Below are positions 1 to 64,000 of a stretch of 64,000 bases of DNA, one piece after another. Below the pieces are notes generated by a model that worked only from the letters and a program-made list of their open reading frames with translations, was not told where the DNA came from and searched no databases. The stretch lies in assembly GCA_000091205.1 (NCBI GenBank), contig AP006499.2. The stretch is one strand, 5' to 3'. Numbering within the stretch: the first letter of the stretch is position 1; the number at the start of each line of letters is the position of its first letter. This stretch comes from Cyanidioschyzon merolae. Lineage: Eukaryota. Made by a program: the position numbers and the translations under genes.

Positions 1-77
1 CGTTCATTACATCGCCTGCAGGTGGCTTTTTACGGCGCGCTCTCGAACGTCAACTAGCGGACGACTGGAATGATTAC

Positions 78-944
78 ATGCAATCGATGCTGGACGCTGT
101 GGAGAGGCGCCTCTGGCCTGCGGTATTCCGAGAGAAGGATCAGGCCGTTGCACCTACGGGGCAAGCTGAAACCAGTGGGATTCGTCATACGACGGTAGAG
201 ACGACAGCGACGCCCGAAGCGTCATGCGTATGCGAGAAGACGTCGGCCGCGGAAACTGGACCTCCTGAAGAAGTATTGGACACAACTGATGTAGTAGTAG
301 TGAAGACGAAGAACGGTTCGGCAAGTCGTCGGCATCGTTCGGGACCGCGTTTGACGGCAGCAACTGAAGAGAATCGACGTCGCCTGTCGCAGATTATGAC
401 CCATCTGCGTCTGCGGCACTGGCGAGCGATCCTTGGACTCGTACCTGTTTTAGCGCTCTTTTACGCTCGAGTTGTCCTGGCGGTCGCTTGGCGAGTCCTC
501 GAACGACTTGGATTTGATCTGGGAATGCTTTTGATGCTGGGATGGCGGGCACTTGGAAACCTGCGACCACTAGCGTTAGTTAGCAGGGATCGCTCTGCTC
601 AGGAAACGTCCCCATTGATGGACGGTTCTGCAGCAGACACCGACAATGGTCTACGTGCTGCAGCAAAGCGATCACACATCACGAATGCTGCTGGCAACGG
701 CGCTGCAGAAGCGCAGACGCTCGGTAGCGATATCGTTCCCAGCACCTTGAACGGACGCGTTGCCGAGGATCGCCAAGTCACCGATACTGCGCGGAGCCGG
801 TCCAATGGGGTAGCCAACTCCACGAAATACGCACCAAACGGCGTGCAGCTGCAGCGTGCCTCAACAAGAGGCCGCCGCCGCAGCGGCGCTGTGCCGGACA
901 CCAGCACCGCGGACGACAACGACAACGAGCGCAAGCGGTCATGA
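78..944 (+). CDS. hypothetical protein with two predicted TM helices (AILGLVPVLALFYARVVLAVAW, GFDLGMLLMLGW); no recognised domain
   Basis: 288-aa ORF that begins after an in-frame stop at 54-56. It has a hydrophobic core flanked by low-complexity S/T/R-rich sequence. Confidence 0.25.
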   Translation: MQSMLDAVERRLWPAVFREKDQAVAPTGQAETSGIRHTTVETTATPEASCVCEKTSAAETGPPEEVLDTTDVVVVKTKNGSASRRHRSGPRLTAATEENRRRLSQIMTHLRLRHWRAILGLVPVLALFYARVVLAVAWRVLERLGFDLGMLLMLGWRALGNLRPLALVSRDRSAQETSPLMDGSAADTDNGLRAAAKRSHITNAAGNGAAEAQTLGSDIVPSTLNGRVAEDRQVTDTARSRSNGVANSTKYAPNGVQLQRASTRGRRRSGAVPDTSTADDNDNERKRS

Positions 945-1465
945 CATACGCGGTCGATGCATGTCGCCGCTGATGTTCCAGCTACATCTTCATCGTGTAG
1001 CTGAGGGCAAATCTTGTACTCCATAAAGCGAAGGGGTATCGAGCTCGCCCTAGACTTGTTTTATGTGGACCGAGAACAGCACGGCCACGTACAAGTTGTG
1101 TCTGTTGGCAGCGTGCCGCAGCAGCGTACGACGCTGCCTGGCCATTTTTTGCATCGCTGGACGAGTTCCGCGGCTGGGTAGCTGACGGCCTCCGTTCCTA
1201 TTGCGGCCGCAGGAAACAGCGAACACGCCTATGCCGCGAATAGCATTGCTTCGCGGATTTCGTGGTCGACACGGTGATTCAGCGTATTGCTTAACTAGGA
1301 ACAGATGACTCGTTGAACTGCAAGCGCTCGAATGCTGAACATGTAGAGACGGTTGCCTGTGCAAGCTGCCTGATCTAGTGTGCAACCACGAGCAGTACGC
1401 ATTAGGCGGTTTGAGTCGGTGTTCCGGACCTACAATATCGGTTGCTGTCAGCTGCACTGAGAACA

Positions 1466-1822
1466 CGCTTCCAACTGCATCCTTACATGATCAGAGGATG
1501 CTGGCGATAGAGCGCTTGCGATTGTGCATGCTTCCCGCCAAATGTGCTGCACGCATCGATCCAACAGACAGCACATACGCCGAACGCTTCCAACTGCATC
1601 CTTACATGATCAGAGGATGCTGGCGATAGAGCGCTTGCGATTGTGCATGCTTCCCGCCAAATGTGCTGCACGCATCGATCCAACAGACAGCACATACGCC
1701 GAACGCTTCCAACTGCATCCTTACATGATCAGAGGATGCTGGCGATAGAGCGCTTGCGATTGTGCATGCTTCCCGCCAAATGTGCTGCACGCATCGATCC
1801 AACAGACAGCACATACGCCGAA
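1466..1822. repeat. tandem minisatellite, 119-bp unit x ~3 (near-identical)
   Basis: The unit cgcttccaactgcatccttacatgatcagaggatgctggcgatagagcg... recurs at 1466, 1585 and 1704. It produces the repeated 70-83 aa ORFs in the ORF track. Confidence 0.9.
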
Positions 1823-1847
1823 AGCGCTGCGTCGATCCGTGTACGTT

Positions 1848-4800
1848 TCACGTAGATGAGCGCATCGCAGGTGCGCCCTCACCTAGAAGTAGACGGAGCT
1901 GCTCAAAGTCGCTTGGATCGTTGACAAGCCTTTGCAGCTCCGTCTGAATTTGTTGGAGTTCTACGGAATGCTGCGGTTGGCGGGCAATCAGAGCAAGACG
2001 GTAGTATCGTTTCATCTGTTGGAAAATTAGCGAAAAGGTACGATCACCGACTCGAGCACGAATGCGTTCCATGATCGTTTTGCTGATCATTTGAGAGCCA
2101 CGTGCAAGAGCTGCATCCTTGTGCACAGCGGATACAGCTCGACGCTCGGCTTTCGCCTTCCAGACCAAGCCTGGTTCAGCGGTCGACGTCGACGAGACGG
2201 CCGTGGCGGCCACGTTGGTCTCGCGGAGTCTTTTCGACGACTGCGATGACAACGATAGCGAGCGCGCTCGCCGTGCATCGCATGTTCCCGTTTTTCCTGC
2301 CTGATCATACTCTTGGGACTGTCGCCCGATCATAGCTGCATGTTGCGCCATCGACTGGAGACGCGGTTGCTCGTCCTTGCTCGCCTGAAACGGATCAACA
2401 GGTGTGCGAACTGGCGGTACCGAGGTTGCGAGTTCCAACTGCGCCGCTGAGAGTTGGCGAATTCGCTCCGAGTGCCAGAAGCCGCACAGATTCGACATGA
2501 AGGTTCCAAAGCGCTCAAAAACTTGGATATTGTGCGTTGCTCGCGGATCCGCATCCGATGAAGCTGCACTCAGCCAGCGCGGGAGGTCTCTCAGATGAGC
2601 TCGAAACCGCTCGTCACAGAGGAGAATCGCTCCAAAGTCCTGCGCGTGACGAATCACCCGACCCATGGCCTGGTTTGCTGCTCGTAGGCATTGCTGCACG
2701 TACCAGAGGCGACCAGTGATCGTCTTGCCGTGATCCCTGAGGTGAAGCGCCTGACGTTCCAGATAATCGCGTTTCAGGATGATGCGCGGATCTGTTGTCG
2801 AAGGAAACGGAAGACCGACTAGAATCACCGTTCGTCCAAAGTCGTCAGCGAAATCGATCCCCTCGCCGGTGCGTCCTCGACAAACCGCGAAGAGGCATGC
2901 GTCGCGGCCGCTGGAAATCCATTGGCGGTAGGCGTCCACGGTTTGCCGAGAGGCGTCAGCGTCGCGAGGCTCCATAAAGATGCGCTTCACGGCATTGAGA
3001 CGATCCCAGACAGTCGCCTGGGTAGGCTGACGGCCACGATGAGCGGGATTCAACGGGTTGTTGTGATGAAAGGCGCCCGTCTGCCAGATTTCTACGAACC
3101 GAGCGAGCAGCACATAGGACGGAAAGAAGACGAGCATGCCACGCGGTGAGACGCGAGCGATATTGACCAGCGCGCTACCGAGATCCGAGATATACTCGCG
3201 ATTGTGTCGATTCGCATACGAGCTGTTCAGTTGAATATCCCGCGGCCCTTTGGTAAGGATCCCCGCGAATACCTGAGTTGCTGGATCGACGACATGGGAG
3301 TTCTGGAGACGAACTGGAAACGAAGCACCCATCTCCGATGCAACGGATTCTAGGGGGCTCAGCGTCCCTGAGGTCAACAGCACTGCATGTGCATTCGAGG
3401 TGGCTCGACGGAGCGCGAGACCCGGCCAAAGGCACCAGAATGAGAGCGTGTATCCTGTAGAGGAGCGATGTTCACGTGCGGATTGGTGTACGTACTTGCC
3501 AGAGGCAGCCTCTGCCGCTGCGGTGCCGCTCAAGGGTGGGCGCTGCTGCGACGGTGTTTGCCTCGGCCATCCGACACCATCGTACGCGGAGGGCGTCTTC
3601 AGACGACTGGGATTCATCGCCTGGTGGGTAGTACCAGCGGTGCCCTTCGCCGGCTCGTGCACACAGATCGCGAACGTGGACGCCGTCTCTGGTTTCCCGA
3701 ACAGACGAGATAGCTCCAGCACCTGACTGAGCTGCTCTAGCGCGTGCACCTGAGCGGCCCATGCTGCCGCTGACGTGCGCTGTGTAGTCCGTACTTGTCG
3801 GTGAAGCAGCCCCGTATAAGGATCACCCTGATCCCGTGTCTCTATGGCATCTGCTTCCGGCGCCTGTGAATGATCGAGCGCAGCAGCGGTCCCGTCAGGG
3901 AATTGTTGCCGCAATTGTGTGAGTGCACGGATCGCCGCTTCTACGCCGCGGAGCAGACGCTCATACGCTTCCTCGGTGAGCGTTGCGTCTTTCGAAGAGC
4001 ACTGCAAAAATGATTCAATAGCATGACCAGGAAGCACCACGCCATCAATCCCTTCAATCCGACGCCGCTGCCCAAAACACACCGTGCCTCCATTCTCTGC
4101 ACCAGGGCGCGCATGAGACGCCTTGGCGTCCGCCTGGGAAACCAGCGATATGCGCTCTTCAAGTGCGACCATGATTTCGAGCAGAGCGTGGAGATCAGAC
4201 GCGTGTAGCGCGGGCTCCGTGTTGGATCCTTCGCGCCCGTCGCGGTTCAGAAGACCCGAGGATAGCGCACTTGCCAATTGCTGAATAGCGCTGACGCACC
4301 TTTGACGCTCCGCAGCGGTAAAATCGAAGCTGAGACTATCACAGCAGATGCTCTCCAGATTGTGTGCCTCGTCGCCGATGATGATATCGCCTTCGACGCT
4401 GAGCCCCAGCGAACGCCGACACTTGCCATCGAACAAATAATTGTAGGGCATGAAGATGATTTCGGCCTCGGCAGATGCCTCACGACTGAGAAAATAAGGG
4501 CACATCGCATGCTGATGCCCGTACGCTGCCAAGTCCTCGAGGTCTCGTGGGCGCCGTCCCGGAAGCGCTAGCGTCGAGGTGCTGTCGACGGCGATGAAGA
4601 AAAAGTCATCGCCAACCTCCTTGAACTTTTGTTCGGCATTCAGATAAAAGCTGCAGCGTCGCTCTTTAGTCAACTGGGTACAACGAACGTTCTGCATTGT
4701 GGCGTTTTCGAGTCGAGATACAACCGGGTGGACGCAGAGGTGCTGGCGGGAGCCGAGGACCACGGTCCGAACGCTCGCACCATATGCGGTTCTGCTGAGC

Positions 4801-5276
4801 TCTCGCACTGCCTGCTTGATCTGACTATGCGTTCGCGTCAGGTAGATGATTCTGGGAACCGACTGCAGGGGCGTTGGGCCCGGCCCGTTTTCAGAGCTGG
4901 CCGCAGGTACGAGGCCACGAAGGCTGGCCTCCGGTGCCACGACTGCACCGGCTGCACCCTGCACCCCCTGGAGCAAGCGCTCACCATAATCGTTCTTCGG
5001 GCTGTCATCGGCTAGTGATTTGGATATGCGCTGAGTGCTAGCCTGACCTTGAACTTGGGCAACGAGCAACGAGCGCCAGGCTAGTGCCGCACACAAGAGT
5101 CCGAGTGTTTTGCCCGTGCCCGTCGGAGACTCCAAGAGCGCGTTTTGTCCGGTTTGCAGCGCTTCGATCACATGTTCCATATACCGAACTTGACATGGAT
5201 ATGGCTCGAAGGGAAATTCTACGGGGACTTGGCGAATAAACAGCGTTCGGCCCGGAGCGGGGCTACTGGAAGCCAT
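1848..5276 (-). CDS. RTEL1: Rad3/XPD-family Fe-S DNA helicase, RTEL1-like
   Basis: N-terminal signature VEFPFEPYPCQVRYMEHVIEALQTGQNALLESPTGTGKTLGLLCAALAWR (Walker A). The DEAH box is IIIGDEAHN. There are four Fe-S cysteines (LCVHP, VRCTQL, RRCSFY, AMCPYF). Helicase-C motifs are CRGRTGEGIDFADDFGRTVILVGLPFP. The likely start is M (MASSSPAPGRTLF) at 5276; the ORF track extends to 5393. Confidence 0.85.
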   Translation of the reverse strand: MASSSPAPGRTLFIRQVPVEFPFEPYPCQVRYMEHVIEALQTGQNALLESPTGTGKTLGLLCAALAWRSLLVAQVQGQASTQRISKSLADDSPKNDYGERLLQGVQGAAGAVVAPEASLRGLVPAASSENGPGPTPLQSVPRIIYLTRTHSQIKQAVRELSRTAYGASVRTVVLGSRQHLCVHPVVSRLENATMQNVRCTQLTKERRCSFYLNAEQKFKEVGDDFFFIAVDSTSTLALPGRRPRDLEDLAAYGHQHAMCPYFLSREASAEAEIIFMPYNYLFDGKCRRSLGLSVEGDIIIGDEAHNLESICCDSLSFDFTAAERQRCVSAIQQLASALSSGLLNRDGREGSNTEPALHASDLHALLEIMVALEERISLVSQADAKASHARPGAENGGTVCFGQRRRIEGIDGVVLPGHAIESFLQCSSKDATLTEEAYERLLRGVEAAIRALTQLRQQFPDGTAAALDHSQAPEADAIETRDQGDPYTGLLHRQVRTTQRTSAAAWAAQVHALEQLSQVLELSRLFGKPETASTFAICVHEPAKGTAGTTHQAMNPSRLKTPSAYDGVGWPRQTPSQQRPPLSGTAAAEAASGKYVHQSAREHRSSTGYTLSFWCLWPGLALRRATSNAHAVLLTSGTLSPLESVASEMGASFPVRLQNSHVVDPATQVFAGILTKGPRDIQLNSSYANRHNREYISDLGSALVNIARVSPRGMLVFFPSYVLLARFVEIWQTGAFHHNNPLNPAHRGRQPTQATVWDRLNAVKRIFMEPRDADASRQTVDAYRQWISSGRDACLFAVCRGRTGEGIDFADDFGRTVILVGLPFPSTTDPRIILKRDYLERQALHLRDHGKTITGRLWYVQQCLRAANQAMGRVIRHAQDFGAILLCDERFRAHLRDLPRWLSAASSDADPRATHNIQVFERFGTFMSNLCGFWHSERIRQLSAAQLELATSVPPVRTPVDPFQASKDEQPRLQSMAQHAAMIGRQSQEYDQAGKTGTCDARRARSLSLSSQSSKRLRETNVAATAVSSTSTAEPGLVWKAKAERRAVSAVHKDAALARGSQMISKTIMERIRARVGDRTFSLIFQQMKRYYRLALIARQPQHSVELQQIQTELQRLVNDPSDFEQLRLLLGEGAPAMRSST

Positions 5277-5699
5277 CCAAGCGAAACGCCCCGCTCGAGG
5301 ACAGACGTATACGTCCGTCTGAGCGCTGCATGCTGAATGGCGCCAAGTCACTGCACTGCGACTGGTATCGGTACCCTGGGGCCTTGCAAGCACCCTGGTG
5401 CTGAGTTTGAAGGCTTGTTTTCGGGGCTTTTATAGCAAAGGAACATGCTATGGGAAATGTGACGATCGTCCATAGAATAGTTTGGGAGCGTTCTCTTTCA
5501 GTCGGGAAACTGCTGGCGTCTTCCCGCACCCGTGTGTGCGGTGAGTGGACCGCTGGTGGCGCTTTGTAGACGTCGCTACGCCTATGCGAGGGCGTTTCGG
5601 GGTGACTCGAGGATCGCTTCTCTTCGACGCGTTTTCCTCATGGAGCAGAGGCATGGTAATGTGTCCGTTTTTAAGGTTCAGCGCACCGTTGGAAAGACA

Positions 5700-7376
5700 T
5701 CACCAGCACCACCACCGCCTATCACACGGACGATGCCGCCCGTGTACAGTAGTGGCGAGAAACCCGCCCTGGACAAAACGTCTCCAACCGAGGTGCAGAC
5801 GTCTCCTAGTCCTTTTGGACCGGCCATCTACTACTGCTTCCAACGTTGTCTCATATAGTTCGACTTTGAGAGGTTGTCCCAAAAAATTCTCTCTTGTCGA
5901 CTCTGGAGGTCTCGTCTCCAGCACCGCACATTTCCTTGTATTGATTGCGGCGTTAAAGTCTCGGTTCACGAATTCCATACGTTTCTCCCCGTTGGTAGTT
6001 GTGCTTACTAGTGCGCCTAGTCCTCGAACTTTCGCCCTCCTTTCCGTTTGCTCCTCCGTCAGCGCTCCGTACTTTTTTATATCCTCAGGGGTCCGTTGGC
6101 ACTTTTCCATCTCCACGCTCTGAAGTGTACACCCCAGTTCATGGTGTGTATGCAATGCTCGGAACTCATCTACAGGTATTGTAACAAAACACCTCGCGCA
6201 CTCCTTGGATGTTCTTGTCGTTGGAGCTGGCGTAGTTCCTTTTTGTATCTTCCGGCGCCCTGCTCCATATGCCACTACGAGCCTCTGATTTTCATCCTCT
6301 TTCAGGGCACTCAACTCATTGAAAAAGTCCGCGAACGCCCGCTGCCTCCCACCGTACAGATTCATCCGCAAACGAGCCCGCCGGGGCTTGGTATACTCCT
6401 CCCACAGCGCATCCCAATGGGCAACACGAACTTCCATGAATTTCCGAAAAGCTTCAAAGTCGGCTCTTCGGCTGGTCACCTCGCTCAAAGCCTCCAGGTG
6501 ATCCTTCATTCCTGCGTTCCACTTCTCAGTTTTCTTCCTCGCATTCATCATTCCCGATTCTCGACAGTATCTCGCTCTCGAGAACCTCAAAAGACGCATG
6601 TCTTTCTGACGGAAGTTGCCGTCAGCACCATCTTCCGCACGCTTCGGTGCTGCGATGGTGATGATATTTGTGTTTCGGGGGTCCGCGCCAACGACAAGGT
6701 CGTTATCCTGCACTTTCTGCGTCTCAAGACTCGCCTCCTTCTTTTCTTCATGCTTCATCGCGTCAACGACAAGCACGTTATCCTGCACTTTCTGCGTCGC
6801 ATGTTCCGCCTCCTTCTCATCTTCATACTTCGTCACGCCAACGACAAGGTCGTTATCCTCCATCTCCTGCATCGCAGGATCCCCCTCTTTGTTTTCTTCA
6901 TCCTTCGTCACGGGCGCAGCCGAGGGCCGAACTGGACGATCTTTCTTCAACCGCCGATAGTGTATACACAAGGCTACTCCATCGGTTTCGATCAACCCAG
7001 TGAACCACTTTTGCTCGCTCACTCTCAGACGTTTGAAATTGAAGATATTCTTCCAGTACGTCTCCCGGTTTTCGCCGGTGAAGTCCTCCCTGCTAACATT
7101 GAACTCCGGACTGATCTCCTTCATGATGCCGTAGAGGACGCCGGAATCGATAGTCACGAAATGTGACTTGATATTGCACATTGGAACGATGTTGAAGCGC
7201 TTCCCCATTAGGAAAGCCTTCCGTCTCTCCCACTCTTCATTTTTGTCCTCACTTAGCTCCACCTCTGCCTTGCGTTCGAGTTCTCGGTCCAGAAACACAA
7301 AATAGCGCAGGATGAGGCGATAGTATCTTTCCTTATCTTTTTTATCTCTGATATCTTGTCTGCTGGATTCGCCCAC
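5700..7376 (-). CDS. TnpB/Fanzor-like RNA-guided-endonuclease-family protein (RuvC-like nuclease with Zn-finger); probably the 3' exon/major part of a longer gene
   Basis: RuvC-I-like motif [17 protein letters not shown] Cys/His cluster follows: CARCF...HTHHELGC...EKCQ. The RuvC-III hallmark is [15 protein letters not shown] (D-x-NAA-x-N). The N-terminus is K/R-rich ([13 protein letters not shown]-like). Upstream ORFs on the same strand in alternating frames (7253-7633, 7618-7812, 7870-8181) suggest extra exons or frameshifts. Confidence 0.6.
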
Positions 7377-8200
7377 CCGAGTACCGCACGGTGCTCTTGT
7401 ATAACCGCACGGATTACAGAAGCTTCATTCGTGCTGCCGTTTGATATCCTCATGTCCACAAATTCGACCTCATCTTCATATCTGCGATCGTTCGTGATGC
7501 CATTGATAATCGCCCATATCCCCTTGCAAGAGATACCCCCGTACAGCGCAAACACGGCGCGTATCATGAAACGTTCGAGGTTCATTGTCAAAAGGTTCTT
7601 CAGGTTCGTGATATACTTCATCGCTCCGTACATGTAAATACCCCGGTCACCCTTGTATCGAGTACCCTCGAACCCGTAAAAGGGATGTCGTTCGTGGAGC
7701 GCGTGAACCCGCCCATTTTACCCCGCGTTTCCTCTGCACCAAACACCAGGTGCCGAATAAAGGTCTTGTCAAAGAACTCGTCTGGAATCTCGACTGTTTC
7801 CACGTGCGCCACGTCTTCTTACATCTCGCGCACCAAATTCATCAGTCTTGACGACACCTTTATAATACTCTAGGAGTACAGATCGACATGCTGTCTGATG
7901 TCGTCTTGCAACTTTTGCTCATCCGAATCCTCGAGGTGTCCATGAGGGCGGGTTACCACTACCGTCCCGTCATAGTCTCGTGTTTCGTGCAGCTTCTGAC
8001 GCCGGGCCTCCCCTTTTGCTTCCGTGTCTTTTCCTGTTCCTCTGCACTTGGCAGTGTTTCTCTTTTTTTTCTGGCAGCCGGCGACACTGCGCCTCCAGGA
8101 TCCTTCATTTCTATGTCCATAACTTTCCTTTGCTATGTTTTTGAAAAAGAACGCATTTTGAACGCTTCCGTTATAAACCACGTAAAATCACTTGAATACA
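5830..8200 (-). mobile_element. putative Fanzor/TnpB-carrying transposable element (approximate bounds)
   Basis: The TnpB-like ORF lies in an AT-richer island (about 7400-8450). DNA and protein homology to the second copy (53125-53950) ends abruptly near 5830-5865, which would be the putative right end. The left bound is uncertain. Confidence 0.35.
6690..6925 (-). repeat. in-frame coding tandem repeat (~78-81 bp x3) inside the Fanzor-like ORF
   Basis: The DNA unit caacgacaag[g/c][t/a]cgttatcct... recurs at ~6690, 6773 and 6846. It encodes ...[11 protein letters not shown]... three times. The last copy is the RuvC-I strand itself. Confidence 0.7.
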
Positions 8201-8605
8201 CTCATGTGAAGATTGAAACACAATTGAATTTAAAGATTATATTATGCTACGACTTGAACGCAAATACAACTTGTGCGTTAGAGCAATACGCTATTGATAA
8301 GGATCGCGTTTCCCTTCAACGGCGAGGTACGCGTCGTATCTCATACCTGCCTGATCTGAAAGTGGGCTTATCGACTGCGCTATTGAAAAAAAGAACAGAG
8401 ACTAGCCCCTATATAGCAACGAAATAACATTTTCTTCTCCCTTCAACGATAAACGTTAAAAGGCGGGAAAGGTTTCCATTTTGTCGAAACTTTACCTTCT
8501 TGGCGGAAGATCTCGCGAGCCGGACGAGTATGCCTGGCGGGTGCTTCATGCTCCCGCACTAGCGGGTGCCGTAGTGAGATCTTGGCAGCTCGTCCGAAAC
8601 CCAAT

Positions 8606-8888
8606 TTTTATTGGAATAGGACTAGAAGTGGACAGCTCTCATCCAAGTGTCGCCTTGGTCGCAGTGATCGCTTATAGTGACCCTTTGCGCGGCCGCACGC
8701 AGAAGCTCTGTCTGCGATAATTGCTGGCTCCCAGATTGATAACGAAACCTGATCCCGTGTCGCGCAAACCACGCCTCTAGTCGACGCCCCCAGTGGTATG
8801 GCAAAACCTTTCTGTCCCCGTGATGCATCCACACAAGCGGTTTAGGCGCTGTAGCGGGTGCTCAGCGCCGGCACTCGGCACACAATAG
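8606..8888 (+). repeat. ~280-bp dispersed non-coding element, copy 1 (candidate ncRNA gene or TE terminus)
   Basis: About 75% identical over its full length to 42343-42618 in the same orientation. Shared blocks are tttatt..aggactagaagtgg, tcatcca.gtgtcg, tggtcgcag, gctggctcccaga.tgataa, cgacgccc..cag.ggt.tggca and gcgggt.ctca. No protein-level conservation was seen in any frame. Confidence 0.65.
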
Positions 8889-9346
8889 ATCGTAAAAAAA
8901 CTACCCGTACATCCGAGAGACATTATAAATAATGGAACATGGGAGTAGGGTTCTCCAGCATGATGAACGCTCTCTCGATTACCAGTACCCATCCATCCCG
9001 CGATTTTAGATCCACGGTCAACGAAAACGTCTTGTGAGCGGAGAGCGGAGCGCCGCGCGGTACGCGCTCCACCGCGCGCCCGTTGATGATCGCGAGCGCG
9101 CCGGTGCGCCGCGCACTGCACCAACGACCGCACAATGCTCACGTCCGCGTTGGATTGTCTGGGTGTTTGTTTTCTTTGCAGTGACGAGGAGGCATACGGG
9201 TTTGCGCTTACAAGTCTAGCGCTCACCGCAAGCACTGGTGGCTGCGTGAGGGCGCAGACGAAATCGGGTGGTTTTTTACCGACAGAAGCGCATTTGATCG
9301 GGGCTGGAACGCTGCGCTGCTTGCGTGTGCTCGTGCCGCTCGTACG

Positions 9347-11611
9347 ATGGCGGCAGTTCGGACGGCAGGGGAACAGTTTGCTCTAGCATCCTGGGTTGCT
9401 GGCGTCCGGGCATTGTCGAGCACGAGCATCGCTTGCGGAGAGGGAGCTACTGGTGGCAATGGGGCCCAGCGCAATCCGCTACAGCGCTGCAGCGCCTCAA
9501 CCGCAGCACGGATGCGATTTGCAGGCACGTTGGACGCCACGAGTGATACATGCAACTCAGATAAGGTCCGTTTGGGAGTAGCTGATGCCAGGCACCTTGA
9601 GCTTGCGTTCGGAGTGCACGTTATGGAGACGAAAACTCTGGTCCGTTCAGCAGCTGCTGCAGGCTCAAGGTGCCCGCTGCAGCCCCTACTGCTGCAGACG
9701 CACTCTACGCGGTTCGAGCATAGATCTATGGCCCTAAATCCGCGCTGGATGATGCCGTTCACTGCGCCACGGAGTCGTAGTCGAAGCCTAGGATGCGCGC
9801 CTAGCCGTCGCTGTAGACTCGTTTGTGCAGGCGTGGATGACCCGATCGGGAAGAGAGCGCGTCAAGAGGACGCATTTAGTGCATCTATCCCGGGTTCACG
9901 ACTTGATGGCGAAAGGCAGCAATCAAGTTCGAATGTGTCGTCAGACGGCTCAGCGCTAGCATATACTGGCGCTTCGTCGGCAGTGGTGCTCGAAGGCGCG
10001 AATCCGCAGTTAGATGCGAAATATCGGCACTGGCGGGTGCGCGTCTTCTACTCCATCTTTCTCGGTTACGCTTTCTTCTACTTTACGCGTAACTCCTTCA
10101 CGTACACGGCACCGGCGCTACGAGCAGCACTGGGGCTTTCACTCGAACAGCTTGGCGTCATCATGTCCGTGTTCCCGTTAGCATACGGCTTCTCTAAGCT
10201 GTTTCTGGGTATCGCAGCGGATCGATTTTCCAGCCGTGTCTTCATGGCGCTTGGGATCTCGCTCACCGGTCTGGTGAATATTTTCTTTGGATTGCAGTCG
10301 AATGTATACGCGATGACAGCGCTCTGGTTCTTAAATGGGATTTTTCAAGGCAGTGGCGCAGCGCCATGTGCGAAGCTGCTCACTCGCTGGTACAGCAAAA
10401 ATGAGCGAGGAACCTGGTGGGGCCTCTGGAATACCTCCCACAATACTGGCGGATTCTTCATTCCATTGATTGTGGGGTACAGCGTCAAGAGGTTTGGGTG
10501 GCGGTATGGCATGATTGTGCCAGGTGTCTTGGGAATCCTCATGGGCATTTTCCTACTGAACAGGCTGCGTGATTGCCCTGAGGAGGTCGGCCTGCCGCCC
10601 ATTGAAATCTACCGCGATGATCACGCCGAAGATGTTCAGCGAAGGAGCACCGCTGCAACCCGTTCAACGAGTCCCAACGGTGCAGCACCGGGCTCGTCGT
10701 CGTCGCCTGCGAATGCGGAAACCCCAAAGACCGCGGGCAAATCAGCATCCGCACGGGAGCAGGCCGCAACGAACAAGTTCTTAGAAGTCATCGGTAATCC
10801 GTATGTGCTGCTGCTAGCGATCAGTTACTTTTTCATCTACTTTTGTCGCCAGGGCATCAGTTCATGGACCGTTATTTACCTGACGAGCATGGGCGTGCCG
10901 CCACAAGAAGCGGCTTTACGTGTCGGTAGCATGGAGATTGGCGGACTCTGTGGCTCCCTGGTCAGTGGTGCAGTCAGTGATCGGCTTGCTCGCGGCCGCC
11001 GCATTCCCGTCATTCTCTTCTGGATGCTGGGTGTGGTGGCGGCGCTCGTGGCCATGTGGCTCTCGCCCGCCTCTCGGCGCTACTTGTCCATGCTCTGCAT
11101 CTTCACGTTCGGCTTTTTCATTTACGGCCCACAGATGCTCGTCGGCCTGGCCGCAAGCGAAATGGTCAGCCCGGACTCGGTGTCGTCGACCATCGGGTTT
11201 CTCGGTTGGATCGCTTACATAGGCGCAGCAACCAGTGGATACCCGCTGACGCGCATTGTATCTGCGTTGGGCTGGGATGCGTATTTCGCAGCGCTTATCT
11301 GTTGTGCCTGTATTGCTATTCTCCTGCTTTTGCCGATGTGGCGAATTGGTGAACGTCAGGCCAAAGCGATCGCTCGCAAATGGCGAGCGCTTGTCGCGGG
11401 TGCAGCGGCGAACTTTCAAGCACTGCATGTGCAAGACGATGGCCAGTACGTCGACTGTGAAGCGTGTGCGGGAGCAGGCACACGCCTCCGCATGGAATGT
11501 GGCCCTGCAACACCCGCTCAAACAGTTTCCTGTAAGCTCGTGGAAACGCCGTGTGAAAAGTGCTTCGGTACCGGAAGCATTCGGCTTCCTGCGGAAGATG
11601 CAACCCGTTGA
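9347..11611 (+). CDS. MFS sugar-phosphate/glycerol-3-phosphate transporter (GlpT/UhpC/SLC37-like) with a long N-terminal extension and a C-terminal CxxCxGxG zinc-finger pair
   Basis: The core reads YRHWRVRVFYSIFLGYAFFYFTRNSFTYTAPAL...GVIMSVFPLAYGFSKLFLGIAADRFSSRVFMALGISLTGLVNIFFG, with about 12 TM helices. The C-terminal tail carries CEACAGAG and CEKCFGTG. The first ~220 aa are R/S/A-rich and non-conserved, so the start codon is uncertain. Confidence 0.8.
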   Translation: MAAVRTAGEQFALASWVAGVRALSSTSIACGEGATGGNGAQRNPLQRCSASTAARMRFAGTLDATSDTCNSDKVRLGVADARHLELAFGVHVMETKTLVRSAAAAGSRCPLQPLLLQTHSTRFEHRSMALNPRWMMPFTAPRSRSRSLGCAPSRRCRLVCAGVDDPIGKRARQEDAFSASIPGSRLDGERQQSSSNVSSDGSALAYTGASSAVVLEGANPQLDAKYRHWRVRVFYSIFLGYAFFYFTRNSFTYTAPALRAALGLSLEQLGVIMSVFPLAYGFSKLFLGIAADRFSSRVFMALGISLTGLVNIFFGLQSNVYAMTALWFLNGIFQGSGAAPCAKLLTRWYSKNERGTWWGLWNTSHNTGGFFIPLIVGYSVKRFGWRYGMIVPGVLGILMGIFLLNRLRDCPEEVGLPPIEIYRDDHAEDVQRRSTAATRSTSPNGAAPGSSSSPANAETPKTAGKSASAREQAATNKFLEVIGNPYVLLLAISYFFIYFCRQGISSWTVIYLTSMGVPPQEAALRVGSMEIGGLCGSLVSGAVSDRLARGRRIPVILFWMLGVVAALVAMWLSPASRRYLSMLCIFTFGFFIYGPQMLVGLAASEMVSPDSVSSTIGFLGWIAYIGAATSGYPLTRIVSALGWDAYFAALICCACIAILLLLPMWRIGERQAKAIARKWRALVAGAAANFQALHVQDDGQYVDCEACAGAGTRLRMECGPATPAQTVSCKLVETPCEKCFGTGSIRLPAEDATR

Positions 11612-12989
11612 ACCTCGTAATCAAATCGAGTACATGAATGATAGCCCGATGGTACCGCATGGCGATCTACCTGCGACCGCATTGCAGAGAACCAGGTGAT
11701 TCACAGGCTCCCGGTGCGCTCATATGTACTATAAGTGAAAGGCTTGCAGGCAGCATGTCCCGAAATATGAATGCGTTCTCTATCTCGCTACCGTCACCCT
11801 CATGAAAACAGCGAAGAACCCGTAAAGCAGTTTCGAACGGATAGCGACGCTTCACTCGCAATCGGTCCACAGGTCCAGTGTCCATAGCAACATACCTGGA
11901 GCGCGTTTCTGGAGACGATATCATACCTGCGCTTATCCGTGCTGTTGCAGACCGGCATGTGAAGCGCCAGCCCGTCACTCGTTCGACGCAAGTCACGCTG
12001 GGATACGGTGCCGTACTCTAGCGAACCGACGCAAAAGCAGTATGCTGTCGTGTGTCGATGGCGCTTGGGACTTGCACTGCTGCGGTTTGGCGTCTCTGGG
12101 GCGCCACGTCCATCGTGACTCCCGGTCCAGTAACCACCTGGACTGGTCTGGGTTCTGAACTACGCAACTTGGTCACCTTGAACAAACGACATCGGAAGCT
12201 CGGCGGTGATCGCGGTGCTCTCGGACAAGAGACTGCAGCGGAACTGTTTAGCGCAGTGGCGCAGCAGCGAGCGTCTGGAGTTTGATCACTTTATCCCCTT
12301 GGTAGCGTCGTCGCATCCCACAGATAAAGACAACACGATCCAGGAAGAATCTCGGTGCCCAGCGTTTCTCGACGAAGAATTGCGCTTTCGGGGTATCGGA
12401 CGATACCTTCAGCCGCTTGAATCATGCACGTGTACACGGTACCGCTCTTGCGACAAGGCCACTGAGGGCAAGTGCGACCACAGGGCGAGCACGACGCAGG
12501 CAGTAAGCACAGATCAGGTGTCTGGAGTCTCGATCACATGCCGCGGCTCCTTTTGCAAGTCTTCAAGCTTGACTCGGTGCAATTGCCTTCATAGATGCAT
12601 TGCTTGTCGTTTCGGTTGTGTGCACTGGCATCGCTCATGTCGCTCAGGATCGCGTTACCAGCGAGTGCGCACCCTGGACCGGATACTTTTGTACATCCGA
12701 AACACGTACACGGGTGCTTGAGCTCGCCAGTCATACCATCGTATGCTAGAGGAAAGGCGTTTCAGACTCGCTCTTTTTCTGCTCGTTCGCCGAAGCTTCG
12801 CTGTGTCCCAGGCACCAAAAGCGCCTTGTGTAAAACGTGCGAAAAACAGATTCACATACGGGGATTTCTATCTGTCGAAAAGTCTCTGTCACACACGGAA
12901 ACTAGGAGTCATCCGCAAACCGAACGATACGCACCCGAAAGCAACAATTAGGGCCAGAATTTCTGCTGTGATGATGCTCTCGAATCATC

Positions 12990-13799
12990 CTAGTCGGGGC
13001 ACATGAGACTCTCCCGGGTGTCTGTATTGGTGAGCGTGTTCATTCCCTTTGCGTCTGAACGCGAGCAGAGCTTCATCTGCCAGGTGGGTTCCAGCAGCGC
13101 ATCTGTCCAGTCGGTATTCTCAATATTCGCTATGGTCAGGACACTCTCGGTCCAGTAGGTGGAACGCAAGACAGCATTTTGGAAGTTGCTGCCTCGCAAA
13201 ACGGTTTGTTCAAGGGACGCTCCGATAAGCTGAGCATTCTCGAAGTTCGCTTCCGTGAGATCCGCTTTGAAAAATCGAGCCCCAGATAGGTCTGACCCAG
13301 AAAAGTTTGTCTTGCGGCAAGTCGATCCTGAAAAGTCCTTCTGCGACAGTTTCCGATGCGAAAGGTCCTGTTCCGAGAGCTGTTGCCCCGCGTAGTCCAA
13401 GCCGCCCCCTGATATGGCCACAGCGTCCTTCGGGAGACCGCACATCAGACACAGGCCGACGAAGAGCGCAGCCAAGGCTCTCTTCTGACTCTCGCCCGAC
13501 TCTGGCTGGGGCCCAGGACCTACGACTCCTCGCAACAACGCTGTTGCCTGTGCACGGCTGCGCACAGCGAAAGCGCAAGTCTTTCGTTGTTTTTCACATA
13601 CAAGTGCCTGCTGCTTTCCAAAACAATACCTGCAACTCGGCGTTGGCTTCTTCGTCTGCGAACTTGGTGAGCAAGCGTTCACAAAACCTGTTTGTAGGGG
13701 TATCGTTGCCAGCTGTCGAGCAGCCGTTTCTGACCAGGAAGTGTAAGTGGCCCTATTGAGTTCCCTAACTGTCCCAGACATGGTGCTGCAGTTAGACAT
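12990..13799 (-). CDS. pentapeptide-repeat protein (thylakoid-lumen TL15/TL17-like) with a bipartite-looking presequence
   Basis: Consecutive A(D/N)LxX-type pentapeptides: KTNFSGSDLSGARFFKADLTEANFENAQLIGASLEQTVLRGSNFQNAVLRSTYWTESVLTIANIENTDWTDALL. The N-terminus has an S/R/A-rich segment, then the hydrophobic stretch ALAALFVGLCLMCGL, then AVA|ISGG (AxA-like cleavage site). Confidence 0.7.
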   Translation of the reverse strand: MSNCSTMSGTVRELNRATYTSWSETAARQLATIPLQTGFVNACSPSSQTKKPTPSCRYCFGKQQALVCEKQRKTCAFAVRSRAQATALLRGVVGPGPQPESGESQKRALAALFVGLCLMCGLPKDAVAISGGGLDYAGQQLSEQDLSHRKLSQKDFSGSTCRKTNFSGSDLSGARFFKADLTEANFENAQLIGASLEQTVLRGSNFQNAVLRSTYWTESVLTIANIENTDWTDALLEPTWQMKLCSRSDAKGMNTLTNTDTRESLMCPD

Positions 13800-14539
13800 G
13801 CATGAGTGTTTTGCTCGAACCTAAACTCTATCAGGCTTTGAGGTACCAACTTTAAGCGCCGAAGTGCTCGTCCAGCGGCACCTGACGCGTTGTCCCAGTG
13901 CCAAGCCAACGAGTTCTCCATTCGAGATGCAGCTGCGCGATGCACTCCAAGCACAGAGGTGTTCGGGATGAGGCTAGTGGAAGCACTTCACACCGTATCG
14001 TCGTGCAAGTTTGGTAGCTTTCATCTCGGGAACAATTTCAATGTCGCTTTTTGGGAATTTGCATCTTAATGAGTCGGGTAGGTGGTTTTGGTGTCCGTAG
14101 CAACATCAGAGACAGCAAAGCTTATGCGAAAAGCTGCTGTGCGTGTAGGCTACGATTCAATGCAGGAGGTGTTCGAGGCTGCATTTGTTTATCGGGTAGT
14201 CGGATACCATTGATGTATGTGAGAATAAAATGAAACGGGTCCACTTATGTGATATGGGTGCACCTGCTGAAGTTTGGGTGGCTTCCCACAGTCATCAACA
14301 CCAGCCTCGGAGTGCCTTCTCTACGACTGCTTCCTCGTTCCTCTCTGTTATCTCGCGCTTTAAAAACGCCGGACTCTCTGTTCTATCCAGTTCCGTTGTC
14401 AGTAGTTGAACGATGTTGATAGCGGTTTCAAGTCACGATTTCGCGGCTTCCAGCTGTTGTCGCGGTATTTGACGCATAGGCGGACCTCGAGATCTAACGC
14501 TCGCATCCCATTTTCATCTTCTTTGAATACATTTCCATT

Positions 14540-15150
14540 GAGGTCCTCGTAGCGGTGACACTTGTCAGGTTTTCCTGTATACCCACAGTAGCTCCTTATG
14601 CTTCGAGGCCGCCCTGTGGCGTATGAAGCCCTGCGTCATCGCTCGGTACTTAACCTTGAAGGGTACCGAAGACTCTCCTCGACGTCATCCTGCGTTACCG
14701 CGCCCGATAGCGTACAATACGATCAGGGGCTTCCTCTGGGCGAGCCCTTCAGCTATCACACTGTCTGCTTCACGAGCAAGCGAACGCTGTTCGATTCAAC
14801 GGAGGATTTCTGGAACGCGATGCTCTCCTTGATGAAACGAGAACCAGAAGGAACATCCAGGCTGGGGAACAGTTCGAGAAACGTCGAGCCGTCTAGACTC
14901 GCTTGCTGCGAAGCGACGATGCACGCCCCATTAGAAGAGAGCCTCGGGATGGTTCGAGTTCGAGTCCAAGACACTTGGATCGAAACCGAAGAGACGAAAG
15001 CCCCCCAAAGCATATCCCGCGACATGTATCGCGCTGCCTTCGGATTGCGTTCCTTCGATGGCCACAACGAAAGCAGGATATACCTTTCGAGCGAAATCGA
15101 TTGCTTGACGTGAAAAGTTCTGGGATGCATCAGCACGAGCGTATGTGCAA
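14540..15150 (+). repeat. ~600-bp dispersed repeat, copy A (inverted partner at 21180-21790)
   Basis: ccttgatgaaacgagaaccagaaggaacatccaggctgg aligns with the reverse complement of 21430-21470 (ccttgatgaaacgagtaccggaaggcaaatccgagctgg). Homology is traceable from gtagcggtgacacttg to ctttcgagcgaaatcgattgcttgacgtgaaaag. Long ORFs are open on both strands but no domain was recognised. Confidence 0.65.
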
Positions 15151-15229
15151 ATCGTGAAGAGACGGCGTGGAGTCTCTCTCTGTATATGCAGCGTCGCGCA
15201 GCGCTGCGCCCATGCTTTTTCTTAAAACC

Positions 15230-15390
15230 GAAAGATCGAAAACTTGAAGCAATCTGTATGTAAGGAAAGGAGAACCGTGGATGCTTTTTTCTACGGACTG
15301 GATAATCATATCGGTTCTGGTACAAACTTCTATTCGAGGGTGTCTCGAAACATCGTGATTCCGGTGACTTGGCGAATTCCAGCGGCAAAA
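15230..15390 (+). repeat. ~190-bp dispersed element family, copy A
   Basis: It shares ordered blocks with 32465-32645 and 46570-46755: gaaagat(c/t)gaaaacttgaag, ggaaagg/gagaa..cgtggat(g/a)c, ..ggat(a/t)..gg, and ..gaattccagcggcaa / gcattccagcggcagcac / gaattctagcggcaac. Confidence 0.6.
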
Positions 15391-16141
15391 TGTCGAAGAA
15401 TCCACTACATAACGACGACCGGGAACCCAAAAACACCATATGAACCCTTAGTCCCTCATTGCTACACCATAACGATCATGGCAGTGGATCTAAAATGGTT
15501 CATAAATGAATGGAAAGCTACGAACCGAGCGCGGAGTTCAATGTTCCGATTTTTATCTGACACTGGAGTATCGAGATGCGGAAGGTTTTGCTTAACAACA
15601 CAGTACGCGCTGTCTTGTAATTTCAACGTGCTTGGGCATGCCTCTTTGACGCATTCGAGCACCAACGAAAGACGCATTTCATTCCTTCTTGATGAAGAAT
15701 ATCGTACCGAAACGATCTGTATCAAAATGACCGATAACGTATCCTGAGGCCGTGTCCAGTTGCGAACGGGCGCTGTCATGGCCCCGAGCCTGTGCACTTC
15801 GTGCTGCTGCGAATACGCAGCTTCTAGAGCACGCCGTGCCTATGCCCGAAGCACCATTCAAAGACGCTCTATTGAGTGGACCCAAGTCCGTGTGAAGGAC
15901 CTGCCGATGATCAGGGAACGCGCCTGACTGGTAGCACAAGGGCTCCTGGCACACGGCTTGGCTGTTGCGGTTTGGCGAGCTTTTCCCAGTTCGAACAGTG
16001 CGTCTGTGAATAGGTCGCTCAAGCGTCGATCACGTTGAATTTCTGTTGCTGACCCCAAACGAAAGCTTTGTAAAGGAGAGGAGCGCGAAAGGTGCCGCTC
16101 GGGAGCTTGTCTTGCGAACAAACACGAGAACCTTTCCAAAC

Positions 16142-19100
16142 ATGTTCATCTTTCACCCGAACGTCGTTCGCGCAGCGCTAGCTGCGAAACTCACCCTGGG
16201 CTTCTTTCTAACTAGCCTGCTGGTCACCGTCAATGATTTCCGGGAGCAACTATCGTGCTGGGCTCCTCTTTTGTACACGATTCTTGTGGGTCCTCTGAGC
16301 GAGTTCAGCTACACGGGTGCCATTCAACGCACAGTATCGGGGTTGTTGTACGGTTCGCTTCTGGGTACGGCTTGTGCTGCTGTGGTGTTTTTCTTGGCAC
16401 GCTATTATGTATGGCTGCGCGTTATCTGCATCTTTGTTATTTTCATACCTATAAGTATACTTCGTCTGAGCGATCAGCATGCGCTGTTCTCAATCTTCAC
16501 CGCAGTCGCGCTTGGTCTCGTGCTCAATGCTGCCCTGGTGTCGCAAGCACTCGAATCCGACACGTCTACAGCGAGCAACATTGGGCGCTCTCTCGCGGAG
16601 ACAACTTCCTCGGTGCAGTCGCTTATGCGACAGTTTTGCATTTCTGCCTCAGTGGCATATGTTGTTGGCGTTTTTATTGGCGTCGTTGTGTTACCAGTGC
16701 CGGCTTCAGCTGCTTTGCGGGATAGACTTGAACGCGTCCTCCAGGAGCTGGGTAAGCAAGCGAGCGCGCTAGCTAGCGAGCTCTTTGGATTGGTAGCACA
16801 GGCCGAGGGCGCATGGCGAGAGATCCAGCGGCATAGCAAGAAAACATCTGGAGAAGCCGCCTCCACAGAAGAGTTGCAGGATTCTGACGGCATGTTATCG
16901 GCAACGACGACGACGATGGCAACCAGCGCGCAGTCGCCGCTGTCCGGCCTGAGGGGGAATGGGAAGCGCGTTGAACAATGTTTCAGCGTTGACTTTACTT
17001 TTTTAGACGAAGAAGACTATGCGGCACTTCACGAGGAGGGCGCTCTCTTCCTACAAGAGCAGGTTTGGGAACTGCAGTCACTTGTCGGATTCGCTTATCG
17101 AGAATGGACCTTTCCGGAAGTTACATGCGATCTTTCGATCACGGCATGGGCACGGATGATTCTTGCTGTTCGAGAGATCGTCTCGCGTCTTGCGGGTGTT
17201 GAATGCATCCTCAGCGAAAGACGCCGACGATCTGGGTACAGTATGGGTCTGGCGCTGGATCAGCTCTTTCGGCAGTCACTCGTTGATGTGATGCGCATGT
17301 GGGCCATCATCTCTGCGAGCTGTTATCAGTTATCGGGAATGCTTGCAGACTCACATTGGCGATGGTATCGTTGGACCGCGCAACGGCACCTGGGGAAGCG
17401 CTCCCGCCATCGAGCATTCTCTGTGTTGAAAACGCTGCTCGAAACGAAGAGCCTTATGCGTATTCGACAAAGCGCGCTCGCTAGTGGGCTTGTCGGCTAC
17501 GAAAAGTACTGGCAGCAAATGATGATGCTTTACCAGCAACAGCAGCAACACGATCATTGCAATGACCGTAATGCGTATAAGCTTGACCGCAACGGATCGC
17601 GCTGCACTGCGCTATTTGCTGAAGACGTTAGCGCTGCCTGGTTCAGCGCCATCATGATGCATCGCATTTTGGATGCAGTGCTAGAAGCGTATCACGCTGC
17701 AGAGGCGTTTGCGCCTCCACCAGAGACTAGTGCACTGCCTCTGTCCGGTCGGCTCCGTTCCGGTGCTGATCGTGTTCGAACACTCTTGTTCAACCTCGTG
17801 AGCGAGTTTTTCGCATTGCCCATCCAGATCGGAACGGATGTTCTACAGCTTGGCCTTCGATTGCGTGTTTTGCGCTGGAACGATGTTCGGGAAATGCTGC
17901 GCACCCATCACTGGCAGGTTGTTTTCTTCTGGAAATTTTTCCTGCTTTCAGCGACAACGCTCTCGGTGGTTACGAGCATTCCAAACAAAACAGCGCTGCG
18001 GAGCGACTGGAACATTATTTGGCTGTACTACTCGGTAATAATCACAGCGAGACCCACAACGGAATCCGCAGTAAGCATTGGTCTCATGCGCGTGAGCGGG
18101 ACCATCATCGGGGCTGCTTTGGGCTTTCTGGTCATGTTTCGACCGGTCATTGGGACCAACGCCTACGCCGTCACCGCTCTAAGCGTTTTTGTCCTCTACA
18201 TTCTCTTCTACCTGGCGCATTTGAATCGCCACAAGTGGTTGCAGTACGCATCGCGAGTCGGAGTTCTAACGTACACGCTGGTGGTGATGTGCCAGTACCA
18301 AGGCGTCAATTACGTCGCCCAATGGCAGTACGCCTTGAGTCGCTGCGTCATGACCTGTGCGGGTGTGCTGCTCGCCGTGCTTGTCGTTGCCGCCTTGTCT
18401 CCACGAATGGCAGTGCGTGAATCGCGCCAAACCCTGGGACAGGTCTTCCGTGCCGCGGCGGAGGCAGCACGCTCCTTTCATGCCGTTTACGTGACCCGCG
18501 ATACTTCGACACAGTTACCCGCTAGATTAGACCCTGCGTTTCTACTGGAACACTATTCGAACTTTAGTTCACTGATGCGTTCACCATCATTAGTGACGCT
18601 GTTGAGAGAACACGACGCTGCGGATGAAACACGACAGCGTCGTGCTGCGCGAGCGACTACCGCCAATGCAGCAGCAGACGCAGAAGCTACGTCCACGCAG
18701 GCACTGAATTCTTTCAGTGACCGGGCAGCGTCGCTATTACTCCAAAGGATAACAACAGATCTTATGGTGGCACGTGCCGCTGTCCGTCCAGCGTTCGGTG
18801 GTAACACACAGTTCACAATGTGGCGCTCAGGATTATTCAGTGCGCCGCAATACATCTTGCGCGGTATAGACAGTTCGTGGCTGCTGTTGCTGCGTTTGGA
18901 AGTTATTGAGGGTGTTCTCGAGCGTCCTCCGATTTATACGAACCGCTACACGGGAGCAGCGATACGTTTATTTATTCAACCGCTCGAGTCGGAGTGGCGC
19001 GCTCTTTTCGATGCACTGCACGCGCTCAGCGAAGCAATTCATGCGTACCTATCAGCGTTTTCGCTTTGGCATGATCTCGGGCTCGAGCGGGCATGCCGAT

Positions 19101-20410
19101 GCGGTTCCTGTTGGCGTCACGACGCAGAAGAGGTGCATGTTGCCTCGACAGCACGTGCAGATGCGCTTTCGGACAGGTCGTTGCCGGCGTCGCAGCAGAC
19201 AACGGAGCTGGACGCAAAGGATGTTCAGTATGGAGGCGAGCGTCTGCGACGTGCAATTGTGGATGCGAGGGGCCATGAGGAGTGGCTGGATGCACACGTC
19301 GCCGATGCTTTGCTGCTCTTTCGGAAGCGACGTGCACGCCTCTGGTCGAGCTTGACAAAGCGTCGCAATCGAGTGCGACGAGTGGCGCTCTCCCGCTCCC
19401 TGAATAAACAGGAACGCCAGGTAGTGGATTTCGTTGGAGCCTTATTTCTTGCGCAGGAGGAAGCTGAGCGTATGAACTTCCCCGGCATGGTGCCTGAGCA
19501 GGATTCAGATCCTGCTATATCCAAGCCAGCAGATGTTGCTTCGGCAATAGCCCGGTTAGATTCAGCGACGGGTAGAATGCGTGCAGTGGAATTGCCTCCG
19601 GGCGAGCCGTCTCCATCGAGCACCACTGCGCGATTGGAGGCAGGCTCGCAGTTGCCAGGCCGACAGTTGCTTGAAATGGAGGACACGGGTACTGCGTCGA
19701 AAATCCAATCGCTTGCGGAATCGACGAGGCGATCAGAAGCGCATACATCTGGAGGCTATGCACCGCAGCAACGCGACGAGCGACAACGACACGACAGTGC
19801 CGTGTCGCCCATGGAGGAAATCGCACCACGGTATAACAGCTCCGCAACAGCAGTAGCTGCTGCTGCTGTTGCTGTTGCAGATGATGATGATGATGCACTC
19901 GACCAAACGACGGGGATCGTAGAGCGCGTGCCTCGTCACGTACCGGGCGGAGAGCATGAAGCGTTGCCGCTCTACCCATCCACGCATTCGGAAATGAAAC
20001 TGCGCATATCAAGCCTGGCGGGTTCGCGGGCAGCTGCCACCGCGGACGCTGGCCTTGGTGTTGCTGCCGAGCATCCAACTGATACCTCGCCCAACGCAAT
20101 CGAACAAGCAGCACAGCCGGTAAGGGAGAAGGGCGGCCGCCGTCGCCATCGGCGCGTCCACCATCGCATACCCCCTGATGAGGAGGAGTCGATCGTGCGG
20201 GAGCTTTCACAGCTGGCGACGTACACAGAGGCGCATCCGCTTTTCGCGTCCTCTATTCAGAAACCAATCCACACCTCCCATGCGATCGGATTGCCGATAG
20301 ATGATTTTGTGCATTTCTCGAGTTACCTTTTCGCTTTACGCGAGACACTGAATGTGTTCGACTTTGCTGCGCGCATGATCGCTCGCCAGCCTGCGATGTC
20401 GTCGCCCTGA
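16142..20410 (+). CDS. large integral membrane protein with two 5-6-TM domains, FUSC/ALMT(ArAE)-like, plus a long disordered C-terminal tail
   Basis: TM cluster 1 spans residues ~35-230 (GFFLTSLLVTVNDF..., YVWLRVICIFVIFIPISIL...). TM cluster 2 (...VVFFWKFFLLSATTLSVV...RVSGTIIGAALGFLVMF...VFVLYILFYLAHL...) resembles the duplicated FUSC fold. The tail is Ala/Asp-rich (AAAAVAVADDDDDA). The ORF track starts at 16046; M at 16142 (MFIFHPNVV) is the likely start. Confidence 0.45.
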   Translation: MFIFHPNVVRAALAAKLTLGFFLTSLLVTVNDFREQLSCWAPLLYTILVGPLSEFSYTGAIQRTVSGLLYGSLLGTACAAVVFFLARYYVWLRVICIFVIFIPISILRLSDQHALFSIFTAVALGLVLNAALVSQALESDTSTASNIGRSLAETTSSVQSLMRQFCISASVAYVVGVFIGVVVLPVPASAALRDRLERVLQELGKQASALASELFGLVAQAEGAWREIQRHSKKTSGEAASTEELQDSDGMLSATTTTMATSAQSPLSGLRGNGKRVEQCFSVDFTFLDEEDYAALHEEGALFLQEQVWELQSLVGFAYREWTFPEVTCDLSITAWARMILAVREIVSRLAGVECILSERRRRSGYSMGLALDQLFRQSLVDVMRMWAIISASCYQLSGMLADSHWRWYRWTAQRHLGKRSRHRAFSVLKTLLETKSLMRIRQSALASGLVGYEKYWQQMMMLYQQQQQHDHCNDRNAYKLDRNGSRCTALFAEDVSAAWFSAIMMHRILDAVLEAYHAAEAFAPPPETSALPLSGRLRSGADRVRTLLFNLVSEFFALPIQIGTDVLQLGLRLRVLRWNDVREMLRTHHWQVVFFWKFFLLSATTLSVVTSIPNKTALRSDWNIIWLYYSVIITARPTTESAVSIGLMRVSGTIIGAALGFLVMFRPVIGTNAYAVTALSVFVLYILFYLAHLNRHKWLQYASRVGVLTYTLVVMCQYQGVNYVAQWQYALSRCVMTCAGVLLAVLVVAALSPRMAVRESRQTLGQVFRAAAEAARSFHAVYVTRDTSTQLPARLDPAFLLEHYSNFSSLMRSPSLVTLLREHDAADETRQRRAARATTANAAADAEATSTQALNSFSDRAASLLLQRITTDLMVARAAVRPAFGGNTQFTMWRSGLFSAPQYILRGIDSSWLLLLRLEVIEGVLERPPIYTNRYTGAAIRLFIQPLESEWRALFDALHALSEAIHAYLSAFSLWHDLGLERACRCGSCWRHDAEEVHVASTARADALSDRSLPASQQTTELDAKDVQYGGERLRRAIVDARGHEEWLDAHVADALLLFRKRRARLWSSLTKRRNRVRRVALSRSLNKQERQVVDFVGALFLAQEEAERMNFPGMVPEQDSDPAISKPADVASAIARLDSATGRMRAVELPPGEPSPSSTTARLEAGSQLPGRQLLEMEDTGTASKIQSLAESTRRSEAHTSGGYAPQQRDERQRHDSAVSPMEEIAPRYNSSATAVAAAAVAVADDDDDALDQTTGIVERVPRHVPGGEHEALPLYPSTHSEMKLRISSLAGSRAAATADAGLGVAAEHPTDTSPNAIEQAAQPVREKGGRRRHRRVHHRIPPDEEESIVRELSQLATYTEAHPLFASSIQKPIHTSHAIGLPIDDFVHFSSYLFALRETLNVFDFAARMIARQPAMSSP

Positions 20411-21179
20411 TCGCCTCTCTGCTTTGCTATGTCAGGTACCCGTGACCTGTTGAGGTCAGCGGTTTGCATCAGATCCTGAGCCGGCGATTGTTTGGTAGGT
20501 TTCTCGTCGTCGTTGGCGCTGCCGCACAATGGGCGCGGCTCTCGAAGCGGCGCGTGCGCACTCACCGCTCATCAGGTATTGCTTCGGGTGCCATAGAGGG
20601 CGCAGCAAATGCGCAGAAAACGCCCAGCTTGCGCTTGGTACCCGCCTGTTTGCCGGGTCGATTGCATCCCGACCCTCGATGGGAACACCGGTCCGAGAGT
20701 AGACCCGTCTGGTGTTATCGGTGGAGGTGCGTTTCTCTCGCTACACTAGTATGGAACTAAAATGGAATACCGAATGACTGGCTCTCTTCCTGCTAGTTCA
20801 AATTTTTACGAACATGGGTAGATATACAGAAAGTCCAAGTCACGCAGTAATGGCTTACGAATTCCTAAGCGGGTGTAGGAATCTCACTCGTGGTTCCGGA
20901 GAATCTGCTTTGACATTTTTGCCCATGGAATTCTTCGCGTCACCGGAATCCATGTGATTTGCAATGTCCTCGAGCACGCGTTCGTAAAATAACCAATAGT
21001 ATGACCCAAATCATATGTGCAAGCGTGCACGCTACTCAATTCCTTACGTAGAGCACGCTCAAATCCCATATGCTTCAATGCTGCGAGTGCTCCATCTTAT
21101 TGCAACGCGGGAGTTCAGCGATTCACGTTGCCAGATTGACGAGGAAGAGTACTCAATGACGTCCCCGGACGATACGATT

Positions 21180-21790
21180 ATAGGCTCACGCTGAAAGATT
21201 CATGAACATTTCAGATCGAGGAGTCGATTGCTCTCGAAAGGCGAATCCTCATCTGTTTGACGCCATCGATGATACGGTACTCTAAAGCAACATGCTACCT
21301 GTAATGGTATAGGTTCCCAAGCACTTGCACATCTTTTGCATGCACGAAACCGGATACTGGACACGGATTTAAGGCATCGCTGGAATCGCATCCACTGGAG
21401 AGCGCGTTACCGCTTTGCCGGATGCGAGCGTAGAGGCATCGAAATTGCTCGATTTGATTTCCAGCTCGGATTTGCCTTCCGGTACTCGTTTCATCAAGGC
21501 CAAGATCGCTTTCCGCAAAACCTCTATCGAAGGACTTGCGTGCTCTTGCGTGTGCAGCGTACAGAGTACTCACGTTGTGCATCGCCCAGAACAAGTCTAT
21601 GATCGTAGGATACGTCACCGGGTAAAGAAATAGAGACGGACTTTGAAGCGATCCTTTTGTGCGCGTCAAGAGCAAGTGCCGGGCGACGAAACAAGGGTTC
21701 ACACCTCCAGCAAGGCGCACAGAGGCCGAGGCACAGTGAACGTACGAGAACACGTGTCTGTTTTCAAGCGTCACCGTACCGAAGGTCGTA
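21180..21790 (-). repeat. ~600-bp dispersed repeat, copy B (inverted relative to copy A)
   Basis: See copy A. The reverse complement of 21181-21240 (ctttcgagagcaatcgactcctcgatctgaaatgttcatgaatc...) aligns with 15082-15140. Confidence 0.65.
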
Positions 21791-22173
21791 TCGAGGCTCC
21801 AAATAAAAATTGATGCAAATATCTGGTGAAGCGTAGATTGCAACTACCGTCCGTGCATTCAATCCGTAGAAATCAACCGGGAGGTGCGAAATCCGGATTT
21901 TGACGCTGCCAACGACGTTTTTCGAGTGCGAACAACAGATGTAGAGGGAAAGGAGACACGGATACGTCCCAAGTCGGGAGTAAACGATTTGGAAAGGACG
22001 CAGCCCCCGAACAATCGACCAAATTCTGGTATCCATGACATAACGAAGAGATCATAGCTTAAGCGTCAACGCTCGTGTTCGGTAAGCAGTCCTTTCCGAT
22101 TTGATGCCGACTCGGGTAAAGGCGTCACAAAATCCGAGCATCTGCGTCTGCGGAGCAATCGGCCCAAGATCAG

Positions 22174-22195
22174 TCGATCGATCGATCGATCGATC
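22174..22195. repeat. (TCGA)n microsatellite, ~5.5 units
   Basis: tcgatcgatcgatcgatcgatc. Confidence 0.9.
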
Positions 22196-22331
22196 ATTCC
22201 AGGTCGATGTCATGGCATTTCTAGATATGTATCTCTTATTCCCAAAAATACATTTATGTACGGAATTTAGCTCAGCATGATGGGTCCCGCTGCCGGGAGC
22301 GCCATCACCGTTCATCTTTGAATGGACGGCT

Positions 22332-23861
22332 ATGAAAGACATCCGCAACCCATGCGGTTTGCTCACCGTCGGACGTGATCCTGCCCCGGGCATATCCACA
22401 ATAACCTCGTTCCTCAAGCCACCGCGCTCCTGTTTTAAGTCAAGTGCGGCACCCTGGCACAAAAACATGGAGAGAGGCGCCTTCGCATTCACGTCCTCGT
22501 CTCCAATGAACCCGGGTGGTCGATTACTTTCATCTGGCTTGGGATCAGAATCACACGCAACGGAACCTGCTGTTCACTACGACGATAGTTTGCGACTCTC
22601 CGCAGTTGGTCTCGACGCTGTGTATCACGTGCGCACTACAAGCGCGTCTGCTGGCCAAAGTGAAAACTCAGCGGACTCGAGATTCATAGGGCCAGCGTCC
22701 GCCATACTACGAGCACGAAGGACGGGAGTCTCTGCCTGGAATAACGGCTCGTCCGTGTACGAAAAGTCTTCGTTCACCCAATCCGGTTGGCTGGGTCGGA
22801 CGGCGCCCTCGGAGGAGAGCGCCGAGCCGGACTCGTCCTCGGTGTCGTCGCTTGCTGTAGCGAACACGGTACGCGCTTTGGTGCACCCGCTGTACGTCTC
22901 GGCGCTGTCGGGACTGCGTTGGTTGGGCACTTTCCGCGGCGTACAAGCGTTCCGCTCGCGCTTGCTTTCCTATAATATGCTGAACAGTGATGAGGCTGTT
23001 GAGCGGGCGGTTACAACCTGCTGTGCGCAAGCTGGTTGCGAGCCGGTCACGCCCACGCTGAAATCAACAACCTCTGTGGATCGCGAGCTGCGCGCACTCA
23101 TCAACAAACTGTTTGTGCGCCACCTGTCTAACGACGGGCGCTGGGTAGACTATCAAGCACTAATGCTGGACAAGGACTTTGTCAATTTTGTGAGTCTGAC
23201 GCGTGGCCTCCGAGACCTGGACGTTCTCGAGATGAGCCGAGCGCGCCGCCTCGCGTTTTTCCTCAATATATATAATGCGCTCCTTATCCATGCGATAACG
23301 ATCCTGGGCCGACCACGTAGCTTCGTTGCACGCTTCCGATTCTTCCAGACTGCTTCGTACTGTATAGGCGGTCATTTGTACAGCTTGAATGATATCGAGA
23401 ATGGCGTTTTACGAGGGAATCGGGCACCTCCGTATCCTTTTGCTTCGAAACCTTTCGGCGAGCTTGGCTCTGGCGACATTAGAGCACAAGCGATGATCAC
23501 TGGCGGCGATCCGCGCATCCATTTTGGCCTCAATTGTGGGGCGCGCTCGTGTCCGCCCATTCGGGCTTACGACGAGTCTAACGTGGACCAGGCGCTGGAG
23601 GCTGCCACCGCGAACTTTATACGGGACAACGTGAAAATAGTCTCCGAGAATCATGTTGAACTCAGTCGAATTTTCTTATGGTACGCATCAGACTTTGGAT
23701 CAAACGTGATCTGGTGGATTCTCAAACACTGGCCCCTGAAAACCGAAGAGGATATGCAGAACTACCGACGAATTGTACAATGGGTAGAGAGCGGCCAACT
23801 CCGTATCACGTATTCAAAGTATGATTGGGCTTTGAACGAGGTCACCGAGAATGAGCGCTGA
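22332..23861 (+). CDS. DUF547 domain-containing protein
   Basis: LAFFLNIYNALLIHAI ... GGHLYSLNDIENGVLRGN ... DPRIHFGLNCGARSCPPIRAY ... SRIFLWYASDFG match the DUF547 consensus. The N-terminal ~250 aa are S-rich and low-complexity, so the start is uncertain. Confidence 0.7.
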   Translation: MKDIRNPCGLLTVGRDPAPGISTITSFLKPPRSCFKSSAAPWHKNMERGAFAFTSSSPMNPGGRLLSSGLGSESHATEPAVHYDDSLRLSAVGLDAVYHVRTTSASAGQSENSADSRFIGPASAILRARRTGVSAWNNGSSVYEKSSFTQSGWLGRTAPSEESAEPDSSSVSSLAVANTVRALVHPLYVSALSGLRWLGTFRGVQAFRSRLLSYNMLNSDEAVERAVTTCCAQAGCEPVTPTLKSTTSVDRELRALINKLFVRHLSNDGRWVDYQALMLDKDFVNFVSLTRGLRDLDVLEMSRARRLAFFLNIYNALLIHAITILGRPRSFVARFRFFQTASYCIGGHLYSLNDIENGVLRGNRAPPYPFASKPFGELGSGDIRAQAMITGGDPRIHFGLNCGARSCPPIRAYDESNVDQALEAATANFIRDNVKIVSENHVELSRIFLWYASDFGSNVIWWILKHWPLKTEEDMQNYRRIVQWVESGQLRITYSKYDWALNEVTENER

Positions 23862-26793
23862 GCTCATGGCGTACTCGAAATATTGCACTGTTTGGAGCCG
23901 AGGCAGGATCGCTCCGTTTGAAGAGAACGCTCATGGAGCATCCCTTTCGGATAGCAGTGGAAGAGTTGTTGGACAAGAAAGCAGGTGCGGCCGCTTTTAC
24001 ATGAGTGTATGCGTGCGTGTCTGTGTAATTTAGCTGAAAACAGCATACCAATGCCAAGTAGTCGAGTGGGGAAATCGCTTCCCTGTCCAATACGACGCTC
24101 GACAGGTTCGTATTCCCGTAGACGCGGTACGTGATGTGGATTCTTGGTGGCAGGCGACGCGCTCACCTTGAGAAAAAGCATGCGGCACGATCTTGCAGTG
24201 CGCTAGCGACAAGCCGCATATGCCGTAAATGAGTTCTCTTCCCAGTATACAAGAAAATGCAACAGAAACTGCACTAGCAAGTGCGCATCGGTCACCGAAG
24301 AGCCCCCATCAAACGCAAAGCGCCGTTCGCTGGTGCGCTTGCACCCGCTTGGTGCCCCCAGGAGACTCGCGACGCTGTGTTGAGAGCGCAGCCTCACATC
24401 GGTACTTGGTACCCGAAATCTGCATGTGTACTGCCGCCTCGTTCTCATGCGTCAGTGAAATCACTGATGCCACTGAGCGCAGGTCGAGCCCGCAACGCTT
24501 CACGCTGCCCAAGCAATTCCGAATGTCGAGTTCGTCTGCGTCGATTCGTCTGATCGCACTGGATACCTGCCGTCGCTGCAAACACGTATTCAGGGATGCG
24601 CACTGCCGTCATCGGAAGGCCACCGAACGGTAAAAACTTTAGCTGGCGTACGGCTTTCTATTGCTCATACGGAGACTAGACAAAACTATCAGAGATATCC
24701 GCTCGGCGCTAACGAGTTCGAGGCATTGGCTGATCTCGAGACTCGTTTCCGTACAATGCAGATGGAATCGAGTGCGCACAAAAATACATTTACACGACAT
24801 GCAGTCATTCGGAATGAAGCCGGTGACGTTTTCATTACAAATAACCGAATGTTACAGCCAGTTTGCGGCATGAGCTGGTGTCGTGAGCGCGCACAGAGAC
24901 TCCATCTGGTGCACGTCGCACCAAAGCAGTGCATGTGACAGCTGAGAAGATGCTTCAGGGCGCACTTTATGCGCTTCATGAGGACGATCTCCGAACCGCA
25001 AACACACGCAACGTCTCCTCCTGCCGCCGCTGTCGATCGATGCTTTGGACCCAATCAAAAATCATCGCTCAAAGTAGCGACCAGGAGCATCTTATGCATT
25101 CGCTTTCCAACCAGAGGATATCGGAAACATGGCCTGTTGGCCTAGAGCGTCGCTATGCTCTTTCGAGGAAAGCGATGCAAACACGAGACCAGACCCGCAC
25201 GCTCGGAGCGTACCAACAGATCACAGGGACGGATCACGCCAACGCAGCAAGTCTTGATGTCGAGCGATTGCATTGCCGGTCTGCAGTGACATCGCATCCA
25301 GGCAGACATCTCTTCTGTAGACGCCTTGTTACCGTCCAGCGAGGCACGATCCAAGCACAGTCCGCTGCATTCACATCGAATGATCGCCCATGCTGTCCTT
25401 GTTATCGAACGCTCACAGCGTACTGTTCTGTGCCTCCTCCAGCAGGCCTATATGCGCATAGCGCGTATCGACCCGGAGCCTGATGTTCTACATCTGGAGC
25501 CAACGCACGCAAAGGCAACAAAAAGCAGTCCTGTTTGCGCACTGCGTCATTGGTGACGTAACTAGTACGTGAGCATGCACGTGCAGTACACGTCACCGCC
25601 ACAGCGTTGCACGAGCAATGCAACCTTAGTACCCAAGGAGTGCATTGCTCGGGAGGACGTGCAACGTGAAAAGGTTTGCGGTGCAGTTGTACAATAATAC
25701 CGTGTCCACCAACGATAAAAGCGGCTCCGGAGAAACTCCAACATATTCACGGTTCGTTCACCAGGAGAAATCTCATCAGTAATGGAGCCATCGATGGCGT
25801 TTCTCGAAACGTGACGTTCTCGGGCCTTCACGCGCGCCCTGAGGCGTTTCAAGAAGCTGAACTCGAGCGTCACTTAGTGTTGAAAAAGGTCTTGTTCTCC
25901 GGCTTGCTTCCCGTATACAGCGCGCGTCGTTCCTGAGCGCTGGAATCAGCCGGAGCAAATTGCAGTGCAATAGCCAACGAGTCTACCGGATACAAATTCC
26001 TGTTTTTCAGGTAGACAGCGGCAGCGGTACCAGTCTGCTCAAGTAGCCGGAATAGCCAGCTCGCACTGTCACTAGACAGGGCAAAAATAAATTTTCCGTT
26101 CCATACTCTGCGGTGTCAGTCTTCGAAATCCGTGAGGGTGCTACCGGCAGCAAGGGGTGCAATTCACGTACGCACGAAGCGTGCCGCTGTTATCACTGAC
26201 ACACGGTGCCGGGAACAACCAGGAGTCCGGCCCGTGCCGTACCCAAAAATCTGCTCCAACTGCTGACCCGCGCACTAAATTTCTTGTCATATGGTTCTTC
26301 AGCTTCATCAAACTCGAGTCGCACTTCCACAAAGGAGTCCACTTTGCCCATATGCTATTTCCTGCACGGGTACACTGCAGAACTTCATCGCGAAGTGCAC
26401 AAGCGTCCAACCTGAGCAAGAGGTCTCCGGCGGGAAACTGCAGCCAGACACCCTTATCTTTATGGTGCACAAATCCTTTTTCGAACCAGGTTCCCACGAG
26501 ATCCGTCAACGCCTCTAGTCCCCGAAAACATGCAAGGCGCGACGCTGGTATGCGTCACCGCTCCGCACGTGGCTACAAACCCGCACGCGCTACGGAAGCC
26601 TGCACAGTGCGTTGGACATGATTTGTCCATGTTGAAACATTTGATATCGTATTAAGACGAATCCACCAGACATGAACAGTTATCTGTCCGTTTCGTATCA
26701 TCATTTTCAGTATTTTCCGATATCAAACTTCTCCGCTGGTGGCGGCCTCCAGGGCGAGACTGCAGCTGGCATCGCGCGGCTCATCGGGGCAGC

Positions 26794-26804
26794 GGAATCT
26801 TCGA
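26794..26804 (+). promoter_or_regulatory. candidate heat-shock element (GGAAtCTTCga, two inverted nGAAn units) ~180 bp upstream of the HSP60 ATG
   Basis: Matches nGAAnnTTCn. Only two contiguous units, so support is weak. Confidence 0.25.
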
Positions 26805-26981
26805 CGGGTTTCCGCGGACGCACGCCGCTGGGACGCCATCCTAGACGGAAGCATTCTAGGTACCGCTGGCCCCAGCACGACCCGGGTGTGTGCGTAGGTG
26901 CATTCGACGTGTGTCGTACGAGGGTACAGAGCTTCAAGTATTTTGCTCGTTGAAGGATCTTTGTTCAGGGTACACAAAACG

Positions 26982-27518
26982 ATGCAAAGCATTGCCTGCT
27001 CTGGTACAGTGCAGTCACTGAGACGCCTGGTCTCCGTCGGTACGCTGGGGTGCGCACAGGCTTCATCACGACGCTGGCTCGCTAGCGGCAAGGACCTTCG
27101 CTTCGGCTCAGAGGCAAGAAACCTGATGCTTCGCGGTGTAGATCTGTTGGCAGACGCCGTCCAGACGACCCTGGGTCCCAAGGGAAGGAACGTGGTCATC
27201 GACATGAGCTACGGATCCCCGAAGATCACCAAGGACGGTGTCACCGTTGCACGAAACATCGAGTTCCGCGACAAGCACCTGAATTTGGGCGCACAGCTCG
27301 TGCGGGCGGTGGCCTCGGCAACGAATGATGCAGCAGGTGACGGAACTACGACGGCGACTGTACTGACACGAGCTATTTTCACGGAAGGTGTGAAAGCGGT
27401 AGCAGCGGGCCTAAATCCTATGGATCTCAAACGTGGCATTGATCTGGCCGTAGAGAAGGTGCTCGAAAAGCTCAAGGAATATTCGAAGGAGATCGGCGGC
27501 AAGAATGAAATCAAACAA
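26982..27518 (+). CDS. HSP60: mitochondrial chaperonin HSP60/CPN60, exon 1
   Basis: [18 protein letters not shown]... presequence, then [51 protein letters not shown]...[16 protein letters not shown]. The exon ends ...GGKNEIKQ and is followed by GTAAGT. Confidence 0.9.
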
Positions 27519-27783
27519 GTAAGTTTACGATGATGCAGCGGGCAACGACTCGACACGAACGATAGGATGGCCGGGGGGCGGCAGCCGTGCTGGGCCCCGC
27601 CGCCTCCCTCCGATGAAATCCTGAAGCGGCTCACTTGACCGCTCATGCAGTTTTGTCATAGTTACGCTGATCGTTCACGTCGACGCGCTGTCTACATGTG
27701 GGATACAAGGCCTTGTAGGGCCTGTACAGAGCAATCGAATCAGAACAAGCAAACTAACCGTGCGTGGGAGAAACGCCTTGTAG
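27519..27783 (+). other. HSP60: spliceosomal intron of HSP60 (GTAAGT ... TAG), 265 nt
   Basis: The donor caa|gtaagt is at 27519 and the acceptor ccttgtag|gtc ends at 27783. Splicing joins ...EIKQ to [20 protein letters not shown], restoring the canonical HSP60 sequence. Confidence 0.85.
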
Positions 27784-29007
27784 GTCGCAACAATCAGTGC
27801 AAATGGTGATGAGAAGATTGGCGAACTCATTGCAGAGGCTATGGACAAGGTTGGTCGCGAAGGAACCATTACGGTTGCGGACGGCAAGACCCTTACCGAT
27901 GAACTGGAAGTCGTCGAAGGCATGCGTTTTGATCGTGGCTACATCTCGCCGTACTTCATCACGGATGCCAAAAGTCAGAAATGCGAACTCGAGGATGTTC
28001 TGATTTTAACAGCGGAAAAGAAGGTGAGCAGCTTACAGTCCATTCTGCCGCTGCTGGAGCAGGTCGTCAAGGCACGACGTCCACTGCTCATCATTGCGGA
28101 AGACGTGGACTCCGAGGCGCTCGCTACCCTCGTTGTGAACAAGCTGCGCGGTGGCATTCAGGTCTGTGCAGTGAAGGCGCCAGGTTTTGGTGATAATCGC
28201 AAAGCGAACCTCATGGACATCGCTACGCTCACCGGTGGTGAAATGGTCTCCGATGAGCTCGATGTCAAGTTAGAGGACATGACCATTCATCGCCTCGGCA
28301 CCGCGAAGAAAGTCACTGTTAGCAAGGATGATACCATCATTCTTGACGGCGGCGGCGACAAGATGCAGGTCCAGAATCGCTGTGAGCAGATCCGTGCGGC
28401 AATCGAGAATGCGACCTCCGAGTATGAGAAAGAGAAACTTCAAGAGCGTTTAGCGAAACTTACCGGTGGCGTCGCCGTCATCAAGGTAGGTGGCGCTAGC
28501 GAAGTCGAGGTCGCTGAAAAGAAGGACCGCATTACGGACGCGCTGAATGCAACGCGTGCTGCCGTCGAGGAAGGTATCGTAGCTGGTGGCGGCACTGCGC
28601 TCCTGCGGGCAGGCAAAGATGCACTCGAGAACCTCCAAGGAAAAACCTTTGACCAGAACGTAGGTATCGATATTGTCCGCAAGGCGTTGCGAGTGCCCTG
28701 TATGGCGATCGCTCAAAACGCTGGCCATGAAGGCTCTGTCGTCGTCGAGAAAGTCCTCACGAGTTCCGATAAGAACCTCGGCTTCGACGCCGCTACCGGC
28801 AAGTATTGTGACCTCATCGCATCGGGTATCATTGATCCAACCAAGGTCGTGCGCACGGCGCTAGAGCGAGCGAGCAGTGTGGCAGGGCTCATGACCACCA
28901 CCGAGTGCATGGTTGTGGAACTCCCCAAGGAGGAAGCGAAAGCGTTTGGAGGTGCTGGCGGCGGCGGTGGCGGCATGGGTGGTATGGACAATATGGATAT
29001 GTATTGA
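27784..29007 (+). CDS. HSP60: mitochondrial chaperonin HSP60/CPN60, exon 2
   Basis: VATISANGD...GREGTITV...[12 protein letters not shown]...[13 protein letters not shown]...[13 protein letters not shown]...GIIDPTKV... with the C-terminal GGM repeat [19 protein letters not shown]. Confidence 0.9.
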
Positions 29008-29892
29008 AGATGCGAATGCATACGATGTTTTACACGTTGTTGATTCTCCGCTAGAAACCCTAGACAGCGCGTAAACTTAGGTACCGGACGCTGTGCGCGG
29101 GTTGCTTTTGTTTCGGCGTCGCTCAGGCCACACGTCTCGATCAGTGTCCATCAGACGGCACTTCCTATTCGTCGGTGGCTCTTGGCATCGTTGAGGCGAT
29201 GACGCGAGCCACTGATATATGTGTGTGTGTACGAAGGTATCCATCATTGCGACTCGGGAGGACGGACCCTGCTGCATGAGCGTGTCTCGGTTGCTGTTGC
29301 TGCCGCGGCGGGGCAGTCGTACGAACGACATACCGCATCCTCTGTTTTTCATTTGTGTGTCGACTGGATCACCCCGCTGTTTCCAGGAATAAGCCAGCGA
29401 CGAATGCGTCGACAGAATTCCACGGTATTCGCTGTCTCCCGCTAACCAGGACGCTACGCCTCGTAACGAGTATCGCCAGAACAAGGTCCACAGATGGAAG
29501 AAAATCCTCAAGATTGCTTGCGTTTGAGGATGCTCTCTCCCGGTGCCTCCAGCAATGCAGAAACCAGCGATGATGGTAGCCATCGTACAATTGTCGATGG
29601 CAATGCATCATGCACCGGCGATGCAGCGACGTTCCGTCTGTAACATATCCTTGGCGACGCATCTGTATCGATTGATACCCATATCGTCTCTAAACAGTGA
29701 CCTGACCTAGTAGCGTGCTGTTGCTCCCGATGTGACTCGAGCTAGAAACTCGCCTCATAACGTCACATCATCTGTAATTGGGACGTTTCACGAACCCTAT
29801 ACGAACCTTGGGTATCGAGTCCAGCAGCAGCGCTCTGCATCCTCGAGAAGCACCGCGCGTTCGATCGCTCGCCACCACAAGCCAGGTCATAC

Positions 29893-30960
29893 TCAACTCG
29901 AGTACGATTCATCAGGTGATCGCTGCCTTTGAGCGTGCGGGTTTCCTTCCAGATACCAAAAGCTTGAGGATATCTCTAGCTTTGGCGGCTGCGAGCTTGC
30001 CTCGCTGGATGCAAGTGTTCCCCTGGCAAGCTGATCCGCCATGCGCAGCGGCTCCGGCAGTCGATGCTCCCTCGCAGCCGCATACACGAGCGCCACTGCT
30101 CTACTGAGGTCTATCCCGTGCCCAATGGACACATAGATGGGGTTCACTGCCCGTTTCCCAGTACGCACCGCCGCCCCTAATACCTCATCCACATAAAGCG
30201 ACGATTCGCCGGGATTCCCGTTCCCGAGTCGCTGCGAAAGCGCGTCTCTGGCTTTGGCATCGCATGGTCGCCAGCGCATACACAACGGTAGCACGGTCAA
30301 CTGTTCCACTTGCATGACATGCCGGATATCTCGCTCGCTCGGGTAGAGCATTCGTCCTTGCCAGGTGCCAGTTACTGGGGAGTTTTGCGACGCCACCAGA
30401 GCCGCCAACGCCGGTATACATGGTGCCCTGTGCCCCTGCAGGGTATTCGCAAACCAGTGATAGGTTTTAGCGACGCCAATGGTGCGAACACCGCACTCAA
30501 CGCCGATAGCGCTCGCTAGTCCAAAGCGACGCGGGTGCAGGATCCCGTTCCCGTCCACGAGCAACACATCCAGGTCCTGTCTGTGCCTCAGCACCAGCGA
30601 CCGCACAAGAGGTGCTTCCCTGTAAGCCAGAAACGCCGGTACGTACGGAGGCACCTGTGCTGGGTTCTGGTGTTCCACGGCACCCAAGCGGCCCGGTATG
30701 ACGAGTGCTGCGGTGCAGGGCACGCGGTCCCAGGCGACGTCCACACCGGCGAGGCGCAGCTGCTCCAGGTCGCTCTTAGTCGTTGCCGGGGCGCTTCCCG
30801 TTGTCTGGATCCAAGATCGTTGCACAAGGTAGCTTTTCTCGATCTGTTCAAGTTCCCAGCCGGTCAAATTGAGTGACGAATCTGCCATAAGTCTCCGAAC
30901 GAATGGAGTAGCGACGGCAGCAGCGCTTCCGTCGGCGCTCGCGCAGGCTTCACCGGACAA
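29893..30960 (-). CDS. endonuclease V (deoxyinosine 3' endonuclease)
   Basis: VDGNGILHPRRFGLASAIGVECGVRTIGVAKT and RSLVLRHRQDLDVLLVDGNG match EndoV catalytic motifs. It is convergent with HSP60. Confidence 0.8.
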   Translation of the reverse strand: MSGEACASADGSAAAVATPFVRRLMADSSLNLTGWELEQIEKSYLVQRSWIQTTGSAPATTKSDLEQLRLAGVDVAWDRVPCTAALVIPGRLGAVEHQNPAQVPPYVPAFLAYREAPLVRSLVLRHRQDLDVLLVDGNGILHPRRFGLASAIGVECGVRTIGVAKTYHWFANTLQGHRAPCIPALAALVASQNSPVTGTWQGRMLYPSERDIRHVMQVEQLTVLPLCMRWRPCDAKARDALSQRLGNGNPGESSLYVDEVLGAAVRTGKRAVNPIYVSIGHGIDLSRAVALVYAAAREHRLPEPLRMADQLARGTLASSEASSQPPKLEISSSFWYLEGNPHAQRQRSPDESYSS

Positions 30961-31610
30961 GTCGTCTGGTCACCAGCACTGTGTTTGTTGGTATGCTCAT
31001 ACAAGCGACGTTCCATACGAAGCCCATTTGGCTACCAGAAATGAATACAACTGAAACATGGAACGCGCAGTCGTAGCTAGACGCAAGTGGAGCGTCAAGA
31101 ACAAGTTCTTTCAATCGTAGTAGTGAACGCGGGTGCTTTGGTTTGTGCGCATATGTTAGGCTGTTTTTGTTTTCGTGGCGGAAGCGTTTTCGGGAGGAAG
31201 CAGCTTGCTCCATCGACAACATCGAGTCGAAAGTCACGATGAATGAAAGACCGCAGGTGCGGTCATCAGGATGACGTCTCAGCGTCCTTCGCGCACGCCT
31301 CCGAGAACAATGTGTCTGGCATAGCATCGCAGCACTGAAGCAGTTTGATGGGCACCCATGTAAGAAGGTAATGGAACGGATCCATTTCTCTAACTCGGAC
31401 GTGCACGCTGAAATTTGTGTCTCTTCCAAGGATCAGCAGCACCAGACGATGCGGACTTTTTTTTCTGCGACTGCATCGTTTTCTACTCCCATATCTCGAG
31501 ATGAGAAAACGCCGGTTATTCCTTTCGCTAACAGCTGCGCTGTCAGCAATGGAAGCGTGTTGACGGCAGTGTTCAAGTCCCAACTTTGCTACGATCGGCT
31601 GTTTTCCATG

Positions 31611-31893
31611 TCATTCCCGCACAGGTACAAGTTGCGATCTACGCTGTGCTCGATACACTCATCTGTTTCGTATACAGGCTCGTCATTCCCGCACAGGTAC
31701 AAGTTGCGATCTACGCTGTACTCGATACACTCATCTGTTTCGTATACAGGCTCGTCATTCCCGCACAGGTACAAGTTGCGATCTACGCTGTACTCGATAC
31801 ACTCATCTGTTTCGTATACAGGCTCGTCATTCCCGCACAGGTACAAGTTGCGATCTACGCTGTACTCGATACACTCATCTGTTTCGTATACAG
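31611..31893. repeat. tandem minisatellite, 72-bp unit x ~3.9 (near-identical)
   Basis: The unit tcattcccgcacaggtacaagttgcgatctacgctgt(g/a)ctcgatacactcatctgtttcgtatacaggctcg recurs at 31611, 31683, 31755 and 31827. Confidence 0.9.
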
Positions 31894-32464
31894 CCTCAGC
31901 GCGCGCTTTGCACTGTCGACCCTTGGCTGCGGTCAGGTGTTTCCGCGTGTCCATCACAGCATCTCCTCGTTCTACGAGCGCCTCGGTATACCACGTGAAC
32001 GCTTGGTTCATCACTCGGTACATGCTCTTCAACGGTACTTCAGGCTCCTCCGATGCCCTTTACCGTATCCGCTCCCGGTACCGTACCGTGGAGTCATGGA
32101 CGAGTGCGGCTGCGGGTTTCTCCGGGCGATGCCCCTGGTGAGTACGCTGCTCGCTGGTTACGCAAGAGTACGCTCTTCCATTCGATCAAGCATTTGCAGA
32201 TAGAAGAATCATCCATGATGGAACAAATCCGGGAAGGAAATACAGGTTTGGAGAACACCTCAAGAACGTTTGATCTGCGTACGCGCCCAACGAGCAACAA
32301 ATAGACGCGTTTCTGTCTCTCTCGAAGGGAATCAATCATGGGACGTCAAGAGGTCAGTGAACTTTCGGATTCCGCTCTTGAAGAATTCGTGAAAAGATAA
32401 TGACGAGAGTTTATCGTCGTCGATCCAAGGGCGCGAATCACGGCATCCACAAGATGCCGTGAAA

Positions 32465-32645
32465 CCAAACATTGAAAACTTGAAGCATGCGTAGCTTGAG
32501 CATGCTACACGTCAGAAAAGGAGAAGCGTGGATACTTGTATGGATGGATTGGATAAGAATAGCGAAAATGTTCTGAACGATTGTTAGAGAACGTCGCGAA
32601 TGATCTTCATGTCAGGTGTCGTTACGAATTCTAGCGGCAACAACT
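32465..32645 (+). repeat. ~190-bp dispersed element family, copy B
   Basis: attgaaaacttgaagcat ... gaaaaggagaagcgtggatac ... ggatggattggataag ... gaattctagcggcaacaac. Confidence 0.6.
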
Positions 32646-32843
32646 CGGAGCCACCCCGAAACGACTCTCGATCATCCTGAAACAATTTCGAGTCCCTTAA
32701 CCTTCATTGCTGCACTTCGGATACTTTTGTTGTCCAACAAAAGAGTTCGGAAACAAACCATCGAAATGCAAGCACAGAACGAGCAGTCCAGGATTCCAGT
32801 TTATGCGGACTCTGGTACACCAGACGACGAACAGACCCAAACG

Positions 32844-35800
32844 CTATGCCGCGTGATGCGTCTGCGTGAGAAAAGCGCCCATTCGACTCCAACTCGCGTA
32901 CTTTGGCCAAAAACGCCTCCCGTGTCTTTTGCTCTTACGATGTTTCGAGGCACCGCTTGTTGCATCGTCTGGCGATGCTGTACCAGCCACGGGGGGTTCC
33001 AGTGACGAGCCCGTCTCTCGTTGGTGCACATTCGGGCCAGTTGCTGTGGCCTTGGTGGGCGCTGGTGACGTATCCGCTGTTCCCAGCGCGGACGAAAGCG
33101 TCTCCAGATGAACTGTCTCAGAGGATGCGTCGACACATGCAAAACGCATCATCTGACGTAACACGCGTGCACACAACACACTCAGCGTCTTGGAGGTAGC
33201 GATAGACCCCGACGATGACGAGCGCTCGCGACTAGCTCCCAGGAGAAGCTCCAGCAACGCCACTACCGTCGGAGCGATCCGCTGCAGCCGCTCCACATCC
33301 CCATGCATGCCGGCGAACTGCACGAGTTGCTCAAGCAGCTGAACGGCAGCAGTCTGGGCATCCGCGATCGATGCCTGCAGGTTTCGCATCGAAAAACAAA
33401 AAGGACCGCTCTCCTCGGCGTACGTCTGCATACGCTGCACCCAGTGGCTGCTCCAGCGGGCTCGTAAATACCACAACGCTGCGAAGACGCATGCGTCCAG
33501 ATAGTCCTGGGTGAAAGCGGCTTCTTCTGGACCGTGTACCGCGGTGAGCGCTGTAGCGATTGCCGTACTCACCGGGGCACTGAGCGCTCGAAAAACAGAC
33601 TGTGCATCAGTGCCAATGCCGCGGAAACCTGCCACCAGTTCGTTTCGGGCATGCTGCTCGAGCACAGCCAACACTAAGCGCAATGTTTCCAGGGCATAGA
33701 CGATGCGATCGATATCGGGACGGGTTATAAACTCCTGGTGATCGTTCAGGATCGGGTACGACTCACACAGCAGCAGGCCGAGTAGCGGCCCCAGGACCAG
33801 TTCAGGTGCCAGACGCACGGCGCTGCGTACGAAACGTTCAGCTTCAATCCGGCTCGCCGAGTTTTCACTGCGCAGCGCATCCAGAGCCAGAAAGAGACAA
33901 TTACTGGAAAGCGACTGGGCTAGCCTGAGTTCCCGTGCGAGGCAGAACGCTTGGCGAAAGATAGCCAAATGCTCGACAGGCGAGCCCCATTCACCTTTCA
34001 GGGCAGCGGCGATGTAAGCCTGACACTCCGTCGGATAGAATTCCTGTAGCGAGTACCAGAGCAGTGCTGCCTGACGTCCATACGGAAGCAGCGACGGATG
34101 CAGGAACAGCCAGCACTGCGGAATGAGAAGATCACGAAACTTCTCGATAGGCACAGACGCAAGCAAGTCCACGGATGCGGTGCACTGTTGAGAGGCGCTA
34201 TCCAGCAAGTCTAGGTAATGATCCAGGCCGAGCAACATAAGCGGGAGCGTTCGGCAAACCGCCAGCTGCACAGCATCCTCAAGTGCACTTGCCACCCGCG
34301 TCTGCAGTAGCACGACGGTATCGGCAGTATCATTCACCGTCATTTCCGAGGACGAGGTAGCCCGCGCCCCATTCGGTGCAGCGGAGACGCCAGCGCTCAC
34401 GTCAGAGCAGGCATCCTCGCCCTCGGCGAAAGCGCAGATGCTCAAGGCAAGCTGGACAAGCTCAGCAATGAGGTCACAGCCAGCACGCGCATCCTCGACG
34501 AGCCACGGCTCGCAAGCGAAACGATACGAGCGTAAGCGTTCGAGGCAGAAGCTGGCAGCTCCTTCGGGCAGATCCCCGTGTGTAAGGCGGTTTCGCTCCA
34601 GCCAGGGTCGCCAGATGCGTTTTTCTACTGTTTCCAAGAGGCGCAGCGCTTGCGTAAAGATGGATAACTTGGTCGCGGGATCAGAGTCACGGAGTGCTAT
34701 CCGAATGGCAGAGACAACTCTGGCTAGCACTGTAAAGTGATGCCGCCACTCCAGTGCAGGCAGCTGCGTTTCGGGGCAGCACGGGCCCTGCAGGCGAGCG
34801 CACAAGATCACTGCGTACCGACAGGTATCGAGCACCTGTCCCAGCATGGACAATGATGGTAGCCCCGCGTACGCTACCACAAAAAGGAGACATTCAAAGA
34901 GCACCCGCAGCGACCTGGGTGGTTCCAGTTGACTCTCCATTTGGTGAAGCTGGTGGTGAAGCATTCCCCAGACCTGATCCGGTCCGAGCAGCTGCAGTGC
35001 TTCCCGCAGAGAATGCTCCACGGCCGACCACATCTTGGCCAGTGCGGGTAGCGCAGCTGTCAAACCAGGGGCCTCAGCTGGCCGCAGTTCGCTTCGTGGC
35101 GCTCCTCCAGGCGGCAAACATCCATGGTGCGGCTCCCGCAACAGCCTCTGGATCGATGGATCCATCTCGATCGGTGCGAATGCCTCTGGTGCTTGCGTCA
35201 GCGGCAACGTCGACGACGACGACGACTGCTGCTGCTGCTGCTGCAGTAGCACCAATCGACCGAGTCGCCAGGTGGTGCTCACGAGAATCCGCTCCAGATG
35301 TTCGCGGAGGCACTGGCGCTGAGCGAGCTTGCGTAAGACTTGCGCGAGTGTCAGCGCAGCATCTGCTATCCAGAGCGGATCCTGGGTAAACGCTGCCGCA
35401 GACACCAGTGATGCCGTTTCACTCGCGCCGTCTGCTAGTGCATCTGAGGCAGCCTTTTTGGGCGCATGAGGACACGCACCTGTTGCAGCTGTTACCGCTG
35501 GCGTGGCGAGACTGACCGCTTTGGTACCCGTGAACACGCTCTGTTCGATGCCCCATGCCCCGATATCCTGCAGAATCTCCTCTACAACCGCTTGGAAAAG
35601 ATGTTCCGCTGGCTGATCTTCCATCCAGGCATAGAGACGCTTTCGCAGGGATGCATCCTCGCGGAGGACGACCAACAACGCCTGGGCTAGAAGCGTTTTC
35701 GATTCCACTTCTGTAAAGAGGATTGCAGTCTCCCTTACGCGCAGCAAGGGAATGTGCTCGAGGCGCACTGGTTGCAGCTTTTCGACCGGCTGGTGCTCCA

Positions 35801-37376
35801 TCGGAACGAATCCGATCGTTTGCAGCATCAGATCTAGGGCTTGGCGAACGACCAGGGCGCTCCCGTCCATTAGAGCCCGCTCTAGTGCTGCAGTAACCAG
35901 CCCCGTGTTACCGAACAACGCAGCCCGGCTGACCGGTGTGACTCCGTCTGGTGTCGACGGAGTGCGGGCCTCGTCGTCGAGTTTCAAAAGATACTGCATC
36001 GTCACAAGCCGGAGACGCGACGCAAGCGACGACTCAGCATGGTGCGTTTGGTCCAAGTCGGCTTGTTGCAGTGCCCGAAATGAAATGAGATTTGCGGTGC
36101 TGACACCCTCTCGCTTTGGTGCAATCCATCGAGCGCTTCGTACTTTTGGGCGAGCGCGTACCGCTCGAGGGCCCCTTGGAGAAGCAGTACGCATCGCCAG
36201 CGATCGATCTGTAGGTGTGGCACTTGCTAACGCTGCGGGCATCCATTCGGATACCATCCAACCATTAAAATCCATGCAGAGCATTGCCCGCCACAATGCT
36301 TCCGCGAAGAACGCATCATCACTGAGGTTCTGTCGAACTTGGGCAAGCAGGTCGCTCGCTTGCACGTCGGAAAGGTCTGTGCTGGAGGCGGCTGGAACCT
36401 CGTCCAGCGCTGGTAGCAGCCCCTGCACCAAACCAGCGATTACAGGCCGCAGTGGGCTCCAGTTGCCAGCAGATGTGTCAAGACGAGCAGGGTCGAATGT
36501 AGCATGCCCTGCAGTGGGTTGCTGGTCGACCGCTATCCAGCTGGTCGTGCGTTTCGGTTCCAGTTCAACGAGGGTGCCCTCTGCGCTCGAGAGCGATTGC
36601 GAGGCACCTTCGAAATTGGATGCTTCCCGCACAGCAGCAGCAGACGACAGGCTCGGCAGAGGATGTTCTCCGGTTGGCACATCGAGCGTGCTGTCGAGGA
36701 GTTTGGCATCTTCAGAGACTGCCGCATGCCTTGATGGAGAAGCACCAGGCCCAGGCAACACGGAAGCAGCTGCTCGCGGCTGCTGAGTGTCGGAACGTGA
36801 CCTCGTGCGGTCGTTTGGCACCGTCCAGCCCGGTGCGACGTCCGACATTGAAGCATCTGGACTCGTTCCTTGCCATGGAGCAGCGGAGACCAAGGTCGAC
36901 TGTGGCTGACTCGCAGGCAGCAGGTGCTCTGCGCGCAGCACGACGATATAGCGACGGTAGATGTCTAGAAGCTTTGGTCGGACCGCCGTCGAGCAGTAGC
37001 TCATGAGCGGAAACAAGCCCACAGCATAGATGCTTAGATCTCTTGCCAGTCTCCTGGCTCCGATTCGCTGAAAGATCAGCTCATAGACCTCCAGCGCTTT
37101 GAGGTGCAAGCCCGCAGGAAAGCCCCCGTACAAGCAGTGTGCAAGCCACTTGGAAAGCGCGTACTTTTCCGGGATGAAGGCGTGCTGCGCGTGTCGATTG
37201 AGGCAACGTCTTACTTCACCCAGTTGCGAGGCATAGTCTGCCCAGTCGCTGGCCTTTTCGAAACGGAGTAGCACCGCGGAAAGCTCCGCACGGAACGCTC
37301 GGTACTTGACCGCCTGTAGTGCAGGCGGTGCGTCATCCTCTGCATCGTACACGGCAGGGTCATACTCTTCAGCCAT
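32844..37376 (-). CDS. DOP1: Dopey (DOP1) family protein
   Basis: The N-terminal Dopey domain reads KYRAFRAELSAVLLRFEKASDWADYASQLGEV...KWLAHCLYGGFPAGLHLKALEVYELIFQRIGARRLARDLSIYAVGLFPLM...LRKRLYAWM, parallel to the metazoan DOP1 N-termini. 1510-aa ORF with a polyQ/polyS insert. Confidence 0.85.
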   Translation of the reverse strand: MAEEYDPAVYDAEDDAPPALQAVKYRAFRAELSAVLLRFEKASDWADYASQLGEVRRCLNRHAQHAFIPEKYALSKWLAHCLYGGFPAGLHLKALEVYELIFQRIGARRLARDLSIYAVGLFPLMSYCSTAVRPKLLDIYRRYIVVLRAEHLLPASQPQSTLVSAAPWQGTSPDASMSDVAPGWTVPNDRTRSRSDTQQPRAAASVLPGPGASPSRHAAVSEDAKLLDSTLDVPTGEHPLPSLSSAAAVREASNFEGASQSLSSAEGTLVELEPKRTTSWIAVDQQPTAGHATFDPARLDTSAGNWSPLRPVIAGLVQGLLPALDEVPAASSTDLSDVQASDLLAQVRQNLSDDAFFAEALWRAMLCMDFNGWMVSEWMPAALASATPTDRSLAMRTASPRGPRAVRARPKVRSARWIAPKREGVSTANLISFRALQQADLDQTHHAESSLASRLRLVTMQYLLKLDDEARTPSTPDGVTPVSRAALFGNTGLVTAALERALMDGSALVVRQALDLMLQTIGFVPMEHQPVEKLQPVRLEHIPLLRVRETAILFTEVESKTLLAQALLVVLREDASLRKRLYAWMEDQPAEHLFQAVVEEILQDIGAWGIEQSVFTGTKAVSLATPAVTAATGACPHAPKKAASDALADGASETASLVSAAAFTQDPLWIADAALTLAQVLRKLAQRQCLREHLERILVSTTWRLGRLVLLQQQQQQSSSSSTLPLTQAPEAFAPIEMDPSIQRLLREPHHGCLPPGGAPRSELRPAEAPGLTAALPALAKMWSAVEHSLREALQLLGPDQVWGMLHHQLHQMESQLEPPRSLRVLFECLLFVVAYAGLPSLSMLGQVLDTCRYAVILCARLQGPCCPETQLPALEWRHHFTVLARVVSAIRIALRDSDPATKLSIFTQALRLLETVEKRIWRPWLERNRLTHGDLPEGAASFCLERLRSYRFACEPWLVEDARAGCDLIAELVQLALSICAFAEGEDACSDVSAGVSAAPNGARATSSSEMTVNDTADTVVLLQTRVASALEDAVQLAVCRTLPLMLLGLDHYLDLLDSASQQCTASVDLLASVPIEKFRDLLIPQCWLFLHPSLLPYGRQAALLWYSLQEFYPTECQAYIAAALKGEWGSPVEHLAIFRQAFCLARELRLAQSLSSNCLFLALDALRSENSASRIEAERFVRSAVRLAPELVLGPLLGLLLCESYPILNDHQEFITRPDIDRIVYALETLRLVLAVLEQHARNELVAGFRGIGTDAQSVFRALSAPVSTAIATALTAVHGPEEAAFTQDYLDACVFAALWYLRARWSSHWVQRMQTYAEESGPFCFSMRNLQASIADAQTAAVQLLEQLVQFAGMHGDVERLQRIAPTVVALLELLLGASRERSSSSGSIATSKTLSVLCARVLRQMMRFACVDASSETVHLETLSSALGTADTSPAPTKATATGPNVHQRETGSSLEPPVAGTASPDDATSGASKHRKSKRHGRRFWPKYASWSRMGAFLTQTHHAA

Positions 37377-39285
37377 AAAATAGTACTTGAAAGGTGTCTA
37401 CGACCAGAATATGCAACTTGACCTAAGGATGTCGGCACTGAACGCTTTTTGCGTCTTCCAGGACGGCACCTGTCTCGTCGGTGACAGTGCAGCGGGTAAC
37501 GGCCTTGCGCCCGCTGGCTGGCATTATGTTTCGCAGAACGCTCGAGGTCTGGTTTGCCTCGTGTGTCGTCGCGGTCGGAAACTGGCGAAACTGCTATTCT
37601 AGATAGACGCTGGCGTTGCATGACGTTCAAGCGGTGCGTTTAACTCGATAACCAGTGCACCAATGGAGCCTGCAAGCCAGGGTGCGTGTTGGAGCTCAAC
37701 GTCGATCAGGGTATACGTTCGTTTCCGGGTGCACTGGTATGTGTACTAGAGGCGTTATTCCGAGACGGGAAGTTGCCGATTATGTGGGGTAACCGTTTTG
37801 CTCGATACAATTTCTTCTGACTCCCGTTGATTCCTCTGCGTCGGACGCGTTTCCGGTACGGTTCGGACGAGGAAAGCTACTGCTCTCCCGGAGCGCTGCG
37901 AGAAAGCGAAGGCGCCTTGTTCGAGTACCTGCTTCGTATCCGCGTTTTCGTGAACAGGGCGCTTATTCTTCAGTGGTCAGAGTGCACTGGGCTGGAGCGT
38001 GCCCGCACCAGGCGACACAACGCAACTAGCACTACCGCAGGCGCGTACGAGCCTGCGAAGTAGGCGAGCACCTTGCGGAAGGTTAGGCGGGAAACAGAGG
38101 AACGCGTCCCATCGAGTCTAGTTTTGGTATGGACCACAGAGGACGCTATATTCTGTGCAGAAAGCATTTGCGTACGAAAATGTTCATTTTGTGGTGTAGG
38201 ACTGACGAATCCACCACGACTGTACTGGACATGCGCATCCAGCGGATTCCCGTCCGTGAGATTTGGGCTTCTGCATCGATGGATACGCGTTTCATTTCAC
38301 AAAGTACAGAGACCTTCCAGGGATGTGAGGCTCGTTGAAACTAGCGATCGTTTGGGCGCTGAGCCTGCCACCAACGCAGTTCGGAGATACGATGGCCTTT
38401 TCGCACCCTGTGGGACGTCGGCTTGGAACGTACCAAGGTGTGAACCCGCGTTTCTGCTCTGCAATAGAGCACTCGCTGCGAATCATTCATGCCGTCGCTG
38501 TCCTGGGAAGCTACAAAGCTGCAGCGCATGGAACCTGCTCGACGCTGGCCTCGTTGCGTTCTGGAAGCTGCAGTACCGATGCGACACTGTGGCAGAGAGG
38601 AATGTGGACACAGCACTACTGATGATGAGCTGCAAGCATGACGATCGCTATCATCATCGTCATCGTCCATATGCGCGATTACCTTCGAATCGGTACTTGT
38701 TGGTGCGCCTTGCAATGGAGAAGCACAAGGCGCATTTACACAAAGAGTTTGACGCGATGTTCATCGAAAGGAAGACACATTTACCTGCTAAGCGTTTTAC
38801 AACGGGGTTGTGGCGACAAGGGTTGCGCGTCTCTCACGAGAAAGTGCCGTAGCAGGTGAGCCCGCTGTAGCAGCCGTCATCGAGTCCGCTAGACAAGCGG
38901 CTCAACACAAACGTCCCAGAATATTCGAATAACGCTTGCTGGGAGATATTTTGCGAGCCTGGTGTCATCCGTCACTGCCAGACCATGCGAACCACCTCCA
39001 CGGAAGCATTCGTAGACGGATCGAAATGGTGCTGACGCTGCCTCGCGTCGCCTCAAGGCACAAGGTAATCTCGAGCCTTAACGTCCCACAGCTGTGCCAG
39101 CAAGCGCGTCAAAGAGACCCAGTCCTGACCCAAGAGATGTGATGCTGTCTCTGTTCCTGGCTGCGCAGTTGGGCGCATCGCTCGATCATTTCCGCCACGT
39201 GATAGCAAATCGTCCTCCATAACGACAGCTGGGAAATGGTTCCTTTTTAGGCACGCAGGCACACCGCTTGGTACCATCCGCTCGC

Positions 39286-40578
39286 TCAGTGCTCGACGTG
39301 AGCGCTCCCATGATGTATTGTGCACACAGCGCTTTCTGCGCTCGCCGGTGGACGCCAAGACTTGGCCATGATCCAGCGATAGACCCGAGTGGGTATCCAG
39401 ACAGCCACTGCCATCACAATGTGATCCATGATCCATGGAAACCCGTAATGGTCGCCCCTGCGTAAGAGTGCCCATATAATATGATCTGCTGCTGCATCTG
39501 GCGAGAGACAGCACGGTTTCCAGTGCCGCTGATGGGCGATCGCAGGCGTGTCTACGAAACCTGGACAAACTGTGACTAATCGTACCCTGTGATCGCCAGC
39601 GATCCGAAGCTCCATGCGGAGGCTCTCTGTGAGGTAATTGAGCGCGGCCTTGGTTGCCCCGTAGAGCGCTCCACCGGGTAACGCCCGATACGCTGCCAGC
39701 GATGACACGACAACCACATCTAGGTTCTCGACAAGTGCAGAGGACTCGTTGGGTGCCGATGCAATGATGTCCTTTGTGGATGCTTGTTGATCGCTCGGAC
39801 GACACGAGGCGGGAATTTTCGTTTGAAGGAGGTCTCGAAAGGCATCTACGATCTTGAGTCGGGCTCGATGCTCGGGGATACCACTGCTACTCGGACTGGG
39901 CTTCGATTTCCGGGCACGAGATCGGGTTCTGTTGACGTCTACGCTGCAGTTGTGTCCTGATGCTTTGGTCGGTTCGTTCGGGGCAGAGAGCAGCTCCCGA
40001 AGAAGCCGATGAAGGATACGCGCTGGTGCCCACAGGTTGGTCTCGAGTACTTCCCGCAGCGTGTCGAGGCTCGTGTCCACAAAGAGACATCCATTCTGGT
40101 TCACGCCGGCGTTCAGAATAACAACGGAAACACCGAGTTGAAGAACACGCTGCAGGACGTGGTCCAGCTCGTTGCCACTTGCCCGCAAGTTCACTGGTTC
40201 GATGACCACAGCCGGTTTGTCCATTTCCCGGGTGTCCGTCGATGCGGTTGCTTTACCCGCGAGTGCCTCTGATACCTGGGCAGCGAGCGACTCTAGCAAC
40301 TCGACGCGTCGTGCACTGACGACGACCCGAGCCCCGTAAAAGACAGCGAGTCGAAAGGCTAGCGCCCTCCCGATCCCAGACGAAGCACCAGTGACCCAAA
40401 CGACTCGTCCTCTTAGGCTCGCTCGACGTGCCCGCAGGTCGTAGTGAACGCTAACTCGCCATAGAACCCAACAAAACGCAAAGATCGCGACGAGTGTCCA
40501 GATGAGCGTCATCGCCGCCAACGTCGTTACCCGACGAAACAGTGGGAGCGCGAAACAGCCGAAACTGTGGAGCAGCAC
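39286..40578 (-). CDS. short-chain dehydrogenase/reductase (SDR) with an N-terminal membrane anchor and a ~90-aa low-complexity insertion
   Basis: VVWVTGASSGIGRALA (TGxxxGxG), NAGV, ...VVVVSSLAAYRALPGGALYGATKAALNYL (YxxxK) and a TM helix MTLIWTLVAIFAFCWVLW. Confidence 0.75.
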   Translation of the reverse strand: MLLHSFGCFALPLFRRVTTLAAMTLIWTLVAIFAFCWVLWRVSVHYDLRARRASLRGRVVWVTGASSGIGRALAFRLAVFYGARVVVSARRVELLESLAAQVSEALAGKATASTDTREMDKPAVVIEPVNLRASGNELDHVLQRVLQLGVSVVILNAGVNQNGCLFVDTSLDTLREVLETNLWAPARILHRLLRELLSAPNEPTKASGHNCSVDVNRTRSRARKSKPSPSSSGIPEHRARLKIVDAFRDLLQTKIPASCRPSDQQASTKDIIASAPNESSALVENLDVVVVSSLAAYRALPGGALYGATKAALNYLTESLRMELRIAGDHRVRLVTVCPGFVDTPAIAHQRHWKPCCLSPDAAADHIIWALLRRGDHYGFPWIMDHIVMAVAVWIPTRVYRWIMAKSWRPPASAESAVCTIHHGSAHVEH

Positions 40579-42342
40579 GCGAGCTCGTAGAAACAGCTTC
40601 TCCCACCGACTACCGGTATCCGAGACACTGCAAGCCGTTCCGCGGGCGTAGCAAGCCGGTACCCATACCTAGTCGCTGCAACAACTGAAGCTGCTCGCTC
40701 TGATACCAGATCCAGCAAAGGGATGACGTGTTGCACTGGGATGCCTCAAGCGCCCTATTCCCGACGCGGGTATCCATGCACCGGGGCTTGCTGCTGGAGC
40801 AAAAAGTCGTTTACAGACTATCATATCATAGAAGGCTCCAAAGAGAGCACCATCTCGCTTTATGATCTTTGACGGCAGTGAAGCTTTGCAACCAGCGGGG
40901 TGCAGTCCGCTCCGATTTGATGATTTTTTGCTGGTGGACAGAAAGTGTGAACCTCTTGCGCACTTGAGTATGGTCTCCTCGCGTTACATAGGCAGCCCGG
41001 TGTGAAACATGAGGTCCTGAACGGGCTCCCAAGCACTGTCACACTCGCCAATGGACACACTCGGCTTCCGAGGTACCGCGCATGCCTCACACTGGGCGAC
41101 ATCGAAACGTCGCCGAAAACGAACCCCTCGAGGAACGGTTTTTGGTACTCGCCCCAGAGTCGATGCATCCAGCTGGGCGTGCCGGGAGGCGCAACTGCAG
41201 CCGCAACCGCCAACGTCTATTGGAGGTCATCCTGAACCCGTTCACGGGAATCCACTGGACCATGCAAGGCCCGCGAGATGAAGCAGGTTCGGTGTATAAA
41301 CTGCGCGGTTCTAGGCGTTGAGGAGCGCTCGCGCCCAGTACCCAGGCACCCGAATGATTTTCCAACCTTCTACTCGGGCCTGTCACGAGCCCCGATGAAA
41401 TCTACGGTAAACTGGATGAATTGATGGCATCCTACGGCTGATGGCATTCGAGCCATAGCTCCATGTGGCCTTGGCGTCTCCGAGTCCGGGACTCGTAGAC
41501 GTGCCTCAGGGCGCTCTTTAGATGCGAATGATAGAAAGCATGTGCTTGCGCGTACACCTGTCGAGAACGGTCCTTTTCGGTTCGTGACTCTCGTTCAATA
41601 AAGGCCGCCGAATAAGAAGCGACATGCAAGCAGCCTCGTGCTCAACAGAGTTTCGGCCGCTGCTACAGCTACTGCTGCTGCTGCACCACGCGAACTTTGA
41701 GCATCGGTGTTTCGTGCACTACTGACGATGCTCTGCGTCTTCACTGCATAAGCCTTAACGACACTATCCATGCTGCTGTTTGAGCTAGGCCCCAGCATCT
41801 CCAAACACGAGCAGATGGGTAGGGGCGTCAAGCACACGTGCACAGCACACTCTCTCTCGAACGTAATTTCCAATGAGATGCCGCCCTTGGTGCTTTAAAC
41901 GAATGCTGCCACATTCCATTTTAAGAGTTATCGACTTGTCTTTCCCATTCGTCCCTCGCAGTGGTAGGATCGATGATGCATCTGACCACTTGATTTGATC
42001 GGAGATTCCAGAGGATCGTGGACAGCAGGCAGCGCGGCTCTCGGAATGCCTGTACGGATATAGTTCAAAGAATTCCATCAAGCCGAGCGAGGGGTAAACG
42101 AGGACCCATCGAGTGAGAGGGACCAAAGGCCGGTGAAAAAGAAACAGAAACTGACCACTAAATACCCATGACCCGATGACATTTTCCCCGCGTCTGTGGA
42201 AAGCGTTGCAAAGGGCGAAGTTTTCCGTTTTTTCGAAGGTTTACCGCCTAGGTGCAAGTTCCTGCGAGCTGAACGAGTCCACTGAGCAGTTGCTCTGTGC
42301 GGCTCGGCAGTGGCGAGGCCGTAGCAACACGTCCACAAAGCA

Positions 42343-42618
42343 TTTATTCTAGGACTAGAAGTGGGTAGCGTTCATCCACGTGTCGTCATGGTCGCAGCGG
42401 TTTCCGAGTCTATCGCTTTGTGCTGCCGCATGTTGTAGGTCTGTCTGCAGAGCTTGCCGGCTCCCAGAATGATAATTAGCCGTGATTCCGTGTCAGGCGT
42501 AGGATTCTGCGAGCCGACGCCCTCAGCGGTGTGGCAGAGCCATTCTGTCTCCATGCAGCATCCGTACCAGCGGTATAAGCACCAGTGCGGGTACTCACAA
42601 TAATCACTCGGCGCATAG
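42343..42618 (+). repeat. ~280-bp dispersed non-coding element, copy 2
   Basis: See 8606-8888: ...tttattctaggactagaagtgggtagcgttcatccacgtgtcgtcatggtcgcag...gctcccagaatgataattagccgtgattccgtgtc... Confidence 0.65.
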
Positions 42619-42967
42619 TAGAACGTACAAAATGACCCGTATATCCGAAAGAGAGTTTCCGTCATGGAACTTAAAGATAGCATGTATCATGATGGACGCT
42701 TTCCCGAATGCCATGATTCATCGCGCAACCTCAGATCCCTGCTCAGTGGACGAATTTTTTGTCATCGAAAAAAGGATTCGCAGATGCCGCTACGAGTTGC
42801 AGCCATTGCCAAGTACAGCCTCGAAAGGCATTGTGCAACTGAACCTAACAGCAGCTTCAGGACGTGTCTTTCTTAAAGACGAACGCTTCGGAATCCAGCA
42901 CGATTTTCGAACCCCATAACGCGTCTGCTTTCTGGGGTTATTAGGAGCTTGCGTTCGCCAGGTTGCG

Positions 42968-44548
42968 GTGCGTTTCGACATGCGTGCTGCACTCGCTTTC
43001 CGAGCGCCGTGTCGGGGACTTGTCGTTCCGTCCTGGGAAGCAACTCGAGGTCGGTGTTTGATTTCGCCACGAAAGTGCCCGTTATCGTTGAGTCGTCGAA
43101 GTGTGGCAGGTTTGGTGAGAACGACTCGCCGTCGGGGTCTGTACGGCTGCACGACGCCCGTGGCACAGTCTCGGGACGGTGCCACTGCACCGACGAGCGC
43201 TCCGGTCTACCCCGGAGTGGACGGCAAACCGAATGTCATTCAAGTCCTGGAATCGAGAGGCCTCATTGACGCGGTGACCTCTACTGATGTGTACGCGGTC
43301 TGTGCCCGACCGGTAGCAGTGTACGTCGGCTTCGATCCGACGGCGGACTCGCTCCACATAGGTAACCTCCTGGGTCTACTGGTTCTGCGTTGGTTCCAAA
43401 AACTGGGGCATCGCCCTGTGGCTATCATTGGCGGTGCAACTGCCCGTATCGGTGACCCGTCAGGCAAGAGCGTTGAACGACCGCTCCTTGCTGCGAGTGT
43501 CATTGAAGAGAATGCCGCACGAATCGCTGAAAACCTGCGGCAAGTGCTGGATTTCAGCGGGGATTCTAGTTCAACGACGGAGCCGCTGGTTCTCAACAAT
43601 TACGACTGGCTTGGCAACATGAGATTACTCGACTTTTTGCGTGACGTAGGGAAGCTCGCGCGAGTCGGGACAATGCTGAGCAAGGAATCCGTTCGTCTTC
43701 GGATGCAGAGCGAAGAGGGTCTCTCATTCACCGAGTTTACGTACCAGCTGCTGCAGGGATACGATTTTGCGTATCTCTATAAAAATCACCAAGTCCTGCT
43801 GCAGGCAGGGGGCTCGGACCAATGGGGCAACATTGTGGCTGGACTCGAGCTCACTCGTAAACTTTACGGGGGCACTGTGCATGGTCTGACGTTTCCACTC
43901 CTTACCAGCAAGGATGGCAAAAAGTTGGGAAAGACAGAGAAGGGCGCTGTATGGCTTTCGCCACAGCGCCTGAGCCCGTACGAATTCTACCAATATCTTG
44001 TCAAAGTAGCAGATGATGATGTTTGCAATTATCTGCGGAAGCTCACATTCCTGCCTCTGGAACAAATCGACGCCCTCGAAAACGACATGCGAAACTCGGA
44101 ACGGAGCGGCTACCAAGCAAATACAGCCCAGAAACTCTTGGCTATGGAAGTCACTCGCATAGTTCACGGCGACAAAGGCGTCGAGACGGCATTAGCTGCC
44201 ACCGCGGTCGCTGCACCCGGGCACGTACCCGGCGGTGAACACACCAACGGTAGCACGCGCTTACGAGCTGATGTGTTAGAAGCGGTCTCCAGCAGTCTAC
44301 CGGGTGCGACGCTTCCCCGCACTGCGCTCGTCGGTGTGCCACTGGTCGATGTTATGGTTCGAGCGGGTCTCCAGAAGAGTAAGGGAGAGGCGCGGCGCCT
44401 CATTGCGAACGGTGGTGCCTACGTCAATGACGAAAAAGTGTCCGACAGTGGGAGAACCATCGAAGCAACAGATTTAATTGAGGGACGACTGCTTCTGCTA
44501 GCGGCTGGCAAGAAAAACAAGATGCTCGTTCGGGTGAGCGATACCTAG
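42968..44548 (+). CDS. tyrosyl-tRNA synthetase, bacterial/organellar type, with an N-terminal targeting peptide
   Basis: The HIGH motif is DSLHIGNLLGL and the KMSKS motif is KKLGKTEKG. GGSDQWGNI is also present. The C-terminal S4 domain reads LVDVMVRAGLQKSKGEARRLIANGGAYVND. The first ~75 aa are R/S-rich. Confidence 0.9.
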   Translation: MRFDMRAALAFRAPCRGLVVPSWEATRGRCLISPRKCPLSLSRRSVAGLVRTTRRRGLYGCTTPVAQSRDGATAPTSAPVYPGVDGKPNVIQVLESRGLIDAVTSTDVYAVCARPVAVYVGFDPTADSLHIGNLLGLLVLRWFQKLGHRPVAIIGGATARIGDPSGKSVERPLLAASVIEENAARIAENLRQVLDFSGDSSSTTEPLVLNNYDWLGNMRLLDFLRDVGKLARVGTMLSKESVRLRMQSEEGLSFTEFTYQLLQGYDFAYLYKNHQVLLQAGGSDQWGNIVAGLELTRKLYGGTVHGLTFPLLTSKDGKKLGKTEKGAVWLSPQRLSPYEFYQYLVKVADDDVCNYLRKLTFLPLEQIDALENDMRNSERSGYQANTAQKLLAMEVTRIVHGDKGVETALAATAVAAPGHVPGGEHTNGSTRLRADVLEAVSSSLPGATLPRTALVGVPLVDVMVRAGLQKSKGEARRLIANGGAYVNDEKVSDSGRTIEATDLIEGRLLLLAAGKKNKMLVRVSDT

Positions 44549-45777
44549 AATCCCGACATCCATTCGCCGAGGTAAACGCTTACGGATGATATGCGAACGA
44601 CCTTGGGAGTCCAGAGGCGACCACTCTTAGTGTATCACTTTGCTCCGTGCGCTTGCAAGGCTGAGAGCTCCTCGCAGAGGCTTCGATGCGTTGCGTGATC
44701 GTCCCGCACTGGAACTCCGTCGACGTTGTTGTATAGGCGGGTTTTTTGTGGGTGTATGTTCACGGGTGCGGGTACCTCGTTCCGCTGACTCGGCGGCAGT
44801 CTGCGGTGATTTTCGTTCGAGAGCGTGCCAGAGCGTTCCGCCGGGTGCATCTCTGGTGCAGGACAGCTCATTGAGCGAGCGGCCCATACATGATTCTATG
44901 GTGCGAAGAGCGCCCCACGTCCGACGCTGTAACCTTCGTGCCGCCTCAGCGACTGTTGACGAACGGTGCGCTGGAGCCACAGACGCGCTGACCATGCGGC
45001 AAGGCACTGCGTAGTCGTTGCAACGGAGGTTTCCTCAGACGCAACCACTAGCGACGGAAACGGGACACCACTTCACTCGCCCGTATGAAAGGTTACGGAA
45101 GCGATAGCGCGTGTAGAGCGGATGCGCCCTGTGCCCAACGGATACCACATAACCAGTGCGAGGACGCATGCGGAAACGTCGCTCCAGACACACGGGGTCT
45201 GGCTGGGGCTCGTGGAACACTGCAACTTGTCGTCAGCTGCTGGGTCTCAGTTGTGGTCGACACCCGTGTCAGTGGAAAGTGGAACGGATCCACTTTACTG
45301 ACTCTGGCGAACACCATAACGCTTGAGTATTCGCCATTGGTATCAACAGAAGCCCTTGCGGGCGTTTGCTTACACTGTTTCCTTTGCTTCTCTCTTATTT
45401 CGGCTTTTCAATACGGGGGTCTCTCCTTTCGCTCCAGCTCCATTGCTAACAGTGGCTGAATATAGGTGGCAGCATTCAAGTCCCGATGATGCTGCCTCCA
45501 ACTGGTGTCGATGCGTTTCATACACAGGTGGATGCCACGATCTGTGCTTCGTTCGCTGTTCGCGTCTTCCTTGTACACAGCCTCGAAGAGTCGCTTCGCA
45601 ATGGTGACATTCGATAATGGCGAGGACTTTCCAGGTGTGCACCACACCTTCCTCTCTGAGGGCCTGCATGTGGCGCATAGGGGCTTGTTTCAGCGCTCTG
45701 TTACCGGCAGTTGACGGGCTCAGAAGGCTGCTGGCGAGATCCTCCTCCAGTTCCGTGCCCAGTTCGGTATCGGACGA

Positions 45778-46608
45778 TCACGGGTTTGTTCTGGGCAATC
45801 CATGCATTGGTCTATGACTCTGTCCGCTATACGCACAAGCGCATGCTGTTGCATAGCATTGGTTATCATTCGCTTCCTTGCATGTTCTTCGTTTTCTGAG
45901 TACGCTTTCCGCAAAATATTCCGATGAACGTACCGGGGATCGAAATCTCTTACCGACTTGTGGGCGTAGCGTCGAGGGGTTCCTTCCGTTTTCGGCAATG
46001 GGGCCAAGGCTTGTGATACGCCCTGTTGCGTCGCGCGCTTGCTGGCCCTTGCTGTCATTTTTCTCGTTTCTGAAGACGAAGATGACAGGCGTGCGAGCAG
46101 CATGGATATCGGTAGCTGCCTGTCGAAGTACCGAAGACTCATTGGTAAAGCGTGTCTTCGGTTGCCACGGGGCCTCGTATACTCTCGTTCGGCTCGCGCG
46201 GAAGAACCGGCATAGATGATCGCTCTCCTCGGATGCATACCGTTGCAAATCGCACTGGGGAGCATGTTCACGAAACCGCGCCTCTCCATCACCTGTTGCT
46301 CCTGCGCGTATGCCCCTTTCCGGGAGGAGGTACGTTGGCGCTCTGAGCTGGCGGTAAAGCGTATAGGACTTTCGAGGATGATAACGCTTGGCTTTCTTCC
46401 AGTCGTTTGAGAGTTCCCTGAAATGCTCGCGCGTAAGCTGCGTAGATCGTTTCGTGAACTCGATATCAAGAACCAGCCCCTCATGTTCTCCGCCGCTCTT
46501 CTCGCTCTCCATCGGACGCCTCTGTGCCGCCGTTTCAAGGACGCGCGCATCTATAACGAAGCGAAAAACAGAAAGATTGAAAACTTGAAGAAAGCGTGAT
46601 TCGATCAT
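45778..46608 (-). CDS. hypothetical protein (one of two overlapping 276-aa ORFs in different frames on this strand; possibly a frameshifted or intron-containing gene, or a pseudogene)
   Basis: Mixed-composition ORF (…GLVLDIEFTKRSTQLTREHFRELSNDWKKAKRYHPRK…). Its twin 45720-46550 is in another frame. No domain was recognised. Confidence 0.2.
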   Translation of the reverse strand: MIESRFLQVFNLSVFRFVIDARVLETAAQRRPMESEKSGGEHEGLVLDIEFTKRSTQLTREHFRELSNDWKKAKRYHPRKSYTLYRQLRAPTYLLPERGIRAGATGDGEARFREHAPQCDLQRYASEESDHLCRFFRASRTRVYEAPWQPKTRFTNESSVLRQAATDIHAARTPVIFVFRNEKNDSKGQQARDATGRITSLGPIAENGRNPSTLRPQVGKRFRSPVRSSEYFAESVLRKRRTCKEANDNQCYATACACAYSGQSHRPMHGLPRTNP

Positions 46609-46755
46609 GATTCAGGTATGGAAAGAGGGAGAAAGGAAGCCTGTACATATGAATTGGATACAGACGTTGTGTATCGTTTCTAGAAAACCGTTTTTCATTC
46701 GTGTCGCGACTCATCTGCATTCCTTTTCGGTATTTGCATTCCAGCGGCAGCACGT
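46570..46755 (+). repeat. ~190-bp dispersed element family, copy C
   Basis: gaaagattgaaaacttgaagaaa ... ggaaagagggagaaagg ... gaattggatacagacg ... gcattccagcggcagcac. Confidence 0.55.
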
Positions 46756-47086
46756 CGAAACAGACACGCCGCACCGACGATCGACGATCCGGAAGCAACG
46801 TATGGAACGGATATCCCTTCATGCCGCACTTGGAATGCCCATGCACTGCATCTCAAAAACTTGCGGAAAATTTGAACATAGGGACAAAGCGAGTTGTTCC
46901 GTTTTCCATCCTATTCTGGCGTGGGACTAGCGCAGTTTCCAGAGTCGGTAGCGTCCACTGCCCAGAAGTGCTGCTCTGCCTAGACTGCAATTCATCAGCT
47001 GCGACCCATATTTCAGAGCACAATCCCTGACGGATGCTCGAATAAATACTTTATACGATTGGATATGGTACTCGAGGATACTCGTA

Positions 47087-48841
47087 TCAGCTCGCTCTAG
47101 GGCGTGGCGTAAAAAACTTTCGGATGCCCTGTGGCTCGGCAGATATTCGCGAGTTCACTGAGGTTGCTTCTCTCGGAGCGGGTTCCCTCGCTGGTGTTCC
47201 AGAGGGCGTCTGATGAAGGGTAGACGTCTTCGTTCGGGGGATTCTCGGTGCAGGCAGACGCTCTGTGCTCGCAGGCGCGATCCAGGCTCGTTTTTCCTTG
47301 GTGTCGTTGGCAGGAGCTTGCTCTGGTGCGGCGGCATGACCTTGTCTTGAAGCGTCTGCCAAGCGAACAAGGATTTCCCCGTCAGGCGTGATGGTCTCTT
47401 CTAAAATCTTACCAGCAGCAACGCTCGCTCTCGAATGTTTCTCATTCGAGTGCACGGTTCCCTGCTCGGGGTGTCGACACGTTCCCCGGGATGGGACCAG
47501 CGCGCTCCTCTCGGTCTCGGAGAGCAGGTCATTGGCTCCAGGCGCTTCACAAGTTTGCACAGAAGCAAACTCAGATGCCAGCAGCTTTGGGTCAGTGACG
47601 GATGCATTCGCTGGAGTGTCTAATGCCGGGAAGCACGCCTCAGGCGCTTGGCGATTCCAAGTCGATCTCTCGGCGTTTTGTCCAGAAAGGCATGCCTCCT
47701 CGCATGGTCTGCTCTCGCGAGCATCTGGCCTAACGGGATGTTGTTCGTCTTCGTCGTCACTTGTAACCAGGCGTCGACGAGATCGTCGTGGACTGGCCGG
47801 CATCAGCGGCAGCGTCTCGGTCGTTGAATATCGACGCTGATCTTGCATTCCCGAAGCGCTGTCTCGACCTTGTTCTAAGCTCATCCTATCCGGTGAGGTA
47901 GGGGCACATTCTTCGCTCATTGGCTCTGTATGTCCGGGAACGTCATGTCGACAAGTGCCCGGGTGCTTTGCTTTGCCCGACGCTATGCGCTGAGATGTCG
48001 TTGCAACGATCGTCGCTGTTCGTTCCATTGGTGTTGCTCGCTGATTCTCTATGAAAAGATCCTGCGTCGTCGCGTCTGCTTTGGTACCCTTCACCACTGT
48101 TCTCGAAGCGACGCTAGCAACATCCAATGCCGAAGCGCCCGACGCAGTCGATGCACCTTTGAGGTCAGCGGGAAAGGCCCCCGTTGAGGCGCCAGGGCGC
48201 AGACGTTTTGTTTCAGGTTCTGCAACCATGCCCTCACTGGATCCGTTTCCGTTTAGACTGGAACCAACACAGACTCCGTCTGGAGAGCGTACAGCAGGTG
48301 CGCGCACAACCTCTTGTTCTTCGGTGAGGAAGCGGTACAGTGCTGTTTGGCTGCTATTGGAGGCACTACCTTTCTCGTTAGCAGCGGAAACACCAGACGG
48401 CGCAGCGTTCCGGTGCGGCTCATCAGCCTTCAACGTTTGCCCTAAGAGCAAGGCATTGGATTTAGACTTGCGCCCAGAGGCCTCAGTGAGCGCGTTCACC
48501 CCAGCACCCGCCACAACCGCGGGCAGCTCTGCTTCCGTTATCACGACACCCGGCCGCAGTACACCGTACAGACGATCCCCTGGACCGTTGTACCCGCAGT
48601 GCACCCGAAACCGGAAGCACCGTCGACTCGGGTTATCGGCATCAGCTTGTGGTTCAACAGTTGCAAACACCAGCCGCTCCGATGGTAGTTCGCGAGCATA
48701 GGCCTCGAGTGCTTGTGCGGCCTGCTGTTCGTTCAGATCGAGCGTTCCTGCGACTTGTCGAATTGTTAGTAAACCTGTTGCAGACACATCTTCGTGTAGC
48801 ATACCATCAAGCGCACTTGCAGTTGACAAGATTTCATCCAT
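47087..48841 (-). CDS. largely disordered S/A/P-rich protein; possible DNA polymerase delta subunit 3 (Cdc27/p66)-like
   Basis: The N-terminus LLTIRQVAGTLDLNEQQAAQALEAYARE resembles the POLD3 winged-helix segment (VTYKWLSYTLGVHVNQAKQMLYDYVE, recalled from memory). The rest is long and disordered. The extreme C-terminus EPQGIRKFFTPRPRAS* looks like a PIP box (QxxIxxFF-like). Confidence 0.35.
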   Translation of the reverse strand: MDEILSTASALDGMLHEDVSATGLLTIRQVAGTLDLNEQQAAQALEAYARELPSERLVFATVEPQADADNPSRRCFRFRVHCGYNGPGDRLYGVLRPGVVITEAELPAVVAGAGVNALTEASGRKSKSNALLLGQTLKADEPHRNAAPSGVSAANEKGSASNSSQTALYRFLTEEQEVVRAPAVRSPDGVCVGSSLNGNGSSEGMVAEPETKRLRPGASTGAFPADLKGASTASGASALDVASVASRTVVKGTKADATTQDLFIENQRATPMERTATIVATTSQRIASGKAKHPGTCRHDVPGHTEPMSEECAPTSPDRMSLEQGRDSASGMQDQRRYSTTETLPLMPASPRRSRRRLVTSDDEDEQHPVRPDARESRPCEEACLSGQNAERSTWNRQAPEACFPALDTPANASVTDPKLLASEFASVQTCEAPGANDLLSETERSALVPSRGTCRHPEQGTVHSNEKHSRASVAAGKILEETITPDGEILVRLADASRQGHAAAPEQAPANDTKEKRAWIAPASTERLPAPRIPRTKTSTLHQTPSGTPAREPAPREATSVNSRISAEPQGIRKFFTPRPRAS

Positions 48842-48950
48842 GCTGCAGATCTGGACGCCTCCTCTTCGAGGACACTGCCAACCTGGCTCTCGCGGGAAAC
48901 GCGTACGAGCGCTCGCGCCACTGCCACTGGGGTGCTGCGGCCGCTCCAGG

Positions 48951-50454
48951 CATGCCGCTCGAACCAGTGGGTCACTTTCGATACTTTATAGCCTTTGGTT
49001 CAAACGAGGGTGCCCGCTTGCGAACCATCACAAGTGCTCTACGGAGCTTGTGTGCCATTGGAGAGATAGACGCGACCTCGAACCTATACGAGACTGAGCC
49101 GCTCTATGAGGCATCCCAGCCGGTGTTCCTGAACGGTGTTGTGGCGCTGCAAACAGATCGTGAACCGTTTGAACTTCTTTCAGAACTCCAGCGCATCGAA
49201 AAAGACCATGGTCGAGAGCGCTCGACTGATACGGAAAAGCGCTTCGGGCCTCGCACCCTCGACCTGGACGTGCTGCTTGCGGAGCGGTGGCAACCGAACG
49301 GCTTCCGCGGGTTACCGCCAGTCACCTCGTCGCGTTTAACGATACCGCACCCGAGAATAAAAGAGCGCTCATTTGTTTTGCGGCCATTGAAGGATCTGGG
49401 TATAAGCGTTAGGGACGCGAGACCACTACCTGGTCGAGTGCAGCAGGTGTTGGTGACAGCCAACGAGATGGTGTTGCCGGTGCGACGCTGTGCAGCCGGG
49501 ATGCCGCACGTGATGGGCATCCTCAACGTCACACCGGATAGCTTCAGTGACGGTCACCCAGACAACTTGTCGATGGAGAAAGCGCTGCGTACTGCGGAGC
49601 GCCTGGTGCGACACGGAGCCCGTTTGTTGGATGTTGGTGGACAGAGCACGCGTCCGGGTGCTGTTCGCATCTCGCCTGCTGAGGAGGCGGCTCGTATTTT
49701 GCCGGTTCTCAAGGCACTGCGGGCGCGATTCCCTGCTCAAAAAGGTATCTGGATATCGGTGGACACATTTTATGCCTCAGTTGCGAAGCTAGCGATTGAG
49801 CACGGTGCTGACTGCATCAACGATGTAAGCAGCGGCCGGCTGGATCCGGGAATGTTGCCTTTCCTGGCCGAGGCTCATGTTCCAGCCATATTCATGCACA
49901 TGCGAGGCAACCCGCAAACCATGATGGATCATGCTAACTATCCGGAGGGTGAAGTTGTTGATGTGGTTGCTTCCGAGTTAGCGGAGCGACTTGATGCAGC
50001 TCAGCGAGCAGGCATCTACCGGTTTAACCTTATTGCCGATCCGGGTCTGGGCTTTGCGAAGCACAGCAACCATAATATAGCGCTGTTGAGAGGCTTGGAA
50101 AGATTTCGTGAGCTTCTGAGTCGAGGCCGAGGTGAGTGGCCCATGCTTTTAGGCGTCTCCCGGAAGCGATTTCTGGAGCAGTTCGCGGCTCGTTCGGCAA
50201 CATTGCCCGATGCCGCCGCAACCACATCAGGGAAAGAGGCGCAAAAAGACAACTCCGTGCCGCTGGACGCCGCAGCTCGCGACTTTGCCACGGCTGGGGC
50301 TGTTACCTGGGCCGCCCTGCACGATGTCGATATCGTGCGCGTCCATGAACCTGCCGTCTGCGACGCTGCGCGCTGTTTTCTGTACTTGCAACGAGATGCG
50401 GCTTCCCGCAGTGCAGCCGCTTCCACAGAAAATGAAACGTGTGCTCCGTACTGA
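48951..50454 (+). CDS. bifunctional folate-synthesis enzyme HPPK-DHPS
   Basis: The HPPK half reads FIAFGSNEGA...IDATSNLYETEP...GPRTLDLDVLLA...IPHPRIKERSFVLRPL. The DHPS half reads MGILNVTPDSFSDGH...LDVGGQSTRPGA...DTFYASVA...INDVSSG...ADPGLGFAKH. The probable start M (MPLEPVGHF) is at ~48951; the ORF track starts at 48649. Confidence 0.9.
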
Positions 50455-51197
50455 GCGCCCTGTATGAAAAGATTACAGAGGATGCAAGCCGGCGAAAAAC
50501 GGCACCCGTTCCGAATCAAGTAAGCTTCCTGGCAGACGAGGCTCCTGCAGCTGTTGCAAGGCGCCGTGGAGCTCCCGATTCTCGTGCCCAGTGCCGCACG
50601 TGGCATCCTCCGGGCAAACTTCTATGTTCTTATCAAACGAAATGCATGGGAGGATGCTTGAAGAGCGCCGAATCTCAGAGCACCGGCGTTGCCTCTGCAC
50701 GAATATGAAAAATGCGTGTTGGCACGTGTACCAGAGGTAGCGTTGCGAGACCAAAGTCCGTTTGTATCTCGCTTGAACCTGTTCACCACGAGTTTCTCGG
50801 CATCGAGAAACTTCCAAGAGTACGATAGACGACAACCACTGGCGCGGAAACATGCTGAAACGCAGTCACCACAAACGGCATGGTGCCAGTGCGTCGGCGG
50901 CATCAGTCGGCACAACCCAATCCCTGACGCTAAGTCGCAGTAAGCGGCGTTGTTAGATTGCTCACCTCTTCAAAGTTGCTTGTGGAGCAAAACCGGTTCG
51001 AGAAGCGTTCTCGTACGCGCCTCGGGGCACGCGTGCATCGATGTATAGATCTTTGGAAACCCACCGTGCTACTGCGGTGCACGGAAACGCAGAGGATACC
51101 GAGAAGCTTCCCGCCCTGGACCATGGGCGAAACGCTGGCGCGAAGGGCGAATGCCCCCAACGTCTACGCTCTTCCGATCAATGGTGATGAATCACAT

Positions 51198-52841
51198 TTA
51201 GCACTGAGCTTCGTGTTCAAAGTATGGCTGGTCCTCGTGTGGCATTCGAGGACTTACTGCCGAGCTGAAGTAGTAGAAGCCAGGATAGTCGGCGAGATTA
51301 GAGCACCGCTCCGTGTAGAGATCGGCGAAGAAGCTGACCTGGTGCGCGAAGAGCGTCGTTCGATGTGCCGATCGAAACAAACCACCAAAGTGCGGATTAA
51401 AAGCATCCTCAATGGACTCTCGGACCTTTTGGAGCTCAGCCTGCAGGATTCCTTCTTCATCGGGTCGTTGGCGAGCGGAGGCATCCAAGCCCCGAAACAT
51501 CTCCGCTCGCAAAAACTCCAAAGCGCCCAGTCGGTCGAGAAGCCCTCGCGCTCGAGCCAGAGCACCGATCTCTGCACTGAGTTCGGGGACAACCAGCAAC
51601 GTACGCCAGTGATGCGTCTTCCGCGCGACCAAGACGTCTGCGTAGATGTGGTCACCGACGTAGAGAACAGTGCTTCCTCGAGAGATTCCTGCGAGCTCGT
51701 GAAAGGCGCTAATGGATCCACCTTTGAAGACTCTACCCCGCAGCGGCCGAGCACTCAGTTGGTCAGTGCGCACCTCGTATAACATGGACCTTCCGCTTTT
51801 GGTGTCGATTTCCCGCAGAGCTGTACCCGAACGAAAGAAGAGCGGCTTTTGAGCCCCCACGATGCAAAAGTCGAACGCTTCTCGCCAGCCGGCGTTGGGT
51901 TCCGCCCCGTTCGCAAACCGCCCTAGTATGAACCTGAGCACTGCATCCGTGTACCAGTATTCGGAATTCGTGAGCAGGAACAGCTGTTTCCCGGCATGTC
52001 TAAGCAAACGCAACATTCGATGGATAGCATCATCGTTTGGTAGATAGTCTGCGAGCCGGGCAAGGGTCTCGTTTTTCAGGATGCCGTGGTCGTGGATTCG
52101 ATCCGCTGCAGCTCGAACATCCTGCCATAAGTTGAAAAAGCTCAGGCGGCCGTGGTCACCATCACCGAAACGAGCACCTTCTGCAGATTCCTCTGCGGAC
52201 TGATCGAAGTACTCCACGAGATCAGCGTACAGGTTGGCGATCGGCAGATGGTACAGCGTGTCCATGCTCTGGAACTCCTCCCCGACCTGAGCAGAAGCGA
52301 TGTTTCCCGCTGGATAGGCAGCATCGACTTGTTCCGCGGTTAAGCGTCGGCGACCGTGAACGGCGCGCAGAATGACACCGTAAGCATCGCACTTGACAAA
52401 GTTTCCACGAAGAGCATCCACCAAAAGACCCCGAATGAGAAAACCCTCGTCAAAACGCCATTCCAAGATGCACTCTGGGTAACAAAACTGCTCGACCAGT
52501 TCGCGACATATAAGGTTGTACTGGAGCTGATCAAATGCAGGTCGCAGGTACGCTGCGAGCGTATAGTCCATATCGAAGCCGATGTGTGTAATGTGGTCCA
52601 AGTTCACGTCGCGGTTTGAGTAGACGCGTTGCGCTGCTGCGCGGCGAAACTTGCGAACGGCACCCTGTGCCTTCCAGGAACGAATATCGTCCGCTGTAAT
52701 GACCCGCACGAGATCTGACGCACGCTCTCCTCCAGCCAAGTGGTTCAGAACGCTTTTGGGGCTCATAGGGCTCCGCGTTGCACCACCACCAGGTAAGGTT
52801 GCTCTCGACGTTTCGTCTGAGGGTTCCCCCGACGCTGACAT
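51198..52841 (-). CDS. cytosolic purine 5'-nucleotidase (HAD superfamily, cN-II/NT5C2 family)
   Basis: GFDMDYTLAAY (HAD motif I), KCDAYGVILRAVHG, NSEYWYTD, DFCIVGAQKPLFF, YVGDHIYADV and HHWRTLLVVPELSAEI, collinear with NT5C2. Confidence 0.85.
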   Translation of the reverse strand: MSASGEPSDETSRATLPGGGATRSPMSPKSVLNHLAGGERASDLVRVITADDIRSWKAQGAVRKFRRAAAQRVYSNRDVNLDHITHIGFDMDYTLAAYLRPAFDQLQYNLICRELVEQFCYPECILEWRFDEGFLIRGLLVDALRGNFVKCDAYGVILRAVHGRRRLTAEQVDAAYPAGNIASAQVGEEFQSMDTLYHLPIANLYADLVEYFDQSAEESAEGARFGDGDHGRLSFFNLWQDVRAAADRIHDHGILKNETLARLADYLPNDDAIHRMLRLLRHAGKQLFLLTNSEYWYTDAVLRFILGRFANGAEPNAGWREAFDFCIVGAQKPLFFRSGTALREIDTKSGRSMLYEVRTDQLSARPLRGRVFKGGSISAFHELAGISRGSTVLYVGDHIYADVLVARKTHHWRTLLVVPELSAEIGALARARGLLDRLGALEFLRAEMFRGLDASARQRPDEEGILQAELQKVRESIEDAFNPHFGGLFRSAHRTTLFAHQVSFFADLYTERCSNLADYPGFYYFSSAVSPRMPHEDQPYFEHEAQC

Positions 52842-52924
52842 GTTTCAGGCTTGCTCGTGTGACCTGCTGGTGCACACCTAGCGTCGCGTTAACTCGTCCC
52901 TATGAGAGAAGCGCAAACAAACAC

Positions 52925-53950
52925 TCAAAATTGAGACACGAAGCGACAGGGTGCCAGAAAGCTACGGAACACACCGCGGTTCGTGGAGCGTATCTCCGGG
53001 CGCGCTCGGGCGACACGCGGGGATACGCGACGGTCGTGCAAAATGAATATCCACTCACAGACGCCTCGGGGTCTTTCTTTTTTTGACCAGCCCCCTGCTA
53101 TCGGTATCAGCTTCTCCTTGTAAACCTTGAGCCTGAGAGGTATTCCAATAAAGTTCGATGTCGTCAGCTCCTCAGGTCTCGTCTGCAGCACCGCACATTG
53201 TCTGATATTGATAGCAGCGTTAAAGTACTGCTGTACGAACTCCGCGCGCTTCGTACCGCTGCTTGATCTCACCGTGGCGGGGGTTCCTCGAACTCGTGCC
53301 TTTTGTTCCATTTGGCGCTTTGTCGGCTCTCTGTACTTCCGATCGGCGAAGCGCTCCGCTGGCTTAGCTCCGTTTGGACCGTTTGGAGAGGGCACCCCAG
53401 CTCATCCCTTAATTTTCTAAAATGAATACACTTGTTTATGCCGCTAGGTGAAGACCTTCCTGGAGCGAGAAGGACTTGGGGAAGAAAGACGACATATGTC
53501 TCCGTGGAACCATGTGGTAAACGCTTCAGTGCTTCGCCCGCTGGTGCCATCATTACGTTGCAAGATAGAAATTACTCTTTCGATCGGGTTGAGCCATGGA
53601 GGATACGTAGTAATGAAAAGCAGCTCTACTCCCCGGTAGAATCGGCAAAAACTCGATGGTTAGGGGAATGGTCAATGGCCATGTTCTGTAATTGAAGGTC
53701 GTCACCAGATGTCATGGGAAACGACTTCAGTGCTTCGAAGAAGTCGGGGCTGTTGTACGAGCCTTCGCTACGAGCGAAACGGATGCCGCCAAATGAATCC
53801 ATTGTAGCTAGAACAGATGATGATGTTGTCGTTGTCTTCAAGTTCGATTGCACATACAACGTGCTCCCTTTTCTGCGAGTACCCATATACGCTCCCGAGG
53901 TTGCGTCCGAAGGAAATCTCATCGACTGAAAAAACAAACCGATATCCTTT
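52925..53950 (-). pseudogene. decayed second copy of the TnpB/Fanzor-like gene (frameshifted; RuvC-III Asp lost)
   Basis: ORF 52925-53395 reads EFVQQYFNAAINIRQCAVLQTRPEELTTSNFIGIPLRLKVYKEKL. Copy 1 has [46 protein letters not shown] at the same place. The upstream frame 53269-53553 carries RDELGCPLQTVQTELSQRS, matching [19 protein letters not shown]. It sits in an AT-rich island at 53400-54500. DNA homology between the copies ends near 53125. Confidence 0.5.
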
Positions 53951-55213
53951 GCCTCAAAGTAATCGCGACGTTCCAGGAACGCTGTCGATTCGATTTCGTT
54001 GCCAGAGAGCCGTGACTGAAATCCGACTTGTTTACGAACTGTATCCCAGTGAATTCAGGGTCACACGAAGCAGCTGTTCAGAAACAGAGATGGCCATTGC
54101 GGCTGCAAGCTTCCCTTTTGCCGTCCGTAAGGTGCTCAACGGGTCGTTTTGTACCATGGACCGCAAGCAGTCTTTGAGCATATCGGTTTCCGGCACCGAG
54201 CGCATGTACTTCTTCGTCTCAGTGTTACTCAACCATCAGCGTCCCGTTGTATACTTGACCTCAATGCGGAATGCAGTCCTCCATGCACTGTTCAGTCAAG
54301 AATCTAGGTCGTCCACGATTTATACGGATACATTGCATCGTGATTTCGACTTTCTCCTACACACTGCCAAAAAAAGCATTCGATTACACGCAGCTGGAAT
54401 GGAACAAAACTGAGCTGAAGTTTTTGTAACGACGCCAGTACTTCATTGGAACGCTGACAAAAAAGCATTCTTCCTTTGGTCAGAACGGTACTTGTGGTGC
54501 GGGTGTACGGGCATCACCCGCTATTTTAGGTTGCATGCTTTCGCTCAAAAATAAACGCTATACCAGGAAAAGCAACACATATGACCAGCCTTGCATCGTC
54601 AGAAACGCTCGCAACAGACATTTTGCGTGTGTCGGGCGCCTCGTTTGATACGCACCGTTGACTCGAACTCGAGCCTGCTCTTGATGATTGCCTTTGACAC
54701 GAAGTCCCGAGTGTCCCAGTGATGGGCAAGGTGCGTAGAAACGGTGCACGCTCCGTCTAGGCGAGTAGATGCTCGTGCGTAGTCACGGCATTGCAGACCG
54801 GATGTCGTTGAGCAGGTTCCTCTCAGGACCGAGAACGACACGCCTGCTTGGCGGAAAATGCTTTCACAGACTGTTGACGATGTCACAGCGGAATCCAGCT
54901 CCGACCGATATAGATACATGATCGCTCCTAGAACGGGAGCAGAGGCATGAACCGAGACTGCTCGTGATCTCGTTCTGTTTTCAAGTGCGTGCCACCCCGT
55001 TCGCCCGAGGTTTCCTATCTCCATCTCGCTGCCTAACTTGCTGCAGTTGGCGACCTCGTCCCACTATCTATTATCATGAGACCTCTACCTATCATCCAAG
55101 CGGTATTCCCATTTCTCCATGAGAGCGTCGCCTTTAGCGGACAGCGTCGCCATGAACGATTGTTCCAGAATTACTTGCGTCCTCTTTACGATTGCATATC
55201 CATGTTCATCAGG

Positions 55214-55248
55214 CACCACCACCACCACCACCACCACCACCACCACCA
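55214..55248. repeat. (CAC)n microsatellite, ~11 units
   Basis: caccaccaccacc... in the 3' flank of the 55264-56382 gene. It produces the artefactual poly-His and poly-Val ORFs. Confidence 0.9.
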
Positions 55249-55263
55249 TAATACAGAGCGCGC

Positions 55264-56382
55264 TCAACGTTTGGATCCCGTGTCGGTTGTTTTGGCGGTT
55301 CGGACAGCTCCTTTCGATCCAGTACCTACGATGCTGCGCATCATTTGGTGGTGCTCGATCAACCACTCGTTAGAATGCTCCGCGGCTGCAGCTGTTTCTC
55401 CAGACCTGCTCCTTGCGTCATTCCGCGGCGGTAGTCTGGACCTTCGCATTTTCTGCATTTGTTGCTTCAGCACTTGAATAACCTTGCGATTCAGCGGCGT
55501 ATCGACGCTAATCAGGATTGCAACCAGCATGACTACTGTGCTTGCGACGACGGCGAGGATTGTGAACAGCAAACGATACTCCCGCCCGGATTCGGCTGGG
55601 GTTATTTCAACAACGCCATCCAGCACTTTGATGCTATACCCGAGCATCGAGTTGCGATCCAGGAAAGCCGCAATCGATCCCTCCGGTTGCGTGGACACCA
55701 GTGAGGCGAGCTGCTCTGGGCGGAACCCCAGTTCGATTAAGAGCTCCCGATTTTTCCACTGTCGTTCGAGGAAAACCGTCAAGCGGAGGATGCAAGGTCC
55801 GGGCGGGAATGCAGCATGCACGGCCAGTGGATAGACGAAGGAGAGCTCTTGTCCTCGGGTTAGCGTTCGATTCACCAGCAAGAACGACATGTTTTGGAGA
55901 TGCGCTGACGGGTTTTGTATCGCGTGCAACGCGCCGATAGCACCAACAACCAGATAGGGTTCATGTTCCGTCACATTATCCGCACTATTTCGAGCGTCTT
56001 CAGCGTCCTGGTGTGCCACGGTTACAAGGACGTACTTCGAATCGCCCGCGGCAAGCTTCACGGCGGTTTCTGCTTCGTGTCCAGCCTTGGCGGTCGAATT
56101 GTGTTCCGCACCGCCAACGAACGCGTAAGCGTATTCTATATCTTCCGGAGCGTCAGGCGGGTCCGTAAGAGGGTGCACCTTGGAGATCAGGTGCCGCCGA
56201 ACGAACTTGTCGAAGACACTGAGCACCTCAAGCGCGGTGCTCTCCGAGCTGTCGTCACTTGCTTTTTCGTCACCTCTCACGGATTTCGAGCCCAAAACGA
56301 GCAGACACCGGGTTGAAACCAGTAGCGTACATAGTACGACGGCAAGGAAAACAGTCTTCCCTCCGGATGATACCCTCATCAT
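55264..56382 (-). CDS. hypothetical type-I membrane / secreted protein (signal peptide + C-terminal TM)
   Basis: The N-terminus MMRVSSGGKTVFLAVVLCTLLVSTRCLLVLG looks like a signal peptide. The C-terminal TM helix is LLFTILAVVASTVVMLVAILISV, followed by a basic tail. No domain was recognised. Confidence 0.4.
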   Translation of the reverse strand: MMRVSSGGKTVFLAVVLCTLLVSTRCLLVLGSKSVRGDEKASDDSSESTALEVLSVFDKFVRRHLISKVHPLTDPPDAPEDIEYAYAFVGGAEHNSTAKAGHEAETAVKLAAGDSKYVLVTVAHQDAEDARNSADNVTEHEPYLVVGAIGALHAIQNPSAHLQNMSFLLVNRTLTRGQELSFVYPLAVHAAFPPGPCILRLTVFLERQWKNRELLIELGFRPEQLASLVSTQPEGSIAAFLDRNSMLGYSIKVLDGVVEITPAESGREYRLLFTILAVVASTVVMLVAILISVDTPLNRKVIQVLKQQMQKMRRSRLPPRNDARSRSGETAAAAEHSNEWLIEHHQMMRSIVGTGSKGAVRTAKTTDTGSKR

Positions 56383-56943
56383 ACAGTGTTTTCTTTAGGG
56401 TCCTTCAAACCGCACGGGGAGAAACGAAGCATTCGATGCGATCGGGCGGCCGGTGGCGGGACGTCGCTCCGATGCTCCTCGTCACCGCTGCGTCACCGTT
56501 CGCTCCGCTGAACGCAAACTTTGAGGCGAAGATCAGACACTGCTGTCTTCCTTGAATCGGTTTCGCTGCATAGCCGCGTATCCGAAGCTGCTGGAAACGG
56601 TGCGTGCAAGCTTCGCGCTTTGAAGCTGTGCTCCCGGGAAGGACAGGGGCCCTCAAGCGTTCTTGAGAGACGAGGTTCTCCGTCCGAGCCACAGGGGCTC
56701 GCACTTGAACGGAGTCTTCCGCTGTCACGGTCTCGTAGGGTTTCAACCGGGCCGCAGTTGCTGCTGTGGCTCTAAGGTGAACGAAGCGATCAGCTGGCAC
56801 GTTATCATACTCGTTCGTTTGCGCTGCTCTTGCTGTTTCTCAACGACTCTGGAGACCCTGACGTCTGAGGCGTCCCGAAAGCGTTTCGAGTGCGCCCCAG
56901 TGGACGCAGCGTGCACGTGCGTGCTGCACTTGACTAGCCAAGT

Positions 56944-57381
56944 GTGCCTATGGCGGACCTGGTTCGAGAGCGCCTCGCTCCGGTGTCAACCTACCGAGAT
57001 CGTCAGTACGTTGGCACATATGAACAGCGCGAGGAACAGCTGCTGAAAACGCAAACAGTATACGTGGGAAACTTGTCCGTTTACACGACGGAGGAACAGA
57101 TATATCAAGTTTTTGGCATGGCTGGTGAGGTCAAGCGTGTGGTCATGGGTCTCGATCGTTTCAAGCTGACACCATGTGGGTTCTGTTTTGTGGAATTCAT
57201 GTCCCGAGAGGGCGCTGAATACGCCGTAGAGTTGCTGAATCGCAGCACGCTGGATGACCAGATCATCAAAGTGGACTTTGACGTCGGCTTTCAAGAGGGC
57301 CGCCAATGGGGTCGCGGCATAAGCGGCGGCCAGCGGGCTCAGGATCGGCAGGAAAAACGCGTCGCGCGCAAGTACCGATGA
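56944..57381 (+). CDS. CBP20: nuclear cap-binding protein subunit 2 (CBP20), RRM
   Basis: VYVGNLSVYTTEEQIYQVFGMAGEVKRVVMGLDRFKLTPCGFCFVEFMSREGAEYAVELLNRSTLDDQIIKVDFDVGFQEGRQWGRG is almost collinear with metazoan NCBP2. Confidence 0.85.
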   Translation: MPMADLVRERLAPVSTYRDRQYVGTYEQREEQLLKTQTVYVGNLSVYTTEEQIYQVFGMAGEVKRVVMGLDRFKLTPCGFCFVEFMSREGAEYAVELLNRSTLDDQIIKVDFDVGFQEGRQWGRGISGGQRAQDRQEKRVARKYR

Positions 57382-59374
57382 AAGAATCGCTTTGGATACG
57401 CGTCGCCCGCGAAAAGCCAAGCCAAGCGAAGCGAAGCCAACGCAGTCTTTCCATGAGACCTTCAGATCAAGAATCGCTGTGCGCCCGGAGCAGGGCGGTC
57501 ACATGGTGTCGTTCGATATCGGGTAGCGAATGGGAGAGGCCTTTTGTGCGCTCCCTACCATAGATCGACTTGTTCTATGCGGCGTCGTGAAGTGAACTGC
57601 CTCTGTTCAAGCAACTGCAGTGCTTGGCATAGATGTCTGTAGGAGAAAAGGCTTTTTGGTAATGGCGATGGTCCCCAGGGGCATCCCTTCTGCATGTTGT
57701 GTGAATCCGCAGTGTCAAGGCGTTGAAACGCGACGCACGATGCCATGGTGCGCAGCCGCAGTGCTGCGGTTACACAGCGAGCTCATTCCGGTACCATGGA
57801 TCGATTAGGATGTGGATGCTGCGCACGGCGACCCGCATCGGATGCGTCGACAGGGGAACAGGTCGTATGCGGGTGACTTCGACCTAAGAATGGGCGATGA
57901 TCCCGTAGCCACAGTTCACGCGCATGGTGACCAGGAGGCATCGAGCTGTGGCTCCAGGTACGCTTCCCGGTGTCTCTACACAGCATCTCTGGTCCCGCAA
58001 GATTTTATCGATGGAGGCTTGTCGAGCATTTTCCATGGATGTGCGTTTCGCTCTTAACAATATTGTCATGGCGCTTGGAGCCAAAGCAAAGAACTACAAA
58101 GCGCATCAGCATGAACGATGCGATTGTCTAAACTCTGCGCAAAGTAGACCGAAAGGCATCTCGTGCCGATGCTTTCTCACGGAGTCGCATGGACGACGTT
58201 GTTCTTGATCCATCATGGATTGCAGATGCACTGTATGTAAGGCTGCTACCCATGCTCGTCTAGGAAAATGATGCGATCGACGCGCACGGCGTCAGTACGC
58301 ATCCAGCAGAAGATCTGCACCGGACTGCAATAGGAACCGATCGCAAAACACGCTCTTCGGTTATGAAGGTTTTCCGGTTCGCTGTTCTCGTTGATCCGGA
58401 AACCTTGCGCGCCTTGCCTGTCGTTCCGGTAAAAGTCCGGGGTCGTACCAGACACCTTCGTTCCGAGGTGTGTTTCGGCCGCAGATTGCCTGCGAGTTCA
58501 ACATGAAACCGCCACCGAAGCCAACAACACCCACATCGCGATCTCAGCTCCATCGCAAGCACCCGTCTATGCCTCAGATCCCTCCAGTACTGCGTCTCGA
58601 TAAGCGGGATCCTTCAACCCATTTTCGAGCATCAATGCCGTCATTCCGATGTGTACAGAGCGCTATGCGACGCAAATGCGTGCATTCGCTACACGTGTCC
58701 ACCGGCCGCGCACGCATCTCCAAAAAGTGGACCAGTACCCACTGGAGGCTGCACTGCAACATCGGATTGGGTATTCGATACCCACATCCACAAGCTAAGT
58801 GTTGATCTGTTTTTTCTTCACCCGATGTATCGAGCCAACGCCTGTCCACCAGATTCCATCGAGCGCCAGAATACTGCCCAGTGCCACATAAAGCGCCTTC
58901 TGCACATCCACGACTAGAGACATCCGCTTCCCGATGACTCAGTTCCTCTCTTCTGTGAAGAAATCGGCATGTGATTCCATACATCCTTCAACGCATGCGT
59001 TCCACAACGATGAGCGTCCATTGAGGATGCGATCCTCAGGTAGCACCGTAGCCGCGATGCCGCCGTGACGCCAAGCGCGCCGGTGCCAAAGGGCCATCGG
59101 ATCGATGATCTCCAGGTTAAAAACTACGCAACAAGGTACTCGGAAGTACGTCGAACGACGGCTACTTTCAGTACGATCGATATCGAGTGCAACATCGGGG
59201 ATTCCCGGTCCAAAGCAACCCGCTGATCCACGAAGCAAAAATCGGATTTTTGACGTCAATTTTCCGGGATCGTCGATGGCGCACAGCAATGCGCCGCAAC
59301 GCCGCCTCGCGCACGGATGCCATGATGATGCGTGCAAGGACGACGTCGCTGCTGCTGCTGCTGCTGCTGCTGAA

Positions 59375-59935
59375 CCGGTGCTCATGCAGACGCTTCGGGC
59401 GACTCCGCTACTCTCGCAACTTGGCGAGAGCGACGCTGAGCTCCAACAGCATGCTATCAAAGAGCTTTTACAGATCGTTGATGATTGCTGGCCCGAGATC
59501 GCGTCGCTGTTACCGCGAATCGAGGAACTCTACGAGGATCAGGGCTGGGACGAGGCCTCGCGCCAGCACTCAGCACTGCTCGCGGCAAAGGTATTGTTTC
59601 ATCTGGGTGAGATAGATGAAGCGCTAATGTATGCTATGATGGCTGGAGACTTGTTTGTTGGGGACGATTCGAGTGAGTTTTCGCGAGTGCTGCGTGCACG
59701 TTGTCTGGACAAGTACGTGGCGCGGCGACAGCTCGACGGTGAGTCTGAAAACGCCTCTACCACCACCACCACCACCACCACCACAGAGGCGTATGCGGAA
59801 GATTTGGCGCCTAACGTCCTGGAAGCAGTCGTTAACCAAAGCATCTGGGCTTGCGTCGATGCTGGTGAATATAATGAAGCGCTGGGGATCGCCCTGGAAG
59901 CGCTACGTCTCGACGCCGTCAGTGCCGTACTCGGG

Positions 59936-59968
<33 letters not shown>

Positions 59969-62680
59969 ACTCAGAGCGCTGTTTCGAGTCTACTCGAATA
60001 CGCAATCGTATGCTGTCAGGAGCTCATATCGAAGCGCTGGCGCCGCGAAAAGATTCTGAGACATCTCGTGGAATGGCAAAACTCTCAACCAGAGGATCAA
60101 AGAGACGAGATGATTCTCTGTCGATGCCTGATGCTATTGCGGGATGCTAGCGGCGTGACGCAGATTCTACAGCGACAGTTACGCGAGCGAAAAGAGTCTC
60201 TGGCGTATCAGATAGCATTTGACCTCTGGGACCACGATGATCGGGCGCTTGTAGCACAGGTCCGGAACGACATCGTGGCTGCCATCGAGTCAAGAGATGC
60301 AGTGGCTGCCGCTGATCTCTCACGAACGAATGAGCACGCGATCCTTTTGAGCATTCTGAATGGCCGCATGCCTTCAGAACTCTATCTGGATTTTATGCGG
60401 CGTCGGAACTGCTTCGACAAGCGACTTTTGAAATCGTTGCTGCATCGGCTGGTAGCGCCACCATCACTAGCGCAGTCCGCGATCCTGTTCGCGTATGGGC
60501 TTGGTTTTGCAGGCACAGCGGATGACACGTTTCTCAGGGAGAATGTCGAGTGGCTCATGCGCACTGCAAACTGGACAAAGTTTTCCGCAACGGCGACGCT
60601 CGGCGTGGCGCACATTCGCAATGCCGATCAAGCGTTCGCGCTGCTTGCTCCGTACCTGTCGTCGTCGCATCAGGGGTCCATGGGCAGCTCTGCGTACTCG
60701 GAGGGAGGCGCGCTCTATGCGCTCGGACTCATTGCCGCGAGTGGTGTTGAGGCGCACAAGGTCGCCGAGTTTCGACGTTACTTGTTGGAGGCACTGCGCA
60801 ACGCTGGAACGAATGAAGTAATTCAGCACGGTGCGTGTTTAGCTCTCGGTTTGTGCGCGCTTGCTGACGGAGAACGTGAGACCAACAATGTGAGTCCGTC
60901 AGAGAGCGAATCTTTCCAGGAGCTGCGCAATGTACTTTACATGGATTCGGCTTTGGCAGGTGAAGCGGCAGCCTTGGGCATGGGTATGGCACTCGTCGGT
61001 ACCGGGGACGCGGGAGCGATCGAACAGATGCTCGAGTACGCTCGCGAGACGCAGCATCAGAAAATTATCCGTGGCTTGGCAATCGGTCTTGCCCTGGTGG
61101 TCTACGGCTGCGAGGAAGAGGCGGAACCCCTGATCCACCAGATGCTTGCCTCGGAGGACGGCACCATCCGATATGGAGCCGTCTTTGCTATTGGTCTAGC
61201 ATACTGCGGTTCCGGGAACAATGCGGCAACGAAACGCCTATTGCATGCTGCAGTCAGCGACGTTAACGACGATGTGCGTCGCGCAGCAGTCTTGAATTTG
61301 GGTTTTATCTTCGCTCGTGATAGAGATCAGCTGCCCCAGGTCGTCAGCTTGTTGGCTGAATCCTACAACCCACACGTACGGTACGGAGCGGCGATGGCGC
61401 TCGCCATCGGATGTGCATGCTCTGGGAACCAGGACGCTGCAAAGATTCTCCAAAAGCTGAGCAACGACACGGTTGATTTCGTGAGACAGGGCGCACTCAT
61501 CGCACTGGCGATGCTCTATCAGCACCACAACCAAACTCGCAGCGCGGCGTCAGCTGCACTTCGAAAACGACTAGATACCATAGCGAAAGATAAGCACGAG
61601 GAAATTTTGACGAAGTTCGGCGCGGTGCTTGCGATGGGCATTAGCGATTCAGGCGGACGCAATGCCGAAATAGCCCTGCTTTCCCGACTAACACAGAGTC
61701 TGAGGCCGACCGCAGTGGCGGGCATGGCGCTTTTCATGCAATACTGGTACTGGTATCCCATGGTGCCATTTCTGACCCTATCGCTGCGTCCAGCGGCTTG
61801 TGTTTTTGTGAATCAAGGCATGCAACTGATGCGCCTCAAACTCCAAGTTGAGGGAGATGACGAGCGCCTCGCGCAATTCACCTACGCGCCGATGTTCGAA
61901 GAGGACGACAACAAAATCGAGCGAAAACGGGAGAAAATGGTGCTCTCGGTGACGGCCAAGGCCGATCGCCTCAAGCGAATCCATCCAACATCACAGCAGC
62001 GAAACGACCAGGAAAGCGAGCACGGAACGCGGAAACCCGCCAAATCAAACGCCGCTGCACCGACGAGAGCCCCAGAACAGATGGATGTGATTGCGAACGA
62101 CGTCGTCGAGGAGCCAAAAATGGTCACTGAGCAGACCGCCGGAGATGCCTCTCGAGATCACCACCCGGAGGCGAAAGCGCATACGCCGAAAGCAACGAAT
62201 GCGCTGGCGCTTGCGGCCGTGTCGCTCCTGGAGAATCCCGCGCGGGTGCTGACGGCTCACGAGGGCTGGGTGTCGCTCGACGGTGACGATGCGCTTCGTT
62301 GGCGTCCTCTGCGACGCGGTGCTGGTATTGTTCTCGTGGAACGAGAGCCAGTACGTGATTCTGCATACCCTGATGCGCCCGACGGCGTTGTAGAACGCTT
62401 GCCGCCGCTCGCACCGCCCGTCGCACTGGCGAACGGTGCTCGTGGACGTGACGTATCAGGAGGTAGCGGCGCTGATGCTGGCGTCTCTGGCATTCCCGAA
62501 CATCCTGTTTACGATGATGAGGATCGGGAACCTGCAACACCTGAACCATTTGAATATACAAGCAATACGGCGTCCGCAGAACAAGGCAGTAACCAGAAGC
62601 ATCCTCCATCGCCGCCGAAATCTCCATCGACACACAAGAAAAACGACGATGACGACAAGGACGACGCTGCTGCAGTCTAG
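59375..62680 (+). CDS. RPN2: 26S proteasome regulatory subunit RPN2 (PSMD1) with poly-Ala/poly-Thr inserts and an acidic C-terminal tail
   Basis: The N-terminus reads ATPLLSQLGESDAELQQHAIKELLQIVDDCWPEIASLLPRIEELYED. PC (proteasome/cyclosome) repeats follow: ...GALYALGLIAASG..., ...GACLALGLCALAD..., ...GAVFAIGLAYCGSGN..., ...GAAMALAIGCACSGN.... The ORF track begins at 59105; the conserved N-terminus starts at M 59375. Confidence 0.9.
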
Positions 62681-63852
62681 CATTGCGGTTCGTTTGAGAC
62701 GTGAACGATGGACCCGTAAATGAACTTGTGCAATGTCCCGGGTTCGTCCAGGAGCATCTCTGAATCGACACTAGCAATCGGGGAAGCAAATGTCGTATCC
62801 CTCGAGAATGTCTGGAGCGTTCAAATGGTACCAGCTGTATTGTGGAAAGGCGTGTGCTTCAATGAGCGTCGGTGTTGTTGGGCTATATCAAATCCGTAGC
62901 ATCCCTGCCTATGGTGCTCCCATGTGTCGGAACGTAACATGACGATTCCAAATTCATGCCGTCCTTGGTTCCGGTACTCGTCGAGGTCGGCATGATACCA
63001 GGGGTCTCACAGATCGCCATCTCGACGCCAATGCACATACAGAAGCCACGAAGAAAGCGTATGTATCGTGCAGCAGCAGCGGCAGCAGCAGCGGCAGCAG
63101 CATAAGAAAAAGCATCCACGCCGAACACCCGAAGGCCAACACGCGCCTCGCTGCCCAGCAAAACAACGATACCCTGCGTACAGCCAAGGTCCATGTTCGG
63201 ATTCCGCAGCGCAGTGACTCGTCGCACAGCGATCCGAATGGAACCGAAGCGAAGCGTCACCACTTCAAGGACGCGAACTAGACCCTAAACCTCGCCCGAC
63301 TTGGATGGAATCGCCCATGTCTCGCGCGCACTCGAGGCGTGTGCACTCACCTGAGACCGTGCACAGCCTAGTGAAGCGCCCAGTGATACCGATCGATGCA
63401 GGTGTGCTCTCGGTTCCTTGACATCCACAGATGAGCTGTCGCACAGAGACGTTGCTCGGATGGACGGCTGACGCAGGTGTGCAGTTCTTGGTAAAGGCCC
63501 GCGAGCAGAAACTGAACGCAAAGAACGCTTCTCCTGCAGTTCAATCGTTTCGCAGTGGCGATCACTGGTTTGCATGAATGGTGCAGAGCAGCGTCGCCAG
63601 GATCATCACCATCCGGGTTGACGAGCGCTCGTGCAGTGGAGAAGCTACTGCACATACCTGCTGCGTCCATCGTGTTTGAATCCTGTAAAAGCAGAGCTAA
63701 TGAAAACACACGGAGATGAAAAAGCATCGCTGCGATCCCAACAACTGCAACCGATTCGACTTGAGCATGTGCGCCACGGAAAGCACGGCACCCTCGATAA
63801 CACGAAGAAAGACTCGTACACACACACACACACGAGCTCTGTTGCCAGTTGA

Positions 63853-64000
63853 TCAGCTCGTAAAGTAATAGCACACGCAAATGATGAAATAAACCGCAAG
63901 AAGCTCAATACCCTCGAGCCAGTTGCTCGTGCTGTCCCGCATCGCGTTCGCCAGCACCACCGTCGAAGCGATCAGGGCAAAGCCCCCAAACAACGGGATC
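63853..64000 (-). CDS. C-terminal end of a CaCA-family cation/H+ exchanger (CAX-like); the gene continues beyond the right edge
   Basis: Reverse-strand translation IPLFGGFALIASTVVLANAMRDSTSNWLEGIELLAVYFIICVCYYFTS* parallels the CAX C-terminus ...FMLQEGTSNYFKGLMLILCYLIVAASFF, with a stop at 63853-63855. Confidence 0.45.
   Translation of the reverse strand, partial: IPLFGGFALIASTVVLANAMRDSTSNWLEGIELLAVYFIICVCYYFTS

Follow-up and report, generated by a model that had tools for sequence, protein, structure and literature searches.

The ~190-bp repeats that a sequence-only reading described in this DNA are short stretches within four old, mutated copies of a ~1.38-kb DNA transposon and, as such, genomic fossils. 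The explanation to which we give a probability of about 0.82 is that they are ancient, neutrally decaying copies of a class II transposon of the IS630/Tc1-mariner type, an internal-deletion derivative of a Fanzor1-carrying element that is by now inert. The analysis covered the window, that is, the whole 64-kb stretch of DNA presented here, and the four transposon fossils make up 9% of it.

The sequence-only reading started from ordered motifs shared by three copies on the + strand, all in intergenic positions, and these observations are sound. GAAAACTTGAAG has exactly three exact occurrences (15238, 32474, and 46579, all on the + strand; chance expectation 0.2), ATTCCAGCGGCA with at most one mismatch has three in the window (15376, 32628, and 46738), 138–159 nt downstream of GAAAACTTGAAG in each of the three copies, and all three copies lie in ORF-poor gaps between genes. 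The size of ~190 bp given to the element does not stand. In a three-way alignment of the segments, similarity already continues past 190 bp, blastn pieces of 0.3–1.2 kb between four large ORF-poor gaps tile 1.3–1.7 kb, and blastn and nhmmer place the homology colinearly over ~1.36–1.67 kb. A nucleotide HMM of the family (nhmmer; model positions 3–1404) finds exactly four copies in the window (Table 1). The count of three had overlooked copy D on the opposite strand, in which both marker motifs are mutated (GCAGCATTGAAG, ATTCCATGGGCA). Copies A and D are joined by a single gapped blastn alignment of 1242 columns (E = 1e-75), while the remaining copy pairs reach E = 1e-13 to 1e-38 per piece in sensitive blastn searches; pairwise identity is ~58–62% in these blastn alignments and ~56–62% among the copies overall.

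Table 1. Copies of the 1.38-kb family in the window, with the mapped parts of copy A. The strand is the sense strand of the transposase and Fanzor remnants.
Feature	Coordinates	Strand	Ends	Basis and remarks
Copy A	14212..15568	- (the sequence-only reading was oriented +)	TIRs 14212-14236 and 15543-15568; TA at 15569-15570 (consensus mapping)	nhmmer 14210-15585, score 1226; includes the earlier segment 15230-15390
Copy A, transposase-derived segment	14737..15489	-		From the 5' ~250 codons of an IS630/Tc1-mariner DDE gene; mapped via consensus
Copy A, best-preserved transposase N-terminal HTH remnant	15169..15447	-		93-codon open stretch
Copy A, Fanzor1-derived segment	14237..14792	-		3' end of Fanzor1 gene and 3' untranslated part
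Copy B	31353..32817	-	TIRs 31353-31377 and 32793-32817	nhmmer 31350-31682, 31826-32312, 32318-32834; earlier segment at ~32465-32640
Copy C	45261..46927	-	TIRs 45261-45285 and 46903-46927, then TA	nhmmer 45259-46945, score 1022; earlier segment at ~46570-46750
Copy D	20744..22118	+ (inverted relative to A-C)	TIRs 22094-22118 and 20744-20768, TA flank	nhmmer 22121-20728, score 1190

The copies are unequally preserved. Copy A retains remnants in frame for both of its protein parts. Copy B has suffered a ~155-nt deletion (nhmmer model positions 729–885 are absent, and positions 259–331 are repeated), which, together with an internal 72-bp tandem array at 31538–31969, splits its nhmmer match. The array consists of ~5–6 units duplicating part of the Fanzor-derived zinc-ribbon region, and its length differs between strains, being ~144 nt (two units) shorter in L015 and L024. 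Copy C is the most decayed and carries internal insertions; its positions 45411–45689 match the Fanzor1 HMM described below with E = 5.7e-5.

What had been called the 190-bp element is the helix-turn-helix (HTH) remnant of copy A, which matches positions 15–112 of the family protein profile with E = 3.6e-41. The two motifs are the antisense of transposase HTH codons, ATTCCAGCGGCA corresponding to FCRWNS and GAAAACTTGAAG to LQVFDL; in copy A itself, the reverse complement of the former encodes ..CRWNS.. and that of the latter ..LQVFD... The special status attributed to the motif blocks was not recovered. In seven copies found independently of the motifs, the best 12-nt windows match the consensus at 0.83–0.87, within the permutation 95% limit of 0.888 and with no outliers, and the 185-nt region of the earlier reading ranks 165th among 1196 windows of the same size for conservation. 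A ~190-bp SINE, MITE, or small-RNA gene family had been suggested; on that view, the repeats would be transcribed (e.g., by pol III) and numerous in the genome. The ordered motifs common to three same-strand copies and the existence of additional copies elsewhere would suit such a family, but the homology extends over 1.38 kb to sharp ends far beyond 190 bp, the region is conserved no more strongly than the remainder of the element, and it reads as antisense of transposase codons, all of which makes the suggestion scarcely credible. A SINE would be expected to have an internal pol III promoter (A/B boxes or a head derived from tRNA, 5S, or 7SL), an A-rich or LINE-derived 3' tail, and TSDs of variable length. 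Searches of the element against Rfam and for tRNAs gave no match, no pol III B box is present in the window, there is no poly(A), and the ends are terminal inverted repeats (TIRs) and not those of a SINE. RNA folding of the element is no better than that of shuffled sequence (z-scores +1.09 and -0.68), which speaks against a small-RNA gene.

The family is not confined to the window. A metagenome scan with both motifs separated by a gap of 120–150 nt returned 18 matches, eight of which are the same region in strains 98–99.4% identical to the window, while another nine represent two new loci, E (L010) and F1 (L022). The remaining match, L018, was rejected as a family copy, being a chance occurrence inside a bacterial gene. 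Copy F2, which has no motifs, lies 5 kb from F1. Copies E, F1, and F2 are also recovered by nhmmer on other contigs, and two partial copies, G and H, came from a protein search: a profile search of 5.8 billion proteins returned two ORFs only, P0160 and P0161, which are read-throughs of G and H. Nine distinct copies are thus known, A–D in the window and E, F1, F2, G, and H on other metagenome contigs; the notion of a dispersed mobile-element family was correct in a general sense, and the further genomic copies that it implied exist at five more distinct loci. No copy pair exceeds ~62% identity over the copy length, and short stretches of G and H reach 65–75%. The same search of 5.8 billion proteins revealed neither an intact autonomous partner nor any close relative, in intact form, of the transposase or Fanzor parts, which counts against the proposed explanation, and sequence searches of the PDB with the consensus peptide and profile gave nothing meaningful.

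The ends of the ancestral element were obtained from a majority consensus of 1380 nt, built first from seven copies and then from nine. The two consensus ends, derived independently of each other, form TIRs of 25 nt: the 5' end reads CACCCATGTCAGAATAAAATGGAAC, the reverse-complemented 3' end reads CACCAGTGTCAGATTAAAATGGAAC, and the two agree at 22 of the 25 positions; a search for such repeats had been proposed in the earlier reading, and they are present. Conservation is flat along the unit and drops abruptly at both ends. Of 14 copy ends, seven adjoin the dinucleotide TA (five of seven on one side of the element, two of seven on the other), a share close to the ~54% that 26% decay per site (74% retention) would predict, with no young copy among those known. 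The consensus regains long open frames, which lie on the strand opposite to the orientation chosen in the earlier reading.

It is in the comparison with MITEs that the suggestion comes nearest to the truth. A MITE is usually under 800 bp long, has TIRs and a TSD, and lacks coding capacity. Like MITEs and other non-autonomous deletion derivatives, the family has TIRs with a TSD and no intact gene, and its members were presumably moved in trans. It would therefore qualify in the loose sense of a non-autonomous, MITE-like TIR element, but its 1.38 kb are about double the upper size usual for a classical MITE, and its interior is mostly recognisable gene remnant. “Non-autonomous deletion derivative” is the better name.

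The larger part of that interior comes from a transposase. The 5' ~250–260 codons of the consensus match the NCBIfam IS630 model NF033545 (E = 3e-15; model positions 20–260 of 299) with 56.4 bits, a score below the model’s cut-off of 100 bits, which is intended for intact proteins. The match to Pfam DDE_3 (36.1 bits, E = 7e-9) exceeds the gathering score of 28.6, and a weaker match to Pfam HTH_Tnp_Tc3_2 was found (E = 5.6e-4). The scores climbed as copies were added to the consensus, from 36 to 56 bits for NCBIfam IS630 and from 23 to 36 bits for Pfam DDE_3, as expected of a real ancestral transposase signal. The motifs FVAIDETGF, GYAxRGSR, and (I/L)(M/L)D(S/N)IAFHKS are visible, the first catalytic D lying in AIDET and the second in IMDSIAFH (ILDNITFH in copy E). 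The third catalytic residue finds no placement, and the IS630 match stops at model position 260 (of 299), where the Fanzor part joins on. By its transposase homology, TIRs, and TA flanks, the family is assigned to the IS630/Tc1-mariner superfamily, with the catalytic triad incomplete in the match. It shares with that superfamily (ITm) a DDE_3 core with DET and DNxxxH-type motifs, a Tc3-type HTH, short TIRs, a TA target, and a size of ~1.3 kb. It differs in that the 3' third of the element is derived from Fanzor1, that the third catalytic residue cannot be identified, and that no intact member occurs among the copies.

The last ~170 codons of the consensus are the 3' part of a Fanzor1 gene, in a frame other than that of the transposase. 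They read ..KKPVIVGYGTGRGNGEGHRGEPSVPVKGMYRAMKQAF..AVDIWENLTTVKCHRCEG..FRLCMKCVDNSRKQRNRDLNTAINILQLLTTELERKERPAYLKP, and the zinc ribbon within them has the form LTTVK-CHRC-x25-CMKC-VDNSRKQRN-RD-LNTAINIL (..LTTVKCHRCEG..FRLCMKCVDNSRKQRNRDLNTAINILQLLTTELERKERPAYLKP). The Fanzor/TnpB signature has been defined as D-X(125,275)-[TS][TS]-X-X-[C4 zinc finger]-X(5,50)-RD (Bao and Jurka, 2013, PMC3627910), and its C-terminal portion, [TS][TS]-X-X-[C4 zinc finger]-X(5,50)-RD, is found in the consensus. A custom HMM built on the C-termini of eight Fanzor1 proteins from the supplement of that paper recovers the consensus at E = 1.9e-15 (53.7 bits). It was run on 1868 six-frame fragments taken from both the window and the consensus, and all its other matches below E = 0.8 lie in TE-derived DNA. 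In copy A, the RuvC-II region, the TT-xx-C4 zinc ribbon, the NRD motif, and the ERP tail can be traced, with the fragments KCHRYEDL..RLCVKYRDNSWKPRNRDL at 14423–14563 and TAINIVQLLTTELDRTESPAFLK at 14337–14432. Against this stands the Pfam TnpB/Cas12f zinc-ribbon model PF07282, which gives ~21 bits (E ~ 4e-4), under its threshold of 26.3. That weak Pfam match had raised the idea of a TnpB-only, IS1341-like element, which was dropped, as the N-terminal two-thirds match IS630/DDE_3. The Fanzor homology (HMM positions 39–176) sets in ~50 codons ahead of the zinc finger, and the DNA upstream of this point is transposase-derived. The RuvC-I aspartate, placed by the signature 125–275 residues ahead of the zinc finger, is absent from the Fanzor part of the consensus. 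A full-length Fanzor1 or TnpB protein has ~600–800 aa. The Fanzor part is a gene fragment; lacking RuvC-I, it does not amount to a Fanzor gene.

The Fanzor homology begins about where the transposase homology ends, and the junction lies at nt ~795–850 of the reverse-complement consensus, placed to within ~60 nt. The two parts could in principle have formed one gene of a small autonomous element, since decayed, in which a mariner DNA-binding and partial DDE region was fused in frame to a Fanzor RuvC/zinc-ribbon region. The parts are contiguous and on the same strand, the frame assignments of the consensus are unstable at the level of 1 nt (the relative frames in the seven-copy consensus differed from those in the nine-copy one), and one consensus frame is open for 355 codons through the Fanzor-derived part up to the end of the element. 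In the better, nine-copy consensus, however, the parts stand in different frames, and neither nuclease would be complete: the transposase part is without the last ~40 positions of the IS630 model, which leaves the third catalytic residue without a place, and the Fanzor part is without everything upstream of RuvC-II, including the RuvC-I aspartate of the signature (PMC3627910). Known mariner-type Fanzor elements have two separate full genes, and we consider a single fused gene unlikely.

In the deletion-derivative explanation, which we prefer, the ancestor would have been a composite mariner-type element of the order TIR–transposase–Fanzor1–TIR, as in Pythium (PUl-1) and an algal virus (PGv-1). 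An internal deletion is proposed to have left three-quarters of the transposase gene, from its 5' side, joined to one quarter of the Fanzor1 gene, from its 3' side, between two intact TIRs. The 1.38-kb non-autonomous product would then have been moved in trans by the transposase of an intact partner and have inserted at TA between genes, after the lineage split from its sequenced relatives. Since then the copies have decayed, and they are presumably inert at present.

The state of the copies agrees with such decay. None of the ungapped blocks has a period-3 signal in its conservation. A star tree of equal rates, in which base retention is q = 0.736 per copy, accounts for the seven full copies, with a variance of pairwise matches per column of 22.9 against 22.2 ± 0.8 simulated and with 137 invariant columns against 134 simulated under the star tree; the substitution pattern is indistinguishable from equal-rate neutral decay, and each copy has lost ~26% of its bases. 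A protein-coding gene family was considered and rejected: six-frame fragment BLAST gave matches on both strands in shifting frames, and there is no period-3. The copies themselves are free of coding selection. One observation counts against the preferred explanation, namely that both 12-mers are intact at five loci, which under neutral decay would need roughly 1000 genomic copies or less-decayed copies; the local density of four copies per 64 kb would allow ~1000 copies in the genome.

A different view would take the copies not as mobile DNA but as paralogous non-coding loci under selection (lncRNA genes or co-opted regulatory modules), or as segmental duplications. The full-length copies A–D, E, F1, and F2 each cover essentially the whole element with few indels (~55 gap columns in 1386 between copies A and E), every copy in the window occupies an intergenic gap, and the two 12-mers are intact in five of nine copies, all of which would fit that view. 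It is nevertheless very improbable in the face of the TIRs, the TA flanks, and the transposase and Fanzor homology, and the substitutions match equal-rate neutral decay. The copies have no fixed position relative to neighbouring genes, adjoining divergent, convergent, and tandem gene pairs alike, and syntenic sites in relatives lack the element.

These sites were compared in related algae. Compared with the 5'-nucleotidase of Cyanidiococcus yangmingshanensis, that of the window is 78% identical; the figures are 82% for a JGI metagenome relative and 66% for Cyanidium caldarium. Proteins identical to those of the window were found on JGI metagenome contigs only, and the window is taken to come from a hot-spring red alga like Cyanidioschyzon or Cyanidiococcus. 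Cyanidiococcus (L005) and two JGI relatives (L006, L007) share the gene order of the window, and the comparison of filled and empty sites covers sites A, C, and D, with flanks too diverged for base-level alignment. At site A, the gap between the pentapeptide-repeat and FUSC genes measures 2344 bp in the window vs. 725 bp in L007; at site C, the gap between the TyrRS gene and a 557-aa gene measures 2539 bp vs. 644 bp in L005 and 629 bp in L006. No match to the family was found in ~57 kb of the relatives’ DNA. The short gaps without a copy at sites A and C support insertion after the split from these relatives. Site D is ambiguous and counts against it, as the gap in L007 is equally long (1920 bp) and has no recognisable copy inside. 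This FUSC-like/DUF547 gap (L007 6740–8660) resembles neither the window nor the 1.38-kb family, and another insertion, specific to that lineage, may be present there.

Mariner-type Fanzor1 elements with TA duplications are known from Pythium and an algal virus, and one Fanzor1 family, CMe-1A, from C. merolae (PMC3627910). PUl-1, PUl-2, and PUl-4 of Pythium ultimum and PGv-1 of the Phaeocystis globosa virus (PMC3627910) have the TA target duplication in common with the 1.38-kb family, their TIRs of ~24–33 nt resemble the 25-nt TIRs found here, and the order TIR–transposase–Fanzor1–TIR on one strand in PUl-1 is the same. Their C-terminal Fanzor1 motifs also occur here (GYG..G..PVKG..A(L/M)K, TT/TS-xx-C4, and NRD.NAA.N). 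Those elements, however, are 3.4–4.4 kb long, whereas the present one holds ~250 transposase and ~170 Fanzor1 codons in 1.38 kb and no complete gene; the host here is a red alga, and all known copies are decayed by ~26–30%. In a pairwise BLAST of PUl-1 against the consensus, the Fanzor part gave 35 bits (from EQRALACAADSVL..KPVIVGYG onwards) and the transposase no match, which counts against a close relationship. CMe-1A and TE-N2_CMe of C. merolae are like the 1.38-kb family in being Fanzor1-related, in belonging to the same algal group, and in having many decayed copies. No nucleotide similarity to the family consensus was found for CMe-1A (best blastn match 21 bits, E = 1.8). CMe-1A is ~3.2 kb long and was reported without TIRs and without determined TSDs, whereas the 1.38-kb family has TIRs and TA; the zinc finger of CMe-1 is degenerate, and the 1.38-kb family consensus retains CHRC...CMKC.

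The window, in which long intron-poor genes lie on both strands at a G+C content of 50–59%, also contains CMe-1A relatives. A full-length CMe-1A-like Fanzor1 element occupies 5730–9035 (- strand) with 82% identity over consensus nt 6–2193 and 89% over nt 2123–3152. Its 574-codon open frame (5703–7424) closely resembles the CMe-1 protein from residue ~252 on, matches the Fanzor1 HMM with E = 7e-41, and has no Pfam match. Inside this frame, at 6684–6908, three in-frame 75-bp tandem units (80–84% identical) duplicate a 25-aa acidic/lysine-rich segment that directly precedes the RuvC-I motif. Over its non-coding 5' 900 nt the element is 82% conserved, and host intergenic DNA is unalignable between this alga and its relatives. 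Such conservation in spite of unalignable intergenic DNA points either to a horizontally acquired element or to a lineage that has long stayed active. A copy of TE-N2_CMe, which equals the 5' 636 nt of CMe-1A, lies at 42138–42767 (- strand) and is 74% identical to the consensus; it pairs with the 5' end of the full element (8384–8938) to form the ~550–600-bp repeat pair of the window, which is not adjacent to copy A. The earlier reading described a ~600-bp repeat directly adjoining copy A; the 558 bp downstream of that copy (15586–16143) occur only once in the window. That repeat is either the rest of the 1.38-kb element or the unrelated TE-N2_CMe-like repeat (8384–8938/42134–42670), and the latter pair may be what was meant by the adjoining repeat. 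A decayed CMe-1A-like 3' fragment lies at 53058–53405 (- strand; 68% identical to consensus nt 2737–3083), and the ORF at 52928–53401 matches the Fanzor HMM with E = 0.006. TE-derived DNA amounts to at least 10.2 kb, at least 16% of the window; the TE content of C. merolae is usually quoted as 0.7% (PMC8504449). Two features of other kinds were also recorded. Three near-identical 119-bp tandem units lie at 1465–1825, just 3' of a DEAD_2 helicase gene (1848–5393, - strand), and a TCP-1/cpn60 ORF at 27841–29007 (+ strand) matches only Pfam model positions 173–487. The N-terminal third of the latter may lie in an upstream exon (ORFs at 26157–27533), as in a rare intron-containing gene, or have been separated by a frameshift.

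The result removes a small-RNA/SINE candidate and replaces it with the annotation of four transposon fossils. The 1.38-kb family is new, its element type, the mariner-type Fanzor1 transposon, is already described, and nothing in this presumably inert element is functionally surprising. A red-algal lineage known for extreme genome simplicity bears an old, heavily decayed DNA-transposon family, one that standard repeat masking would miss because the copies are only ~56–62% identical. With this family, a mariner-type vehicle bounded by TIRs and TA joins the Fanzor1 elements known from the Cyanidiophyceae, which is useful for tracing the spread of TnpB/Fanzor in eukaryotes. In a wider interpretation, which we advance tentatively and at somewhat less than even odds, the copies are the fossil record of a burst of a mariner-borne transposon with Fanzor1, an RNA-guided nuclease, in a Cyanidioschyzon-like red alga. 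The density in the window and the five loci with intact motifs are compatible with ~1000 copies genome-wide. If this interpretation is true, the family would be the first TIR/TA-bounded Fanzor1 vehicle in red algae, and much of the “intergenic” DNA of supposedly near TE-free genomes would be unrecognised ancient transposon debris.

Follow-up and report, generated by a model that had tools for sequence, protein, structure and literature searches.

Does a 64,000-nt stretch of Cyanidioschyzon merolae DNA, which we call the window, carry two copies of one Fanzor element, or are its two Fanzor-related loci different things? An earlier note on the letters alone had described the interval 52925-54500 as a second, decayed copy of an element found elsewhere in the window, and had pointed out that both copies seemed to sit in the same way just upstream of a host gene. 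We refer to the two loci as copy 1 and copy 2 and ask what copy 2 is, where it came from and whether its position means anything.

Host genome and gene neighborhood

Four ORFs of the window matched exactly, or shared a 90%-identity cluster with, proteins of C. merolae strain 10D, which assigned the window to a 1.23-Mb chromosome of that strain. The complete C. merolae genome (16.5 Mb) is compact and nearly intron-free, and the organism has efficient homologous recombination. From the ORF list and the cluster look-up, copy 2 lies between CMQ281C (55264-56382, minus strand, BAM82160.1) and a cytosolic purine 5'-nucleotidase gene (51198-52841, minus strand, BAM82159.1, 547 aa); the look-up also identified CMQ277C (BAM82157.1) and, on the plus strand, a glycerol-3-phosphate transporter (BAM82148.1). 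The spacer between CMQ281C and the 5'-nucleotidase gene is 2422 bp long in the window. Copy 2 had been placed in an AT-rich island; a dip in G+C is indeed present there, but it is mild (0.507-0.509 at 53-55 kb versus 0.55-0.58 nearby).

Copy 1 is a nearly full-length CMe-1A element

CMe-1A is a Fanzor1 element of C. merolae with about 150 copies, each approximately 80% identical to a 3169-bp consensus (PMC3627910). It was published without terminal inverted repeats (TIRs) or target site duplications (TSDs), and its class was given as unknown (Bao & Jurka 2013, PMC3627910). We took the CMe-1A consensus DNA and the CMe-1 protein from the supplement of that paper and searched the window by blastn and tblastn, with Tandem Repeats Finder for internal repeats. 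Copy 1 (5713-9040, minus strand) was a nearly full-length CMe-1A: consensus positions 6-3152 mapped colinearly to window positions 9035-5730 with 82-89% identity, while copy 2 failed to give such a match and aligned with consensus positions 2737-3083 only. The Fanzor ORF of copy 1 was broken into four frame pieces by tblastn, and copy 1 is itself a pseudogene, a frameshifted CMe-1A. It contains an internal tandem repeat (three units of 75 bp at 6686-6912), and its ORF 5700-7376 (minus strand) had about 95 relatives in hot-spring metagenomes. The Pfam entry of the copy 1 family is DUF8286 (PF26935); Pfam searches with the ORFs of copy 1 and copy 2 gave no usable match.

Within the 3' region of CMe-1A, conservation of the DNA continues past premature stop codons, and a hairpin forms the end. 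RNAalifold returned a weak, largely invariant structure for this region, with a covariation term of -0.19 kcal/mol, in an alignment whose misalignment hid the terminal hairpin. When the flanks of CMe-1A copies were searched for a target motif or TSD, the 5' end was preceded by a T-rich run and the 3' end followed by TTTGNTGGTG-like bases; this pattern may only reflect a published consensus that lacks 10-15 nt at each end.

The CMe-1 family groups with Fanzor1 nucleases

CMe-1 was placed in Fanzor1 by Bao & Jurka (2013, PMC3627910), and a structural comparison agreed with this placement. The six best PDB matches to a model of an intact family member were all Fanzor1 structures (SpuFz, PpFz, and GtFz; Foldseek E values of 3.5e-9 to 2e-5), and weak Cas12 matches ranked below them. 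The AlphaFold model was poor (pLDDT of 56, pTM of 0.33), and the fold search therefore rests on the Foldseek E values and the identity of the top matches, with the TM-scores (approximately 0.25) set aside. At the sequence level, the best PDB match of the family was again SpuFz, although weakly (E=0.15 in a single-sequence search). A profile of 16 family sequences gave no match among PDB sequences, and the protein database, when searched with a profile, yielded no more-distant annotated relatives. The family has RuvC motifs of the DxxxE...RD type (GADPGNTN, VDEFRTS, and NRDFNAAIN) and, judging from the Foldseek matches, would fold like SpuFz1 (8GKH), PpFz, and GtFz, whereas copy 2 keeps only the RuvC-III segment of this catalytic set, with the Asp mutated.

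Copy 2 retains only the end of a Fanzor1 gene

A second Fanzor-related stretch on the minus strand does exist. With the copy 1 protein as the query, tblastn found it at 53341-53051 (47% identity, E=6e-20), and the CMe-1 consensus protein matched it with 52.6% identity (E=4e-24), which establishes the Fanzor1 homology of copy 2. As had been proposed, the remnant is split over two frames. Consensus residues 612-632 (ELGCPLQTVQTE...) align at 53341-53403 (minus strand) within ORF 53269-53553, as seen by tblastn and frame translation, and residues 634-730, which include RuvC-III, align by tblastn at 53051-53338 (minus strand) and belong to ORF 52925-53395. The proposed loss of the catalytic residue was likewise confirmed: RuvC-III of copy 2 reads EFVQQYFNAAIN, with QY in place of the catalytic RD of the family, and the Tyr codon that replaces the Asp codon is at 53227-53225. 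The RuvC-I (GADPGNTN) and RuvC-II (VDEFRTS) segments are absent, since copy 2 starts at consensus residue 612. A complete RuvC triad (D ... E ... RD) is thus missing from copy 2, and with RuvC-I and RuvC-II gone and RuvC-III mutated it cannot be a Fanzor nuclease.

The identity of 60-70% given for copy 2 also held when measured against the family consensus (67.6% over 352 nt at consensus positions 2737-3083, blastn E=1.5e-27); the direct DNA match between copy 1 and copy 2 was short (93 nt). Thus far, the description of copy 2 as a decayed and catalytically dead relative of Fanzor, from an old and diversified family, was borne out. Its extent was not. The Fanzor-derived part of copy 2 is confined to 53051-53405, that is, residues 612-730 of the 734-residue consensus with one frameshift, or 16% of the protein (the last ~120 codons), and 53406-54500 is not Fanzor sequence but a decayed DDE_3 (Tc1/mariner-type) transposase. 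Compared with CMe-1A of the same genome, copy 2 has only consensus positions 2737-3083 (residues 612-730) in common and lacks the remaining 2.7 kb, including the 635-bp TE-N2-like 5' module and the 610 N-terminal residues. CMe-1A has no transposase, whereas copy 2 has a transposase fossil in place of the other 2.7 kb of CMe-1A. Rather than two copies of one element, the window therefore holds members of two element families with only a 350-bp tail in common. Rfam and tRNA searches of the copy 2 interval gave no match.

The rest of copy 2 is a fossil DDE_3 transposase

The transposase coding region is present in copy 2 as a fossil of the Tc1/mariner/IS630 type (53457-54295, minus strand), recognized by tblastn, by Pfam DDE_3, and by motif remnants. 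It spans approximately residues 21-297 of ~305 in three frames with in-frame stops. An intact 306-aa transposase from a brine metagenome (L071) aligned with window positions 54295-53457 over residues 21-297 (tblastn, E=1e-13 and 3e-12), and one frame translation gave a Pfam DDE_3 match (E=0.0038). In the three minus-strand translations ahead of the Fanzor tail, what is left of the D, D, and E motifs reads FSVDEISF, MAIDHSPNH, and YPPWLNPIE (TTYPPWLNPIERVISILQR in the frame reading), as is typical of Tc1/mariner transposases. The first-frame Fanzor1 remnant (53341-53403) follows directly after the transposase C terminus.

No credible inverted pair at 53040/54425 emerged when the surroundings of copy 2 were searched for repeats. 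Neither TIRs nor a TA duplication was found at copy 2, and the alignment of its relatives, described below as type B, showed no shared inverted termini; short TIRs could be hidden by decay because type B copies are ~30% diverged from each other. With no such termini found, mobilization by a DDE_3 enzyme is inferred from the coding content. A perfect 12-nt inverted pair (53301-53312 and 54398-54409) was considered as a TIR and rejected as a chance match, as it lies within the Fanzor-homologous coding remnant.

Copy 2 belongs to a degenerate family with a fixed architecture

A family scan of metagenome contigs returned 80 loci, and relatives of copy 2 came from the flanks of loci fetched for CMe-1A, which makes their census an incidental one. 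In a blastn search with the whole spacer, window positions 54419-53047 aligned continuously to one such locus (L070/L025/L055; 67.7% identity, E=4e-128), 54364-53175 aligned to L050 with 70.1% identity, and L041/L040 and L043/L066 gave similar matches; the E values of these 1.4-kb alignments reached 1e-140. The alignments run across the junction of transposase and Fanzor tail, and the same junction was found in at least four other independent loci with 68-70% DNA identity. The same join in independent copies means that it was present in the founder of the family and was not made at the copy 2 locus. Conservation in the multiple alignment ended at ~54425 and ~53040, with unrelated flanks beyond, and type B copies stop at a common position, ~70 nt before the 3' end of CMe-1A. 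Type B copies, including copy 2, thus lack the last ~70 nt of CMe-1A with the terminal hairpin, and they also lack the partner of a long-range helix in the CMe-1A 3' region. All five type B copies examined were degenerate, with no open stretch longer than 174 aa. By these alignments, copy 2 belongs to a family of its own, old and extinct and ~1.4 kb in length, which we call type B, made of a transposase followed by the last ~120 Fanzor codons.

The family boundaries place copy 2, as a whole type B composite of ~1385 bp, at 53040-54425 on the minus strand (each end within ~10 bp). A host spacer of 198 bp (52842-53039, minus strand) separates its 3' end from the ATG of the 5'-nucleotidase gene, and one of 838 bp (54426-55263, minus strand) separates the CMQ281C stop codon from its 5' end. 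Because the family alignments set the ends at ~53040 and ~54425, the distance to the ATG at 52841 is ~200 bp instead of the ~285 bp given before.

More distant, intact relatives with both genes were found on two brine-metagenome contigs (L071 and L072), where a transposase of 304-306 aa lies immediately upstream of an intact Fanzor of 702-713 aa. These transposases matched DDE_3 at 2e-23 and 1e-27, above the Pfam gathering score, as well as HTH_Tnp_Tc3_2, and a 16-nt inverted repeat was present near both ends of the elements. The L071/L072 relatives are only ~35% identical and come from an organism other than C. merolae. The same architecture is found in PUl-1, PUl-2, and PGv-1, which are mariner elements with a transposase upstream of a co-oriented Fanzor1 (Bao & Jurka 2013, PMC3627910), and type B has it in truncated form. 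The differences are that the published elements have TIRs of 24-33 bp and TA duplications, none of which is detectable at copy 2, that type B retains only a sixth of Fanzor, and that the transposases are distantly related. Copy 2 fits a decayed Tc1/mariner-Fanzor composite in its coding remnants, though without visible TIRs or a TA duplication. The literature searched, in which Repbase was not covered, contained no description of the type B family or of a C. merolae mariner family. The one modestly new point bears on the class of CMe-1A: its tail occurs in a mariner-type family within this genome as well, and intact relatives with transposase plus Fanzor exist elsewhere.

Copy 2 was probably gained within the C. 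merolae lineage and evolves like spacer DNA

Every one of the seven sampled C. merolae strains (the window and six contigs that span the whole spacer) had copy 2. The six contigs were 99.4-99.9% identical to the window (C. merolae-like), and four shorter contigs (L086-L095 together with the six) also carried copy 2, breaking off inside the element. The gene order RPN2, RRM protein, ~360-aa protein, 5'-nucleotidase, and HPPK-DHPS was kept in three further cyanidiophyte lineages, in which the 5'-nucleotidase was 78% (Cyanidiococcus yangmingshanensis, L083), 82% (L084), and 66% (L085) identical to that of the window. Upstream of the 5'-nucleotidase gene, these lineages have spacers of 1292, 648, and 462 bp, respectively, versus 2422 bp in the window, and blastn and tblastn detected nothing of CMe-1A, type B, the transposase, or the tail in these orthologous spacers.

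Nucleotide diversity among the seven strains was 0.17-0.24% in three flanking coding regions and 0.50-0.77% in ordinary spacers, compared with 0.84% in the transposase fossil and 0.51% in the copy 2 Fanzor tail. No site segregated within the last 84 bp of copy 2, versus about 1.3 expected, a difference that is not significant; there may be weak constraint on this segment. The distribution and diversity together indicate that copy 2 is a fixed, neutrally decaying insertion that was presumably gained after the split from Cyanidiococcus.

Origin of copy 2

Copy 2 is very probably a fossil Tc1/mariner-type (DDE_3) transposon with a 3' module descended from a CMe-1-lineage Fanzor1 gene. The type B founder would have arisen by internal deletion of a transposase-plus-Fanzor composite resembling L071/L072, an origin suggested by the fact that these intact relatives, although distant and from a different organism, have both genes. 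Internal-deletion derivatives of transposons are commonplace. The founder would have been mobilized by its own transposase or that of a sister element. Copy 2 would then have inserted into the spacer between CMQ281C and the 5'-nucleotidase gene after the Cyanidiococcus split, become fixed, and decayed neutrally, and its position ~200 bp from a gene start would follow from the survival of only spacer insertions in a compact, nearly intron-free genome. It would now have no function. As read from its frames, copy 2 is a relic of a Fanzor gene, unable to encode either nuclease or transposase.

Could two insertion events instead have produced copy 2, a 5'-truncated CMe-1A landing beside, or being interrupted by, an unrelated mariner fossil? 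The Fanzor part does align with the CMe-1A consensus, its protein resembles CMe-1A tails (up to 58.5% identity) and other type B tails to about the same degree, and solo C-terminal Fanzor fragments occur at other loci. However, one and the same junction is seen in the window, L050, L070/L025/L055, L041/L040, and L043/L066, which have unrelated flanks, a single continuous alignment (54419-53047 versus L070) spans it, and the common end of all type B copies, which lack the final ~70 nt of CMe-1A, argues in the same direction, so that we regard separate insertions as very unlikely. It is vanishingly improbable that chance or low complexity explains the similarity and that no second element exists: the shortness of the DNA match between the two copies (93 nt) speaks for it, but tblastn (E=4e-24), blastn to the consensus (E=1.5e-27), and the 1.4-kb alignments (E down to 1e-140) all speak against it.

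A different question is whether co-option has made the Fanzor tail of copy 2, for instance, part of the promoter or 5' untranslated region of the 5'-nucleotidase gene or an omega-RNA-like RNA. In favor, copy 2 has the orientation of the gene and stops ~200 bp before its ATG, none of the 84 last positions segregates, element ends across the family face gene 5' ends above expectation, and the 3' region of CMe-1A has its DNA conserved past premature stops and a hairpin at its end. Diversity in the tail (0.51%) and the transposase (0.84%) is nevertheless at or above the spacer level, and 0 of 84 is not significant. The 5'-nucleotidase gene and its neighbors are kept in three lineages without the element, type B lacks the CMe-1A terminal hairpin and long-range helix partner, no Rfam match was found, and covariation in the CMe-1A 3' region was negligible (-0.19 kcal/mol). 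Co-option is thus distinctly unlikely, and copy 2 is a real but ordinary dead transposon fossil. Being neutral, and with the Fanzor family of this genome catalogued as early as 2013, it matters little in itself. What may interest transposon specialists is the class of CMe-1A, along with the census of divergent promoter spacers given below. The tail fused to a mariner-type transposase in an older sister family, together with intact transposase-plus-Fanzor relatives, points to a probable Tc1/mariner origin for the CMe-1 Fanzor1 lineage.

Position relative to host genes

About 454 bp separate the 3' end of copy 1 from the first ATG of a DEAD_2-helicase ORF, in agreement with the ~450 bp reported before. 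The spacer is divergent, with the helicase (minus strand) to the left and the glycerol-3-phosphate transporter (plus strand) to the right, and the 3' end of copy 1 would therefore face a gene start in either orientation. The geometry said to be shared by the two insertions consequently dissolves, as copy 1 is uninformative and copy 2, in a tandem spacer, is a single 50:50 event.

We extended the comparison to other CMe-1A insertions in a census of spacer type and of orientation to neighboring genes. Genes were taken as ORFs of at least 200 aa outside transposable element matches, which is reasonable because the genome is nearly intron-free, and loci were de-duplicated by neighbor-protein similarity. 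The 15 insertions with both neighbors identified lay in 8 divergent, 6 tandem, and 1 convergent spacers; the numbers are small, the gene calls are ORF based, and environmental strains are mixed. Orientation-specific geometry did not emerge, since the tandem-spacer insertions were split 3:3 (n=6). Divergent spacers make up 24% of transposable element-free spacer length in the same data versus 8 of 15 insertions (p of about 0.014), which hints at a weak promoter-side (divergent-spacer) preference or retention of CMe-1A irrespective of orientation; target preference and differential retention fit this enrichment alike in these data.

A combined reading would go further, with the Fanzor-bearing elements inserting into, or being selectively retained in, divergent promoter-promoter spacers and type B having kept the Fanzor tail as a cis-acting mobility module (an omega-RNA scaffold or a recognition end for transposase or Fanzor). 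We consider this combination unlikely; if true, target choice or transposon maintenance would be linked to a eukaryotic RNA-guided nuclease module. Counted by element end, gene 5' ends were faced by 14 of 18 element 5' ends and by 22 of 32 element 3' ends.

Structure and context of the Fanzor1 elements

Apparently intact composite elements were found in two brine metagenome contigs, L071 (529-3703) and L072 (103-3310), which are distant relatives of the C. merolae copies. Both encode a DDE_3 transposase of 304-306 aa and, directly downstream of it, a Fanzor1 protein of 702-713 aa whose identity to CMe-1 (the protein of the C. merolae Fanzor1 element CMe-1A) is about 37%. Both also carry the inverted repeat TGAATAATGAAACAGT near their two ends.

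The 3' region of CMe-1A resembles an omega RNA, although the covariation detected there by RNAalifold was negligible. Conservation of the last ~250 nt at the DNA level, seen at window 5713-5990 and in the CMe-1A loci of alignment A3, persists in copies with premature stops, and within this stretch GTAGTGGGTGG and CCGCCACTAC could pair as a long-range helix. A terminal hairpin closes the region and occurs in two common forms, CGTTCGA-CTT-TCGAACG and CGTTTTTC-TTT-GAAAGGCG, which look compensatory by eye. Beyond the published consensus ends, a further 10-15 nt are semi-conserved in many loci (for example, window 9041-9080 and 5690-5712), where the 5' end is preceded by GAT plus a T/C-rich run and the 3' end is followed by TTTGNTGGTG-like bases. 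Either the published consensus is slightly short, or these flanks reflect a target-site preference.

Within the Fanzor open reading frame of copy 1, the near full-length but frameshifted CMe-1A copy, a 75-bp unit is repeated three times in tandem (window 6686-6912; 80% matches) and gives rise to a repeated acidic/lysine-rich linker in the encoded protein. Other members of the CMe-1A family have one to four units of this type.

In several 13-kb loci, each retrieved on account of a single CMe-1A copy, a second fragment was present, either a copy of the decayed type B element or a solo Fanzor C-terminal piece (L006, L036, L040/L041, L045/L077, L043/L047, L050, and L025/L055/L070), which suggests that CMe-1A and type B elements cluster in TE-rich spacers. 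Like copy 1, a solo copy of the CMe-1A 5' 636 bp (window 42138-42767, minus strand; 74% identity to CMe-1A) occupies a divergent spacer; it corresponds by sequence match to TE-N2_CMe, an element reported to have about 70 copies (Bao & Jurka, PMC3627910).

Four independent metagenome or SRA contigs from a 99.45% identical strain, each from a different assembly (L086-L089), all end at window 53423-53429, within a few bases of the junction between the transposase and the Fanzor tail of copy 2, the type B element. Six other contigs read through this junction, and no structural variant was observed; the common break point may mark a branch that strain variation introduced into the assembly graph. 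In the spacer of copy 2, a (CAC/GTG)n triplet run (window 55213-55245) lies immediately beyond the stop codon (55264) of the host gene CMQ281C, and one of its reading frames contains a 12-His stretch.
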